DNA from: a virus
Lineage: Duplodnaviria > Caudoviricetes
Length of the DNA stretch: 54,019 nt
Reading direction: 5' to 3' (one strand)
Virus record (IMG/VR): IMGVR_UViG_3300038317_000315
Coordinates: 1-54,019 of that record
Of this stretch, positions 1 through 54,019 are shown one piece after another. Under the pieces are notes generated by a model, which was not told where the DNA came from, did not search any database, and saw nothing but the letters and a program-made list of their open reading frames with translations. The position numbers were made by a program, and so were the translations under genes. How positions within the stretch are numbered: position 1 is the first letter of the stretch; every line of letters starts with the position of its first letter.

Positions 1-600
1 TCAGAATTTATACTTTATCTTGAATTGATGCGAGTTATTATCATAGTTAAGGTTTTGGTTAAAACCATACTCAAATCCAATATCATGATAAAATATTCCA
101 CCTCCTAAAATAACAGATCCGTTGGTATCATACCCCCCACTTAAAAATGGTGTCCATGCAGGCTCTATTATCTGCTTTATTGTTTCAACTTTTGTAACTG
201 GCTGATAGTCTATTCCTATGTTTTTTTGTTTGTTGTATTGCACAACTGAGTTAACTGTCAGCTTTCCCTGTTCCTTGTTATTGAAAAAAGTATGTGAGTA
301 GGATCTTTCCATCATATAATCATTTACTACCCCTACTGTATCAATAATGAAAACGGTATCTCTTATTATTTCACCGGGAATAATAACTTTTTCACCGGGT
401 ACCAGTTTTTCGTTTATAATAGTATGAGTTTCTTTTACCGGAAAAGGATAAGGGACATCAATTTTAACAGGATCTGATTGTCTATATTCGATCGTGTGAT
501 ACTCTTTAACGATCTTGTTTCCCCTACCGATAAAGAAACCAACCACTAAACATATTATTGCAGTTGTTATATAGCCTTTATATTTGCTGATCGTTCCCAT
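1..600 (-). CDS. Lysis-module membrane protein (possible spanin-like component)
   Basis: N-terminal TM helix (ITTAIICLVVGFFIG), beta-rich C-terminus ending YKF, last gene of the lysis cassette. Confidence 0.45.
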   Translation of the reverse strand: MGTISKYKGYITTAIICLVVGFFIGRGNKIVKEYHTIEYRQSDPVKIDVPYPFPVKETHTIINEKLVPGEKVIIPGEIIRDTVFIIDTVGVVNDYMMERSYSHTFFNNKEQGKLTVNSVVQYNKQKNIGIDYQPVTKVETIKQIIEPAWTPFLSGGYDTNGSVILGGGIFYHDIGFEYGFNQNLNYDNNSHQFKIKYKF

Positions 601-611
601 GCTGTCAATTA

Positions 612-926
612 TTACTCTGAAACTGTTCTTTTAACCCATCCAAAGAAATATTTCTTATTTATTGGTCGTGCCTCCGAAATATTCACATAGTGTTTGATCC
701 GTTCAATTTGCAATTTTGCCTTATAACCAGTTTCGGTATCAACTGTAACAGTGTCGGTCTTGGTTATAAATATAGTGTCCGGGATCAATATAATGCTATT
801 CACACTGTCTCTTAAAGCAATTATTTCTTGCTTAAGCATCTCATTTTCTTTTCTACATTCATTGTCAATAGTCTTACATGTAGATAGAATCAGGATCGTT
901 AATATAATAATGAAAAAATGTTTCAT
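612..926 (-). CDS. Putative lipoprotein of the lysis module (spanin-like)
   Basis: Signal peptide with lipobox-like ILSTC, coiled-coil segment, directly after the endolysin. Confidence 0.45.
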   Translation of the reverse strand: MKHFFIIILTILILSTCKTIDNECRKENEMLKQEIIALRDSVNSIILIPDTIFITKTDTVTVDTETGYKAKLQIERIKHYVNISEARPINKKYFFGWVKRTVSE

Positions 927-1333
927 GCTAAACTGTTTTGATATGCGAGTAATTCCTCACTCATTTTGCCAGTCTCTCTATGACCTGCTGATCTTTGTGC
1001 AATCTTTAAGGCTCTATTTACCCCTAAATTCACACACTGATCATAAATTTCATTTGCTATTTGCTGACTTTTTATTTTATCACCCCAAAAAGGATTCCAG
1101 TAATGTTTTTTATAGAATCCGGGTATCATATTTTGTAGCTTTTGGTTGGTTTCAAGGTTACGAGGAAAATTTGGTAATGTTTTATGAAAATCAACTATTT
1201 CCCAACCCTCCCATTTTGGATTTGCTTTTCTTGCAATACCTTTATACGTTTCACCACCTAAATCGTCCGGATCATTCACATATCCACCCTCAAAGGGTTT
1301 CGTTCTGTTATATGCTATAAGGAAATCAGCCAT
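923..1333 (-). CDS. Endolysin, glycoside hydrolase family 108
   Basis: EGGYVNDPDDLGGETYKGI signature; short, with no obvious C-terminal PG-binding domain. Confidence 0.9.
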   Translation of the reverse strand: MADFLIAYNRTKPFEGGYVNDPDDLGGETYKGIARKANPKWEGWEIVDFHKTLPNFPRNLETNQKLQNMIPGFYKKHYWNPFWGDKIKSQQIANEIYDQCVNLGVNRALKIAQRSAGHRETGKMSEELLAYQNSLA

Positions 1334-1614
1334 TATTCAGTAATTTCAGGTGTAAGTATATTGATGGAATCTTTCAATTCCCAAATGATGGAATCTCTGT
1401 GATTGATTGAATCGTACTTTGAAGCCATTTCTTGTATAACCCTTTTTTTTAAATACTCTATGCTTTCAGCTTTACCCTGATCGACCAATATTAAATAATG
1501 GTTATAGAGAAGGGATCCGACTAACATTGTTAGTATAATGTAAAAGAGTGCATCAATCCACCTTTTCTTTTTCTTTGCTATCATGATCAAAATCATCAGG
1601 CTTTCTAAGTCCAA
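1333..1614 (-). CDS. Small membrane protein in the lysis cassette
   Basis: Single TM segment; abuts the endolysin start; start codon uncertain. Confidence 0.5.
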   Translation of the reverse strand: MDLESLMILIMIAKKKKRWIDALFYIILTMLVGSLLYNHYLILVDQGKAESIEYLKKRVIQEMASKYDSINHRDSIIWELKDSINILTPEITE

Positions 1615-2044
1615 ATCGAGCCAACATCATGTCTAAAATCTGAACTGTCAAAAGCGAATAAATAAATTTTAATGATCTGCTTTCCGGAAATATCTCAATT
1701 GAATTTCTTACAATATTGACCAAATACCAGTAGCAAAATATCCAACTTAAGAACTTAGAGGCTGTCTCTGCCAAATCTATTTCGTTATAAAGTGACAGAG
1801 ACATGTTTACGATAAAAACAAGCGCAAAAAATAATCCGAACAACATGCAACCACCAATAGCTTTCTTTAAAGAAAAATCTCTGCCATGTACGAATTGATC
1901 ATTTTTAAAACCTATGAAAAAATTTAAGGTGAAAAAAAACATCATAACAATGATTGGAACTCTAATAGGTGTGAATATACTTAGCAGTATCAGCCACGAT
2001 ATTTTAATAATTTCTTCAAGTTTATCCCAAAATGAATTTATCAT
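1553..2044 (-). CDS. Putative holin
   Basis: 3-4 hydrophobic helices, charged C-terminal tail, first gene of the lysis cassette; ATG 2044 preferred over the track start 2074 because a -7 box sits at 2077-2084. Confidence 0.7.
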   Translation of the reverse strand: MINSFWDKLEEIIKISWLILLSIFTPIRVPIIVMMFFFTLNFFIGFKNDQFVHGRDFSLKKAIGGCMLFGLFFALVFIVNMSLSLYNEIDLAETASKFLSWIFCYWYLVNIVRNSIEIFPESRSLKFIYSLLTVQILDMMLARFGLRKPDDFDHDSKEKEKVD

Positions 2045-2076
2045 GATGTTTTCTTTTTTGTAAATTTCGAACAATA

Positions 2077-2107
2077 CAAAGATAACAAAGTGTGTTCTAT
2101 AAACACG
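2077..2107 (-). promoter_or_regulatory. Bacteroidota -7 box (TATCTTTG) plus late-operon palindrome copy 1 (TGTGTTctatAAACACG)
   Basis: CAAAGATA at 2077-2084 and motif at 2091-2107, upstream of the holin. Confidence 0.7.
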
Positions 2108-2134
2108 TTCTTATTTAAAAAAAATAACAAATAA

Positions 2135-2524
2135 TTATCTGTTTCTGCGATGTTTACTCTTTTTGTAACGATCAAAGTTTTCTACATCAACATCTGTTAC
2201 TTTTGATTTAGGGCTTCTAAAAACGAACCCGGTATTTAATCCATATTGTACAACTTTTACAATGGCTCTGAATGGGAACTTTGCTTTGTCATTTGTCACT
2301 ACATCACTTAATTTTTTGCTACTTGTAAAGAAAGCTGAACGGCTTGACCCCTCACCATACGAGATGAGGGTTCTTATACCGTTTTCAGTCTCTAACTTTT
2401 TTGCACCTGTGAAAATCTCTACTTTGTTGATTACTTCATCAATGCTTGAATAGTCGCAATCGAAACGTTCATCATATTCATCACCTTGATTGAGGCTTTC
2501 ATCAAAATCAATTACATTATTCAT
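2135..2524 (-). CDS. Hypothetical protein downstream of the DGR RT (beta-rich)
   Basis: ORF overlapping the preceding gene; probable start MNNVID at 2524. Confidence 0.65.
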   Translation of the reverse strand: MNNVIDFDESLNQGDEYDERFDCDYSSIDEVINKVEIFTGAKKLETENGIRTLISYGEGSSRSAFFTSSKKLSDVVTNDKAKFPFRAIVKVVQYGLNTGFVFRSPKSKVTDVDVENFDRYKKSKHRRNR

Positions 2525-2948
2525 TGTCCAGTGGTACATTATTGATTGCACAATCCCCCATCACCATATTACGGAGATTAATTCTATGAAGTAAAAATGC
2601 TTCATACGGTTCTTTGTGCTCCTCTGAAAGAAATCCCAACTCAGCACTGTTGAACTCATTCAAAAGTTTTGATTCTTTTTCAAGAGGATAATATGATGCA
2701 AGTAATTCAGCAAAGATATTATCGGCGTTTTTCGCAAAATCACATCTGAGTGAATCATAACGATACATTTTATCAGCATTTTTATCATCAGCAATGACTG
2801 TTATACTCCCCTGTTCATCTTTTAAAACAGATACTTGATAAACGTTGTGATTGTAAAGAAATGATCCACGACCATTATTCAGATCATGAAAAGTATTAGG
2901 ACGTTTCTCTGAGAGTAACCCCAATGATAAGTTGTTTTCTTTTTTCAT
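2517..2948 (-). CDS. Hypothetical protein overlapping the RT 3' end (candidate DGR accessory)
   Basis: 143 aa ORF with helical C-terminal half; not recognisably Avd. Confidence 0.65.
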   Translation of the reverse strand: MKKENNLSLGLLSEKRPNTFHDLNNGRGSFLYNHNVYQVSVLKDEQGSITVIADDKNADKMYRYDSLRCDFAKNADNIFAELLASYYPLEKESKLLNEFNSAELGFLSEEHKEPYEAFLLHRINLRNMVMGDCAINNVPLDNE

Positions 2949-4047
2949 TATTAATGCAATTTTTTAATATGTAATTTTTATGAGGTTCAGAACATTTAAT
3001 AATCCATCCATACTCAGATGGAAAATGAACTTTAAAAGTGTCTAAATCTCTGATATTGTTTTCTTTCTTAACTCTAACATACTTTTTGTAAAATCTTTTT
3101 AGGATGCTTTTCCTCAAAAGAATGTTGTAATGGTTCATTTTAAACCCTACAAAGTCAATACTCCTTTCATCTACATCAAAGATCTGCCAGTCCTTTTTAA
3201 TGGTTAATTTTAATTCGGCACCTAAATACAACCCGATCATGTCAAGATAATAATGTAGTTGATCTTTATCATGATGCAATATCACCATATCATCCATGTA
3301 ACGGAAATAGTATCTTACGCCCAACTCTTCTTTCACCCAGTGATCAAAATATGCTAAATACAAATTAGCAAGGTATTGACTTGTATAATTACCAATTGGC
3401 AATCCTTTTTCAAGTCCGTTACTATCAATTATCTTATCTAATAATCTTAAGAACTGTTCATCAGCTATCCGGTAACGTATTATTCTTTTCAAACATGCAT
3501 GATCTATGTTATCATAGAACTTTTTCACGTCCATTTTCAAACAATACTTTGTACCCCGAAAATCATTGTTTAATGCTTTGGTGACATCATCAACACATTT
3601 ATGAATTCCACGTCCTTTGATGCAAGCATACGTAGTATTAATAAATACTTTAGTCCACGTCTTTTTCATTACGTTTATTATGCAATGGTGAACAATCCTA
3701 TCCGGATAAAAAGGTGCAATCATTATCTCCCTTTCTTTCGGTTCAGTAACAATTTTAATACGGTAGCCTCCCGGTTGATAGCTTTCATCTTCCAGTGAGT
3801 TATAGAGTTTTTGCATGTTCTCTATTATATTCTCATTAAATTTCTTTAATTCATTTGTTTGTTTTTTACCCTTTTGGGCTGAATGTTGAGATTTAATCAG
3901 ATTCTCAGTTGAAATTAAATGTATATACAGATTTTTCAACCTTTTACTGTTCTCAGGCTTAAACTCACAATCCTCGAAATCTTCATATTCGTAAAATCGT
4001 GTGTCCTTGCTGTAACAGTAACCGTATTTTGTTTTTATAATTCCCAT
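2896..4047 (-). CDS. DGR-type reverse transcriptase
   Basis: PFYPDRIVHH, LKMDVKKFYDNI, GLPIGNYTSQYLAN (SQ motif), catalytic YFRYMDD, DFVGF; no maturase or endonuclease domain; adjacent TR/VR pair. Confidence 0.97.
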   Translation of the reverse strand: MGIIKTKYGYCYSKDTRFYEYEDFEDCEFKPENSKRLKNLYIHLISTENLIKSQHSAQKGKKQTNELKKFNENIIENMQKLYNSLEDESYQPGGYRIKIVTEPKEREIMIAPFYPDRIVHHCIINVMKKTWTKVFINTTYACIKGRGIHKCVDDVTKALNNDFRGTKYCLKMDVKKFYDNIDHACLKRIIRYRIADEQFLRLLDKIIDSNGLEKGLPIGNYTSQYLANLYLAYFDHWVKEELGVRYYFRYMDDMVILHHDKDQLHYYLDMIGLYLGAELKLTIKKDWQIFDVDERSIDFVGFKMNHYNILLRKSILKRFYKKYVRVKKENNIRDLDTFKVHFPSEYGWIIKCSEPHKNYILKNCINNEKRKQLIIGVTLRETS

Positions 4048-4174
4048 TGTGCCGTTAGATCTTTCAGAGCGTTCAATTACTTACTAACACTGATTTTACT
4101 ACACTATATTTTTTTGCCATGAGGCAAGGTCTTGATGGCTTAAACACATATTTCTTTTATTAATTTAATCTTGT
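4048..4174 (-). ncRNA. DGR spacer (Sp) region of the template RNA, with small hairpin TTGCC-TCAT-GGCAA (4114-4127)
   Basis: Non-coding segment between TR and RT start; hairpin seen in sequence; role inferred from DGR architecture. Confidence 0.55.
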
Positions 4175-4297
4175 AACGGTATAGGCGGAACCCATTGTTC
4201 GCATTCGAATTCGACGACCGATTATTCGTATTCAGATTACCGAACCCCGCATTCGCTCCATTATTCGCATTCGCAGAAAACAAGGCACCGAACCACC
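4175..4297 (-). repeat. DGR template repeat (TR)
   Basis: Non-coding 123 bp; reads WFGALFSANANNGANAGFGNLNTNNRSSNSNANNGFRLYR on the minus strand (12 AAY codons, 28 adenines); differs from both VRs only at adenines. Confidence 0.97.
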
Positions 4298-4359
4298 AAC
4301 CACCAAAAACCCAATATCTTTATTTTAAAAATCCCCCGTTGACCGATGACCGCTTTTCG

Positions 4360-5715
4360 CTAAAAACGGCACAGGCGGAACCCACTGTACGCAGGCGAAT
4401 ACGACGACCGATCAGTCGTATTCAGAGTACCGAACCCCGCAAGCGCTCCATGAGACGCAAGCGCAGAAAACAAGGCACCGAACCACCCTGTAACAGCATT
4501 TCCGGGCTGATAGTAATAGTCACATGCACCACTATTAGCACTACCACCAACTGATTGAGGGAATGAATAGCCTTTGTCAGAATGGCTTAATTGCAATATG
4601 TAACCATCTGATTTTGGTATATTGGCAATAGGCAAATAACCGTCAGGAACTGTAGTTGCTGAATCAGAGTGTGAAGTAAACTTAGTTGGATCTTCACAAA
4701 CGTATGCTACAGATAGATTTTTGTCTGTAACAGATGAGTGATGAATTAAAACATCATCAGCTAACATCCACAAATACTCATAAGGATTTTCAAAACCTCT
4801 GTAAGATGCAATTTGAACGACCTTATCAACACCATTAAAGTTTTTGATAGTGTAATTAACCCTACCTGTATTATTTCCCAGTGTTGCAGTAACTCCATTT
4901 GGCGCAAACGGATTATAAGCTCCCCATGCACTCCAATCAGCACCTAAAACAGCTGATCCACTCCCTAAACCCCCCTGTCTGAATCCATCAGCAGTTAAGG
5001 TTTCAATATACGTGTCCTGAGAATGTAAAGATGCATATTCACATCTTTGTAACCATGCAATCTCATTGTAAGCCCTGTATGCTCCATGATGAGTGCCGTT
5101 TTTGCAATATGATCTTACAGTGTTTTTTGCTACAGAAGTACGTGCAACTCCTAATTGAGAATTATATGTACCATCTTTAGTGGCATCATTACTCCCACCT
5201 CTGAATTGTGGTGCATTTGCTGTTAATTCAACAATTCCGTTTTCATCTCTTAAAACATCATTCCCATTCCACAAAAGGAATGATCCTGAAACAGCTGTAT
5301 TTGTTTCGTTGTCAAACGTTCCATACCATGGAGAAATAGCTTTACGCTCCATCTTTTTAAATCCGGGTAAAGGGTATTCCGAAAATGCACGGATCCACTT
5401 AGTACCCTGAATTTCCATCCTGAAATAATACTCAGGCTTTTCTAACATAACGTTACCATCAGTTGAATCAATAATAGCATTTGATCCACTTTCTCTTAAA
5501 CGGCTATCGTTTTGGTGCAAATAATATTTGACCGAGCCATCGAGATTCTCAACATAACGTCTTAACTTTTTCTGAATTGGTAGAGATCTGTGAAGATCTA
5601 AATTGCCTACTCTTGTCAACTTATAATCACTTGAAAGAAAGTCACCTTGAACTCCATACCAATGATCATAAGGAAATGTAGGCTTTGTGCTACCTGAACC
5701 AAATAATAATCCCAT
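4360..5715 (-). CDS. DGR target 1: putative receptor-binding protein with C-terminal CLec-like variable domain
   Basis: SYRGFENPYEYLW and terminal GFRLCRF motifs typical of CLec-fold DGR targets; located after the tail genes. Confidence 0.88.
   Translation of the reverse strand: MGLLFGSGSTKPTFPYDHWYGVQGDFLSSDYKLTRVGNLDLHRSLPIQKKLRRYVENLDGSVKYYLHQNDSRLRESGSNAIIDSTDGNVMLEKPEYYFRMEIQGTKWIRAFSEYPLPGFKKMERKAISPWYGTFDNETNTAVSGSFLLWNGNDVLRDENGIVELTANAPQFRGGSNDATKDGTYNSQLGVARTSVAKNTVRSYCKNGTHHGAYRAYNEIAWLQRCEYASLHSQDTYIETLTADGFRQGGLGSGSAVLGADWSAWGAYNPFAPNGVTATLGNNTGRVNYTIKNFNGVDKVVQIASYRGFENPYEYLWMLADDVLIHHSSVTDKNLSVAYVCEDPTKFTSHSDSATTVPDGYLPIANIPKSDGYILQLSHSDKGYSFPQSVGGSANSGACDYYYQPGNAVTGWFGALFSALASHGALAGFGTLNTTDRSSYSPAYSGFRLCRF
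4365..4487 (-). repeat. DGR variable repeat VR1
   Basis: Ungapped alignment to TR (offset 190); 17 mismatches, all at TR adenines; encodes the C-terminus of 4360..5715. Confidence 0.97.
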
Positions 5716-5751
5716 TTATTTGTAATTTTTTAGTTTAAAAATCATTATTCA

Positions 5752-5785
5752 CAAATATAGCAAATATATGTGTTTATCAAACACG
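5752..5785 (-). promoter_or_regulatory. Tandem -7 boxes (TATATTTG) plus late-operon palindrome copy 2 (TGTGTTtatcAAACACG)
   Basis: CAAATATA at 5752 and 5761; motif at 5769-5785, upstream of the DGR target/TR/RT unit. Confidence 0.7.
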
Positions 5786-5830
5786 CTATTTGCGAAAAAA
5801 AATAGACCGACCTCCTCCACCTATAATAAT

Positions 5831-6070
5831 TTAAAGCAGAAAATTAGTGATTAGTAAGCAAATGACTAATCCAATTATTCCACCAACTATTGTTGCAAGT
5901 GCATCTAAAGGATCCGGAGTACTTTTTTTGTAGTACTTATCATACACCTCTTTACCCACACCGGCTAAAATAGCCGTTACAATTCCCAACGTTGGATTGA
6001 TCAAAAGCGCAATTAAAAGCGCAATCGCAAATCCGGCAATCAAATGATACAATTTGTCTTTCCCTTTCAT
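5831..6070 (-). CDS. Small phage membrane protein
   Basis: DKLYHLIAG...GKEVYDK...DALATIVGG; hydrophobic. Confidence 0.75.
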   Translation of the reverse strand: MKGKDKLYHLIAGFAIALLIALLINPTLGIVTAILAGVGKEVYDKYYKKSTPDPLDALATIVGGIIGLVICLLITNFLL

Positions 6071-6092
6071 AGAAAATAGTTTTTAAAAATTA

Positions 6093-6572
6093 TTACTCAA
6101 TATTGAGGCTTATAAATTCCTCTATTTCATTAATACGATCCCTCATAGCTTGATTTTCTAAGTGAACCGATTGTATATCATACGGCAATTGCATATCTAA
6201 CAGTTTTGCCTCCATGCATTTAGTGACCTTGTAGTCATTTCCAGAGAGTTTTTCCTTAAGATCATTTATTTCCTTTTTGAATTTTTGGACATCGAATAAT
6301 TTTATATACTCATAAGCGATATGATCTCCGGCATCATATGGTTGCAAGCGATAAATGTAATTTTCTTCACACTCACTTAATTTCTTTTCATCTATAGGAT
6401 CTACAGGCTTATAGCCATTTTTGGCATACTCCGTTATTTGATCCTCAACTGTAACGGTTCTATGTTTAATTTCATCATTATCATCTCTATATGATTCAAC
6501 ATAATCCCTGAGTATCTTTGAAACTAAATAAAGTCCATCCTCTATATATCCATATTCGACCATAATATCCAT
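6093..6572 (-). CDS. Tail-associated hypothetical protein (fibre chaperone-like)
   Basis: Follows the large tail protein; LSGNDYKVTKCME...RDRINEIE C-terminal helix pattern. Confidence 0.6.
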   Translation of the reverse strand: MDIMVEYGYIEDGLYLVSKILRDYVESYRDDNDEIKHRTVTVEDQITEYAKNGYKPVDPIDEKKLSECEENYIYRLQPYDAGDHIAYEYIKLFDVQKFKKEINDLKEKLSGNDYKVTKCMEAKLLDMQLPYDIQSVHLENQAMRDRINEIEEFISLNIE

Positions 6573-6575
6573 ATT

Positions 6576-9500
6576 TTAAAATCTTTGTTTTGAAACTGTC
6601 CAAATCTGTTTGTTTACTCCACCAATACTGTATCTTGCGAAAACAAAAGTTAGCATATAACCCTCATCGCAATCATAAGATGTGTTTATTGATGAATCAT
6701 CATAAATATCCTGACCGGTACGTGTCCAAAATTTCATTGCACCCTGTCCCATCTGTTTAGCAATTACAATTTGCCCCTCATAAGCATTATTCGGTAAATA
6801 AACAGGCTTTGTAACACCTGTATTTGTTATTCCACAAACAAATGCGGCTGTATCTTCTAAATAAACATAAGATCCTGAGGCATCATGAATGTAAACAGTA
6901 TTGAGAAATAAACCATTTGCTCTTAATCGATCAAAATAACCTCCATAGTGTGGTGCATTGCCGGCATTTGAAGATCGACCATAAACACCGGCAACGAGTG
7001 TATCAGGATCTCCCCACGACCACGAATTGTTTACAGTACCCCCAAATCCAAGCCCCACGATAGCCCCATAGTGAGTGAACCCACTTGATGCGGGTAAAGC
7101 ATTTGTCCGAGGTCTGTTTGAAAAAATTCCGGATGCTGAAATATATGAAACCCCATAAGAATTTCGAGCCTCAACTACCCCTTGTGAAGCATTGAACTTG
7201 AGTGTTGAATTCCCTGTATCGAGAGAGTAATCTCCACCTGAGGATAAACTTTCAATCAGTATTTGAGCCATTGAAGCATCCAATGTTATTTTATTCCCGG
7301 ATGTACTCAAAGTAGAAACGATCTTTCCACCTTGCATAAACCAATCACCTATATTTGCGCCCTCAGCTAACAATAGATTGGTTGCTATTGATTCAAATTC
7401 TGCTCCGAAAGTGTTCCAATACTCTGTGTTGGTTGGAAGTTTACCTGAAAATGGACCAACATCTATTCTTGCAATATAATATTGTCCGTTATATTTTACG
7501 GCATCAACTCTGTTTGCAGTTCCATAGTAATTAATACTACTCCCATAAACACCTCTATAAACTAATACCGGACTTTCACCCTTTGTTCCGGGTGCTCCAT
7601 CTAACGGCTTAATTCGTATAGGCTCACTCCAATTAGATAATAACGCTCCGGCTCCTGACTTTTTAGCCATTGTCCACCACACGTACTCTAAGGTTGTAGT
7701 AGATGGAACTGTAGTTGTCCAACCGTTAGGCTCTGCAACATTATTAGTCAATGATGGAGGTGTTGATGATGATGTGCTTTTTGCATAGCGATATTCAAAA
7801 TAGTCACCTGTTTCTCCTTTGGCTTTAACTCCCGTATCACCATATTGATTTTGATGTGGAATCCACTCCCACCACGTGCCAGTAGAGATGTTATAAAATG
7901 GAGACATCCCATCATCGCCATCACTCCCTTTGCTACCCTGTGAAATGACAACCCAATACTCCCCATTAGTGGGAGGCACACCAGTTGTGGGGGCTGTTCG
8001 TTTACGTCTATAGGTACTTATAATCCCATCTATAACAAACGAAGCTTCATCAGCCGGATAATACGTGTAATGATCAACATACATTCCCCTATAAACCCCA
8101 ATATCCGATAAATCACCTGACTGAGATAATATCTTTACATTCCTTAAAGTGATTTGATTTTCCTCAGTTACATTCCAATCAATAGAACTACTTGCATCCC
8201 CTATTCTGAACATATTACCGTCCAGATCCAAATAGTTTTGTTTGTCTGCTGTAATTATTCTACCTGTTGTAATTGTATTCCCATTTATCCGGGTAAAACC
8301 GTATGTGGTTGTGAAATCTCTAAACGTAAAACCCTCATGAAGTGAACCAATTATACCCACCTGAAAATAGTAATTATTTGGATCTGAAATATCCTCAGCT
8401 TTTAATTGTTGCTGTGTAATGTGCCAAACACCTGTATCACCCTCTTTTGAACATTTAGCATAAACGTAGTACCCGCCCAATTCTGACAGAATAGCTGTAG
8501 TTTGCGACATAGTCCACGTCCTTACATCATCAGGATCTATAGTGAGGTGTGCCAATTGCCCGGCACTTGCACTAAACTTATTAGCAAGTCCATCTGCATT
8601 AGCTTGTAAGATAACACCCACTAACACAAATTGCTGTGATTTGGAGCCAACTGTAAGCATATTTGTGTCAACTGATAAAGGTCTGATATTGCCCATATCA
8701 AAGAAGTTATCAGTATCAAACACCATATTCCTTAACTCTTCTGTGGTTCTCCATGCAAGCCTTGCACGTGTCCAATCTCTCAATCTATTACGTACAATAA
8801 CATTTTCATGCTCTAAAACGTCCTGTACTGTTTCTGCAATAATGGAAATAGTATGTGTATCTGATAATGTTAAGACATAGTCGTGATCTTTAAGTAAATT
8901 ACGCTTTACATTTGTAATTCGGATATTCTTTTCTAAATCAAAGCGTTCATCTTTTATCGGTATATAGTCACCGGGCTTAAAAAGAGACATTTCAACATCA
9001 TCAGACAAATGCTCAATGAAATACATAGGATCAAACGTTAATTCATATTGAACACGTGCCTGTTTTCTCATTAAGAAATCATTATATCCGGCATACCATA
9101 AATCCTCCTCAGCCTCATCAATATAAGACTGTGGCATAACAATATCAGTGAGCTTGTATTTGTCTCCAACTCCTATAGGAAATGCATCAGATGGAAATTT
9201 CAACCCCCTACTGTCTGTAAACTCAATTATTGTAAATGTTTTAGTTGAATGATCATATTTCTCAATCTCAAATTGCTGACCAGCTAAACGACCAGAAATG
9301 AAAGTTATTTTTGCTGAAACTCCATCAATAAGGTATAAAGTGTTCTCATCTTCATCTTTTGCTGTGAGATCAAACATTTGAGAATCAATAAAACTTAAAG
9401 GATTAGGTGGTATAGTTGCACCGTCCTCATCCTCTGTAGCTATCGGTTTTGCAGTAACCTCACCTGTCCTCTGTGGATATATATGATCATAATGCTCTGT

Positions 9501-10403
9501 GTCCTCTACAACTCCACCAAGCTTGATGCTTAAAGATGCATCTTCCATGAAACGCCTTGCTTCACTGCTTATGCCTATTGTTTCAGAAAACGCCGGTATA
9601 ACAGTACCATCATAAAGTGTGTGGCTTTTTTTATTTTGTCTTGCAAGTGGTAATTGCAACCTTTGAGAATAATCCCTATAGTTACTTTTGATATTTTGCG
9701 TTCCACCCTCAACCCAAAGTCTGGAAATGATGGATTTATCGTCTACGCTCTTTTCTTTCAATCTATATAAGCCGCTCCCTTTGCCCCATTCAAAATGTGA
9801 TTTGCCTCCGGGTGGATTTATAATGTTATTAGATGCCCCAATATGAATTGTCCTTACACCATTTGATTGTGTGATATAGAAATCATATTTAAACTCTTTG
9901 CAAATGGTCTGTAAAGCGTTCAAACAGTTTTGTTTTGAAAAATTCATTGGTAGTGGATCTGTATCCGGACAACCAGCCTCATTGAACGCCCATTTGCCCG
10001 GATAATCCCTATTCACATTATTTATAACTACACGAACAAACTGCTTTAACGTGTATGTGAGATCAAATGATGAACTATATGATTTCCCAGTTGCATCAGC
10101 ATCTCTATATTGACTTTTTAAAAGATCATATATAGAACCGTAAAATGTCAATTCATAAAAAAACAATTCCTCATCAACAATCTCTCTTGTAGTGGTTGTA
10201 CGAATAGTGTAAATATCATCAACTATCTGAATCTTATCTCCAATCTCAATAGTTAGTATTTCAGTTGACTTGAATGAGATTTTAACAGTATCAGTACTCA
10301 TCAAAGTATGATCTTGTACCGCCTGAGTAACAAAACTTACAGGGTCAGTGCTGAATAAATTTATGTCCTCACCGTTCAGTTTTTTTATAGTAATTTGTTC
10401 CAT
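6576..10403 (-). CDS. Large tail tip/hub-fibre protein
   Basis: 1275 aa after the distal-tail-like gene; short G-x-x-G collagen-like segments and two YRGxY...PTNxEYW repeats. Confidence 0.8.
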   Translation of the reverse strand: MEQITIKKLNGEDINLFSTDPVSFVTQAVQDHTLMSTDTVKISFKSTEILTIEIGDKIQIVDDIYTIRTTTTREIVDEELFFYELTFYGSIYDLLKSQYRDADATGKSYSSSFDLTYTLKQFVRVVINNVNRDYPGKWAFNEAGCPDTDPLPMNFSKQNCLNALQTICKEFKYDFYITQSNGVRTIHIGASNNIINPPGGKSHFEWGKGSGLYRLKEKSVDDKSIISRLWVEGGTQNIKSNYRDYSQRLQLPLARQNKKSHTLYDGTVIPAFSETIGISSEARRFMEDASLSIKLGGVVEDTEHYDHIYPQRTGEVTAKPIATEDEDGATIPPNPLSFIDSQMFDLTAKDEDENTLYLIDGVSAKITFISGRLAGQQFEIEKYDHSTKTFTIIEFTDSRGLKFPSDAFPIGVGDKYKLTDIVMPQSYIDEAEEDLWYAGYNDFLMRKQARVQYELTFDPMYFIEHLSDDVEMSLFKPGDYIPIKDERFDLEKNIRITNVKRNLLKDHDYVLTLSDTHTISIIAETVQDVLEHENVIVRNRLRDWTRARLAWRTTEELRNMVFDTDNFFDMGNIRPLSVDTNMLTVGSKSQQFVLVGVILQANADGLANKFSASAGQLAHLTIDPDDVRTWTMSQTTAILSELGGYYVYAKCSKEGDTGVWHITQQQLKAEDISDPNNYYFQVGIIGSLHEGFTFRDFTTTYGFTRINGNTITTGRIITADKQNYLDLDGNMFRIGDASSSIDWNVTEENQITLRNVKILSQSGDLSDIGVYRGMYVDHYTYYPADEASFVIDGIISTYRRKRTAPTTGVPPTNGEYWVVISQGSKGSDGDDGMSPFYNISTGTWWEWIPHQNQYGDTGVKAKGETGDYFEYRYAKSTSSSTPPSLTNNVAEPNGWTTTVPSTTTLEYVWWTMAKKSGAGALLSNWSEPIRIKPLDGAPGTKGESPVLVYRGVYGSSINYYGTANRVDAVKYNGQYYIARIDVGPFSGKLPTNTEYWNTFGAEFESIATNLLLAEGANIGDWFMQGGKIVSTLSTSGNKITLDASMAQILIESLSSGGDYSLDTGNSTLKFNASQGVVEARNSYGVSYISASGIFSNRPRTNALPASSGFTHYGAIVGLGFGGTVNNSWSWGDPDTLVAGVYGRSSNAGNAPHYGGYFDRLRANGLFLNTVYIHDASGSYVYLEDTAAFVCGITNTGVTKPVYLPNNAYEGQIVIAKQMGQGAMKFWTRTGQDIYDDSSINTSYDCDEGYMLTFVFARYSIGGVNKQIWTVSKQRF

Positions 10404-11569
10404 ACAACAATTGCATTAGTGGTAAATGAAGTAATATCTTCAATTACACCAGTTATAACTATATCATATTCCCCGGCTTCTAAAAAGGTGTGAGTAATTG
10501 TCTTGCTGCCGGAAACGCCTTTTGTTGAGGTACCATCACCCCAAAATACATTTAATAGCTTATGCGATGAAAGTGTTATTGATACTGTAGAATTTGCAAC
10601 TCCAATGTGCCTTAATACACGTTTAACCGGCTCCGGCTCAATTAATGTAAGTCTGAATGTACCTACCATCAAATCATTGTCATAAGTCCAATTCTTATCT
10701 ACATCTGAACCTGACTGAGCAAACACTTCATAGAATAATGGCTTTGTCCTACCATCATACTCAATTTTTAACCTCTGGGTTTCAGGTGTTTGAAATTGAG
10801 ACATGAATAATTGTACCCATTCAACAAAGTTTGTTTTTGATGAGGCTTCGATAAAGCAGTCAAGTGTGATGATTCGCTCTTTATAACGTGGGCGTTTGGT
10901 GTCTACCACTATGCCATGGTAGCTATCCCAATCTACTGTTAACGCTTCTTTCCGTTCAAGCATCCCTATCACTCCGGACGAACCTGAAACATGTACACCA
11001 AACTCCTTGAAATTGCGATTGCCAACAAAATACTCAACATCTTTTTTGTCTTCATTGAGTTTAAGGATCTCAGCATATGTTTTGGCTTTATCAAACATCA
11101 TTACCTCATCAATAAGTGCATGAGTGCCAAAAAGTGATTCATCATTTAGAGATAAACCTATCGGGTTTGAGCCTAAATATACTTCCTGAACAATATTGCT
11201 GTTTTGGTATACAATAAACCGACTTCCCTCTTTAACAAATACGAGTGAAGTCCATTGTCTTGCATGAACATTCACCCACTTTTCTATGTAATTATTGATC
11301 CCACTGAAATTAAGCAACCACCCTAATTTACCTAAAAATGGTCTGACGTACATAAGCAAAGTAAAATCAGAGTTAAAAGGAATAGTCGTTGTGGTTATAC
11401 ACTCACCTACACCATTTATTGCAAGTGCTTTTCCAAATTTCGCATCTTTACTCAAATAGGCTTCACCTGAAAGTGTGCCATCGGCTCTTGTTTGTGAGTA
11501 ATCATATACTTTTGTTCCGTCCGGGTCATCGAATGGAAAATGTAATCTTAAGTTAGTGTCAATTGCCAT
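10385..11569 (-). CDS. LamG-like domain plus distal tail-like protein
   Basis: N-terminal LHFPFD...GKFGKAL-like...IDEVMMFDKA pattern; C-terminal PKD-like WGDG...HTF; lies after the tape measure. Confidence 0.7.
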   Translation of the reverse strand: MAIDTNLRLHFPFDDPDGTKVYDYSQTRADGTLSGEAYLSKDAKFGKALAINGVGECITTTTIPFNSDFTLLMYVRPFLGKLGWLLNFSGINNYIEKWVNVHARQWTSLVFVKEGSRFIVYQNSNIVQEVYLGSNPIGLSLNDESLFGTHALIDEVMMFDKAKTYAEILKLNEDKKDVEYFVGNRNFKEFGVHVSGSSGVIGMLERKEALTVDWDSYHGIVVDTKRPRYKERIITLDCFIEASSKTNFVEWVQLFMSQFQTPETQRLKIEYDGRTKPLFYEVFAQSGSDVDKNWTYDNDLMVGTFRLTLIEPEPVKRVLRHIGVANSTVSITLSSHKLLNVFWGDGTSTKGVSGSKTITHTFLEAGEYDIVITGVIEDITSFTTNAIVVWNKLL

Positions 11570-11580
11570 AATATGTTTTA

Positions 11581-12090
11581 TTAATAGGTTTCTTTATTTT
11601 TATATCTTACATGAATACCTGTGCCGGTAATCGTGACTTTTGCATTTCCATAAACATTTACAAATGCCTTGCAACTATGTGAAAGTGATTCAACTTCTAT
11701 CTCAGCGTTATCAAAAATATCAATCGTTAAAACTGCATGATCTTTTACAACTATTTTCGCTTTTGATTCGTGCCTCACATAAAGTAATGATACGTTGTAC
11801 TGATCATATAAAAGCTTTGCGTTGCAACTTCCATTTAAAGCCATCTGAGGAATGTTCTGCTCATACTTAATTTCATGATCAATAAATATTCCGTGCTTTT
11901 CTGCTTTTCCCTTGAAGTTTTCTCTCATAAATTCAAGTGTTGGAAAATCCTCTGAAATACAAAAGTCTATGCCTCTGAAAAAAAGATCAGATAAACGTTT
12001 CACACCTGAGGTTTTTGTAAGCTTGCTTTGCCATTGATCACATAACCCCTTATTGGTACCATCTACTTTTAATTGTAATATTGTTTCCAT
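11581..12090 (-). CDS. Hypothetical tail-region protein
   Basis: 169 aa ORF with beta-helix-like C-terminus, in the tail operon. Confidence 0.7.
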   Translation of the reverse strand: METILQLKVDGTNKGLCDQWQSKLTKTSGVKRLSDLFFRGIDFCISEDFPTLEFMRENFKGKAEKHGIFIDHEIKYEQNIPQMALNGSCNAKLLYDQYNVSLLYVRHESKAKIVVKDHAVLTIDIFDNAEIEVESLSHSCKAFVNVYGNAKVTITGTGIHVRYKNKETY

Positions 12091-12098
12091 AATTTATG

Positions 12099-15000
12099 TT
12101 ATTCTATACCCTGTGATAAAAGTGAACTTTCTTTATTTTCTATTCTTCTGAGTGATTCCTTAATCTGTACTAATTCACTTGCACTTACTCTTGTGTTTGC
12201 TTCAATTTGCTTTTGATATATTAATGCCTCAGCAAGCGTTTTATTTGTGTCTCCCTGATTAATTACCATTGCATTTAATTTCCCGGCTATAACAGATCCT
12301 GTCTCTTCACTCATTTTACTTATAGCTCCTGTAAGTGGATCTACTGGATCATCTTCTACTGTATCCTCATTTTTTAACCATTTTTCTTTTCCGGCTAATT
12401 CCCTGTCTGTCATATTTTCAAGCCTTTTCTCCCAGTCATCAATCATCCTTTGTTCAGCATCTGATATTATGCCATCTTTGAGTGCATCTGCCAAATATGC
12501 CATGAATGCCTCAACTTCTGGTTGCAATTTACCTTTGAGTGTTTCAATGATTGATTTTTTGATGAGATCCTTAACTACGTCTGCTGATTTACCTGCTGCC
12601 TTTTCACCCTTTGCCCATGCATCAGCATAAGCATCAGCGAACTGATCAATTGCACTTTTAATGTCTGTACCAATAATAGCCTCAACAATGTTATATTTAC
12701 GATTTTCAGCGATCTCTTTTTCATTTTCAGCGATCTGATCCTGCCAGTCTTTAATTTTTTCCTTATCTGCTTTTTTCTTGGATTTTTCAGCCTCAATCTG
12801 TCTACGCATAGCCTTATTCTGATCTTCAAGGCTTTTGTTTTGCGCTTCAATTAATTCAGCCTTATCCTTACCATAAGCCCTTTCAATCTGATCACCCAGT
12901 TCTTTATAGGATTTTGCAAGTTTATCAATCTCTTTTTGCAGTTGCTGTATTTGCCTTTCTTTCTTCTGATCATGCATCCTATTAAAGATCTGAACAGCAT
13001 TAGCAAGTCCTGTAGCCAAATCTTTAACTCCACCCACAATATCCCCGGAAATAATCTTTGCAACACCTGTTCCGGCTTGGGCTGTGGCTCCCATTAGATC
13101 GGTAATATTATTTATATCCTGAGAAAGTTTATCCTCTCCAAAAGAATCAGCTACACCACTTATAGAACTTCCTACAGACTGAACCATATCATTTATTGAT
13201 GCAATAGATGAAATGGTGTTCTGTAATGCCATATTGGCTGAAACTTTCAGCTTTTGGATTTCCTCCTCTGATAGATTCTTTTCCTGAGCCTCTTTAACCT
13301 CTCTAAGTTTTTTGATATACTCAGAAAATGATTGACCTAAAACTTTAAATGGATTAGCTGCTATGAGTTTTGCTTTTGCATCATTAAGAGATTCAACAAG
13401 TGCGTTATAATCAACCGGGTTCAACTTAAGATCAGCATCATTAAGTTTTCCCCGAATGTTTGCAAGGATCCGTTCAATTTCTGAGGCTGATAAATAATCA
13501 AGATTTACAAAAAGATTTTGCCAGTCTGCTGACTGTTTCAACTGTTCAGCATTAACGGCTGATAATGCATCAGCCTCTCCCTTATTTATTCGAGCTAAAA
13601 GCTCCTCATTTAATTGAACTTGCTTTTGCATTCTGAGTAGTCCAAACTCTGTTACAATAGCTGTTTTTCGTTCCTCAAAGGATTTAAAGTCATTTGCTAA
13701 CCTTTGCTGAATTGCTTTTTGATTTTCAGCTTCCTGTTCTGAAACAAATAGATTTGCATTAGCCTGATCATCTTTATTTATTATTCCTGAATTTCCGCTT
13801 TCAAGTTTTTTCTTGTAATCAGCAACAATTTGAATTTTTTCAGCGAGTGTTTGCGCTTCATTAATTGCGTTTGTCATGCTTTCCTTAAACAGATCCATTG
13901 CTGATTTAACTCCATTAATTTGATTTAACTCAGATGTAACATTGATAAGCAAATTAGTCTCACCCTCTGATAATGCACTACTTTGTTGTTTTGATCTTAA
14001 GTTGGCAATCTGAGTTTCCAAATATGCTTTGTAACTTTCACCATTTTGCAAAAGTTTTGAAAATTTCTGATCTGCTACGTCCTTACCCATACTTTCCACC
14101 CAACGCCAATAAAGCTGATACTGCTCTTTTTTATATCTGATCTCATCATCAAATACTTTGTTTTGTGCTTTCAGATAGGCTTTATTTTCAACATCCCTAC
14201 GTGATTGAAACGTTGCGCTCTCATCAGATGTTAATCCACCTTTCCCGGCTTCCTTACGTGTTTTGATCAGTTCTTTTTCCTCTTTATTAATTGCCAAAAG
14301 ATTAGTTCTATGCTGTAGATCCAACAAAGCCCTACGTTTTTCGTGTCCATCCTCCATGATCTCAATACGTGCCTGTTCAAGTCTTATTTGAGACTGAATT
14401 TGCTTTTCGTCTAATTGAGATTCAACATTTTCAGTTTTAGATGTCCGTTTTGGCAATCTTTTTTCAAGTGTCTCAATTGTTGATGAAAGTTCTTTGTAAC
14501 GTTTGCTGTTTATAATAACTTCGGATCTTTCATCTTTGAGTTGTTTGATCCTTGTTTCTATTCCGGCTTCTGTGTTTAAATCTGCTTCTTTCCCGGAAAT
14601 AGCATTGTTAACCTCTGATAAAGTATTCAGCAATTCATTCAGTTTGCTATTGTCTGTTTTTACTGATACACTTTTTGAGTTTATATCATCGATCTCCTTA
14701 TTGGTGTCTCTAACAATCTTGTCAAGTTCGGAAAGTGACATACTTAAGTAATCCACTTTTTCATTCCCGGGCAAGTTGTTTCCTGTAGAGATGAACTGAT
14801 TCATTGATTCGTTCAGGCTGTTTGTGTTGCTTTCAAGTGTTCTAACACTCTCTGTCACTTTGAATAGATAGTTTGAAATATTGGCTGTGAATGCCTGAAT
14901 ATCTTTATCAGAGGATCCGGATGCTGCCTGAACCTGATCTGCTATTCTATTAACAGTATCACTAAATGCTTTTGTGTAAGCATCACCGGTAAGGTTCTTA

Positions 15001-17285
15001 AGATTTTCGGCTGATTCCACTGCTTGCAATTCGATCATATCATAGATCGCCTGATTCATATCCTGAATAGGTTTTATGGCTCTCCAATAACCCTGACCTG
15101 TTATTTCGTTGAATTCATAGTCTTTTAAACCTCCACCCTCTTTTTTTAGTTTGGCTGTTGCATCCGTAACGCTTTCTGATTGGTCTTTTTGATATTGCTC
15201 AATATATTTGGCTTTTACCCTTGCTGCTGCACTCTCATTGATAGCTTCAGTTAGCTCCCGGTACTTTTGATTAAGCTGATCAACTGTTGTTTTCTCATCA
15301 ATCAACTCTTTGTTATATTCCTTTAATATCGCATTTACTTTGTCAAGTGCACTTTTATGTGCCTTAGTTCCATTCTCAGTATTTTTTAATACAGATATGA
15401 GCATATTGAGATTATCCACTTCTTTACGTGTTGTATCACTAAACTCACCCATTGCATCAGTGGATTCATCTGTTTTGCTCTTAAACATGGTAAATGCTGA
15501 AACAGCTAAACCAATAATGGTAATAACCCACCCAACTGGGTTAGCTTTCATTGATGCCCAAAGGGTTTTAAGTGCAATATTCAGTTTTGCAGTAGCTACT
15601 GATAACAAATTTGTAGATGTGGTTGCTGCCCCCTTTGCTACAGTATCTGCTGTGGTTGCCACTGTAGATGAGGCTGTAGCTGCTGTTTCAAGTTGCTTTT
15701 TCTTTGTGTGAAAGTCTGTAGATGACGCTAAGGCTGCTTTTCTTGCAATTGCCTGATTTTCCACGGCACCCTCTAACTTTTTCTCAGCAACCGATATTTT
15801 TGTAGCATCCCCGGACTGTTTAGCCCAGTAAAGTTCATAACGTGCTGATTCAGACCTTTGCATCGCTAAAATGGCACTCTGTTTTGCATCCTCCATTTTT
15901 GCATAGGCTGATTTTACGTTTGCCCTCATAACATTGAGTGATGCATCAGCACTTTGTTTTTTTGATAAGATCTCCTGTTGTAAGGCTGATCTGTATATTG
16001 CGCTTTTTGAGGATAAGTCAAGTTTGGACAACGCTAATTTCTGATCAGAGGTTAAAACCCCCATTGCTGCGCTTTCATATCCCTCAGATGATGTTGTAAG
16101 CCCTAAAGTAGAAAGGTATTGTTGCTGTTGAGCGGTTAACATTTGTTGAATTGCTCCAACTCTTAAGCGGGAAACGATATTTAATCTTTCTTTAGCTGTT
16201 AACTGTGATTCAAGTGCTTTTGTGTTTGCAATTTGCGAGGCTGTGAGTTTAGTATTATCTGCTATCGTTTGCCCTGTAAGCCTTTGTTCCTCTCTCATAA
16301 GAGAAAGTTTAGCTTGTCTTACTGTGTTATCGATCAGTGCAACTCCGGTGTAACCTTTTGTCGCAATTGTGTTAACTACGATTGCTGCCTTGTATGTTCC
16401 ATATGCAATTGCAATGGCTTTTGTAATTCTTAATATATCATCTAAATGTTCAACTAAATAAGTGGCTCCCTCAATTCCTTTTGCGAAAACGTCCTGATAT
16501 TGTTCACCCAAATCATTAAGTGCCATATCCCATGCATCACCTAAATTCGCAATCATTCCGGTTAAAGAGGCTGATTGTTTATGCATAAGATTATAGAATT
16601 GACCTCCGGCATCAGTCATTCCATAAATAACCTTTTCCACATCTGCGAAACCGATCTTACCGGCAGAAACCATTGCGTTAATTTCCTCCGTGGTTTTTCC
16701 GTACATAGATGCAAGTTCTTTTGCAAGTGGAATACCTCTACCCATGAATTGGCGCATGTCCTGAGCGTACAACCTACCCTGTGTCATTGTGGTACCATAC
16801 AGATAGACCATGTCACCCAAAGGAATAGATAATCCGGATGCAATATTTCCTAAGCGGATCAGCGTTTCATTGACTTTCTCAGCTTCAAATCCGTATGCTA
16901 ATAACTGTTTTGCCCCCATTGCCACACCTGTGAGATCAAACGGTGTTTTGGCTGCGGTATCAATCATTTGAGCCATGAGCGTTTGACTTTTCGAGGCACT
17001 ACCCAACATTGTTTCAAATGCAATCTCCAATTGTTGGAATTGTCCCCTTACCTGAACAATGCTACTTGCAACTTTTGAAAGTCCGTTTGCTATTAGATAG
17101 GTTACTATATATTTGGCACCATTCCGGGCAAAGTCAAGGATGGATTGATCCATTCTCTCAGCTTCATAGCCTACGGTTGTAGCTGAACTCCTGATACGTC
17201 TTTCCATTGCCTCAGCAGATGCATTAAAATCATCTATATCCAGTGTAGCTTTAAAAGCTAATCCACCATTTCTATTTTCGCTCAT
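12099..17285 (-). CDS. Tape measure protein
   Basis: 1728 aa, Ala/Lys/Glu-rich helical; AAKTPFDL...QLLAYGF tape-measure domain. Confidence 0.95.
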   Translation of the reverse strand: MSENRNGGLAFKATLDIDDFNASAEAMERRIRSSATTVGYEAERMDQSILDFARNGAKYIVTYLIANGLSKVASSIVQVRGQFQQLEIAFETMLGSASKSQTLMAQMIDTAAKTPFDLTGVAMGAKQLLAYGFEAEKVNETLIRLGNIASGLSIPLGDMVYLYGTTMTQGRLYAQDMRQFMGRGIPLAKELASMYGKTTEEINAMVSAGKIGFADVEKVIYGMTDAGGQFYNLMHKQSASLTGMIANLGDAWDMALNDLGEQYQDVFAKGIEGATYLVEHLDDILRITKAIAIAYGTYKAAIVVNTIATKGYTGVALIDNTVRQAKLSLMREEQRLTGQTIADNTKLTASQIANTKALESQLTAKERLNIVSRLRVGAIQQMLTAQQQQYLSTLGLTTSSEGYESAAMGVLTSDQKLALSKLDLSSKSAIYRSALQQEILSKKQSADASLNVMRANVKSAYAKMEDAKQSAILAMQRSESARYELYWAKQSGDATKISVAEKKLEGAVENQAIARKAALASSTDFHTKKKQLETAATASSTVATTADTVAKGAATTSTNLLSVATAKLNIALKTLWASMKANPVGWVITIIGLAVSAFTMFKSKTDESTDAMGEFSDTTRKEVDNLNMLISVLKNTENGTKAHKSALDKVNAILKEYNKELIDEKTTVDQLNQKYRELTEAINESAAARVKAKYIEQYQKDQSESVTDATAKLKKEGGGLKDYEFNEITGQGYWRAIKPIQDMNQAIYDMIELQAVESAENLKNLTGDAYTKAFSDTVNRIADQVQAASGSSDKDIQAFTANISNYLFKVTESVRTLESNTNSLNESMNQFISTGNNLPGNEKVDYLSMSLSELDKIVRDTNKEIDDINSKSVSVKTDNSKLNELLNTLSEVNNAISGKEADLNTEAGIETRIKQLKDERSEVIINSKRYKELSSTIETLEKRLPKRTSKTENVESQLDEKQIQSQIRLEQARIEIMEDGHEKRRALLDLQHRTNLLAINKEEKELIKTRKEAGKGGLTSDESATFQSRRDVENKAYLKAQNKVFDDEIRYKKEQYQLYWRWVESMGKDVADQKFSKLLQNGESYKAYLETQIANLRSKQQSSALSEGETNLLINVTSELNQINGVKSAMDLFKESMTNAINEAQTLAEKIQIVADYKKKLESGNSGIINKDDQANANLFVSEQEAENQKAIQQRLANDFKSFEERKTAIVTEFGLLRMQKQVQLNEELLARINKGEADALSAVNAEQLKQSADWQNLFVNLDYLSASEIERILANIRGKLNDADLKLNPVDYNALVESLNDAKAKLIAANPFKVLGQSFSEYIKKLREVKEAQEKNLSEEEIQKLKVSANMALQNTISSIASINDMVQSVGSSISGVADSFGEDKLSQDINNITDLMGATAQAGTGVAKIISGDIVGGVKDLATGLANAVQIFNRMHDQKKERQIQQLQKEIDKLAKSYKELGDQIERAYGKDKAELIEAQNKSLEDQNKAMRRQIEAEKSKKKADKEKIKDWQDQIAENEKEIAENRKYNIVEAIIGTDIKSAIDQFADAYADAWAKGEKAAGKSADVVKDLIKKSIIETLKGKLQPEVEAFMAYLADALKDGIISDAEQRMIDDWEKRLENMTDRELAGKEKWLKNEDTVEDDPVDPLTGAISKMSEETGSVIAGKLNAMVINQGDTNKTLAEALIYQKQIEANTRVSASELVQIKESLRRIENKESSLLSQGIE

Positions 17286-17581
17286 AATTTGCCATTTATA
17301 TAGTTCATGATGTCCTCTTTTGTCTCCAGTTTCCTGACTTCGGTATTTTCGCTATCCTTTTTGCTATCATCTAAATCCTCAATTTTAGCTTGATCTTCGA
17401 TCATTAACCGAACATTAATCCACGATATACCCCAAAGCAAATAATCATAAGTCCATCCAAACTCTTTTAGTATTGAACCCCTGATTCCCCACGGACTATT
17501 AAGTCCAATTACTCTACTCGATCCGCTTTGGGAGTGGTCGCTTCTACAGACCGTATTAATCGAATAGAGTTCGTAAAACCC
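17282..17581 (-). CDS. Tail assembly chaperone C-terminal (gpT-like) segment, predicted -1 frameshift product
   Basis: -1 frame ORF with no upstream start codon (GLNSPWGIRGSILKEFGWTYDYLLWGISWINVRLMIED...GKL*); in-frame G GGT TTT heptamer at 17575-17581; TGA overlaps the tape measure ATG. Confidence 0.75.
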   Translation of the reverse strand, partial: GFYELYSINTVCRSDHSQSGSSRVIGLNSPWGIRGSILKEFGWTYDYLLWGISWINVRLMIEDQAKIEDLDDSKKDSENTEVRKLETKEDIMNYINGKL

Positions 17582-18150
17582 GCTTTATCGCTCATTTTAC
17601 CTATTATACCACAAAGTTTTTGCAAGCGAGATGATGTCAAATGTGATAGAAAGAATTTTTGTAGATCTGAAACCTCCTTGCTGTCAATTTTTGCAACCTC
17701 TGAACAGTTGATCGTTGCGACTGCTACAATCTTTGCCATTAGTGGAATATGTTTTATAAGCCGTTCGCTTTCCGGTATGGCATTCTCCTGTAGCTTCTGT
17801 TCATCAAAATCAATCTCAATTGCCATTTTCCGGATAATATCCATTGTACCCAAATAGAGAGGCTTAATGTGAAAGTGTCTTTTATAAATATTCTTGGTAA
17901 TGCTTTCATTCAGATCAGCAGCCTCAACAATATCTACATCCCAACTTTTGGGAATTTCTTTATTTCTCCACGATTTAACCAGTTTAGGCAATGCTAAACC
18001 CAGTGTCCTAATCCATCTTGGAGGTTGTTTTACCTCAATTTTGAGCGGTACGCTGAATCTCACACCATAACTTAAGAGTGCTTCTATAGCCTGTTCTTCA
18101 AGTTCCAGTTGTTTTTCTCTACTTAAGTCTTCTATCTTTTCATCTTTCAT
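17509..18150 (-). CDS. Tail assembly chaperone (gpG-like)
   Basis: Between the major tail and tape measure genes; carries the slippery site. Confidence 0.75.
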   Translation of the reverse strand: MKDEKIEDLSREKQLELEEQAIEALLSYGVRFSVPLKIEVKQPPRWIRTLGLALPKLVKSWRNKEIPKSWDVDIVEAADLNESITKNIYKRHFHIKPLYLGTMDIIRKMAIEIDFDEQKLQENAIPESERLIKHIPLMAKIVAVATINCSEVAKIDSKEVSDLQKFFLSHLTSSRLQKLCGIIGKMSDKAGFTNSIRLIRSVEATTPKADRVE

Positions 18151-18178
18151 AGTTCTGTCTTGAATTGTAGTATTTGTT

Positions 18179-18211
18179 TAAAAAGAAAGCCCACTGTTAA
18201 ATGGGCTTTCT
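18179..18211 (-). terminator. Intrinsic terminator after the major tail gene
   Basis: AGAAAGCCCA-N8-TGGGCTTTCT stem followed by a T-run on the minus strand. Confidence 0.75.
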
Positions 18212-18224
18212 GATAATTTTACCC

Positions 18225-18728
18225 TTACAGAGTAGGTTCGGTTACATCCTCATCATATTCAACTTCATACAGAGGCTCTATTGTACAATCGAGCAATGTT
18301 ATACCCTTACTTGAATAAGTAGTATTCTTTTTTGCAACTACAGCAGCGCATGGAATATTTAAGGCGTTACCAGCTTCTGGTAGAATCTTGATTGCAAGTT
18401 CAATATTCTTTGATGTTGCCGGTTCTTTGTATTTCCTTGCACCCTCTGTTCCGGATACTGTTCCACCTTCAAAAGATACCAGTTCATCAAATGATGGGTC
18501 CATGATAGAAAAAATCAACTCAGATCCCTCTTTGGTCTTTTGAACTATCTTTTTTGCGGATGTTTCTGATTTGTGAACTGTAATTGTAGGATCTTTATCT
18601 ACAAATGAGCATGTATCTTGATATACATCTAACTTTTTAAATCCTGTAGTCGGCATAACTTTAGGATCTGTACTGTTGATAGGAGCGTAATAAACTGCCT
18701 TAACTCCCATTGTCATTAAAATTGGCAT
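18225..18728 (-). CDS. Major tail tube protein
   Basis: Size, beta-rich composition and synteny; followed by a terminator. Confidence 0.7.
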   Translation of the reverse strand: MPILMTMGVKAVYYAPINSTDPKVMPTTGFKKLDVYQDTCSFVDKDPTITVHKSETSAKKIVQKTKEGSELIFSIMDPSFDELVSFEGGTVSGTEGARKYKEPATSKNIELAIKILPEAGNALNIPCAAVVAKKNTTYSSKGITLLDCTIEPLYEVEYDEDVTEPTL

Positions 18729-18747
18729 AGTCTCTTATTTTTTGATG

Positions 18748-19176
18748 TTAAACTTCCTTTTTTCTAACTACTAACTCTAATTTCACACACATAAAATGTT
18801 CGTTATGATTTTGTTCCTTAATAGCAGGGTCCATTGCCTCAACTGTCCAACTATACCCCTTATTCCCATCGTAATGCTTTTTCAGGATCGTTGCGACCTC
18901 TTTTTTTAGTGCTTTGAGTTTTGTCTGATTAGGAACATACGTCTCTTTATTATTGATAATCATCTTTTGATCCGGAACATGAATGTTGATATTGATTTGT
19001 CCATGTCTCAGTGAGCTACTTCCTATCATGGTGTGAGGCACTATAATAATATCCTCTTTTGTATAGTCGTATCTGAAATAACTTATAGATCCGGAAATAT
19101 TTCCCGAAACAGTGCTACTCTTTAAAATACGGTACACGTCCTCTGCTATATCCTCAGTTGAAATCATATATCTCAT
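18748..19176 (-). CDS. Putative tail terminator/completion protein
   Basis: Synteny; GQININIHVPD motif. Confidence 0.6.
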   Translation of the reverse strand: MRYMISTEDIAEDVYRILKSSTVSGNISGSISYFRYDYTKEDIIIVPHTMIGSSSLRHGQININIHVPDQKMIINNKETYVPNQTKLKALKKEVATILKKHYDGNKGYSWTVEAMDPAIKEQNHNEHFMCVKLELVVRKKEV

Positions 19177-19615
19177 TTATTTTTGTCCGTAATTTCTCAA
19201 TCATTGCGGGGAAACTTGTTTTTGCTTTCAGTTCAGCTGGTAGGATTACATTGTAGCCTTTGGCTTCCACATAAGCAGCATAGTTCATTCCGGCAACTAT
19301 GATAACAGCAAATTCATTTTGAGTTTCAGAGGCTATTTCGTTCGCTAACGCTACCCCTATTTGTGCAGAAATTTCTTCACCTGAACCTGTAAAGCCACCC
19401 TGAGAAACTATTTTCCCCTTATGAGTGATCACATACCCAATTGAGTTTGTGAGGTTACCGGTCTGATCGGTGTAATTCCTGTTATTTTTTGCATATATTA
19501 CTAATTCCTCAGCCAACACTTTCATCGCATATATAGCAGCATCGACTATTCTGTCATGATACTGTAGCACATGCTTTTTCACATGTCCGTTTGGAAATTG
19601 TGGTACTATAGGCAT
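19154..19615 (-). CDS. HK97 gp10-like neck/tail completion protein
   Basis: DQTGNLTNSIGY and AGMNYAAYVE motifs. Confidence 0.75.
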   Translation of the reverse strand: MPIVPQFPNGHVKKHVLQYHDRIVDAAIYAMKVLAEELVIYAKNNRNYTDQTGNLTNSIGYVITHKGKIVSQGGFTGSGEEISAQIGVALANEIASETQNEFAVIIVAGMNYAAYVEAKGYNVILPAELKAKTSFPAMIEKLRTKINEIYDFN

Positions 19616-19938
19616 AATAACTCAATGTATTTTCTGTTTAAAAGATCTATTCCCTTTATATTCACAACTTCGGTTTTTCCGCTTTCATCAAAGGTTATTT
19701 CTACATCCTGAGCAACTGAGAGATCACCCTCAAAATACTTTTCAATGTAAATGCTGTAGTTCCCGGCAATAAGCTGTCCATCTACACCCATGATCTGTTT
19801 TGCGGGTAAATGAGCCTCAACCATACATTCAATACCATTAGCCCATTCACCCTCAGTTCCCGGTTGCAAATAACCGTTCTCGTCTGTATAAGGATCTGTA
19901 GCTAAAGTTTTATATCTGAATGATGCGTTTGTTCTCAT
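19606..19938 (-). CDS. Putative head closure protein
   Basis: Synteny, 110 aa, beta-rich. Confidence 0.55.
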   Translation of the reverse strand: MRTNASFRYKTLATDPYTDENGYLQPGTEGEWANGIECMVEAHLPAKQIMGVDGQLIAGNYSIYIEKYFEGDLSVAQDVEITFDESGKTEVVNIKGIDLLNRKYIELLCL

Positions 19939-19950
19939 AACCTTGTTAGT

Positions 19951-20283
19951 TTACCATAAATGGGATCCATCACTTATTGATGGTACATCAACATAATCTG
20001 AACTATCTAATCCGGCTTCATTACAGAGTGCTTTGATTCGGTTTTTCAACTCTTTTTCTTTGTAACCCTGTGATGATTTCCCCATTGAATCAGATGAAAG
20101 AACGATCAGTTTTTTAAGTACGTTAATTGCGACTTTCACAATCTTAATTTTGTGTTGTGCCGTTACATACTCATCCGTTGCATTTAAACCCTCATCAACA
20201 AGTGCCTTTTTGATAGTCAAGCTACTGGGGGAGTAGGGATCTACTTCCCCCAGTACAGCTTGATATAGTGTGAAATTAGCCAT
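19951..20283 (-). CDS. Putative head-tail adaptor
   Basis: Synteny, 110 aa helical, ends DGSHLW. Confidence 0.55.
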   Translation of the reverse strand: MANFTLYQAVLGEVDPYSPSSLTIKKALVDEGLNATDEYVTAQHKIKIVKVAINVLKKLIVLSSDSMGKSSQGYKEKELKNRIKALCNEAGLDSSDYVDVPSISDGSHLW

Positions 20284-20288
20284 GTTAA

Positions 20289-20606
20289 TTACTTTTGTAA
20301 GAATTCAACAATTGCTTGCAATTCCTCATCAGTCAACTCAGCGATCTTTGCACTGATAGCTTTTTCTCCGGCATTACCGGGAACACCTTTCTCAATTGAT
20401 TTTAAAGCCTCTTTTACAAGATCCAATTCATAATCAACATCGTTAATCTTGATTGTTTTTGACTTTTCCTCAACTGGCACCTCACACAAACCACGTTTTA
20501 CTAAACTTTCGGCTCGCTCATTACTTGGCACATCAATTACATCATCTACATTGTAGATTGATTTATTATTGATGTCCTGAAATTTCACTAATACTTTAAG
20601 TTTCAT
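20289..20606 (-). CDS. Head-associated hypothetical protein
   Basis: MKLKVLVKFQD...ERAESLVKRGL pattern typical of small genes after the major capsid gene. Confidence 0.6.
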   Translation of the reverse strand: MKLKVLVKFQDINNKSIYNVDDVIDVPSNERAESLVKRGLCEVPVEEKSKTIKINDVDYELDLVKEALKSIEKGVPGNAGEKAISAKIAELTDEELQAIVEFLQK

Positions 20607-20628
20607 GTCTTTTGCAGTTCTTTAAAGG

Positions 20629-21840
20629 TTACCCGGCTGGTAAAGCAGCATCGTACTGATCCTTTGTAAAGTAATTTGCACCATCAGGTAAAACCTTAGC
20701 CTCAAATCCCCTTACTTGCATAGATACGATTGCGTTAATCTCAGTTATGATAGGCAGTAATCTACCTGATCCCTGAGTAGTTTCCCCTGACTTCTGATTG
20801 GTTGATTCACCGGTTACCCATTTTGCAATTCTGATTCCGTTTCCGGCATTGAAATAAGTAACATCTTTTTCAGGTAGTAATTCACTGTCCTCAATTGATG
20901 GTTGGATTTCTCCAATTATTCCACTTGGTTTAAGTGCAATGAAATTAGGATTCCAGGGCGTAGTAGAAAGTCTCTGTCCGTCCTTATCAATTCCCATCTT
21001 ACGTGTTACAGTAGTGATAGGAGGTATCTCATTAGATGATAACAGTTCATTGAACTGATCAGCAGTTACGTTTTTAGCCTTACGATCATTTCCATGAACC
21101 ATAAGTCTAACAGGCTCTGACATGCGGATTTTATAGTATAAATCCTGAGACATCAGTAACTCACCAAACTCAATTCCTTTTTGTTTGAAGTCAGATATGA
21201 TCTGAGACATCAAAAGAATGAAGTTCACTCCACTTGCTAAATTAGCATCCGTAAATGGTAGCGGTGCAACCAATTTATTTGCCGGATCCATATCATAATC
21301 CACTTCAAACTCACGTCCTTGTGGGTTATTAAGTTCAGTCGTGAACCTTGCTACACCGTAATTTGATAAAGCCTGTAAAGCTATATTGTCCATTACGTCT
21401 TTTACACCCAAATATGCGTCTTGCATATCCATTTTAAGGGTTTTCTCAATTGCCCTTACTTTAGAAGCATCATTAAGCCTTGGGTTTTCATAAACCTCCA
21501 TGAGTTTACGGTAAACATCAGCCGGCATAAAGAATTTGTGTCCTACTCTTGGGATCTCTTTAGTCCATGCATCGAAACCATCAGCACGCCTTAATGGAGT
21601 GGGTGATTCGTTACCAATTACAGAAGCCATGAAGCGTAAACGGTATTTACCCATGATACCCTGAGCGGTTAAACTCATTTGCGGTGTATTGTAAGTAAAC
21701 CATTTATCACTATAGGTCTCTTCGAAAAGAGCCTTTTCTTTTTCGGATGCTTTCTCGAACGCTTTTTGCCATGTAGCTAAAAAGTCTAACGGGCTACCAT
21801 CCTTGAATAATCCGGTAAAATTTGTATAAATCGAATTCAT
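20629..21840 (-). CDS. Major capsid protein (lambda gpE-like)
   Basis: 403 aa after scaffold and decoration genes; MASVIGNESPTPLR and EFEVDY patterns. Confidence 0.8.
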   Translation of the reverse strand: MNSIYTNFTGLFKDGSPLDFLATWQKAFEKASEKEKALFEETYSDKWFTYNTPQMSLTAQGIMGKYRLRFMASVIGNESPTPLRRADGFDAWTKEIPRVGHKFFMPADVYRKLMEVYENPRLNDASKVRAIEKTLKMDMQDAYLGVKDVMDNIALQALSNYGVARFTTELNNPQGREFEVDYDMDPANKLVAPLPFTDANLASGVNFILLMSQIISDFKQKGIEFGELLMSQDLYYKIRMSEPVRLMVHGNDRKAKNVTADQFNELLSSNEIPPITTVTRKMGIDKDGQRLSTTPWNPNFIALKPSGIIGEIQPSIEDSELLPEKDVTYFNAGNGIRIAKWVTGESTNQKSGETTQGSGRLLPIITEINAIVSMQVRGFEAKVLPDGANYFTKDQYDAALPAG

Positions 21841-21857
21841 ATCTTATCCTCCTTTCA

Positions 21858-22490
21858 TTAAAATGATTTTGTCAATTTGATGTGTGGGTTTGCCTTAAGG
21901 TAAGCCCCTGTGGTATCTCTCTGAGATGCGGGTATCGGCAAAACACGTCTCTCATACAATTCATATTGCATGGTATCAGCAACAACATCAATTGATGTTT
22001 CTTCCTCTCTTACAACTGTATCAGTTAATGTTATACAGTTTGCATCTCCAATAACAGCAGCGTTCAGTTCAGATGCTACAACTTCAATGAGCGTATCTCC
22101 GGCTGTCAATCCTGATATAGCAGCAGATAATGTTATTACCATCTTGGAAGCTGTTTTTTCAATTTTGGTAATGGTAGGAGCATCAGCAAATAGACCTGAA
22201 ACAGTTTTCAACACACTGTCACCAACACTTAGTGTAGGCTGATAGAATTCACCAGTTTTCAAGGTTACGATCTTGGTATCAACTGTATCAACAGCTAACA
22301 CCTCAGCAGTTTTCACGATCTTAACAAGTCGTGTTTGTTCATCTCTGATAGCGAGTGAACCAGCCGGGATAACATCCCCGGCATTGAACCTTTGGGCTGT
22401 CCTGTTCAGGTTAAATCCACCTGTCACAATGGATGGAGAACCTGTAAAAATAGGACTAAACCCAGTATAGGATTGTCTTTTTGTTTTCAT
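21858..22490 (-). CDS. Head decoration protein
   Basis: GGFNL...VIPAGS motif; between scaffold and capsid genes. Confidence 0.65.
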   Translation of the reverse strand: MKTKRQSYTGFSPIFTGSPSIVTGGFNLNRTAQRFNAGDVIPAGSLAIRDEQTRLVKIVKTAEVLAVDTVDTKIVTLKTGEFYQPTLSVGDSVLKTVSGLFADAPTITKIEKTASKMVITLSAAISGLTAGDTLIEVVASELNAAVIGDANCITLTDTVVREEETSIDVVADTMQYELYERRVLPIPASQRDTTGAYLKANPHIKLTKSF

Positions 22491-22497
22491 ATCAAAG

Positions 22498-23118
22498 TTA
22501 TTTTTCAGTTACAGTTATTGATTCCAACAGCGAATCAGCAGCCTGATCGACTTGCTTTTCCGTTGCTGCTTTTGCACCAGTTACACCAGTTGTAAGCCCC
22601 TCTGTAATGAGATCTTGTTTAATGTCTGCCAAATACTCATCTATATCCTGATCATCAGGTATAGTTAAGCCTTTCATTCTCCAATCGGGAATTTCATGTT
22701 TTTTCTGAGCCTCTTTAATAGCTGTTTCCCGGCTTTTAGCTGAAAGTGAACTTTCCAGTTCTTGCATTTTGAGATTTTGCTTTTCAATCATCTCTTTTAA
22801 AGCTGCTAATTCCGTGTTCTCAGTAGTTGATGGTTCTTTCTTTTTTGGATTTTCGTCCTCATCTTCTTCATCTGTTTCCTGATCACTTTTCTTTTTAGAT
22901 TCAGCTTCTTTTTTCTTGTTAACCCATCTTGTAGCCTCCCCTTGCGTTACAGTTGCAATCTCAGCTATTTGATTTGCTATTTCTTCAATCGCTGTTTCAT
23001 CAGTAGAATCATCTTCGATACTTCCACCCATTTTTTCGGTTAAAGCTGTTAGATACTTCTCTGATAAGCCAGTGTCCTTGCACAGGCTTTTAACTTTGTT
23101 AAATAGTGCCTTATTCAT
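22498..23118 (-). CDS. Capsid scaffolding protein
   Basis: Acidic/Lys-rich coiled coil, first gene of the capsid operon. Confidence 0.65.
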   Translation of the reverse strand: MNKALFNKVKSLCKDTGLSEKYLTALTEKMGGSIEDDSTDETAIEEIANQIAEIATVTQGEATRWVNKKKEAESKKKSDQETDEEDEDENPKKKEPSTTENTELAALKEMIEKQNLKMQELESSLSAKSRETAIKEAQKKHEIPDWRMKGLTIPDDQDIDEYLADIKQDLITEGLTTGVTGAKAATEKQVDQAADSLLESITVTEK

Positions 23119-23152
23119 AGAAAATAAATATTAATTAATTAATGTACTGCAA

Positions 23153-23307
23153 CAAAGATAGAAATTAATTCTGTAAGTGTGTTCACTAAACACGTAAATT
23201 ATTCATCTTTTTACTACTGATATATAGGTACTTAGAAAATAAACCATGATTTCACAGAAAATATTTCTATTTTTATTTGTTTTATTAAATAGAACAAACT
23301 ATCTTTG
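23153..23307. promoter_or_regulatory. Divergent promoter region (capsid operon / + strand island) with three operator types
   Basis: Minus -7 box 23153-23160; plus -33 TTTG 23276 and -7 TATCTTTG 23300-23307; palindromes at 23158-23174, 23178-23194, 23254-23270, 23278-23296. Confidence 0.7.
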
Positions 23308-23333
23308 CTGTATTAACAAGTAAAATTAACGAT

Positions 23334-23522
23334 ATGAGTAAGTCAGATTTCACAATTTCAATCAAGGGCAGATCTATACATTTTCATTTAGGGCGTTTGG
23401 AAATGGCTATTACGCTTATGGAAAGGGAGCTTAAATCTCTTAAAGAGATACATGAGGATATGACAGAATTAGCAAAACAAGAAACTTTAAAAAATATCAG
23501 ACATGAAACAGAAAGTCAGTGA
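23334..23522 (+). CDS. Hypothetical protein
   Basis: First ORF after the + promoter. Confidence 0.6.
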   Translation: MSKSDFTISIKGRSIHFHLGRLEMAITLMERELKSLKEIHEDMTELAKQETLKNIRHETESQ

Positions 23523-23766
23523 AAAGATTAACACGATCTTTTGTTGGTCGGTGCTAATCCCGGCAATACTTTACATTGCGTGGCAAATTTATATGGGTAT
23601 AACTAATTAATATTTAACATATGACTTATAAGAGAAAAGCAAGATCAAAAGAGGATCTGAGAAAGAACCCGGACTTTATTGATACCTCAATGGGTAAGAA
23701 ATATTTAAAGATGGGGCGTGTAGTGATTTTAGAGAATAAGTTTTATGATAACACCAACAAATAAAA

Positions 23767-24105
23767 ATGATTATGAGGAAAGAATTCAAAGGAACAAAAG
23801 GTGAATGGAAAGTAGGGAAACATCCATCCACAGTAGTATCAACTGCTAAGGTTACAAATACAAACTTTCCATCACCACCAAACTCAACAAAATCAAAAGA
23901 TGATGAGATTGAGCATTACGGCGGATATTTAGTCGCAGAAAGCATCGGGGATAAAGCAGACGCTAAACTCATTGCTGCAGCACCTGAATTACTGGAAGAA
24001 TTAAAACAATGTGTAAGAGCTCTAAAGGTTGTTTATTCTTTCGGTGCAACTAAAGATATAATTGATAGAGCTGAAAAAGCAATTAACAAAGCATTAGGAT
24101 TATGA
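23767..24105 (+). CDS. Phage hypothetical protein
   Basis: EFKGTKGEW...ADAKLIAAAPELLEEL motif common in phage accessory proteins. Confidence 0.8.
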   Translation: MIMRKEFKGTKGEWKVGKHPSTVVSTAKVTNTNFPSPPNSTKSKDDEIEHYGGYLVAESIGDKADAKLIAAAPELLEELKQCVRALKVVYSFGATKDIIDRAEKAINKALGL

Positions 24106-24380
24106 AGCGTCAAATAACAGTGAACTTTAATAACATACGGAAACAAGCCCTACATAGATATGATGGACTGGTTGAGAAGCTAAACGATTCTGTGGATGAA
24201 GACGGAAAAATATCTATCTACACAGAGGAAATTCAAGAAGAAATGGACGACCTGAGAATGCTCATAGGAACAATGGCTTGCTGTAGTTATGAGAATGATG
24301 ATGAGTTTAAAGATGTCTTTTCAGAAGTATACCCAAATGATGGGGATTGCATGAAATTATTTAACGATAAAGACGAATGA
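24102..24380 (+). CDS. Acidic hypothetical protein
   Basis: ATGA-coupled to the previous gene. Confidence 0.7.
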   Translation: MKRQITVNFNNIRKQALHRYDGLVEKLNDSVDEDGKISIYTEEIQEEMDDLRMLIGTMACCSYENDDEFKDVFSEVYPNDGDCMKLFNDKDE

Positions 24381-24465
24381 CAGCTAAACAACTCACAGTA
24401 GATCAGAACTCACAAATAGAGATTCCACTTGAAAACGTTTGGAAATTTTAAAACATAGAGATATA

Positions 24466-24693
24466 ATGGAAAAATTAAAAGAAAGAATTAAAAAAGCGTT
24501 AATAATCTTAGCAATAATTCTATCTCTGATACTGATATTAGCCGGGTGCAAGAAAAGGCTTGCACTATTCTTACCCGAACATTCTGAGAGGACCATTAAG
24601 ACTATTGATAAAGAGTTTAAGCATGATCCGAATGAGCGTAATATTGCGGATAGCATGTTTGGTGATATTTACGAATTTCCATTAACACGATAA
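24466..24693 (+). CDS. Small membrane-anchored hypothetical protein
   Basis: Hydrophobic helix followed by LAGC; probable ATG at 24466. Confidence 0.5.
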   Translation: MEKLKERIKKALIILAIILSLILILAGCKKRLALFLPEHSERTIKTIDKEFKHDPNERNIADSMFGDIYEFPLTR

Positions 24694-24696
24694 AAT

Positions 24697-26112
24697 ATGT
24701 TTGGTAAAGATTTTTATCCTACACCTAAATCAGTAATTGAAATGATGGTTGGTGCTGTAGATGTATGTAACAAGATCGTTCTTGAACCATCAGCCGGGAA
24801 AGGGAACATTGTAGACTACCTTAAAACAAATGGCGCAAAGGATATTCTAACATGTGAGATTGAGCCTAATTTGGCAAAGATCGTTTCGCAAAAGAGCCGG
24901 TTTATCAATAGTGATTTTTTTGATGTAAAGAGAGAGGATGTGTCACACATAGATCTTATAATAATGAACCCTCCATTTTCTCAGGATGACAAACACATTT
25001 TGCATGCATGGGAAATAGCACCTCCCGGATGTGAGATCATATCTCTATGCAACTACTACACATTAGACAATTCATTTTCTCAGAATAGAAAGATGCTTAA
25101 AGAGATCATTAACTACAATGGACGTTATGATGACTTAGGCAATTGTTTTTCAAGCTCAGAGAGAGAAACAGATGTACGTGTAGCATGTGTTCACTTACAT
25201 AAGAATGGTTCCGGAAGTGATGAATTTGAGGGTTATTTTGATGTTGATCCGGACATGGAACAGCAAGAAGAGGGCATTGTGAGGTATGATTATATCCGTG
25301 ATATAGTTGGTAGGTACGTTCAGGCGGTAAGCATGTTTGACGGTGTAATGAAAGCCTCAGAAGAAGTCAATGCCGTTACCTCTACCATCTATAGCTATGG
25401 GATTAAGTTTGGCGCATTTGATACAAGTAGACAGAACTACACTGCTATAACCAGAGATGAGTTTAAAAAAGATCTTCAAAAGCGGTGTTGGAACAAAGTT
25501 TTCAATGACATGAAGATGGATAAATATGTTACAAGTGGTGTATTGGAAACTATAAACAAATTTGTGGAAAAGCAAGAACACGTTCCATTTACTGTAAAGA
25601 ATGTTTACAAGATGGTGGAAATGATTGTTGGCACCCACTCGGACCGTATGGGCAAAGTGATAATTGAGGCGTTTGATTTGATTTGTTCTTTTTCATCTGA
25701 TAATAGCACTGCCGGTGAAACATGGAAAACGAATAGCAATTACATGATCAACAAACGTTTTATTATTCCTTATATCACAGAAGCGGACTTTTACGGCACA
25801 CCACGACCTTATGTTTACTTAACATATAGAGGATGGACACAGCTAAATGATATTCTGAAAGGACTTTGCTATTTAACCGGTAGCAACTTTGATGAAATAG
25901 TGGAACTCAGAGTTTTTATTGATAAGGGTAAACTCGAATGGGGTAAATGGCACACGTGGGAACCGTTTTTTCGAGTGAGAGGATATAAAAAAGGCACCAT
26001 GCATTTTGAATTTATTGATGAGGATGTTTGGGCTAAATTCAATAAGCATGTAGCAAAAATTAAAGGTTGGAGACTACCCAACAATTCAAGAAATGGCAAA
26101 AAGAATAGGTAG
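24697..26112 (+). CDS. Class I SAM-dependent N6-adenine DNA methyltransferase-like protein (DUF4942-type)
   Basis: DFYPTP, VLEPSAGKG (motif I), NPPF (motif IV), C-terminal FFRVRGYKKGTMHFEF. Confidence 0.85.
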   Translation: MFGKDFYPTPKSVIEMMVGAVDVCNKIVLEPSAGKGNIVDYLKTNGAKDILTCEIEPNLAKIVSQKSRFINSDFFDVKREDVSHIDLIIMNPPFSQDDKHILHAWEIAPPGCEIISLCNYYTLDNSFSQNRKMLKEIINYNGRYDDLGNCFSSSERETDVRVACVHLHKNGSGSDEFEGYFDVDPDMEQQEEGIVRYDYIRDIVGRYVQAVSMFDGVMKASEEVNAVTSTIYSYGIKFGAFDTSRQNYTAITRDEFKKDLQKRCWNKVFNDMKMDKYVTSGVLETINKFVEKQEHVPFTVKNVYKMVEMIVGTHSDRMGKVIIEAFDLICSFSSDNSTAGETWKTNSNYMINKRFIIPYITEADFYGTPRPYVYLTYRGWTQLNDILKGLCYLTGSNFDEIVELRVFIDKGKLEWGKWHTWEPFFRVRGYKKGTMHFEFIDEDVWAKFNKHVAKIKGWRLPNNSRNGKKNR

Positions 26113-26275
26113 AAAATACAAATACCCCGGACAAACAGAAATATTTGAACTCGTAAAGATCAGAGGCTTTATTTATCAATTCAAATGTGGACATTGGTGT
26201 ACAGATTCAGTATTTACAGACCTAATAGATATTGACACCGGGATTCCTAACTGGATGCAACCAACATTATTTTAA
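26093..26275 (+). CDS. Hypothetical protein
   Basis: 60 aa ORF overlapping the MTase end. Confidence 0.55.
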   Translation: MAKRIGRKYKYPGQTEIFELVKIRGFIYQFKCGHWCTDSVFTDLIDIDTGIPNWMQPTLF

Positions 26276-26286
26276 ACACTTTGATT

Positions 26287-26646
26287 ATGACACACATTGA
26301 CATTTTAAAATTCATAGATACATTAAGAGCATCAGATGAGTATATTGAAACGATATACACTCATGGATCTTGTTATAAATTTCATATTATGCTTAAAACA
26401 TTTTTTCCTGAATGCGTACCTTTGATTTGTAGTTGCAAGGGTCATATAATAAGTGAGTATTTGGGTAAATGCTACGACATTACAGGGGAAGTTTCCGGAG
26501 ATGATTATACTTATATGGACCGTGACGAAATTGAAGCCGCTGAACAATGGAGTTTCTATAAACACAATTATTTAGCAATTACTGAATGCCCTGAATGTGA
26601 AACTACACTTTGTTATGGGCGCAATGGTGTGGTGTGTGTAAAATAA
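26287..26646 (+). CDS. Hypothetical protein with C-terminal CxxC
   Basis: IYTHGSCYKF...YDITGE; ECPECE. Confidence 0.65.
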   Translation: MTHIDILKFIDTLRASDEYIETIYTHGSCYKFHIMLKTFFPECVPLICSCKGHIISEYLGKCYDITGEVSGDDYTYMDRDEIEAAEQWSFYKHNYLAITECPECETTLCYGRNGVVCVK

Positions 26647-26666
26647 CTAAACTTTCACCCTATTAA

Positions 26667-26698
26667 TTTGTTTTACTTAATACAACTAACTATATTTG
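26667..26698 (+). promoter_or_regulatory. Bacteroidota sigma-A promoter (TTTG-N20-TATATTTG)
   Basis: Consensus -33/-7 match; spacer resembles that of the 23276-23307 promoter. Confidence 0.6.
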
Positions 26699-26703
26699 CA
26701 ACT

Positions 26704-26973
26704 ATGAGAGATAAAAAAGAGATAAAAGAATGCATTAAGCAGATCAAAGAGCGATTAAATGAACTTGGAATGAATGAGCCTCAAAACTCATCTGTAAAAG
26801 CCGGGTATCAGAAAGCAGTTGAGATTCTGAGGAAAAGATCCACTGATTTTAAAAAGATGGATGTTCAATACCTACCATCTTCTCAGGCAAAAGCTATTGC
26901 ATTTATAGCAATTGATTATTTGAATGAAGATGCTGAAAAAGAGGTGTTACTTAACATACCACTAAAAAAATAA
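26704..26973 (+). CDS. Hypothetical protein
   Basis: ATG 26704 immediately after the promoter. Confidence 0.65.
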   Translation: MRDKKEIKECIKQIKERLNELGMNEPQNSSVKAGYQKAVEILRKRSTDFKKMDVQYLPSSQAKAIAFIAIDYLNEDAEKEVLLNIPLKK

Positions 26974-26975
26974 AT

Positions 26976-27254
26976 ATGGCAAAAAAACTATTTAAAGTTA
27001 TTCATGTTGAACTGAAACGTCCTTACAAAGGTCGCAAACACTACTATTTCGGATCACAGGCAGCAATCTATGAACATATACCTGAAAAGTATATCGGTAT
27101 CAAATTAGAGAGCCTTTGGAATGTAGATCTTACTAAGGGTGAATATGAAAATAATTATGTAACTATCCGGATGGGTGAACTTGACCGTAAAAACACAAAA
27201 CGTGGTGGAGTGAAACTCACAGAGGATGAAATTAAAAAATTGAGTGATGAATAA
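26976..27254 (+). CDS. Basic hypothetical protein (possibly DNA-binding)
   Basis: KVIHVEL...HYYFGSQAAIY motif. Confidence 0.65.
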   Translation: MAKKLFKVIHVELKRPYKGRKHYYFGSQAAIYEHIPEKYIGIKLESLWNVDLTKGEYENNYVTIRMGELDRKNTKRGGVKLTEDEIKKLSDE

Positions 27255-27549
27255 AGGATTTTACTATAAAATAGCAATGGATGAATTTAATCAATATCAA
27301 TATAGGGTAGATGGTGGCAAGGATTGCACACTATCAGAGTTATCTATTTGCCCACTATGCAAAAATGAAATGAATCTTTATTCTATAACAACACCAAGTA
27401 AGAACCCGACCGTGGGCTTTGATGGCTTAGGAAAGCATTTTACAATATGGGAAGATGTACCCGGTAAATTGGTGTTTAGGTGCCTGTATTGTGGAGATAC
27501 TAAAAACTATAGAATTCATAAGATGGAAATCATATCCATAAAAAAATAA
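27247..27549 (+). CDS. Zn-ribbon hypothetical protein
   Basis: CPLC...CLYC. Confidence 0.6.
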   Translation: MNKGFYYKIAMDEFNQYQYRVDGGKDCTLSELSICPLCKNEMNLYSITTPSKNPTVGFDGLGKHFTIWEDVPGKLVFRCLYCGDTKNYRIHKMEIISIKK

Positions 27550-27561
27550 TTGATAAGATAT

Positions 27562-27930
27562 ATGAAAGTACAAAATTTGAGAATAGGGAACTACGTTATA
27601 GATAACGGTGAAGTGTGCGAGGTTATTCAGATCGAATCAAACGGCAACGTTATGACTACGTGTAAAAGCAAATTTCCAATATCGAATGTTGAGGATCTGG
27701 AGCCGGTGAAGTTGACAGAGAATGTGCTTTTAATGTGTGGGTTTGATGAAAACATGGTTTTATCAACCATAGAAGGAGAAATAAGATACTATGGAGATGG
27801 GGGTATAAATATTGGCGGAGAGGACTCGTGCACTCTTGGAATGGTTTATATTGCTAAATGCAAATACCTTCACCAACTCCAAAACCTATACTTTGCGCTA
27901 ACAGGCAAAGAATTGGAGGTAAGACAATAA
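27562..27930 (+). CDS. Phage hypothetical protein
   Basis: LRIGNYV...EPVKLTENVL...YLHQLQNLYFALTGKEL motif. Confidence 0.75.
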   Translation: MKVQNLRIGNYVIDNGEVCEVIQIESNGNVMTTCKSKFPISNVEDLEPVKLTENVLLMCGFDENMVLSTIEGEIRYYGDGGINIGGEDSCTLGMVYIAKCKYLHQLQNLYFALTGKELEVRQ

Positions 27931-27960
27931 CAGATTATTAACAAATAAAATTAACAAATC

Positions 27961-28167
27961 ATGGCACTAACAGATAACAGTTTTATGCCTTATGGTAAGC
28001 ACAAAGGCAAAAAGATGATCAATGTACCGGCTGACTATTTATTGTGGCTGTATGAGAACCAAAAGTGCTCAGGTGAAGTTAGGGCTTACATTGCATCTAA
28101 CCATGAGGTCCTAACAGTTCAGGCGAAACGGATCAGAGAGGAACAAAGTAAAAGATTCATGTACTAA
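27961..28167 (+). CDS. DUF3820/QSregVF-like small protein
   Basis: MPYGKHKGKKMINVPADYLLWL motif. Confidence 0.75.
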   Translation: MALTDNSFMPYGKHKGKKMINVPADYLLWLYENQKCSGEVRAYIASNHEVLTVQAKRIREEQSKRFMY

Positions 28168-28186
28168 ACTAAAAATAACAAACAAA

Positions 28187-28657
28187 ATGAAAAGAACTAT
28201 TTTAATGCTTTCCCTGATAGCTTTGATAACAGGATGTGAAAAAGAAAATGAGAGTTTAACACAAACTCTTATGGTAAATGTGAGCTACACATATAGTTCA
28301 AACCCGGACTATGGAGATAAACTATCTGATAAAGCCTTTGTATTTATCTTCAAAGATAATGGAAAAGAGGTTGATAATGAAGAAAGCGACAACTCAGTTA
28401 TATTTGATTTGAAAATGACTTATAAAGACGGAACGAAATCAGACAGTCCGATTCGCTCATCTGAGAGTAGTGTAAATACGTTTGAAGATGTGCCTAATGG
28501 AAATTACATTATTTGGGTTGCACATATCCCATACGCTGCTACTGTGAAAACAACTTCTACAAAAGTATCATTAAAACCAAATGATGATCTTGTTATTAAA
28601 AAAGTTGTATTAGATATGGATCTACCAAATGGATATCAAGTGTGGAAAGATAAATAA
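28187..28657 (+). CDS. Lipoprotein (moron)
   Basis: SPII signal with LITG-C followed by EKENE. Confidence 0.75.
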   Translation: MKRTILMLSLIALITGCEKENESLTQTLMVNVSYTYSSNPDYGDKLSDKAFVFIFKDNGKEVDNEESDNSVIFDLKMTYKDGTKSDSPIRSSESSVNTFEDVPNGNYIIWVAHIPYAATVKTTSTKVSLKPNDDLVIKKVVLDMDLPNGYQVWKDK

Positions 28658-28752
28658 TAATCATTTGATATGAAAAATAAAACTTTTTTATTTGGTAATT
28701 CAAAACATTATGTTGATATTTGCAAAGTCAAGTAATTTATCGGGCAGGATAC

Positions 28753-28784
28753 GCCCACAATCACGGATTGTCAGGGCTTTTTTT
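28753..28784 (+). terminator. Leader terminator/attenuator upstream of the antirepressor
   Basis: GCCC-ACAATC-acg-GATTGT-ca-GGGC-TTTTTTT. Confidence 0.7.
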
Positions 28785-28810
28785 ATTCCTGTAATCTCAT
28801 AGTATAAACT

Positions 28811-28894
28811 GAACGTGCACCCCTGTGTATTAGTTGTAATGGCTAATACAGTTAAAATCCCGATGGATTACTTGACAGCAGGAAAGGCACGTTC
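28811..28894 (+). ncRNA. Putative structured antisense RNA (P1 C4 / P4 CI-like architecture)
   Basis: Closing stems GAACGTGC/GCACGTTC and CCTG/CAGG, inner hairpin 28826-28850, and segment 28859-28877 complementary to 28727-28744 and 28913-28926. Confidence 0.7.
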
Positions 28895-28911
28895 TTTTAT
28901 TTTAAATTATT

Positions 28912-29700
28912 ATGTCAAGTAATCCAATTCAAAACGCTATCAGCGTTTTCGCCTATCAAGGCAACGCAATCACTTTTGAAGTGAACGGAAATGTAATGGT
29001 TAGTGCCACACATATGGCAAGATCATTTGGTAAAAAGCCAATAGACTGGCTTAAACACCAACAATCCAATGAGTTTATTAATGAATTATCCAAAGTGAGA
29101 AATATCACTTTGGCTGACTTAGTGCAAGTTAGACGTGGGGGTGCTAATCCCGGCACATGGTTTCATCAAGATGTTGCCCTCGAATTTGCACGTTGGTTAT
29201 CCCCTACCTTTGCTATTTGGTGCAACGACCGTATTAAAGAGTTGCTAACGCAGGGGGTAGCTACTATCTCAAATGATGATGATGTGATAGCTAACGCCAT
29301 GCTTATACTTCAAAAGCGTTTAGATTCAAGCAAACAGCAGGTGCAAGTACTTGAAAGTACCGTAGAACAACAGCACTCCGAAATCAAAGTATTAGCACCA
29401 AAAGCGGAATATACCGATGAGGTATTGCAATCCACCAGCACCTTTACCACAACTCAGATAGCCAAAGATTTGGGTATGAGTGCTATTACGCTTAACAAGA
29501 AACTCAAAGATGCGGGTATACAGTTCTACCAGTCGGGGCAATGGATGCTTTATTCAAAGTACCAAGACAAAGGATTCACAGATGTACGTGTTTTGCGTTT
29601 TGTGCGCTATGATGAGAGCATAGGAACAAACCAAAGCATGGTTTGGACTGAAAAAGGCAGAATGTTCATTCACGGTTTGATGAAAGGGGGCAGGATATGA
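28912..29700 (+). CDS. Phage antirepressor, KilA-N + ANT/KilAC domains
   Basis: VSATHMARSFGKKPIDWL...GTWFHQDVALEFARWLSP; TTTQIAKDLGMSAITLNKKL...WTEKGRMFI. Confidence 0.92.
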   Translation: MSSNPIQNAISVFAYQGNAITFEVNGNVMVSATHMARSFGKKPIDWLKHQQSNEFINELSKVRNITLADLVQVRRGGANPGTWFHQDVALEFARWLSPTFAIWCNDRIKELLTQGVATISNDDDVIANAMLILQKRLDSSKQQVQVLESTVEQQHSEIKVLAPKAEYTDEVLQSTSTFTTTQIAKDLGMSAITLNKKLKDAGIQFYQSGQWMLYSKYQDKGFTDVRVLRFVRYDESIGTNQSMVWTEKGRMFIHGLMKGGRI

Positions 29701-29909
29701 AAACAACCACGCAAATACAAGTATCAGAAGCGTTGCAAAAAACAGCATTGGCTTTCCGTGCAATGGAACAGATAAGTAAACTACCTGAATTTGAGGATAT
29801 ATTTACAGAGAGCTTTATTCAGCACTCAGATAGACTATATGAAGCAACTTTATTTCTCGGTAGAGTAGTGGGGCATGTGAAAGTATGCGAGGTGTTGAAT
29901 GACGAATAG
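29697..29909 (+). CDS. Hypothetical protein coupled to the antirepressor
   Basis: ATGA overlap. Confidence 0.65.
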   Translation: MKTTTQIQVSEALQKTALAFRAMEQISKLPEFEDIFTESFIQHSDRLYEATLFLGRVVGHVKVCEVLNDE

Positions 29910-29932
29910 CAAGCGACATGTTTTAGGCAAAG

Positions 29933-29959
29933 GAGGACTACTATTAGTCCTCTTTTTTT
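29933..29959 (+). terminator. Intrinsic terminator ending the + strand island
   Basis: GAGGACTA-ctat-TAGTCCTC-TTTTTTT at the convergence point. Confidence 0.75.
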
Positions 29960-30141
29960 ATCTTGAATCTTATGTTTGCTTTGTTCAAAGTATCTTTCAA
30001 ATAAGGTAGATCACAATCATTGTTTATGAACCATCTTGAAATGGTGCTATGATCTTGCTCTAATGCTTCTTGCAAGTACTCATTATTATCAAATATTTTC
30101 TGAAACTTTAAACAACCGGGTAATGGGATATGTAATATCAT
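29944..30141 (-). CDS. Hypothetical protein
   Basis: Coupled to the upstream gene. Confidence 0.5.
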   Translation of the reverse strand: MILHIPLPGCLKFQKIFDNNEYLQEALEQDHSTISRWFINNDCDLPYLKDTLNKANIRFKIKKED

Positions 30142-30539
30142 AATTTTATATAGTCAAAAAAGTTAAATAAATTTCTGTTTTTCAAGTACTCAAAATTAGT
30201 ATCATTTGAATAAGCTTCATTTTCAAAACAGATAGATCTGTAAGCCTCGTGTTTACCCTTACCCATCATTAATTGAATAACCCACTCTATGACATACCAT
30301 ATATAGTAGCTGAATAATGAAAATAAGGCTCCAATGAACCACTTTCCACCAAAATGCAAGTAAACGGATAGAGGCAACATAGAAAGTGCTATAACTTCAA
30401 TTATTTGCCTTGAATGGATCCTTTCATGGTTCAAAGTGCGATCTGTTATCTTTGCATTACCCCTTACAAAGAGAATTCCCATGAAATTAAGTGCTTTGAA
30501 TCCGGGAAATGGAATAAACTTGTTCCTAATTATTATCAT
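30138..30539 (-). CDS. Phage membrane protein with HExxH motif
   Basis: LNHERIHSRQ...YRSICFENEAY. Confidence 0.7.
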   Translation of the reverse strand: MIIIRNKFIPFPGFKALNFMGILFVRGNAKITDRTLNHERIHSRQIIEVIALSMLPLSVYLHFGGKWFIGALFSLFSYYIWYVIEWVIQLMMGKGKHEAYRSICFENEAYSNDTNFEYLKNRNLFNFFDYIKL

Positions 30540-30545
30540 AATCGT

Positions 30546-31676
30546 TTATGGATTAAGAATGTTTTTAATTGCTTCTTTATTGTCACGTATGAAATATGGT
30601 AATGAGGTGGATTTGTTCATGCGTTCTTGATTGTTGCGGATCCAATGTTTGAAGTCAGAGGAAAAATCATCAACTGCATTCTTGCTGTTCGTGATCTGCT
30701 TATCTTCTCCGGTTAATATCCGCTCGATCTGATCCTCTATTTCGTCTTTTGATGCCATTATTGGTATCATGTTACATCTACAGTTAGGGTGCCAACCACT
30801 CCATTTAAAAGTTTTGGGATATTTGCCTTTTAAACCCTCACACACATCACATGGATATGGATTGTTTGACCGTCTAATTTCATAACCTACTATAAAGTCA
30901 AGTTGCGACCATCTGTCCAAATCAGCCTCTCTATATGCAATATTCGTTTGTGTTCTTGCAAGCCGTTGAGCATTTCGTGCTGAGGACCTATAAACACCCT
31001 GTCCGGGATTATACTTTTTTGGATTATCGTTAACCCATTTGTACTCCTTTGTTTCTTTGTCAAATACACGTCTTTTCCATTGTCTACCATATTTAGGTGT
31101 ACCATCAGGATTTTCACCAACCTTAACTCTGAAACGTCTGTAAAAACGATCCGGATCATTCAAGTATTTTTGAATCTGGGATCCCATCCTATTAGCACTT
31201 GTACCCTCACCAATTGCCAACTCCAACGCTGCCTCTAATTCCTCTTTGTATGATGATGTGTATTTCCACACTCTCTGAGATAGGTTTAAGCCTCCTTTGG
31301 CTGATTTACGTGCAAACATCTGATCCAGTGCCTCTGAATTTCGTTTGAAATACTTTGCATAGTGGTTATCTTCAATTGCTTTTGCGCCAAATACGCTTTT
31401 GATCAGATCATCATTATGTTTATGAGCTAAATTAAACTCTTTTTCCATGTTGGTTTTGATGAACTGATAGAGTGCACTGTACATTTCTCTGAATAGTTTT
31501 GTAGCCTCATCACCCAAATCATAGGCACTAAATGAGAATGGCACACCCTCTATAAGCTTCACACCCTTAACAAGTGCGATGGCTTTCATCATATAACGTC
31601 TGTAGATCTCACCTACAGATGCTGCGTATATTTCTGTCCGGGTGAACAGTTGTTTTTTTAATTTTTCGGTGTCCAT
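30546..31676 (-). CDS. Head morphogenesis protein (MuF/SPP1 gp7-like)
   Basis: LSQRVW, RLARTQTNIAY, CDVC...WHPNCRC. Confidence 0.88.
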   Translation of the reverse strand: MDTEKLKKQLFTRTEIYAASVGEIYRRYMMKAIALVKGVKLIEGVPFSFSAYDLGDEATKLFREMYSALYQFIKTNMEKEFNLAHKHNDDLIKSVFGAKAIEDNHYAKYFKRNSEALDQMFARKSAKGGLNLSQRVWKYTSSYKEELEAALELAIGEGTSANRMGSQIQKYLNDPDRFYRRFRVKVGENPDGTPKYGRQWKRRVFDKETKEYKWVNDNPKKYNPGQGVYRSSARNAQRLARTQTNIAYREADLDRWSQLDFIVGYEIRRSNNPYPCDVCEGLKGKYPKTFKWSGWHPNCRCNMIPIMASKDEIEDQIERILTGEDKQITNSKNAVDDFSSDFKHWIRNNQERMNKSTSLPYFIRDNKEAIKNILNP

Positions 31677-31969
31677 TATTCAGTAAATTCAGGTAATTCA
31701 ACTGTAGTATTTTTCAGATCATGTGTACAATCTCCTAAATATTGGATCATGCCATCTTTGATGAAACTGTGACAAGTGCCATAGATAGGCTTTTCATTAT
31801 TGAAACCTAAAAACCCTATTTGTGAAAATGATGGTGAAATTGTAGGCTTATCATAATCATGATTAAAACTCCAACTATCATTGAATGCATGCTTACAATT
31901 ACAACCCGGACAAATGAACTTATACAGTTTTTCTCCATTGCTGTTTTTCGATTCCTTAATCTTTGTCAT
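31676..31969 (-). CDS. DUF6527-like Zn-binding protein
   Basis: CPGCNCKH...WSFN...PTISPS...CHSFIKDGMIQYLGDCTH. Confidence 0.75.
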   Translation of the reverse strand: MTKIKESKNSNGEKLYKFICPGCNCKHAFNDSWSFNHDYDKPTISPSFSQIGFLGFNNEKPIYGTCHSFIKDGMIQYLGDCTHDLKNTTVELPEFTE

Positions 31970-31974
31970 AACTG

Positions 31975-32145
31975 CTATCTTTTCAGTTTAAAATACTCAC
32001 ACTGCCTTGGATAAGTACCCATTTTAGCATTATTGGGATTTGCTTGTTTATTTAAGCAACCAACCAAAAAATTAACCACTTCACCAATTGCGAACTTACA
32101 ATCTGAGCATCTTATAATTGGTAGATCATTTGTTTTCTTTGCCAT
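31975..32145 (-). CDS. Small Cys-rich protein (56 aa, not in the ORF track)
   Basis: MAKKTNDLPIIRCSDCKFA...GCLNK...RQCEYFKLKR; fills an operon gap. Confidence 0.55.
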   Translation of the reverse strand: MAKKTNDLPIIRCSDCKFAIGEVVNFLVGCLNKQANPNNAKMGTYPRQCEYFKLKR

Positions 32146-32299
32146 AATCAGTTTAATATCGTTGCGAAAAAGTCAATGCAGATAGAACCCTTTTTTATGT
32201 AAGGGTGTCCAGTGACCCATATTTTATAATAATCACAATAAAGCTGATAAGTCAACTTCCGATCTGTAGTTATTAATTCATTTTTTACCATAATATCAA

Positions 32300-33730
32300 T
32301 TATTCGGCTCTCGGACTGAACATTTCCATTGTGTTTAACTCCCTTTGCCTTTCCATTGCTTTAGTCTGATCCTCCTGCAAGCGTTCTAATTCAAGTTGAA
32401 CGTTCTTTACTAAATAGGACTTTTCTAACAGTGTTTCCTGAGACAATGCTCCAGCTTCATATTGTGCCAAAAGATCATTAAGAACTGCTGATACATCTTC
32501 ACCGAAAGGCTCCTGAAATTCATGAGTTACAACTAATGCCTCATATTTTGATTTGTTCTTGTAGTCTAAAACATTGCCTAAAATAGCTTTGAGTAGATTT
32601 GATGCCCTTGACATATAACCATCATGTGTTTCTTTCCTTTTTTCAGCTTTGATAACTGCTAACATCATCATTTGCTTTAATGCTTTCCCTGAAATATTTG
32701 ATAGGGATTTCATATTGTCAAAATCAATGTTAGGTGTGAAAGATTTTGAAAGGATGTGTTTGTCCAGTCTCTCATACTCATCATTCTTTGATTGTGAGGC
32801 TTCATTCCATGTAAGGTATTTGATCTCTCCACCATCTTTTAGAATGTACAATTTAGCCTCCTCCTCTTGTTTTGGCAGGCTGTTTAATACCTCAGTGGTT
32901 GCGACCATTGCCGGGTTTGCAAAACGATCATTCACATCAGCATCAACACTTGTTTTGGTTTCAACCCTTTCAATCATGGGCTGAACGTTTTTGTGTTCGG
33001 GTTCCTGTTCAAAAATAAGTGCCGGTATCTTACCTATCAGGTTGACTTTCTTTTCTACATCCCACCCTACAGAACCACGTTTACACTCATAAATAGAGTT
33101 TGCTGTATAAATATCGACATGATACACTGATTTGCCTCCGGCTTCTGAGAGATAATAACCCCATGCAAAGGCTTTCAGTCTTTTGTACTGATCCTTTAAA
33201 ACATAGATCTCATCATTATTTGACTTGGAAAGAACATTTAAAAGTAGTTTTGGCTGATTCTTTTCATCTTTGTAAACATGATAAAGAATTGCTGAGGATC
33301 CCTCGGCACCGGCTAACCTTTTGGCTTCCCTGACTGCTGAATCAAATCGTACTTCTGTCAACGTTTCTTTGAACTTCTGATATGCCTCATCTGTGTCCTC
33401 AGATTCCTGAGACCACTTAACAGGTCTACCATAAAGAAATACAAGTGCGATCTCATTTATAAATTCCTGATATGGAATAGGGATCTTCCATTTCTTTTGT
33501 AACCTCAGATAATTACCGTTTTTGTCATAAATCGGCTTATCCTTTCTTTCAGTGACTACCTTATGAGTGTTGACATTGTACTCCTTAAGGTATTCGGCTG
33601 CTTTAACAGAATGATCATGCATTATATTTAATGCACGGCTCACGTCCTCATTTTCTAACAAAGTAGCAAAGTCCTGTTGAACCCCTGAGGCTGCCTTTAT
33701 ATTGTTCGTAATTACAGTTAATAAACCCAT
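32300..33730 (-). CDS. Portal protein (SPP1 gp6-like)
   Basis: 476 aa after the terminase; FLYGRPV, SNISGKALK, LSQETLLE patterns. Confidence 0.88.
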   Translation of the reverse strand: MGLLTVITNNIKAASGVQQDFATLLENEDVSRALNIMHDHSVKAAEYLKEYNVNTHKVVTERKDKPIYDKNGNYLRLQKKWKIPIPYQEFINEIALVFLYGRPVKWSQESEDTDEAYQKFKETLTEVRFDSAVREAKRLAGAEGSSAILYHVYKDEKNQPKLLLNVLSKSNNDEIYVLKDQYKRLKAFAWGYYLSEAGGKSVYHVDIYTANSIYECKRGSVGWDVEKKVNLIGKIPALIFEQEPEHKNVQPMIERVETKTSVDADVNDRFANPAMVATTEVLNSLPKQEEEAKLYILKDGGEIKYLTWNEASQSKNDEYERLDKHILSKSFTPNIDFDNMKSLSNISGKALKQMMMLAVIKAEKRKETHDGYMSRASNLLKAILGNVLDYKNKSKYEALVVTHEFQEPFGEDVSAVLNDLLAQYEAGALSQETLLEKSYLVKNVQLELERLQEDQTKAMERQRELNTMEMFSPRAE

Positions 33731-33741
33731 AGCTATAATTT

Positions 33742-35205
33742 TTAAAGATATTCTATTCCTAAAATCTGTTCTATATTGTCCGGTATCACAACCTCATCAT
33801 TGATCAGGTAATCAATAGCGTAATTTGTGAGATCCACGTACTCATCATGTGCAATTGCCGGGAATTGTGTTACTTGGTGTAAATACTCAGCGTTCCAGTC
33901 GCCCTCAACTAAAAACACACGTCCACATTCAATTTTTGCACTGTTAGCGTTTGCCCTTACCTCTTTGCTTTCAGTCGGTGATGGCGTTTCTGTTATATTG
34001 AGATCTGTTTCCTTTTTTAGTTGTTGAACTACTGATTTGCCGTTTGCTTTTGGCTCAATACGAACAGTACTTGCTTTTGTGTAACCTTTTGCTTTCACGT
34101 AATCAGGTAAAAATTTTATCAGATCCGGGAACTGCTTATATACACTTTTTGCATCAGTGATATACATATTATTGCCTATCCTACATGCTGCTAACACTCC
34201 GGATGGGTCATTACCTGTTTTCTTTTCATCATAAGCGGTATCAACAAAAAAATGTATGTGAATATCCCGGTGCTTTATACCTAAAAACTGAGCCTGAGTG
34301 ACAACCTGAAACCATTCTTTGTGCCAAATATTACCCCCATCAATAGATGGATGTTGTTGATAAAGGGCTGCAAAAGTGCGAGGTGAACGCTTCTCCATCT
34401 CACGCAACCTCTGTAATGAGTGTTTGGATCCCCACAAAGGCTCACCAATTTCCCTTGGATCATCTTTATTGGTGTTATCCTCTTTAATTGCGGGCAAATA
34501 AAGTACCTCCCAACCACTCTCAGCCTTTAAGATCCTCCCGGCTAAATCATCATCATGCCATCTGGTCATAATGAGTAGGATCTTTGAGTTGTTGTGCAAA
34601 CGTGTTAACAGAACGTCTGTGTACCAATCCCAAACCCTATTCCTGTAGGTCTCTGAATAGGCTTCAATCTTATCTTTTACCGGATCATCAATAATAGCAA
34701 GATCTACAGGTGTACCAGTTAACCCACCAGTAACACCCACTGCTTTATAAAATCCACCTTTCAAGGTATCGAAATAGTCAACATTACGAATTAATCCACC
34801 TCCACCACGTGCCGGAATAACTTTTTCACCGAATATATCTTCAAACTCATCTGAATCTAACGTTAATTGTACGGATCTTGAAAAGCCCCCCGCTAAATCA
34901 GATGAATAGGAGGCTCCGGCTATTTTTGTGCTTGGATTGCGACCTAAAACCCATGCCGGAAACTTCCGGGATGCGATCTCACTTTTACCATGTTGTGGAG
35001 GTACAAACAACATCATCTTTTGAATCTTACCCTCAAACAATTCTTGACACTTATTAGCTATTAAAGTATGGAACCACTGCCTCTCATAGCTTTGCATTGT
35101 AGCATTAAGGAAATAAGCTAAATTGTCTTTAGCTTTCATGTTCAACTGCTTTTTCTTCAATTCGAGTTGACGTCTTAACAGGTATGATCTGTTTTCAATT
35201 TCCAT
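33742..35205 (-). CDS. terL: Terminase large subunit
   Basis: Walker A PPQHGKS, Walker B IIDDPVK, IMTRWHDDDLAG, FPAIAHDEYVD nuclease motif. Confidence 0.95.
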   Translation of the reverse strand: MEIENRSYLLRRQLELKKKQLNMKAKDNLAYFLNATMQSYERQWFHTLIANKCQELFEGKIQKMMLFVPPQHGKSEIASRKFPAWVLGRNPSTKIAGASYSSDLAGGFSRSVQLTLDSDEFEDIFGEKVIPARGGGGLIRNVDYFDTLKGGFYKAVGVTGGLTGTPVDLAIIDDPVKDKIEAYSETYRNRVWDWYTDVLLTRLHNNSKILLIMTRWHDDDLAGRILKAESGWEVLYLPAIKEDNTNKDDPREIGEPLWGSKHSLQRLREMEKRSPRTFAALYQQHPSIDGGNIWHKEWFQVVTQAQFLGIKHRDIHIHFFVDTAYDEKKTGNDPSGVLAACRIGNNMYITDAKSVYKQFPDLIKFLPDYVKAKGYTKASTVRIEPKANGKSVVQQLKKETDLNITETPSPTESKEVRANANSAKIECGRVFLVEGDWNAEYLHQVTQFPAIAHDEYVDLTNYAIDYLINDEVVIPDNIEQILGIEYL

Positions 35206-35207
35206 TA

Positions 35208-35660
35208 TTACTTTTTCAATGCTTTGTCAATACGTTTTATTTCAGCTTCAATTTCCTCATCTGTTAGGTGTGCCGTTTTGGAATCAATTGTTCCAACTAC
35301 CGTTTCAACCGGTTGCATGGCTTTTCCAAATAACCTATCTAATAAAGATTCAACATTCCTGAGATTCTTTTCTTCAATGTCTCCGGCTATTGCACTTGCA
35401 ACTGCAACCACTGCCATAGGTGCCTGATCATTTTTAGCTAATTCTATCAACTCTGTTTTATTCATTGTCAACAGGAATAATGATATTTTCCTAAAATCCT
35501 CAAGGCTCATTGTTTCACCAACACCCTCTAAATCAGATATTAATTGTTTAAATCGTGATGGTTTGCGACCCGGATTTTTGGGCTGACGTGTTGATGAGAA
35601 AGTAGTCTTCGGTTTACTTCCCTTTACAAATCTGCCTTTTGAATCTCTTTTTACTGCCAT
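35208..35660 (-). CDS. Putative terminase small subunit
   Basis: Directly upstream of terL; NPGRKP and LLDRLFGKAMQ motifs. Confidence 0.7.
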   Translation of the reverse strand: MAVKRDSKGRFVKGSKPKTTFSSTRQPKNPGRKPSRFKQLISDLEGVGETMSLEDFRKISLFLLTMNKTELIELAKNDQAPMAVVAVASAIAGDIEEKNLRNVESLLDRLFGKAMQPVETVVGTIDSKTAHLTDEEIEAEIKRIDKALKK

Positions 35661-35706
35661 CGTTTCTCCATCGATTTATTAACATTTCAATACACTTACA
35701 CAAAAT

Positions 35707-35838
35707 TTAGAATGGAGTACCCATTTGAGGTGTCCATTGTCCGGAAAATCTTCTACTTGCTGCTGTCGATCCTCTTAGACGTGACCCACTACCTCCACCT
35801 GTACTACCTGATCTACCTGAACCGCTTTTCTTTGCCAT
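35707..35838 (-). CDS. 43-aa Gly/Ser/Arg-rich peptide (not in the ORF track)
   Basis: MAKKSGSGRSGSTGGGSGSRLRGSTAASRRFSGQWTPQMGTPF*; AT-rich leader. Confidence 0.6.
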   Translation of the reverse strand: MAKKSGSGRSGSTGGGSGSRLRGSTAASRRFSGQWTPQMGTPF

Positions 35839-35862
35839 AATATAGTGATATTTAAGATGTTG

Positions 35863-36567
35863 CTATTTTTTAATTTCTTTCCATAACGCCTCACCCCTGA
35901 GTGATTTGTTCCGTTTTATATCTTTATTGATAGTCTTATACCTTTCAATGATCCGGGAATGATAATCGAAATGAAAATCATACAGATCCGGATTCTCTTC
36001 AATTGTAAACTGTTCAATATTTGATGAACTTCTCAGGTTTGCGCTTCCATGCGTTACGATCTTTTTTCCACCCAGTGTTTCAAACATTGTTATCTTGGTA
36101 TGTGAACTTGCAGATGCGAGTTGAAACCTATCCTCTTTATCGAGGTTATCATAAATGTATGGAATGAGTGAAGCCCTTTCATGAGCATAGAAATAATCCG
36201 AAATGATAAGATTGAGTTGATCTACATAGTTTCCTTTCATAAGGTTAACAAGGCTGTCAACATTATTTTGATCGAGCGATAGGGTAGATATGGTTAACTG
36301 CAAACACTTGGCGTTATTGGATGTAATGAACGCTTCAATAAAATCTCCGAAAATGAAGTTCCCGGAAACAATCACATCATATCTGATTCCTTTGTAAATC
36401 TTGATTTTCTTTGCAAGTTTTAATGCATTGCTATATTTGAGTTTATGAGCCGGGATCTCTTTTGCTACTTTTGACTTCATATAGCGATTATCAAAACCAT
36501 TATCAGATATGGAAATATCAAAGTCCATATCCGGTATATCTAAATCAGAATTTAATTCCTCAATCAT
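35863..36567 (-). CDS. Phospholipase D-like (single HxK) nuclease-fold protein
   Basis: SHTKI...HGSANLRSSSNIEQ. Confidence 0.75.
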   Translation of the reverse strand: MIEELNSDLDIPDMDFDISISDNGFDNRYMKSKVAKEIPAHKLKYSNALKLAKKIKIYKGIRYDVIVSGNFIFGDFIEAFITSNNAKCLQLTISTLSLDQNNVDSLVNLMKGNYVDQLNLIISDYFYAHERASLIPYIYDNLDKEDRFQLASASSHTKITMFETLGGKKIVTHGSANLRSSSNIEQFTIEENPDLYDFHFDYHSRIIERYKTINKDIKRNKSLRGEALWKEIKK

Positions 36568-36584
36568 ATCTTTTATTCTTTACA

Positions 36585-36601
36585 TGTGTTTAATAAACAC
36601 G
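36585..36601. promoter_or_regulatory. Late-operon palindrome copy 4 (TGTGTTtaatAAACACG)
   Basis: Intergenic, upstream of the PLD-terminase-portal genes. Confidence 0.65.
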
Positions 36602-36654
36602 CTTTTAATGCACAAAAAATCAGACGTTTTTATTGCCTGATTTTATTTGTTAAT

Positions 36655-36885
36655 TTAATCGTTCTTTTGGGCTTCCTGATCTTGATATTTTTTCCAAAAC
36701 CACGCCAAAAGATCTACTCCCATTTCATCGTATGCATCCATTTCATCACAAAGTGTTTCTGCTTTGTCTATAACATCATTGAATGCAATCTGATCTTCCT
36801 CAGATGATGTAAACGGACTATACGTTCCGTTTAATTGTGATTGGATCAGTTCTTTCTGCCTTTCTGTTAGTTCGATCTTTCCCAT
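36655..36885 (-). CDS. Small acidic protein
   Basis: 76 aa, directly downstream of the HExxH protein. Confidence 0.65.
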   Translation of the reverse strand: MGKIELTERQKELIQSQLNGTYSPFTSSEEDQIAFNDVIDKAETLCDEMDAYDEMGVDLLAWFWKKYQDQEAQKND

Positions 36886-36916
36886 ATTTTCAATGTTTGA
36901 TGTTTATGCAAATGTA

Positions 36917-37540
36917 TTATAATTCATACTTTTTTACAATTGATTTAATTCTTCTTGTATATTTATCAGCTTTTCCATGTACGGCTTTTGTTGTAGCCTC
37001 AGCAAAGAATTCAGAAACGTTTGTTTTTGCGTATGATCCGTAACCGCTTTTCTTTTTATCCTTTGACCATGTTCTATACAAAGTTGATATTTCTTTCCCG
37101 GCTGCCTTTGCCTTTGGGCTTGTCATGTGCTGATTCCACGTTGCATGAGATAACTCATGCGTTACAATATGCGAAATAGGTTTGTTGGTTTTTGTCAGGT
37201 GTCCTGATTTGTAACCAGTTTGCGCCCATGATGCGATCTGTTTCTTATCTGTATTAAAAAGGCTTTTATTTAATATAACAACTTTTGATGAGCCTCCCTG
37301 TGATACATGAACGCCTCCAACGCCACTTGGTAAATCTCCTATCTTAATTTCTCTTTGTCTTACACCCATAACAGAATGGTACCGGGATATGCTTTGTTTT
37401 ACCGACTTATAAACCTGAGGATCTTGAATCTTTACAAGTGATTCAAGTTTGCCCACGCTCCCTTTATAATTAGCATCTCCACCTTTTAACCCACCTGTTG
37501 ATGGAGGTCTGTTGCTATTGCTGCCTGATGTTTTTGCCAT
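36917..37540 (-). CDS. Basic zincin-like metallopeptidase-domain protein
   Basis: VTHELSHA...YAKTNVSEFFAEA. Confidence 0.75.
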   Translation of the reverse strand: MAKTSGSNSNRPPSTGGLKGGDANYKGSVGKLESLVKIQDPQVYKSVKQSISRYHSVMGVRQREIKIGDLPSGVGGVHVSQGGSSKVVILNKSLFNTDKKQIASWAQTGYKSGHLTKTNKPISHIVTHELSHATWNQHMTSPKAKAAGKEISTLYRTWSKDKKKSGYGSYAKTNVSEFFAEATTKAVHGKADKYTRRIKSIVKKYEL

Positions 37541-37742
37541 AATCGTTAATCTTCTTTACGAAAAAAACTTATTTGCTCTTTTATCAAGTAAATCCTTTAT
37601 TTTATAATGAAAAACCACTTCGAGGTATTCTGCAAATTCATTAGCATCTTTTTCAGTTATATGATTTTTGCTAAGATCTCTCATGATCTTGAACATTACA
37701 TAGTAGCATACAATCTTTATGTAGAAACACAATTTTTTCATA

Positions 37743-38807
37743 TCACTTTGAATTTATAAATTGCTCAACGTAAACTAAACTATTCTTGATGCAATAATCA
37801 TTGACTTTGTCACCACCACCATAAACGATAAGATTAGGTATATCTTTACCGGATATTTCTTTTGCAATGGCATGTTCTATTTTCAAATATTCGATCCTAT
37901 CTGAATAACCACGTGTCATAAATGCATTATATCCATCAGGAATACCCATGCGGTTATATTCTGCAAACTTTTTCGACACATTCAAATCTGCATAAACTTT
38001 AATATTGCATTCCTGAAAATAACGTGCAATCCATCTTTTCCTGTAGATCTGATATAAACCCAATGCAATAGGTGTTGTATCATAGAGAGAAAGGTTTGGT
38101 TCAGCTAAAAAACGAACACCACTTGTTAGGACTTTTATAGGATCCTTAAATATTGCCTCAAAACGATAGTCATCAACATAAAAATGATAGGTTGATACAC
38201 CCTTTCTCATCCTGCTATCAGCCCCCCACGGCGCGAATGGCACTATCAGTGATCCGGCTTGCTGCTCTATGAGTAGGTTAGGTATCTCCAGCTTATTGTT
38301 GCTGTCATAAACGGTATCATTAAGCATTGACTTGAAAAAGTCAGTGTCAACTAAAGGATCAGGATCATCTTCACTTTCCGGATCTACTTTCTTTTTTCTG
38401 CCTTTCTTTGGCTTTTCTTCGAGTATATCAATACCGATAAAATCAAAATCAACATCCTCAAAAAATGAATCTGTTTCAAGTATGGAAAAATCCCACTCCC
38501 CATTGTTGACGTTATCCCTTAAGATGATCTCTTTTTCCTGATCCTCAGTTAACCCGGAATAAAGAATAGTAGGAACTTCTTTCAGTTTAAGTTTTTTTGC
38601 AGCTTTCAATCTTTGATGTCCACCCAATATAACCAGTTCACCGGTACGATCAGATAGCGCAATAGGTCTATGCTCCCAAAATCCGTTAATTTTGATGGAA
38701 TCAACTAACTTTTCAAAGTTTGCTTTGGTTATCTTTCGTGGGTTATTATCTAACCCTTTCAGATCAGTTAGTTTTCTGTATTCGATATTTCCCTTTTGTT
38801 CTGACAT
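37743..38807 (-). CDS. ParB-like N-terminal domain fused to DUF4417-like domain
   Basis: NNPRKI...LVDSIK...ILGGHQRLKA; HFYVDDYRFE, PNLSLY, IYRKRWIARYFQE, LIVYGG. Confidence 0.8.
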   Translation of the reverse strand: MSEQKGNIEYRKLTDLKGLDNNPRKITKANFEKLVDSIKINGFWEHRPIALSDRTGELVILGGHQRLKAAKKLKLKEVPTILYSGLTEDQEKEIILRDNVNNGEWDFSILETDSFFEDVDFDFIGIDILEEKPKKGRKKKVDPESEDDPDPLVDTDFFKSMLNDTVYDSNNKLEIPNLLIEQQAGSLIVPFAPWGADSRMRKGVSTYHFYVDDYRFEAIFKDPIKVLTSGVRFLAEPNLSLYDTTPIALGLYQIYRKRWIARYFQECNIKVYADLNVSKKFAEYNRMGIPDGYNAFMTRGYSDRIEYLKIEHAIAKEISGKDIPNLIVYGGGDKVNDYCIKNSLVYVEQFINSK

Positions 38808-39138
38808 CTTTTTTTCGTCTGAGTAGTTCAGCTATCTTAGCGAAATAAATAAACACGTATGCTTTTACATATATCAGCTTCACACCATCGGGTGTTACAC
38901 CAACCCCATAAAAGCGACCTTTGTAATCAAGTGGTAATGGAAGTATGTCATAAATGTAAATTTTATCCTCTGTGATCTTATTTATGGTTGCTTTTCGGTT
39001 CATTTTGGGTATAATCCCATTGAAAAACAGATAAATCTTATCATTTGAATTCAAATCATCGATTAGTGTATGAGTAATCAATAACGAAAGGATTACAAAT
39101 GTTAGGACAAAAAATACACAAATGATTAATACCCCCAT
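38764..39138 (-). CDS. Membrane-anchored hypothetical protein
   Basis: N-terminal TM helix. Confidence 0.6.
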   Translation of the reverse strand: MGVLIICVFFVLTFVILSLLITHTLIDDLNSNDKIYLFFNGIIPKMNRKATINKITEDKIYIYDILPLPLDYKGRFYGVGVTPDGVKLIYVKAYVFIYFAKIAELLRRKKDVRTKGKYRIQKTN

Positions 39139-39159
39139 TTCCGCTCAATTTTGCATCTA

Positions 39160-39189
39160 CAAATATAGCAAATGTGTTTGACAAACACG
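39160..39189 (-). promoter_or_regulatory. -7 box plus late-operon palindrome copy 5 (TGTGTTtgacAAACACG)
   Basis: CAAATATA at 39160-39167, motif at 39173-39189. Confidence 0.7.
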
Positions 39190-39192
39190 TAT

Positions 39193-39687
39193 TTAAACAG
39201 ATTTATTTAATGTTTGTTTTAAATAATCCTTAACCTCATTGATAGCTTCTGTTACGCTTCGAACAATAACGTATTTATTTCCGTTACTTTCAGCTTGCTG
39301 TTGAAACTCCTTTTGAGCTTCTGTTTGTTCCCCTTTTTCTGTTTTAAACTCTATACAGAGGCTTGCATAGTTTCCGCTTGGGATAAGCAATATAGTGTCT
39401 GAAATACCGGCTTTTACACCCTGACGTTTTAAGTTGGCTGCCTCAATCTTGTTCCGGGATCCACCATTTGGTACTGCAAAGATGAGTTTGTCCGGGATAT
39501 TCGGGAAAACCAACCTAACATTGTTGAAAAACTCTGTTTGAATGTCTGCCTCTTCATTGCTTCTTGGCTTCTTTACTCCGTTTTTTTTGTCTTTTTTCTC
39601 TATGTAACAATTGTAGCAAAGGTGCCCGCTATCTGTATTGATAACGGAAACCGTTTGTTTTTTACATGCTATGCAAGTTTCTTTCAT
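39193..39687 (-). CDS. VRR-NUC domain nuclease (Holliday junction resolvase-like)
   Basis: EADIQ...FAVPNGG...GVKAGISD...CIEFK...QTEAQKEF. Confidence 0.88.
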   Translation of the reverse strand: MKETCIACKKQTVSVINTDSGHLCYNCYIEKKDKKNGVKKPRSNEEADIQTEFFNNVRLVFPNIPDKLIFAVPNGGSRNKIEAANLKRQGVKAGISDTILLIPSGNYASLCIEFKTEKGEQTEAQKEFQQQAESNGNKYVIVRSVTEAINEVKDYLKQTLNKSV

Positions 39688-40109
39688 TTCAGCTCTCCCG
39701 GAATTTGATAAAGGGTTACTAAATTATTGGCTGTAGGTGTTGCTCTTGGAGGTAGGATCATGGCAAACACCATGTCATCGGGTAGGTATTTAGAACGGAT
39801 CTCTTTGATTGCTGGTAAACCTATAGGCTTTTCGCTGTGTATCTCACAAAACCACAACCCATCAATTATATTTACCCTTACGAGTGAATAACCACTCAGG
39901 AACACACCTACCCGGTATTCTCCGTACTGATCAGTTAGTTTCACTTCACTGTTAACTGATTCTGTCAACTCATCAATGAACGACTGTTTCAATTTTTTGC
40001 GTTTCCAAAATTCAGGATAATGAACTTTGTTTTTCACCTCTTTGTTTGGCTCCATAGCAATAACTTTGCTTTCTGTTTTATTTTCCTTTAATGGATTATT
40101 TTCTTTCAT
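39684..40109 (-). CDS. Hypothetical protein
   Basis: Coupled ORF in the early operon. Confidence 0.65.
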   Translation of the reverse strand: MKENNPLKENKTESKVIAMEPNKEVKNKVHYPEFWKRKKLKQSFIDELTESVNSEVKLTDQYGEYRVGVFLSGYSLVRVNIIDGLWFCEIHSEKPIGLPAIKEIRSKYLPDDMVFAMILPPRATPTANNLVTLYQIPGELK

Positions 40110-40128
40110 GATTGTTTTATTTTTATAT

Positions 40129-40317
40129 TTATACTTTTCTTAAATCGCTTTCTAAAGCCCAACTTTCAATACCCACTACCTTATAGAGAATTGTTCCACG
40201 TTTCGTTTTAATCGTATCCTCAATTATATGTTCTTTCCCGTAATGCTCCTTTAACCTGTAGTAGTGCGTGTCCTTTTCGATTATCATTACTTTGTCACCT
40301 ACTTTAAATTTACTCAT
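40129..40317 (-). CDS. Small SH3-like protein
   Basis: KFKVGDKV...ESDL. Confidence 0.6.
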   Translation of the reverse strand: MSKFKVGDKVMIIEKDTHYYRLKEHYGKEHIIEDTIKTKRGTILYKVVGIESWALESDLRKV

Positions 40318-40330
40318 AACCAATTACTTA

Positions 40331-40627
40331 TTAAACTGTTATTACTTTATACCCCATTTCCATTGCTAAATTCCATTCTATCCTTGCACCTGTTGAATCT
40401 TTCCAGTTGCTTAATAGACAAATAATATCACATTCCATAAGCAGTTTTATATCCGATTTCATGTGTTCCATCCACGTACTTTTTTCAGGTAATCCGTTGT
40501 TAAATGGATTAACCACTTCATAGCCTTTCTCTCTCAACTTGTTCTCAGCGTTATTAAAATTATCTTTTGCCTCATCAATTGGCAGACCGGTGATCTTCCC
40601 GGATATGTAAACTTTTTCTTTTCTCAT
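40331..40627 (-). CDS. DUF4406 (nucleoside deoxyribosyltransferase-like) protein
   Basis: VYISGKITG...VVNP...CDIICLLSNWKDSTGARIE. Confidence 0.85.
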   Translation of the reverse strand: MRKEKVYISGKITGLPIDEAKDNFNNAENKLREKGYEVVNPFNNGLPEKSTWMEHMKSDIKLLMECDIICLLSNWKDSTGARIEWNLAMEMGYKVITV

Positions 40628-41190
40628 CCCCCTGTTACAATTTTATAAACTTCTTTGGTCAAATAAATATCATAGCTTGCATCGTGCAACTTTTCATCAC
40701 TCACATCAATACCCATTACCATAGCTACAGTTTTGAGTTTGAAGTTTTCCATGTTACCCCTGATATTCATCAGAAAAACGGTCGCTAAAACCATCACATC
40801 AATTGTATTAGCCCAAAACCACGATCCGAAATACTTGTCTCCATTTTGGAGGAACCAACCTCTCATGAAATTATTGTCAAATGCGGCATTGTTATATCCA
40901 CATAGGAAAAACTTATCCTTTTTATCGAAACGATCTACATATTTGCTCAATAAATCAATGAACTTTGGAAATATTTCTTCCATTGGAGGATAAGCTAAAA
41001 TCTGTTCTTTGGTTACACCCCCAACCTCTAAAGCCTCAGGTACTATCTCAGCCTTTGGATTTGGTCTAACTTTGTAGTCAAACTTTTCTTTTGTTTCACC
41101 ATCGATTACTATTTCACCACTGATTTGGTGAATTCCATGTTTAGCCGGATTTGTTCCGGTTGTTTCTAAGTCAAAAAATACAATCTTCAT
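40624..41190 (-). CDS. DEDDh 3'-5' exonuclease
   Basis: FFDLETTG, GYNNAAFD, LHDASYDI. Confidence 0.9.
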   Translation of the reverse strand: MKIVFFDLETTGTNPAKHGIHQISGEIVIDGETKEKFDYKVRPNPKAEIVPEALEVGGVTKEQILAYPPMEEIFPKFIDLLSKYVDRFDKKDKFFLCGYNNAAFDNNFMRGWFLQNGDKYFGSWFWANTIDVMVLATVFLMNIRGNMENFKLKTVAMVMGIDVSDEKLHDASYDIYLTKEVYKIVTGG

Positions 41191-41197
41191 AATTTTG

Positions 41198-41659
41198 TTA
41201 ATATCTAAAATCAGTAAAATGAATAATTACACCGTGAAACTCCTGAAAGAACGGATCACATTTTAAGCCGAAAAACCAATTTTCAAATTGCTCTACAGTT
41301 AGTCCATCGTTTTTTGCAATTTCTTCAATTGGCACACTCTTTCCATCTACAGTTGCAACCCAACCATCATTGTAGAACATGGATATTTCTTGAATGCCAA
41401 TCTTATCATACACCCCCCATTCTTCCTGTTTCGAATAATAAGGCTTACCAGTCCATGACCTAAGATTTAGTGTCATTTCTCCGGAGTTAATTTTTTCAGC
41501 TTTCTTACTCCACCATTCACGATTTGCTCTGATGGTGTGGATCTTTTGACCGCTTTTTATTTTTTCCCTGAAATGTGTAGGCTGACCGGCTTCCGGATTA
41601 TTAGCCGGGAATCTGCTTGATAAGAGTAACGGTGCCTTTTTCTTTGCTGTTTGTATCAT
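41198..41659 (-). CDS. ASCH/PUA-like protein
   Basis: IKSGQKIHTIR...IAKNDGL...F..WF. Confidence 0.65.
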   Translation of the reverse strand: MIQTAKKKAPLLLSSRFPANNPEAGQPTHFREKIKSGQKIHTIRANREWWSKKAEKINSGEMTLNLRSWTGKPYYSKQEEWGVYDKIGIQEISMFYNDGWVATVDGKSVPIEEIAKNDGLTVEQFENWFFGLKCDPFFQEFHGVIIHFTDFRY

Positions 41660-41970
41660 AATATTGCTGTTTTGTTTAATCTTTCGTTTATGTGTTTGCG
41701 AATAGCTTTTGGTCGCTTTCTGTAGCCCATTACAAATGCAATTTTTTTAATGTGACTTCTACGCTCGCTTTCACAAACTTGTTTTGCCTGATCCTCTGAA
41801 ACACAATCATAGATCACGTTATAGCCTTTAACCCATCCTGCGTTTGGATCAACATTCTCATTGAACCATCTGTAAACATGAGTTCCTTTGTGAATGTATG
41901 TCATGCTGGCTTCTTTGCGTAACCGCTTTAGTAGCTTTGTTTTCATAATCATTTGATAAATATGTGCCAA
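41656..41970 (-). CDS. Hypothetical protein
   Basis: MKTKLLKRLRK-type ORF; start uncertain. Confidence 0.55.
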   Translation of the reverse strand: MAHIYQMIMKTKLLKRLRKEASMTYIHKGTHVYRWFNENVDPNAGWVKGYNVIYDCVSEDQAKQVCESERRSHIKKIAFVMGYRKRPKAIRKHINERLNKTAIL

Positions 41971-42203
41971 ACATAAATTCCATCTTGTACTGTTCCTACA
42001 TAGGATAAATTATCCTTTTCTATCTCGGTACCAGTACCATATATGTAAATGGTTCTTTTCGCTTTTGGCAATGTGCTACTTACTTTAGCCCACAAACAAA
42101 TCTTCTCATTTTGCATCTGTACAGATAAGATCTCTGCATCAAGGGGCAATTCTATCTGTTGTTTTTTGTCAAACTCCAATATGTATTTGTAGATTATTTT
42201 CAT
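41949..42203 (-). CDS. Phage hypothetical protein
   Basis: IYKY...EILSVQMQ...YGTG...YVGTVQ..YVWHIF. Confidence 0.7.
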   Translation of the reverse strand: MKIIYKYILEFDKKQQIELPLDAEILSVQMQNEKICLWAKVSSTLPKAKRTIYIYGTGTEIEKDNLSYVGTVQDGIYVWHIFIK

Positions 42204-42395
42204 AATATTGAATTATTAAAGTGTTTAGTACTACATGCATACACTCGGTATTGCATTGCATGAACTGTATCAGTGTATTTGTGACCGGGCAAATACAGGC
42301 TTTTATTTGATCCACATTCTATAATGATTGAAATAAAAGCTAATATCAGTGCTATGATAAATATAGCTCTCATTGTTTTTTCTGTTTTGTCTGTA

Positions 42396-42656
42396 TTATT
42401 CATGATCATTCATTTTAAAAATGTCTGATTTTTTTGTGCTTGGCAATTGTGGTTGCAAGGGATTATTGAAAGTCATAACAGCTAACCATAATTTCCCAAA
42501 CAACAACACTCTCAGCCTCTCAACGAATGAAAGTTTGTAACAGGTTACAACTACACCCTCATCCTGTGTTTTATCGTAATAAGCCGGTAATTGCCTATAT
42601 TCATCTTGATTCTCAGCGAAAACTACGTTTGATCCTTTAAATTTTATTGCTTTCAT
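42396..42656 (-). CDS. Phage hypothetical protein
   Basis: NVVFAENQDEYRQLPA...ERLRVLLFGKLWL. Confidence 0.7.
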   Translation of the reverse strand: MKAIKFKGSNVVFAENQDEYRQLPAYYDKTQDEGVVVTCYKLSFVERLRVLLFGKLWLAVMTFNNPLQPQLPSTKKSDIFKMNDHE

Positions 42657-42813
42657 TAGTACTCGTTTTTATCTTTAATATATAATGCAATAAAAATGAG
42701 TAGGTATATAACCGTTACTATTACTATTGCAATTGTTACCTCTCTCATGCTGGTATTACTGAAATCTGTTCTATCCAGCACCCATTTAGCAGCACCTCCC
42801 ACCATCATTAATT

Positions 42814-43365
42814 TCATCTATATAAGTTTGATTTAATGTTTGAAATTTTCATCGTATCTCTGTCATTTGGTCGGTTGTCACGCTCTTTAAAAGAATATGC
42901 CTGACTGACTGATTGCTCCTCAGCTTCTGAGCATCTCATTTGGTTGTACTTTGAAAACCATGAAAGAATTATCTGTCCATCCAGTCTATCATAGATCTGC
43001 CCGAATTCCCCCTTTTTTGCTTTCTTAAAAACTAAATTAATATCAGCAAGTGTAAAGTATGGATAATCATCTAAAACCATCTGAGCCGTTTCATAAACTT
43101 GATTACCATTCATGCCTTTACCAATATTTAGGAACTCACTAATATTAATAATCCATGTCTCCAAATACGCTTGAGCAAAATTATCACCATACACTTTTTT
43201 CACTGATCCAATTGTTGGTAAATTTGTAGCAAACACCTGAGCCGGTGTATTTATATTTCTACATACTTTTTGAACTTCAGGGATTTTGTAATCTGCTAAG
43301 AACCGATCTTTTGTAATCGTCGTCAATTCCGTGCTGGCGTGTAATTGTATTTCTTTTGTCTTCAT
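42814..43365 (-). CDS. Replication-associated protein (helicase loader/inhibitor-like)
   Basis: Directly downstream of the initiator; GEFGQIYDRLDGQIILSWF. Confidence 0.55.
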   Translation of the reverse strand: MKTKEIQLHASTELTTITKDRFLADYKIPEVQKVCRNINTPAQVFATNLPTIGSVKKVYGDNFAQAYLETWIINISEFLNIGKGMNGNQVYETAQMVLDDYPYFTLADINLVFKKAKKGEFGQIYDRLDGQIILSWFSKYNQMRCSEAEEQSVSQAYSFKERDNRPNDRDTMKISNIKSNLYR

Positions 43366-44083
43366 TTTTTATTATTTCGTCGTTCCAACTTTTATTGTTT
43401 AAAAATGTCTCCGGATTTTTTCTGTATTGCTTATTTGGTTGTGCAATTTTGTAGTGTGGAATATATTCCCTGATCTTCATTTTATCAGTATCAGATAATT
43501 TTCTCCATTTTGGAATCAATTTGTCTTTTTTCCCTACTTTCTTTTCATAGTCATTCCAAAATTCCTCAAAAGGATAAATATCATTTTCATCATCTGATCC
43601 TGGATTTTCTTTTTCCCCCATACCCCCTTTTAGACCATTACCTATACCATTACCATTACCTATACCATTACCTGTGCCCCTTTCAAGCCCCTTTAAAGGG
43701 GCTACGATGGGGCTTTCAATAAATATGTTAATGTCCTCAATATCAAACTTATGCTTATACAATTCAAAACGCCTCATAATTCCTATGTGTGCTTTGTTAT
43801 TTGGATTGAGTGGTATGTTTTTTTGATGCTTTAAAAAGTTCCGCAAATAAATTGCATCATGTTCTTTTGAGAAAACAATGCCCCTTTCAAGCCCCTTTAA
43901 TGCGGCTTCGATTGTGTCCGGGGTGCTGTTTAAATCAACTGCCCATCTCTTATAATTTATCTCAGCAAATCCGGCAATATCACAACTATCACATAGGTAC
44001 ATGAACAATAGCATTTCAATCTGTTTTAATGATGAAAACCAGTTGTCCTCCCATTTCTCTGTATTTGTGAATCTATATGCCAT
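43277..44083 (-). CDS. Replication initiator/replisome organizer
   Basis: N-terminal wHTH-like region, GNGIGNG linker, FEEFWNDY...YRKNPETFLNNKSWNDE. Confidence 0.8.
   Translation of the reverse strand: MAYRFTNTEKWEDNWFSSLKQIEMLLFMYLCDSCDIAGFAEINYKRWAVDLNSTPDTIEAALKGLERGIVFSKEHDAIYLRNFLKHQKNIPLNPNNKAHIGIMRRFELYKHKFDIEDINIFIESPIVAPLKGLERGTGNGIGNGNGIGNGLKGGMGEKENPGSDDENDIYPFEEFWNDYEKKVGKKDKLIPKWRKLSDTDKMKIREYIPHYKIAQPNKQYRKNPETFLNNKSWNDEIIKNEDKRNTITRQHGIDDDYKRSVLSRLQNP
43623..43900. repeat. Candidate replication origin iterons inside the initiator gene
   Basis: 22-bp direct repeat TGCCCCTTTCAAGCCCCTTTAA (43675-43696, 43879-43900); perfect palindrome AGCCCCTTTAAAGGGGCT (43686-43703). Confidence 0.6.
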
Positions 44084-44135
44084 AATTTTATTTGTAATAT
44101 TCCTGAGTGCTTTTACACACCCAGGAATTGATTAT

Positions 44136-44891
44136 TTAAACCTCCAAAATTGCTATCTCAGGTGCAATCTCCTTGATGTCGTTAAGTACGTTATCAATGC
44201 ATGTATCACGATAAGCCTGTGTGATCTCATTTGCACCCGGAGAAACAAGTTGTAGGTAAACTTTACCATCCATCACATAGTGGTCAAATTCGACCTCTAT
44301 TAGTTGTTTTTCGGTGCCTTTGAAGATTTGCAACTCAACCGCAAAACTCTTTGGCAAATTGCTCTCAACTTGCGATCTGTAAACATCAGCTGTAGATCCT
44401 GAGGGATCACGGTGTTTTTGAATCTCAGTATTAGCTTTTGCAGTGAAGTTTTTCAGGTTAGATACCATCTTCATGCAGGTTTCTTTGTTTTGGAATACAC
44501 CTCTGTTAAGCCTCAGGAATTGCCCTAATTTGTTAGGATCCCATCCTACAGATTCATTATTAATTCCGAACTTTTCGTACACTTCGGAAAACTGAACAGA
44601 TCCGGACAAAGTGTTTTTTGTGTAAAACTCATCTTCGTTAATAGTGAGTGTGATTTTCATCTTTTCTCTATCAACTACGATGTTTGCTCTTTTCTGATCA
44701 ATCGTATCGATTCTCTTTTCAAGCCATCTGAAAGGCAGATCAATAACTCCGCTGATATTAATCTTTTCAGGTTCTTTAGTTGGAAGTGGCTGAGTTGCTT
44801 TTGATGCTTCGCCCTCTCTTAAGATCACTTCTACTGGTTGTGTGGGTGCTTGTCCATTGAAGTTTATTAGAACTTTAGAATCTTTTTCCAT
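44136..44891 (-). CDS. Phage hypothetical protein
   Basis: 251 aa clean ORF in the early operon. Confidence 0.75.
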   Translation of the reverse strand: MEKDSKVLINFNGQAPTQPVEVILREGEASKATQPLPTKEPEKINISGVIDLPFRWLEKRIDTIDQKRANIVVDREKMKITLTINEDEFYTKNTLSGSVQFSEVYEKFGINNESVGWDPNKLGQFLRLNRGVFQNKETCMKMVSNLKNFTAKANTEIQKHRDPSGSTADVYRSQVESNLPKSFAVELQIFKGTEKQLIEVEFDHYVMDGKVYLQLVSPGANEITQAYRDTCIDNVLNDIKEIAPEIAILEV

Positions 44892-44923
44892 TTGAGTTTA
44901 ATTTTTAAATGATTGTTAATTAT

Positions 44924-45355
44924 TTAATCGAACGTTCCTGTTTTCTTTACTTGAAATATACTACGTTGCTTTTCATCCGGTCTCATTGTTCTTTCCTCCA
45001 AAAGAACGCCCTCAGGTGAATAGATACCCACCATTTGCAAATCATGATCAATGATTTTAAAACATTCACCTTTGATGAATTCACCACCGGCTTTTAACTC
45101 TGCTAAAATCGTTTTCAATTCTTCCTCTACAGGTTTGATTCTTGCTTTGTATTCAGCCTTAATTGCTCTGATCTCATCCTCATGTTCTGATTTTTGGATT
45201 GACAACTCTACCATCTCTTTGCTTCGCTCATCACGTTCCTCTTGTGTGAATCTACGTGTGTAGTGCCTTTCTTGGATCTGATCACAACTATCACGTAACA
45301 CTTGTGCCCTTTCATGTACAGGGAGATCCGCCAACATCAATTCTTGCATTGCCAT
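44924..45355 (-). CDS. Coiled-coil hypothetical protein
   Basis: 143 aa, starts 3 nt after the stop of DGR target 2. Confidence 0.75.
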   Translation of the reverse strand: MAMQELMLADLPVHERAQVLRDSCDQIQERHYTRRFTQEERDERSKEMVELSIQKSEHEDEIRAIKAEYKARIKPVEEELKTILAELKAGGEFIKGECFKIIDHDLQMVGIYSPEGVLLEERTMRPDEKQRSIFQVKKTGTFD

Positions 45356-45358
45356 AAC

Positions 45359-45922
45359 TTAAATATTAAAAAGTAAATAATCTGCCCATAATTCAATAAA
45401 TTTCCTCCCAAAATAGGTTGCTTTTTCTTCTGTTTCTTGGCACAGGCGGAACCCAGAGTTCGCACCCGAATTCGACGACCGATAAGCCGTATGCAGACAA
45501 CCGAACCCCGCACCCGCTCCAGCATACGCACTCGCAGAAAACAAGGCACCGAACCACAACGATTTACGCTGATCATCATCCATCTGATCAATCTCATCCT
45601 GAGTGTATAAAGCGAACCACGGATAGTAGTATGTTTTATCTCCGGTAGCATCTGGTAATGGTTTAAAATTTGTTCCCCATAATGCAAGTGAAATAGTTTT
45701 TAATTTCATGTATGCTACAACGTCTTTTGCCAAACCTGTAAAATCCTGTTCCGGTTCTCCTGTAGCTATGCAAGCATCTTTATAGGTTTTAATTGTTTTG
45801 TAATTACTCAGTGTCGGATTTTCTTGTTCACCAAACAGTATTTTTAATACTGTTTTTGTCTCATCATTTGCCACTTCTAAAGCAGCGTTAATCTGATCTC
45901 TTGTTACTTGAACTGTTCCCAT
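45359..45922 (-). CDS. DGR target 2: small early-region protein with internal variable repeat
   Basis: Contains VR2 (WFGALFSASAYAGAGAGFGCLHTAYRSSNSGANSGFRLC) followed by 26 more residues; no signal peptide. Confidence 0.92.
   Translation of the reverse strand: MGTVQVTRDQINAALEVANDETKTVLKILFGEQENPTLSNYKTIKTYKDACIATGEPEQDFTGLAKDVVAYMKLKTISLALWGTNFKPLPDATGDKTYYYPWFALYTQDEIDQMDDDQRKSLWFGALFSASAYAGAGAGFGCLHTAYRSSNSGANSGFRLCQETEEKATYFGRKFIELWADYLLFNI
45439..45557 (-). repeat. DGR variable repeat VR2 (remote)
   Basis: 119-bp ungapped match to TR 4178-4296; 18 mismatches, all at TR adenines. Confidence 0.96.
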
Positions 45923-45926
45923 TAAT

Positions 45927-46097
45927 TTAATTTGTTTGTGTTGTTAATAATTTTTTCACGAATTTTCCACCCTCACCACGAATTGGCTTCCATACTCTCA
46001 ATTCAGCTTCGAGATGCTGAACTTTGCTTTCTAACTTTGCAATTTTCTGATCTTTCTCAGTAATTGCGCTTTTTCTCACGATGCGAAACTTTGCCAT
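45927..46097 (-). CDS. Small basic coiled-coil protein (56 aa, not in the ORF track)
   Basis: MAKFRIVRKSAITEKDQKIAKLESKVQHLEAELR...; fills an operon gap. Confidence 0.55.
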   Translation of the reverse strand: MAKFRIVRKSAITEKDQKIAKLESKVQHLEAELRVWKPIRGEGGKFVKKLLTTQTN

Positions 46098-46120
46098 AAT
46101 GAATTTTAATTTAAAAGTGT

Positions 46121-46555
46121 TTAATTGTTGATATTATTTTGTTTCCAAAATTTGTCCGGATCAGGTATTTCGATATTGAGAAATTCATTCCCATATTCTC
46201 TCAATTTTTCACAATATGTAGCAAAGGTTAAAGTGTCCATTTGTGAAGTGCTTCCGGGAAACTCTATAATCTCACCGGTATGTTTGTTCACCACTTTATC
46301 CGATGTCATTTGCGACTTGAAAAACTCATGCACTTGTTCTGAATCAGTGAATTCCCACCCAGCCTCATTAAGTGCATCTAAAAGCATAGGATAAATACAT
46401 CCCCATAACCAACCGTTCTGGTCGTTTGTACGTGGTTTACGAATCGTTTTAATGCTGATCTGATACTTTCCATCCTGAGATGTTCGGAGAAGATCATACA
46501 AAGGCTTTAAATTGAATAAACCGCTTATCTTTTCTATGAGGATCTTTTTAACCAT
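46121..46555 (-). CDS. NinB/Orf-like recombination accessory protein
   Basis: KPRTNDQNGWLWG...VHEFFK...STSQMDTLTF..Y...IEIPDP. Confidence 0.65.
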   Translation of the reverse strand: MVKKILIEKISGLFNLKPLYDLLRTSQDGKYQISIKTIRKPRTNDQNGWLWGCIYPMLLDALNEAGWEFTDSEQVHEFFKSQMTSDKVVNKHTGEIIEFPGSTSQMDTLTFATYCEKLREYGNEFLNIEIPDPDKFWKQNNINN

Positions 46556-46558
46556 TTC

Positions 46559-46921
46559 TCAATACATTACATTCATTTGATTTTCCATTGCAACCCTGAC
46601 TGCCTTTATTGCATTTTCACGACCTTTAAGGCTGCTTATATAATCCACCAGTTCGTTTTTTGATTCGGCTATATAGTAACCGTTGCTCGTTGCCATCAAC
46701 CCGATAACTAAATTTTTTACCCGGATGTGATTAATGATTTTTCTAAGCCTTGCACCATCAATTAGATAACCTTGTTTTTTCAAGCATCTACAGATGTGTG
46801 AATTTGTAACGGCATTTTCTTTACCTACCTTGTATGTCAATCCTAAGATCACTACAGGAAGTAATTCATTTTGCTCATACTCATTAAGTATCTCTGTCTG
46901 TTGTTCAAATCCTTTCAGCAT
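46559..46921 (-). CDS. Winged-helix DNA-binding protein
   Basis: GKENAVT...ARLRKIINHIR...ATSNGYYIA. Confidence 0.65.
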   Translation of the reverse strand: MLKGFEQQTEILNEYEQNELLPVVILGLTYKVGKENAVTNSHICRCLKKQGYLIDGARLRKIINHIRVKNLVIGLMATSNGYYIAESKNELVDYISSLKGRENAIKAVRVAMENQMNVMY

Positions 46922-46933
46922 AACTCTATCGTT

Positions 46934-47695
46934 TTAAAATGGTGTTCTACCAAAATTTAATGTCATTCCTTTTTCAGCTACATTCACAACCTTACCGGTT
47001 AAATCCTGAACTCCTTTTTTGAACTCATATGCATTACTATTTGCACTTGAAAGATGGATCAGCACGATATTGTGAACTGCTGTCAGATCATTCGCTTTAA
47101 GCGTTTTTATGCATGTGTCGTAACTCATGTGTGACTGAATAGTCCTTTTGAGTAGAAAAGGCTGTATATTCCCTTTCATCATGTTGTTCTGTAGAATATC
47201 ATCCCTGTAATTACATTCTATCATGATATTGTTAAGTCCTTGGAACTTATATTTCAGATAATAGGTATCAGTTGCAAATAACGTTGTACCCATTTCAGGG
47301 TGATAAATCAAGAATCCTAACGGTTCAGCACAATCATGTTGCACGTCAAAGGGAATTACCCGGAATGCACCGATTGTATTTTGCACTCCTTTTTGCAGTT
47401 CATTAATCATGCTACTACCTCTGTATCTATCAATCTTCATTTTTTGAGATAGTGCTTCAAACGTACCCTTTGATCCGTACACCTTAATACGTGCGTCCAT
47501 GAAGTCAATTGCGTATGCGCTGTGATCCATGTGTTCATGTGAAATCAAGCATCCATTGATGCGTGAAATATCAAAATCTATCGCTTGTTTCACTTCTTTA
47601 AATCGAACACCAGCCTCGATAACAAGGGCATCAGTGCCATTGTCAAGTATGTAGCAATTGCCGGCTGAACCGCTATTTAGGATTCCTAATTTCAT
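46934..47695 (-). CDS. MBL-fold metallo-hydrolase
   Basis: SGSAGNCY, ISHEHMDHS, HDCAEP, ATDT, IECNY, LIHLS; probable start 47695. Confidence 0.9.
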   Translation of the reverse strand: MKLGILNSGSAGNCYILDNGTDALVIEAGVRFKEVKQAIDFDISRINGCLISHEHMDHSAYAIDFMDARIKVYGSKGTFEALSQKMKIDRYRGSSMINELQKGVQNTIGAFRVIPFDVQHDCAEPLGFLIYHPEMGTTLFATDTYYLKYKFQGLNNIMIECNYRDDILQNNMMKGNIQPFLLKRTIQSHMSYDTCIKTLKANDLTAVHNIVLIHLSSANSNAYEFKKGVQDLTGKVVNVAEKGMTLNFGRTPF

Positions 47696-47895
47696 TTTTC
47701 TACTTTTACTGAGTAATAGAATTTCCCGTTTATCATCATCCTTAATTGCCAACCCAAAAAGAAAGATGCGGGTCTGACAAAATATCTATCTCTGGCTTTC
47801 CAAATAACAGACTTCTGTTCAAGTGCAAGCCTTTGAATTTCTCTTAGGTCTGTTATTTGTTCGCCTTTGTATATGTTCTTGCTTACCTTTTCCAT
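47692..47895 (-). CDS. Hypothetical protein
   Basis: Coupled between recT and the MBL gene. Confidence 0.6.
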   Translation of the reverse strand: MEKVSKNIYKGEQITDLREIQRLALEQKSVIWKARDRYFVRPASFFLGWQLRMMINGKFYYSVKVEK

Positions 47896-48839
47896 TAGAA
47901 ACCGGGCATTGTTTGTTGACCTGCTTTTTGAGCCTGTTTAGGTTGTTTTTCAGGCTCTGCCTGAGGACCTTCATTTGCTTCATCAGCTTCTTTTATTTCA
48001 CCTGTCTCAGGATCTACAATATCACTTGCCTCAGTTGAATGAGTTATTTGCTCATCTACCAAATCCACAAATGAGATTTCCTCAATATTTGAGTTTTGAT
48101 CTATTTCCCTTTGAACCGGGTTAAGATCATCATTCTCATCACCAGAATACAATACGCTATCATCTGAACCTCTGATAAGTAGCTTACAGGCTCGGTTAAT
48201 AACTGTTTTCATTGCCATCTGATCCGGGAAGTTTTTATGAGCGGGTGAATTCCCTTTCATGGCTCCCTGATTCCATGCATCCCGAATCTGAACCATTGAC
48301 ATTACCTCAACATCTGTTGTTCCATCTTCAAGCTGATAAATGGCATAGGCTCCCTTTAGATTTTTGCTGCCAATTGATTCAAGGCTTTGAATATGCTTTA
48401 CAATTTTTTTGCAACCTGTTTCCGCATCTACATGAAATTCAAATTCATCTTTTTCAAAAATGGCATTTGCTTTAATCCATTTCAGATTTCCGTATCTCTT
48501 AGCTAAAACTATATTTCCAGTGTACTCAGGAGTACATTCCAGTTTATCCCCATAAGGGATAAAATCACACTGTTTTTTAAGTGGAGATAAACCCCACACT
48601 ACCATTTTCAAAAGTGCGTTTGCAACGCTTTCCTTGGTACACTTTGCCAGTAAGTTGCTACGTGGATCTGTAAGAACTAAATAGGCACTCTTCAATGCAT
48701 TTTCAGGGCTATAATCCTTTGGGATCCTGAGTTCACCTGATTTTTGAAATGTATCGACTTTTGCCAATACCTGAGCGGAAATATCCTTTTTCACTAATTC
48801 CACGCTCTGAGTTGTTTGTTGAGTTGTAGTAGTTGACAT
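47895..48839 (-). CDS. recT: RecT-family ssDNA annealing protein
   Basis: CTKESVANALLKMVVWGLSP.KKQCDFIPYG; FPDQMAMKTVINRACK. Confidence 0.88.
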   Translation of the reverse strand: MSTTTTQQTTQSVELVKKDISAQVLAKVDTFQKSGELRIPKDYSPENALKSAYLVLTDPRSNLLAKCTKESVANALLKMVVWGLSPLKKQCDFIPYGDKLECTPEYTGNIVLAKRYGNLKWIKANAIFEKDEFEFHVDAETGCKKIVKHIQSLESIGSKNLKGAYAIYQLEDGTTDVEVMSMVQIRDAWNQGAMKGNSPAHKNFPDQMAMKTVINRACKLLIRGSDDSVLYSGDENDDLNPVQREIDQNSNIEEISFVDLVDEQITHSTEASDIVDPETGEIKEADEANEGPQAEPEKQPKQAQKAGQQTMPGF

Positions 48840-48844
48840 AAAAT

Positions 48845-50809
48845 TTAATTTTTAATTGTTAATTTATCCTCTGAAACTTTCAGGTTTATAATTTGTGCAT
48901 CCGTATCTATAATTTTATTTACAGATTCTCTGTTATCTAAAAATATTGGTGCAATAACACCGTAATGTTTTGATAGCGCATTGATAATATCAAGCCCGGC
49001 ATTGAGTTGTCCTGCTGTATTTGCTGCTGGGAAAGGAACACCGTTTACAAGCGGAATGCAAGTTTCATTCTCAGTGTTATCCTCAATTGTATAGGAGAAA
49101 AGTTTAAATGTCACGAAACTGAAAAGTCCATTGATCCGGGAATCAACATCATCTACTTTTGTTTTTGTGAAAGCTTTGATTGTCAACTCGATGTTCTGAT
49201 AATCAGCAATCAATTGTGATAGATCCTTTGCCTCTTTTTCAAGTCTTTCAATCTCAGCCTTTTTCTCACTGATTATTTGCCTTGTATGCAATTGTTCTTT
49301 TAGGCTGTCTATTTCACTTACAATCTCAGCTTTTTGATTCTTTAACTCTGAATCATCAACCGCCTCAGGTGTAAAATTCTTTATATTTTCTTCAAATGCA
49401 GAAATCTTTTCTGTAAGTTTTACGTAATCCGGGATAGTTTGGGGATCCACTTCTACAAAGTCAACAAATGTGATTTTGCTCAACTTGTTTTCAAGTAGAA
49501 TCTTTTCTTCATTTAGTTCATCAATTTTGATTTGATTCTCTTTGATCTGATCCTCACACTTTGCGATTTTTTCTTTTGCCTCAGCGATATTTGTATTGAT
49601 CTGAGTACCTTTCATGGTAATCTCATTCAACTTATTTGCTTTGCTATCCTGAAAGATCTGTTTAGCTTTATCCATCATTTTAACAGGCAAAGGCTGTCCA
49701 CAATGATTACAATCAGTTTCACCGTTATACTCTTTAGCATTCTCAGCAAACCATTGATTCCTCAGATCATCAGCCTTTAGTGTTTCCCTGTTTATATAAT
49801 CCTGATATGCTTTAATATCATTATTAAGGTATTTGATCTGATCCTCAATACTCCGTATCTTCATATCAATGCTTACTATATCAGTGGCAACATTTTTGCG
49901 ATCCTGATTTGCATTGTTAACACGATCCCTCTCAGATTGATTTGCATCAAATAAAAGCTGCTGTCTCTCTTGTTTCAGACTGTTTACAACCCTTTGTTTT
50001 TCTTGAATATCTTTGAACTTAAGTTTCTCAGCTTCATGCTTTGAGTAGATGGCATTGTCAATTTCGGTGATCCGATTTTGTTTGGCTTTGATCAGATCCT
50101 CTATAGCTGTAAAATCAAGTGCATCAGGCATCCTTTTATTTTCCTGATCAATGCGAGGCTGAACATCCCTTAATTGCTCCTTTGCTTTGTTTATTTTAGA
50201 GACTATCTCTTTTCTGTAGTCTCTTAATGATTTACCGGAAATAGAATCCAAAAGGGCTTTAAATGCTTCATTTTTATCAGCGATCTCATCATCTGACAAA
50301 CACCCGGCTATCTGAAACAGTTGCTCTCTTTGTTGTTCCCAGCCCATGTTTGCAAAAAATAAAGGATTTGTGATCATCTTAAATACAGTTGAATCAATAA
50401 TTTCATTGATCTTTCTGTCATAATCAGTCACATTCATAGGAACTTCATTAAAAGTCGTAACCGTTTTATTCCCTTTGAATTTTTCCTCAGCTATACCTTT
50501 ATCTTTACTCCATCTCTCAACTAATTGTCGCCTTAGCGTTATGATCTCACCGTTTATTTCCAATACACCAGTTACAGACACCTCTGTTTTTGGAACTGAT
50601 TCGCCATTTATAAGTCGTTTGACCTCATAATCTTTGCGATCCTGAACGTCTTTCCCAAAAAGCAACCACATAAAAGCATCAAAGATTGTTGATTTCCCGG
50701 TACCATTGTCTCCGGAAATGAATGTTTGCTTTTCATTGAAAACCACCTTTTTATCGGAAAACTGTTTAAAGTTTTCAAGGTGTAGGCTCTTTAAAATGAT
50801 CTTTTTCAT
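48845..50809 (-). CDS. SMC/Rad50-like AAA ATPase
   Basis: Walker A GDNGTGKST, coiled coils, CNHCGQ zinc hook, PIFLDNRESV. Confidence 0.9.
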   Translation of the reverse strand: MKKIILKSLHLENFKQFSDKKVVFNEKQTFISGDNGTGKSTIFDAFMWLLFGKDVQDRKDYEVKRLINGESVPKTEVSVTGVLEINGEIITLRRQLVERWSKDKGIAEEKFKGNKTVTTFNEVPMNVTDYDRKINEIIDSTVFKMITNPLFFANMGWEQQREQLFQIAGCLSDDEIADKNEAFKALLDSISGKSLRDYRKEIVSKINKAKEQLRDVQPRIDQENKRMPDALDFTAIEDLIKAKQNRITEIDNAIYSKHEAEKLKFKDIQEKQRVVNSLKQERQQLLFDANQSERDRVNNANQDRKNVATDIVSIDMKIRSIEDQIKYLNNDIKAYQDYINRETLKADDLRNQWFAENAKEYNGETDCNHCGQPLPVKMMDKAKQIFQDSKANKLNEITMKGTQINTNIAEAKEKIAKCEDQIKENQIKIDELNEEKILLENKLSKITFVDFVEVDPQTIPDYVKLTEKISAFEENIKNFTPEAVDDSELKNQKAEIVSEIDSLKEQLHTRQIISEKKAEIERLEKEAKDLSQLIADYQNIELTIKAFTKTKVDDVDSRINGLFSFVTFKLFSYTIEDNTENETCIPLVNGVPFPAANTAGQLNAGLDIINALSKHYGVIAPIFLDNRESVNKIIDTDAQIINLKVSEDKLTIKN

Positions 50810-50820
50810 TTTGAGTAATT

Positions 50821-51102
50821 TTATTTGTTAATTATTTTGTTAAGTCTCTCAGCTTTTTCTACAGAAATTAATTCAGCTTTTGAATAAAGGATCTTTGACT
50901 GTTTGCTTTTACCACTTCTGGTTTTAGTGATAATCCCATCTTTTACCCATCTCTTTACACGTGCCTCTCCGAAGTGCTGATAAGCTTCTCTTTGTGAAAG
51001 ATTATCATTTGCCGGGGAAAGTGTTTTTGCGTAATTCGCGGCTCCCAACTCAGCCATATCCTGGCATATATTTTTTATCTCGTATAATTGGAGGGTTATC
51101 AT
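50821..51102 (-). CDS. Excisionase-like HTH protein
   Basis: LSQREAY..FGEARVKRWVKDGII...ILYSKAEL; probable start 51102. Confidence 0.6.
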   Translation of the reverse strand: MITLQLYEIKNICQDMAELGAANYAKTLSPANDNLSQREAYQHFGEARVKRWVKDGIITKTRSGKSKQSKILYSKAELISVEKAERLNKIINK

Positions 51103-51323
51103 GTGAACTGTTTTAATAATTGTGCATCCTGATAATATTCCTGTAATTTTCTGTGGTATATTGCAATGTCTGTAATTACTAAAGAGTTGCATAGCTCACT
51201 ATCCTTAATCACTGTAAGTATGTTTTCTGTTATATGATATGAAACTTTGATGCGATCTGACATTACATGAATTATCAGATTGGCTTCTATATCATAGACT
51301 ATTGACCATCTGAATGCTTTCAT
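51099..51323 (-). CDS. Hypothetical protein
   Basis: ATGA-coupled on both sides. Confidence 0.55.
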   Translation of the reverse strand: MKAFRWSIVYDIEANLIIHVMSDRIKVSYHITENILTVIKDSELCNSLVITDIAIYHRKLQEYYQDAQLLKQFT

Positions 51324-51547
51324 ATCACATCATCAAAAAGTTGACTTTCAGGTATATTCAGATGCTTCGATAGTATTACTCTATCCTGCTTGTCAGGTTT
51401 TTGAGTTCCGGCTATCCAGCATCTTACTGTTTTCTCAGATTTATAGCATAGTTTTGCGATTTCTCTCACGAATTTTGTTTTCGGTGCTATTTCTGCTTTT
51501 CTTGGTAAAGCATCATAATGAGCCTTAAACTGATTTATTTTCTCCAT
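51320..51547 (-). CDS. Cro-like HTH regulator
   Basis: IAKLCYKSEKTVRCWIAGTQKPD; divergent from the repressor. Confidence 0.8.
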   Translation of the reverse strand: MEKINQFKAHYDALPRKAEIAPKTKFVREIAKLCYKSEKTVRCWIAGTQKPDKQDRVILSKHLNIPESQLFDDVI

Positions 51548-51570
51548 TTTACAGATATATTTAAAATGTT

Positions 51571-51661
51571 TGTATATATTTGCGACGTAATGTATATTAT
51601 TACGCTACAAATATACAGAATTATTTTCTGTAATAGCAATAAATACCGATATTATTTCTGT
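51571..51661. promoter_or_regulatory. Lysis-lysogeny switch: face-to-face -7 boxes and two candidate operators
   Basis: Plus TATATTTG 51575-51582; minus TATATTTG 51608-51615; ACAGAA-N5-TTCTGT at 51615-51631 and a variant at 51645-51661. Confidence 0.65.
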
Positions 51662-51727
51662 GCTTAAATAGTTAAATAATGTTACATTGCACAATATTAG
51701 ACACTTAACAAATAAAATTAAAAACAA

Positions 51728-52471
51728 ATGACTGGGGTGAAAGAAAGAGTTCTTGAATTCTTGAACTACCTCCAATTATCACAGGGCAAGTTTGAAGAAG
51801 CTGTAGGATTAAGCAACGGTTTTGTAAATAACATTGGTGATACAATTAGGGAAAGTTCAATAAAAAAGATTAAAAATCGGTACCCGGATCTAAATGAAGT
51901 CTGGTTAAAAACAGGATCCGAAAAAATGCTGATAAGTGAAACTGAAAAAATTGATTATGAAACTGAGGACTATGTAAAGATTATTGACACTCAGGAAATG
52001 TATGAAAAAGCAATTAAAATGGGAATGCATCTAATACCTGAAAAAAATGTATTCTTCCAAGGAGGCTCCGAAATTGCAGTCAACGATGAAACAGAGTACA
52101 TAACACGCTATTGGCACATTCCCGATTCTGAGGATTGTACTACTGTGATAACAATGAGTGGCAATTCAATGGGGCATGTTGTGCCAAATGGCACTAAATT
52201 AGCTTTAAAACCATTGGGATGGGATCCAAACTATCCAAATGAAATACCGTTCGGTTCAATCTTTGCAATTATGGTTGAGGATCGCACAACAGGAATATAT
52301 CATGGACATATAAAGTATCTAAGGAGACATCCGGATCCGGAACGCTGTAACTCATGTTGGATTGCAAGAAGTGAGGATAAAGTTAACTATGATGATTTTG
52401 AAATAGACATTTCGCTTGTACGTGGTCTATGGATTGTTAAGGAATACATGATTAAAACAACTGTTCTGTAA
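51728..52471 (+). CDS. CI-like repressor (HTH + S24 peptidase-like domain)
   Basis: LSQGKFEEAVGLSNGFV...LNEVWLKTG; MSGNSMG and HIKYL in the C-terminal domain. Confidence 0.85.
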   Translation: MTGVKERVLEFLNYLQLSQGKFEEAVGLSNGFVNNIGDTIRESSIKKIKNRYPDLNEVWLKTGSEKMLISETEKIDYETEDYVKIIDTQEMYEKAIKMGMHLIPEKNVFFQGGSEIAVNDETEYITRYWHIPDSEDCTTVITMSGNSMGHVVPNGTKLALKPLGWDPNYPNEIPFGSIFAIMVEDRTTGIYHGHIKYLRRHPDPERCNSCWIARSEDKVNYDDFEIDISLVRGLWIVKEYMIKTTVL

Positions 52472-52728
52472 TGGATCAAAATATTACAAGGATGGAAATA
52501 ATTGAAAGGTTTTATGAAGCTTTTGATGCTGTCTTAGCAATGAAGAGGTTTAGAGGTGTTCAGACATTTTGTAATATGTATGATATTGACAAACGAAACT
52601 TTTATGCTCAAAGGAAAGATCTGAGTAGAGGATGGTTTAAGGTATCATGGTTACAACCGCTTGTTAAGGAATACGGTGTGAGTGCTGACTGGTTAGTTAC
52701 AGGACGTGGAAAGATGTTCACAAATTAG
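52471..52728 (+). CDS. HTH-like protein co-transcribed with the repressor
   Basis: GVQTFCNMYDIDKRNF...YGVSADWLVTGRGKMF. Confidence 0.75.
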   Translation: MDQNITRMEIIERFYEAFDAVLAMKRFRGVQTFCNMYDIDKRNFYAQRKDLSRGWFKVSWLQPLVKEYGVSADWLVTGRGKMFTN

Positions 52729-54019
52729 GCTTAAACACATAATCTAAAGTTGCCCTGTTTGCTTTATCAATCTGCGACCAGTCACGCTTAAGGTATATAT
52801 CAGTTGCTTTCATATCATCATCAACATGATTTAAGGCTTCATGTACGGTATATTTATCTATACCTACATTATTGCGTGTTATGGTTGCCCATGTATGGCG
52901 TGCTGAATAGAATTTCAAGCCTTTAACCCCAATCGCTTCACCTACTTTTTTTAAGCCGGTGTAAAACACTTTGCCTTTTTTGTTTTTTCGGCTCAAACCA
53001 TTCACTGCTGCTGTAAATGTATCTACAGATGAGTACATTTTATAAAAGTTAAAAACACGCTGTTTGGCTGGATCACTATATTTATTAATGAGGGGCAAAA
53101 CCTCCGGTTCAACTTTTACAGAGAATAATCCCATATCTTCCCTACGGTTTTTCACCTTCGTTCTGTAATATGTGATCCTACCCTTTGAATAGTTAGTGCA
53201 ATTATAAAGATCTGCTATGTTCATACCGATCAACATAAAACTAAGCATGAACACGTCTTTTGCTAAATTAAATTTATTGTTTCCAGGATAATCTGATTCC
53301 GTATATGGTAGATTATGTATTGCCCTGAGATCCTCAACTGATAGATCAATATCAATCTTACCGGGTAATTCAGGGATCCTTGCTTTTTTGAATGGAGACA
53401 ATGGGATCTTTATATCACCTATATCCTCATTATTATATTCATCTTTGGCTAAATTATGTAGTGATCTGATTGTTTCAGGATAAAGCGATTCAGCTCTACC
53501 CCCTTTTACTCTATTCGATGGACGTTCCCGGATCCATTTGATCCAGTCGTTGACAAATCGTGTTGTGATCTCATTTATATCCAGTGAATCACGACCTACG
53601 AACTTTTCTAAATTATTTAATGCAACCTTATATACTTTTGAATTACCGGATATGTTTTGCTCCTCCAAACTCTCAATATATTTTTTCCCATATTCTATAA
53701 AATTAAGCCTGAAAGCCTTGTTTGTCTCCTCTCTCCCCTCAATAATATCTAATACAAGTTCTATAACCTGATCCACATCTAAATCACCCATCCGGGATGC
53801 ATTGTCATTGCACCTGGTTCTACATTTTTTCAGAATCTCATCCAGTGCATCAATATACATCTGATTCTTAATTTTCATGGATTTTGTGAGATCATCTTTT
53901 GAAAGGAAATAATTTGTAGCCGGATAACGCTTTTTTCCTTTGTGGTACACATAGATTAATACATTACGTGTGTTATCATCTTTGAGGTATGATGAAACAA
54001 TAGCTTTAAATGTAGCCAT
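52718..54019 (-). CDS. int: Tyrosine integrase (Bacteroidota type)
   Basis: Arm-binding N-terminus, SAM-like domain, GMNIADL, YSARHTWAT, ALNH, TDIY. Confidence 0.93.
   Translation of the reverse strand: MATFKAIVSSYLKDDNTRNVLIYVYHKGKKRYPATNYFLSKDDLTKSMKIKNQMYIDALDEILKKCRTRCNDNASRMGDLDVDQVIELVLDIIEGREETNKAFRLNFIEYGKKYIESLEEQNISGNSKVYKVALNNLEKFVGRDSLDINEITTRFVNDWIKWIRERPSNRVKGGRAESLYPETIRSLHNLAKDEYNNEDIGDIKIPLSPFKKARIPELPGKIDIDLSVEDLRAIHNLPYTESDYPGNNKFNLAKDVFMLSFMLIGMNIADLYNCTNYSKGRITYYRTKVKNRREDMGLFSVKVEPEVLPLINKYSDPAKQRVFNFYKMYSSVDTFTAAVNGLSRKNKKGKVFYTGLKKVGEAIGVKGLKFYSARHTWATITRNNVGIDKYTVHEALNHVDDDMKATDIYLKRDWSQIDKANRATLDYVFKPNL

What the first reader, a model, noticed from the sequence alone, without database searches (positions are those of the whole stretch)
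45359..45922. One DGR template diversifies a second, remote target in the early replication/recombination operon
Seen: 45439-45557 aligns without gaps to TR 4178-4296 with 18 mismatches, every one at a TR adenine. Its substitutions differ from VR1 (SASAYAGAG...GCLHTAY vs SALASHGAL...GTLNTTD), so it looks independently retrohomed rather than copied from VR1. The gene is 41 kb from the RT (about 13 kb plus flanks around a circularised genome). It lies between a NinB-like gene and the replication initiator, encodes 187 aa with no signal peptide, and resembles target 1 only in the VR. Established: phage DGRs (Bordetella BPP-1 mtd) classically mutate virion receptor-binding proteins, and multi-target or remote-target DGRs have been reported. 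Inference: this is a hypervariable intracellular early protein, possibly binding host defence or host-takeover proteins, so one retroelement would tune both adsorption and an intracellular interaction.
Basis: partly seen in the sequence, partly recalled or inferred. Interest (0 to 1): 0.93.

Follow-up and report, generated by a model that had tools for sequence, protein, structure and literature searches.

The report
Second, remote DGR target in phage early operon
A phage's mutagenic retroelement rewrites its tail protein and also a small soluble protein encoded among its early recombination and replication genes; this is real and ongoing, but the same arrangement, in the same protein family, is already published and what the small protein binds is still unknown.

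Summary
VR2 (45439-45557, minus strand) aligns without gaps to the template repeat (4178-4296). It has 18 mismatches, all at template adenines (chance P about 1e-14). The pattern differs from VR1's.

VR2 lies in a 187-aa, acidic protein with no signal peptide (phrog_11581). The gene is packed between NinB and the replication initiator.

The site is in use:
- A relative with 87% flank identity matches this template at 91 of 91 non-adenine sites.
- 11 of 11 related IMG/VR contigs that hold both genes show template, VR1 and VR2.
- Nine near-identical Versailles-type genes carry nine different VR2s.

It is not new. The homologue in LoVEphage is itself a second target. From its gene neighbourhood I infer it is the non-structural second target of Quimbyvirus (Benler 2021). 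Two-target phage DGRs were also reported by Dahlman 2025, and shown experimentally in Roseburia phage Shimadzu (Cornuault 2019).

- The family is large (566 clusters at 50% identity).
- Its gene neighbourhood is conserved.
- AlphaFold2 gives a helical scaffold with no PDB match and leaves the variable region unmodelled, so a C-type lectin fold is not shown.

The function is inferred only. Verdict: new member of a known kind.

The parts
2896..4047 (-). DGR reverse transcriptase (383 aa)
   Evidence: Pfam RVT_1 E 6e-18. phrog_1423 'Reverse transcriptase' E 8.8e-121. 359 relatives in IMG/VR, of which the best 80 were kept. In 69 of the 81 RT loci examined (those 80 plus L131), my script found a 90-199 nt direct repeat pair upstream of the RT.
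4178..4296 (-). Template repeat (TR). It has 28 adenines, 26 of them at codon positions 1 and 2, in 12 AAT and 1 AAC codon. Its 3' end carries the IMH*-like CTATACC.
4297..4367 (-). 71-nt spacer between VR1 and TR. It has no room for an Avd gene.
   Evidence: The same 71-nt spacing is seen in contigs of three other runs (table 5).
4350..4369 (-). 8-bp hairpin with a 4-nt loop directly after the 3' end of VR1
   Evidence: DNA fold centroid structure. It is not significant against shuffles of the whole 89 nt (z -0.61). No equivalent follows VR2 (z +1.88).
4368..4486 (-). VR1, the 3' end of target gene 1
   Evidence: 17 of 17 mismatches to the TR are at adenines.
4360..5715 (-). Target 1, a 451-aa tail-module protein
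   Evidence: phrog_5302 'tail protein' E 1e-109. It lies downstream of the large tail genes and is syntenic with the Versailles 'tail protein' gene next to its RT.
45439..45557 (-). VR2, the remote variable repeat (residues 123-161 of target 2). It is followed by 26 more codons of the same ORF (residues 162-187).
   Evidence: 18 of 18 mismatches at TR adenines, in the same reading frame as VR1. It varies between runs and between close relatives.
45439..45455 (-). 3' boundary of VR2 (IMH-like, GGGTTCCGCCTGTGCC). It is identical to that of VR1 (4368-4384) and differs from the TR at 2 positions.
   Evidence: The same TTTTACC to TTGTGCC type of difference is shared by VR1 and VR2 in Versailles and in 10 of the 11 IMG/VR triples. 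In the eleventh (L038/L120) only VR1 shows it, because VR2 loses register there.
45359..45922 (-). Target 2 gene: 187 aa, 21 kDa, pI 4.8, family phrog_11581
   Evidence: phrog_11581 E 4.4e-58 over residues 2-186. No Pfam hit at E up to 10. 1259 proteins at E<=1e-3. 566 clusters at 50% identity.
45927..46097 (-). 56-aa ORF between NinB and target 2. Its stop lies 4 nt before the target 2 start codon.
   Evidence: No PHROG hit. An ORF of 162 nt occupies the same place in Versailles.
46121..46555 (-). NinB/Orf recombination mediator
   Evidence: phrog_72 E 2.3e-22. It lies directly upstream of the target 2 homologue in 36 of 40 related loci.
44924..45355 (-). 143-aa protein, phrog_12688 (unknown function). 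It starts 3 nt after the target 2 stop codon.
   Evidence: E 7.9e-51. It lies downstream of the homologue in 36 of 40 loci, and is also present 7 kb away in LoVEphage.
44136..44891 (-). 251-aa protein, phrog_11501 (unknown function; weak DUF2303 match)
   Evidence: E 5.7e-107. Downstream in 35 of 40 loci.
43277..44083 (-). Replication initiation protein
   Evidence: phrog_270 E 4.9e-19.
46934..50809 (-). Upstream early genes: SbcC-like (48845-50809), RecT-like (47895-48839) and metal-dependent hydrolase (46934-47752)
   Evidence: phrog_77, phrog_148 and phrog_392. The order is the same in Versailles.

Best explanation
The window is a Bacteroidota-type temperate siphophage (an IMG/VR provirus, 94% complete). 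It is syntenic with Bacteroides phage Versailles.

Shown: its diversity-generating retroelement (RT 2896-4047, TR 4178-4296) writes adenine-mutagenised copies of one template into two genes.
- VR1 lies at the 3' end of a tail-module protein, 71 nt from the TR.
- VR2 lies 41 kb away, inside a 187-aa protein of the early recombination/replication block.
- Both VRs share the same 5' homology, the same 3' boundary (which differs from the TR at two bases and would set the direction of transfer), and the same reading frame.
- The 13 AAY codons can become 15 different residues each and never a stop. That gives about 15^13, or 2e15, possible VR2 peptides (my arithmetic).
- VR2 is rewritten repeatedly in nature.

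Inferred:
- The protein is cytoplasmic and made early in lytic growth.
- It is built from a conserved, mostly helical scaffold that presents a roughly 30-residue hypervariable segment.
- It acts as a diversifiable binder of a variable intracellular partner, most likely a host defence or host factor, or a competing phage's protein.
- One retroelement would thus tune both adsorption and an intracellular interaction.

I put the DGR-target part at above 0.95 and the intracellular-binder part at about 0.5.
For: Adenine specificity in the window:
- 18 of 18 mismatches (VR2) and 17 of 17 (VR1) are at TR adenines, P about 1e-14 and 1e-13.
- Adenines sit at codon positions 1, 2 and 3 in counts of 13, 13 and 2, and both VRs are in the same frame.

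Independent writing: only 2 of the 11 sites mutated in both VRs carry the same base.

The window's own lineage:
- Metagenome locus L137 has 87.4% nucleotide identity in the rest of the gene. Its VR2 equals this TR at 91 of 91 non-A sites and differs at 19 A sites.
- P0003 (91% identical) differs at 17 residues, 13 of them in the 29-residue VR stretch.
- Contigs of 4 runs from 4 studies that are anchored in the unique flanks carry different VR2s.
- Long contigs break at the VR2 edge (X2: a 20.7-kb contig ends at 45556 and an 8.5-kb contig starts at 45533).
- A non-A change (45469 A>C) is present in both the TR piece and the VR2 contig of X2.

Relatives:
- The Versailles orthologue (53% identical, same gene order) is VR2 of Versailles's own, different TR. 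It has 14 A-site mismatches plus the shared boundary change.
- 11 of 11 IMG/VR contigs found with both the homologue and a related RT have TR, VR1 and VR2. VR2 mismatches are 131 of 144 at A, and purely at A in 9 of 11.
- Among 9 Versailles-type genes, pairs differ on average at 15.4 of 22 A sites, against 1.0 of 86 non-A VR sites, 3.5 of 249 upstream sites and 1.6 of 105 downstream sites. There are 9 distinct VR2s among the 9.
- The LoVEphage homologue has 19 of 20 mismatches at A.

Cytoplasmic early protein:
- No hydrophobic N-terminus or membrane segment, pI 4.8.
- Gaps of 3-4 nt to the neighbouring ORFs, in a minus-strand block with SbcC, RecT, NinB and the replication initiator.
- This neighbourhood is conserved in 35-36 of 40 related loci.

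Scaffold: two AlphaFold2 runs give pLDDT of 88-97 for the 10-residue blocks spanning residues 11-80, and below 50 for 124-154 (first run) and 124-156 (second run).
Against: - No expression, localisation or binding data exist for this protein. 'Early' and 'cytoplasmic' rest on gene position and on the absence of export signals.
- The promoter and terminator scan gave nothing above shuffles.
- The fold of the variable segment is unknown (pLDDT below 50 in both models). No C-type lectin or other binding fold was recovered: 0 Foldseek matches in the PDB at E<=0.001, and no significant PDB or Pfam sequence match.
- Distant homologues (31% identical; L047-L050) carry an identical, shorter segment in 4 of 4 contigs, with no RT found in those contigs, which are 54-77% complete. 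The scaffold can therefore work without hypervariation.
- In Roseburia phage Shimadzu, the authors saw weaker selection on VR2 than on VR1 and judged the gene less essential (passages of bioRxiv 10.1101/575076).
- 2 of the 11 related triples have non-A mismatches in VR2 (L022: 2; L038: 11, after a 3-nt insertion). One homologue (L044) is frameshifted inside the VR.
- No Avd-like accessory gene was found by Pfam at E up to 1.
Confidence: 0.8

Rival explanations
1. Collateral or weakly selected targeting. The scaffold protein has a DGR-independent job in the early recombination/replication block. Its VR-like segment merely tolerates being overwritten because it carries the homing boundaries. Variation is neutral drift through sequence space, not tuning of an interaction.
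For: - Distant family members have an invariant segment in 4 of 4 contigs, with no RT found.
- VR2 A sites look near-saturated, with no dominant allele among 9 Versailles-type genes.
- Shimadzu VR2 showed no dominant allele in one virome, and every isolate carried a different allele (passages of 10.1101/575076).
Against: - The two-target layout, the in-frame AAY design and the boundary motif are kept in lineages whose target 2 proteins are only 37-55% identical and whose TRs differ.
- Only 1 of 40 homologues is frameshifted.
- The non-variable VR residues (G, A, GFG, L, RSS, GFRLC) are conserved.
Confidence: 0.15
2. Target 2 is a virion-associated, ejected or otherwise extracellular binding protein that happens to be encoded outside the structural module. 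Both targets would then act at adsorption or entry.
For: - The VR peptide is 70% identical to that of the tail-module target.
- The Versailles orthologue is annotated 'tail protein'.
- Virion proteomics was not available.
Against: - That annotation rests only on the VR stretch: phrog_5302 matches residues 121-162 at E 1.7e-8, whereas phrog_11581 matches the full length at E 4e-58.
- There is no signal peptide or membrane segment.
- The gene is embedded among recombination and replication genes in 36 of 40 loci, and among methyltransferase, PAPS reductase and tRNA ligase genes in LoVEphage.
Confidence: 0.1
3. VR2 is a fossil: one past homing event or an old duplication, no longer rewritten.
For: A single genome cannot show turnover. 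VR2 lacks the hairpin that follows VR1.
Against: - Different VR2 alleles sit in flank-anchored contigs of 4 runs.
- L137 matches the TR at 91 of 91 non-A sites despite 12.6% flank divergence.
- A TR-level substitution is also present in VR2 of X2.
- There are 9 distinct VR2s in 9 near-identical Versailles-type genes.
Confidence: 0.03

Closest known systems
Second, non-structural DGR target of Quimbyvirus, 'Quimbyviridae' (Benler et al. 2021, Microbiome, PMC8008677; passages read). Equating Quimbyvirus with LoVEphage is my recall.
   Same: - One phage DGR has one VR in a tail-module gene and a second VR in a small gene far from the RT, in a non-structural region. The authors suggest a role in phage-host conflict.
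- The window's protein is 37-40% identical over 98% of its length to the LoVEphage protein.
- That LoVEphage gene is itself a VR of LoVEphage's own TR, with 19 of 20 mismatches at A.
- It sits near methyltransferases and a tRNA ligase, as the paper describes.
   Different: - Here the gene lies in the SbcC/RecT/NinB/replication-initiator block, not in a methyltransferase island.
- The VR ends in GFRLC rather than GSRLA.
- The RT is a single ORF, whereas the paper reports three overlapping frames.
- The paper calls both targets C-type lectin proteins. I could not reproduce that here.
Bacteroides phage Versailles (ON453897), gene WAK79127, annotated 'tail protein'
   Same: Syntenic orthologue, 53% identical, with the same order SbcC-RecT-hydrolase-NinB-small ORF-target 2-two unknowns-replisome organiser. 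It is VR2 of Versailles's own TR.
   Different: - The TR sequence differs.
- Nothing about its DGR turned up in search 19: no paper held 'phage Versailles' together with 'DGR', and I opened neither of the two papers listed.
- The 'tail protein' label is explained by VR-only similarity.
Four gut prophage species with a second VR distal to the RT cassette (Dahlman et al. 2025, Nature, PMC12629997; passages read)
   Same: A remote second VR was found by BLAST of the TR, lies near counter-defence genes, and is interpreted as part of the phage-host arms race.
   Different: - I could not see Extended Data Fig. 3c or Supplementary Table 3, so I cannot say whether those targets belong to this family.
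- The four runs that I laid are labelled bioreactor, riverine and biofilm metagenomes, not gut.
Roseburia phage Shimadzu VR2 in orf43 (Cornuault et al. 2019, bioRxiv 10.1101/575076; passages read)
   Same: Two VRs are served by one TR, one in a tail gene and one in a gene of unknown function. Both were shown by read analysis to be diversified in culture and in mice.
   Different: - The host is a Firmicutes bacterium.
- Homology of orf43 to this family was not tested. tblastn of P0001 against 50,697 phage records found only 8 Bacteroides or Phocaeicola phage records.
Bordetella phage BPP-1 Mtd DGR (the archetype; recalled, and cited)
   Same: TR-to-VR adenine mutagenesis, AAY codons, and a VR-specific 3' boundary versus the TR.
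   Different: - BPP-1 has a single target, a virion receptor-binding protein with a solved C-type lectin fold, and an Avd gene.
- Here there are two targets, no Avd was detected, and the fold of target 2 is unresolved.

Membership tests
DGR variable (target) protein | The VR is nearly identical to a TR in the same genome, with differences confined to TR adenines | tested here: met
   18 of 18 mismatches at A, P 1.4e-14.
DGR variable (target) protein | A reverse transcriptase gene lies next to the TR | tested here: met
   RVT_1 and phrog_1423; the RT gene starts 131 nt downstream of the TR end. Placement in the DGR clade of RTs was not tested by phylogeny. It is implied by a repeat pair upstream of the RT in 69 of 81 RT loci examined.
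DGR variable (target) protein | A VR-specific 3' boundary (IMH) that differs from the TR (IMH*) | tested here: met
   Both VRs read CCTGTGCC where the TR reads CCTATACC. An equivalent difference is shared by VR1 and VR2 in Versailles and in 10 of 11 related triples; in L038/L120 it is seen in VR1 only. Its function was not tested.
DGR variable (target) protein | Adenines sit at codon positions 1 and 2 (AAY), in frame, so that no stop codon can arise | tested here: met
   Counts of 13, 13 and 2 by codon position; 13 AAY codons; same frame in both targets.
DGR variable (target) protein | The VR varies between members of a population while its flanks do not | tested here: met
   for this lineage; for the Versailles group. 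These are between-sample data from contigs. Within-sample raw reads were not available.
DGR variable (target) protein | The VR lies in a C-type lectin (or Ig-like) fold | tested here: inconclusive
   Two AlphaFold2 models are mostly helical, with the VR at pLDDT below 50. Foldseek against the PDB gave 0 matches at E<=0.001. There was no significant PDB profile hit and no Pfam hit at E up to 10. My own reading is that the sequence motifs (TYxDAC, YYPWF, RSS, GFRLC) resemble FGE-type lectin targets. Benler 2021 reports lectin domains in both Quimbyvirus targets.
DGR cassette | An accessory variability determinant (Avd) gene | tested here: not met
   The 71-nt VR1-TR spacer has no room for one. 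ORFs around the cassette (2517-2948, 2135-2551, 1553-2074, 5831-6070, 6093-6572) gave no Avd-type Pfam hit at E up to 1 and, for 2517-2948, no PDB hit. By recall, Avd is not universal in DGRs.
phrog_11581 (unknown function) | A full-length match to the family profile | tested here: met
   E 4.4e-58, residues 2-186 against profile positions 2-194 of 200.
Phage tail protein (phrog_5302) | A match beyond the VR segment | tested here: not met
   Only residues 121-162 match the last 42 profile positions. BLASTP against target 1 aligns only residues 123-162.

The most novel reading that the evidence does not exclude
The phrog_11581 family could be a dedicated, widespread class of small cytoplasmic 'antibody-like' phage proteins built on a scaffold that is not a canonical C-type lectin. 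The family has 566 clusters at 50% identity, and the structure search also turned up weak matches among crAss-like viruses. In this reading the DGR reprogrammes the variable loop to bind changing host defence proteins or rival-phage proteins, and DGR-free members carry fixed specificities.

A bolder add-on is that variable repeats can move between the two targets. One Logan contig of run X2 carries, next to its TR, 118 nt identical to this window's VR2.
Probability: 0.2. Interest if true: 0.75.

Novelty: new member of a known kind. Interest (0 to 1): 0.38.

Why it matters
Phage DGRs are usually read as host-range devices that act on the virion. A second, conserved target among early intracellular genes suggests that phages may also use programmed hypermutation inside the cell, possibly against host defences. 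That idea is already published, so this window adds a case and not a concept.

The useful additions are practical:
- The target belongs to a large, well-delimited family with a conserved neighbourhood (NinB upstream, phrog_12688 and phrog_11501 downstream).
- Cultivable phages (Versailles, LoVEphage isolates, BI-TP1, PV4-TP1) carry orthologues, so the function can be tested directly.
- DGR-free relatives with a fixed segment exist for comparison.
- The 'tail protein' label on the Versailles orthologue is best explained by similarity confined to the VR.

Tried and rejected
- An exact search for an 86-nt core of the window's VR2 found 0 matches in viral contigs, metagenome contigs and genome contigs. 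I therefore could not learn in which flank context that allele occurs elsewhere.
- L051 (RT 91% identical) starts just downstream of the TR, so it gave no TR or VR1 for the nearest relative.
- I looked for a VR1 in one contig identical to a VR2 in another among IMG/VR relatives (69 VR1s against 38 VR2s). The closest cross pair differs at 9 of 100 nt, which is the background level. There is thus no support for VR exchange in that set.
- Pfam on 55 family members gave only scattered single hits, best E 0.005. The ESM Atlas returned only 'hypothetical protein' clusters. Foldseek against BFVD returned only uncharacterised phage proteins.
- The sigma-70 promoter and terminator scan of 42500-52800 found no more sites than in shuffles. 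Bacteroidota promoters are not covered by that tool.
- The scan's notes hold nothing on this genome or on look-alike sequences.
Full report
**1.

All parts lie on the minus strand. TR 4178-4296 and VR2 45439-45557 align without gaps over 119 nt. There are 18 mismatches, every one at a plus-strand T, which is a coding-strand adenine of the template. VR1 (4368-4486) has 17 mismatches, all at adenines.

The TR holds 28 adenines in 119 nt. The chance that all 18 mismatches fall on them is 1.4e-14.

Twenty-six of the 28 adenines are at codon positions 1 and 2, in 12 AAT codons and 1 AAC codon. Both VRs are read in the same frame.

Two of the 18 differences (TR 4180 and 4182) are the same A-to-G change in both VRs, at the 3' end of the repeat. 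I read these as the fixed VR-versus-TR boundary (IMH versus IMH*, terms recalled from the BPP-1 literature), not as mutagenesis.

Of the 11 other sites changed in both VRs, only 2 carry the same base. So VR2 was written independently of VR1.

The record contains only these three copies. The two target proteins are alike only over the 40-residue VR stretch.

**2. The surroundings**

The record is an IMG/VR provirus, 94% complete, with a GC content of about 36%.

- The RT (2896-4047) matches RVT_1 and phrog_1423.
- Target 1 (4360-5715) matches phrog_5302 'tail protein' over its whole length.
- Target 2 (45359-45922) matches phrog_11581, of unknown function, over its whole length at E 4e-58. It matches phrog_5302 only across the VR.

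Around target 2, all on the minus strand and with gaps of a few bases, lie the following:
- an SbcC-like protein;
- RecT;
- a metal-dependent hydrolase;
- phrog_2113;
- NinB;
- a 56-aa ORF;
- target 2;
- phrog_12688;
- phrog_11501;
- a replication initiation protein.

An integrase is at the right end.

Target 2 is 21 kDa with pI 4.8. Its N-terminus is not hydrophobic, and the highest 19-residue hydropathy window scores 1.14.

The consensus promoter and terminator scan was uninformative.

**3. Relatives show a conserved two-target design**

tblastn against 50,697 phage records found 8 records, all Bacteroides or Phocaeicola phages: Versailles at 53% identity, and LoVEphage, BI-TP1 and PV4-TP1 at 37-40%.

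Versailles has the same gene order. Its orthologue is VR2 of Versailles's own, different TR, with 14 A-site mismatches plus the boundary change it shares with its VR1.

In LoVEphage OY731433 the homologue is again a VR of that phage's TR. For VR2, 19 of 20 mismatches are at A; for VR1, 17 of 19.

In IMG/VR, 44 loci encode a relative of target 2, and 359 stretches encode a relative of the RT, of which the best 80 were kept. Eleven contigs appear in both lists. All 11 have TR, VR1 and VR2.
- VR2 mismatches are 131 of 144 at adenines.
- They are purely at adenines in 9 of the 11.
- L022 has 2 non-A differences.
- L038 has 11, after a 3-nt insertion that shifts the register.

NinB lies directly upstream in 36 of 40 close loci, phrog_12688 downstream in 36 and phrog_11501 in 35. 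The misses are mostly loci cut by contig ends, plus L023, L040 and L043, which lack the two downstream genes.

**4. VR2 is in current use**

Nine Versailles-type genes (8 IMG/VR contigs plus Versailles) were compared in all 36 pairs.
- Pairs differ on average at 15.4 of the 22 A sites.
- They differ at only 1.0 of 86 non-A VR sites, 3.5 of 249 upstream sites and 1.6 of 105 downstream sites.
- All 9 VR2s are distinct.
- L009 against L014 or L016 shows 15-17 A-site differences and none anywhere else.

In the window's own lineage:
- Metagenome locus L137 is 87.4% identical in the rest of the gene, yet its VR2 equals this window's TR at 91 of 91 non-A sites and differs at 19 A sites. At the flank divergence, about 11 non-A differences would be expected. 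VR2 is therefore kept in step with a conserved template.
- L136 follows a different template backbone, with 11 non-A differences.
- P0003 (91% identical) differs from the window's protein at 17 residues, 13 of them in the 29-residue VR stretch.

Logan contigs of four runs from four studies (X2, X3, X4, X8) were laid on 44900-46600.
- Contigs anchored in the unique flanks carry different VR2s.
- Long contigs break at the VR2 edge.
- Of the 11 listed variable places inside VR2, 10 are template A sites. The eleventh (45469 A>C) is a non-A change present in both the TR piece and the VR2 contig of X2. For X3 the two contigs that show it are the VR2 contig and the VR1 piece, because its TR piece does not reach that site.

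There are three caveats. Only the 40 best-supported of 195 differences were printed. Contigs from the TR and VR1 locus also lie on VR2 and add to those rows. Contigs cannot show within-sample variation.

**5. The protein**

The family is large: 1259 proteins at E<=1e-3 among 1307 candidates at 90% clustering, and 566 clusters at 50% identity, 181 of them at E<=1e-10. Most members are 150-220 aa and align over their whole length.

There is no Pfam family, no PDB sequence match and no named Atlas cluster.

Two AlphaFold2 runs, on 55-sequence and 140-sequence alignments, agree.
- Mean pLDDT is 79 and pTM 0.71.
- Helices lie at residues 8-17, 20-30, 47-54, 66-82, 108-113, 116-121, 165-174 and 176-182.
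- The 10-residue blocks spanning residues 11-80 have pLDDT of 88-97.
- The variable segment 124-156 is below 50.

Foldseek found no PDB match at E<=0.001 (best E 5.8). In BFVD it found only uncharacterised phage proteins.

A C-type lectin fold is therefore not shown here. The conserved motifs (TYxDAC, YYPWF, RSS, GFRLC) resemble FGE-type lectin targets in my own reading, and Benler et al. report lectin domains for both Quimbyvirus targets.

Four distant relatives (31% identical; L047-L050) carry an identical, shorter segment. No RT was found in their contigs, which are only 54-77% complete. The scaffold can therefore exist without hypervariation.

**6. How it most likely works**

Shown: one TR and RT supply adenine-mutagenised copies to two in-frame targets that share the homing boundaries. 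Thirteen AAY codons allow about 15^13 VR2 peptides without stop codons.

Inferred: target 2 is a cytoplasmic early protein whose variable segment binds a changing intracellular partner.

Rivals:
- neutral or weakly selected targeting (0.15);
- a virion or extracellular role (0.10);
- a fossil repeat (0.03).

A small hairpin follows VR1 (4350-4369) but nothing comparable follows VR2. If such hairpins aid homing, as recalled for BPP-1, VR2 may be rewritten less efficiently. This was not tested.

No Avd gene was detected.

**7. What is already known**

- Benler et al. 2021 (passages) described the Quimbyvirus DGR with one VR after the tail-fibre genes and a second in a non-structural gene near a nuclease, methyltransferases and a tRNA ligase. 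They proposed a role in phage-host conflict. The LoVEphage neighbourhood fits that description, and its target is a homologue of the window's protein.
- Dahlman et al. 2025 (passages) reported four prophage species with a second VR distal to the RT, near counter-defence genes.
- Cornuault et al. 2019 (passages) showed by read analysis that both VRs of Roseburia phage Shimadzu are diversified, with weaker selection on VR2.
- Notes of this scan on other genomes reached the same verdict. They led me to the Cornuault paper, and I do not count them as evidence.
Benler's Additional files 9-10 and Dahlman's Extended Data Fig. 3c and Supplementary Table 3 may already list this family.
- Paper search found no paper that holds both 'phage Versailles' and 'DGR'.

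**8. Verdict**

The mechanism is standard DGR homing to a remote second target. The protein family is conserved and of unknown function.

This is a new member of a known kind. Interest is moderate to low (0.38), because the concept, the family's best-known member and an experimental demonstration in another phage are all in print. The open and testable question is what the protein binds.

Noticed in passing
window 45439-45556, against a Logan contig of run X2 (record 2): A 445-nt contig of run X2 reads as follows: 142 nt upstream of the TR, then a TR piece (17 differences from the window's VR2), then 71 nt (the length of the window's TR-VR1 spacer), then 118 nt identical to the window's VR2. 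So in X2 the repeat at the VR1 position carries this window's VR2 allele. It also lacks the C that X2's TR and VR2 share at 45469. Possible explanations are transfer of a VR between the two targets, a chimeric k-mer contig, or a mis-join in the window's assembly.
   Followed up: partly
L044 2762-3357; L038 3001-3606; protein P0091: Imprecise events occur inside VR2 of relatives. L044 is frameshifted within the VR. L038 has one extra residue near the 3' end of the VR. P0091 carries a partial internal duplication of the VR.
   Followed up: no
L047-L050 (31% identical homologues): Four contigs carry the same scaffold protein with an identical, shorter segment in place of the VR. No RT was found in these contigs, which are 54-77% complete. 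They are possible DGR-free members of the family.
   Followed up: partly
L001 8001-8582 (Versailles WAK79127): This small early-operon gene is annotated 'tail protein'. For the window's orthologue, the tail family phrog_5302 matches only the 42-residue VR stretch, while phrog_11581 matches the full length. The label therefore looks like an artefact of the shared VR.
   Followed up: yes
window 2135-2948 (-): Two conserved ORFs follow the RT and overlap it or each other: phrog_11557 (143 aa) and phrog_29953 (138 aa). Both are of unknown function, and Versailles has ORFs in the same places. No Avd-like gene was detected anywhere near the cassette. One of these ORFs could be an unrecognised accessory factor.
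   Followed up: partly
L002 837-2258 and 8001-8585 (LoVEphage OY731433): Homologues of the window's two downstream neighbours (phrog_12688 and phrog_11501, 35-38% identical) are also present in LoVEphage, but about 6-7 kb upstream of its target 2 gene. The three genes therefore co-occur even when they are not adjacent.
   Followed up: no
L002 10889-10994 (LoVEphage record 57700-57805): The deposited annotation lists a 5S ribosomal RNA (a barrnap call) inside the phage genome, 2.3 kb downstream of the second DGR target.
   Followed up: no
L051 (contig start), table 8: Assemblies break at the repeats. The contig with the nearest RT (91% identical) begins just downstream of the TR, and contigs of X2 and X4 end or start at the VR2 edges. 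Catalogues built from such contigs will under-report two-target DGRs.
   Followed up: partly
window 23767-29909 (+): A block of plus-strand ORFs interrupts the otherwise minus-strand genome between the head and packaging modules. This shows in the ORF list and as a GC-skew sign change. Versailles has an oppositely oriented block in the equivalent place, with an ADP-ribosylglycohydrolase and a DNA methyltransferase. I did not annotate the window's block.
   Followed up: no
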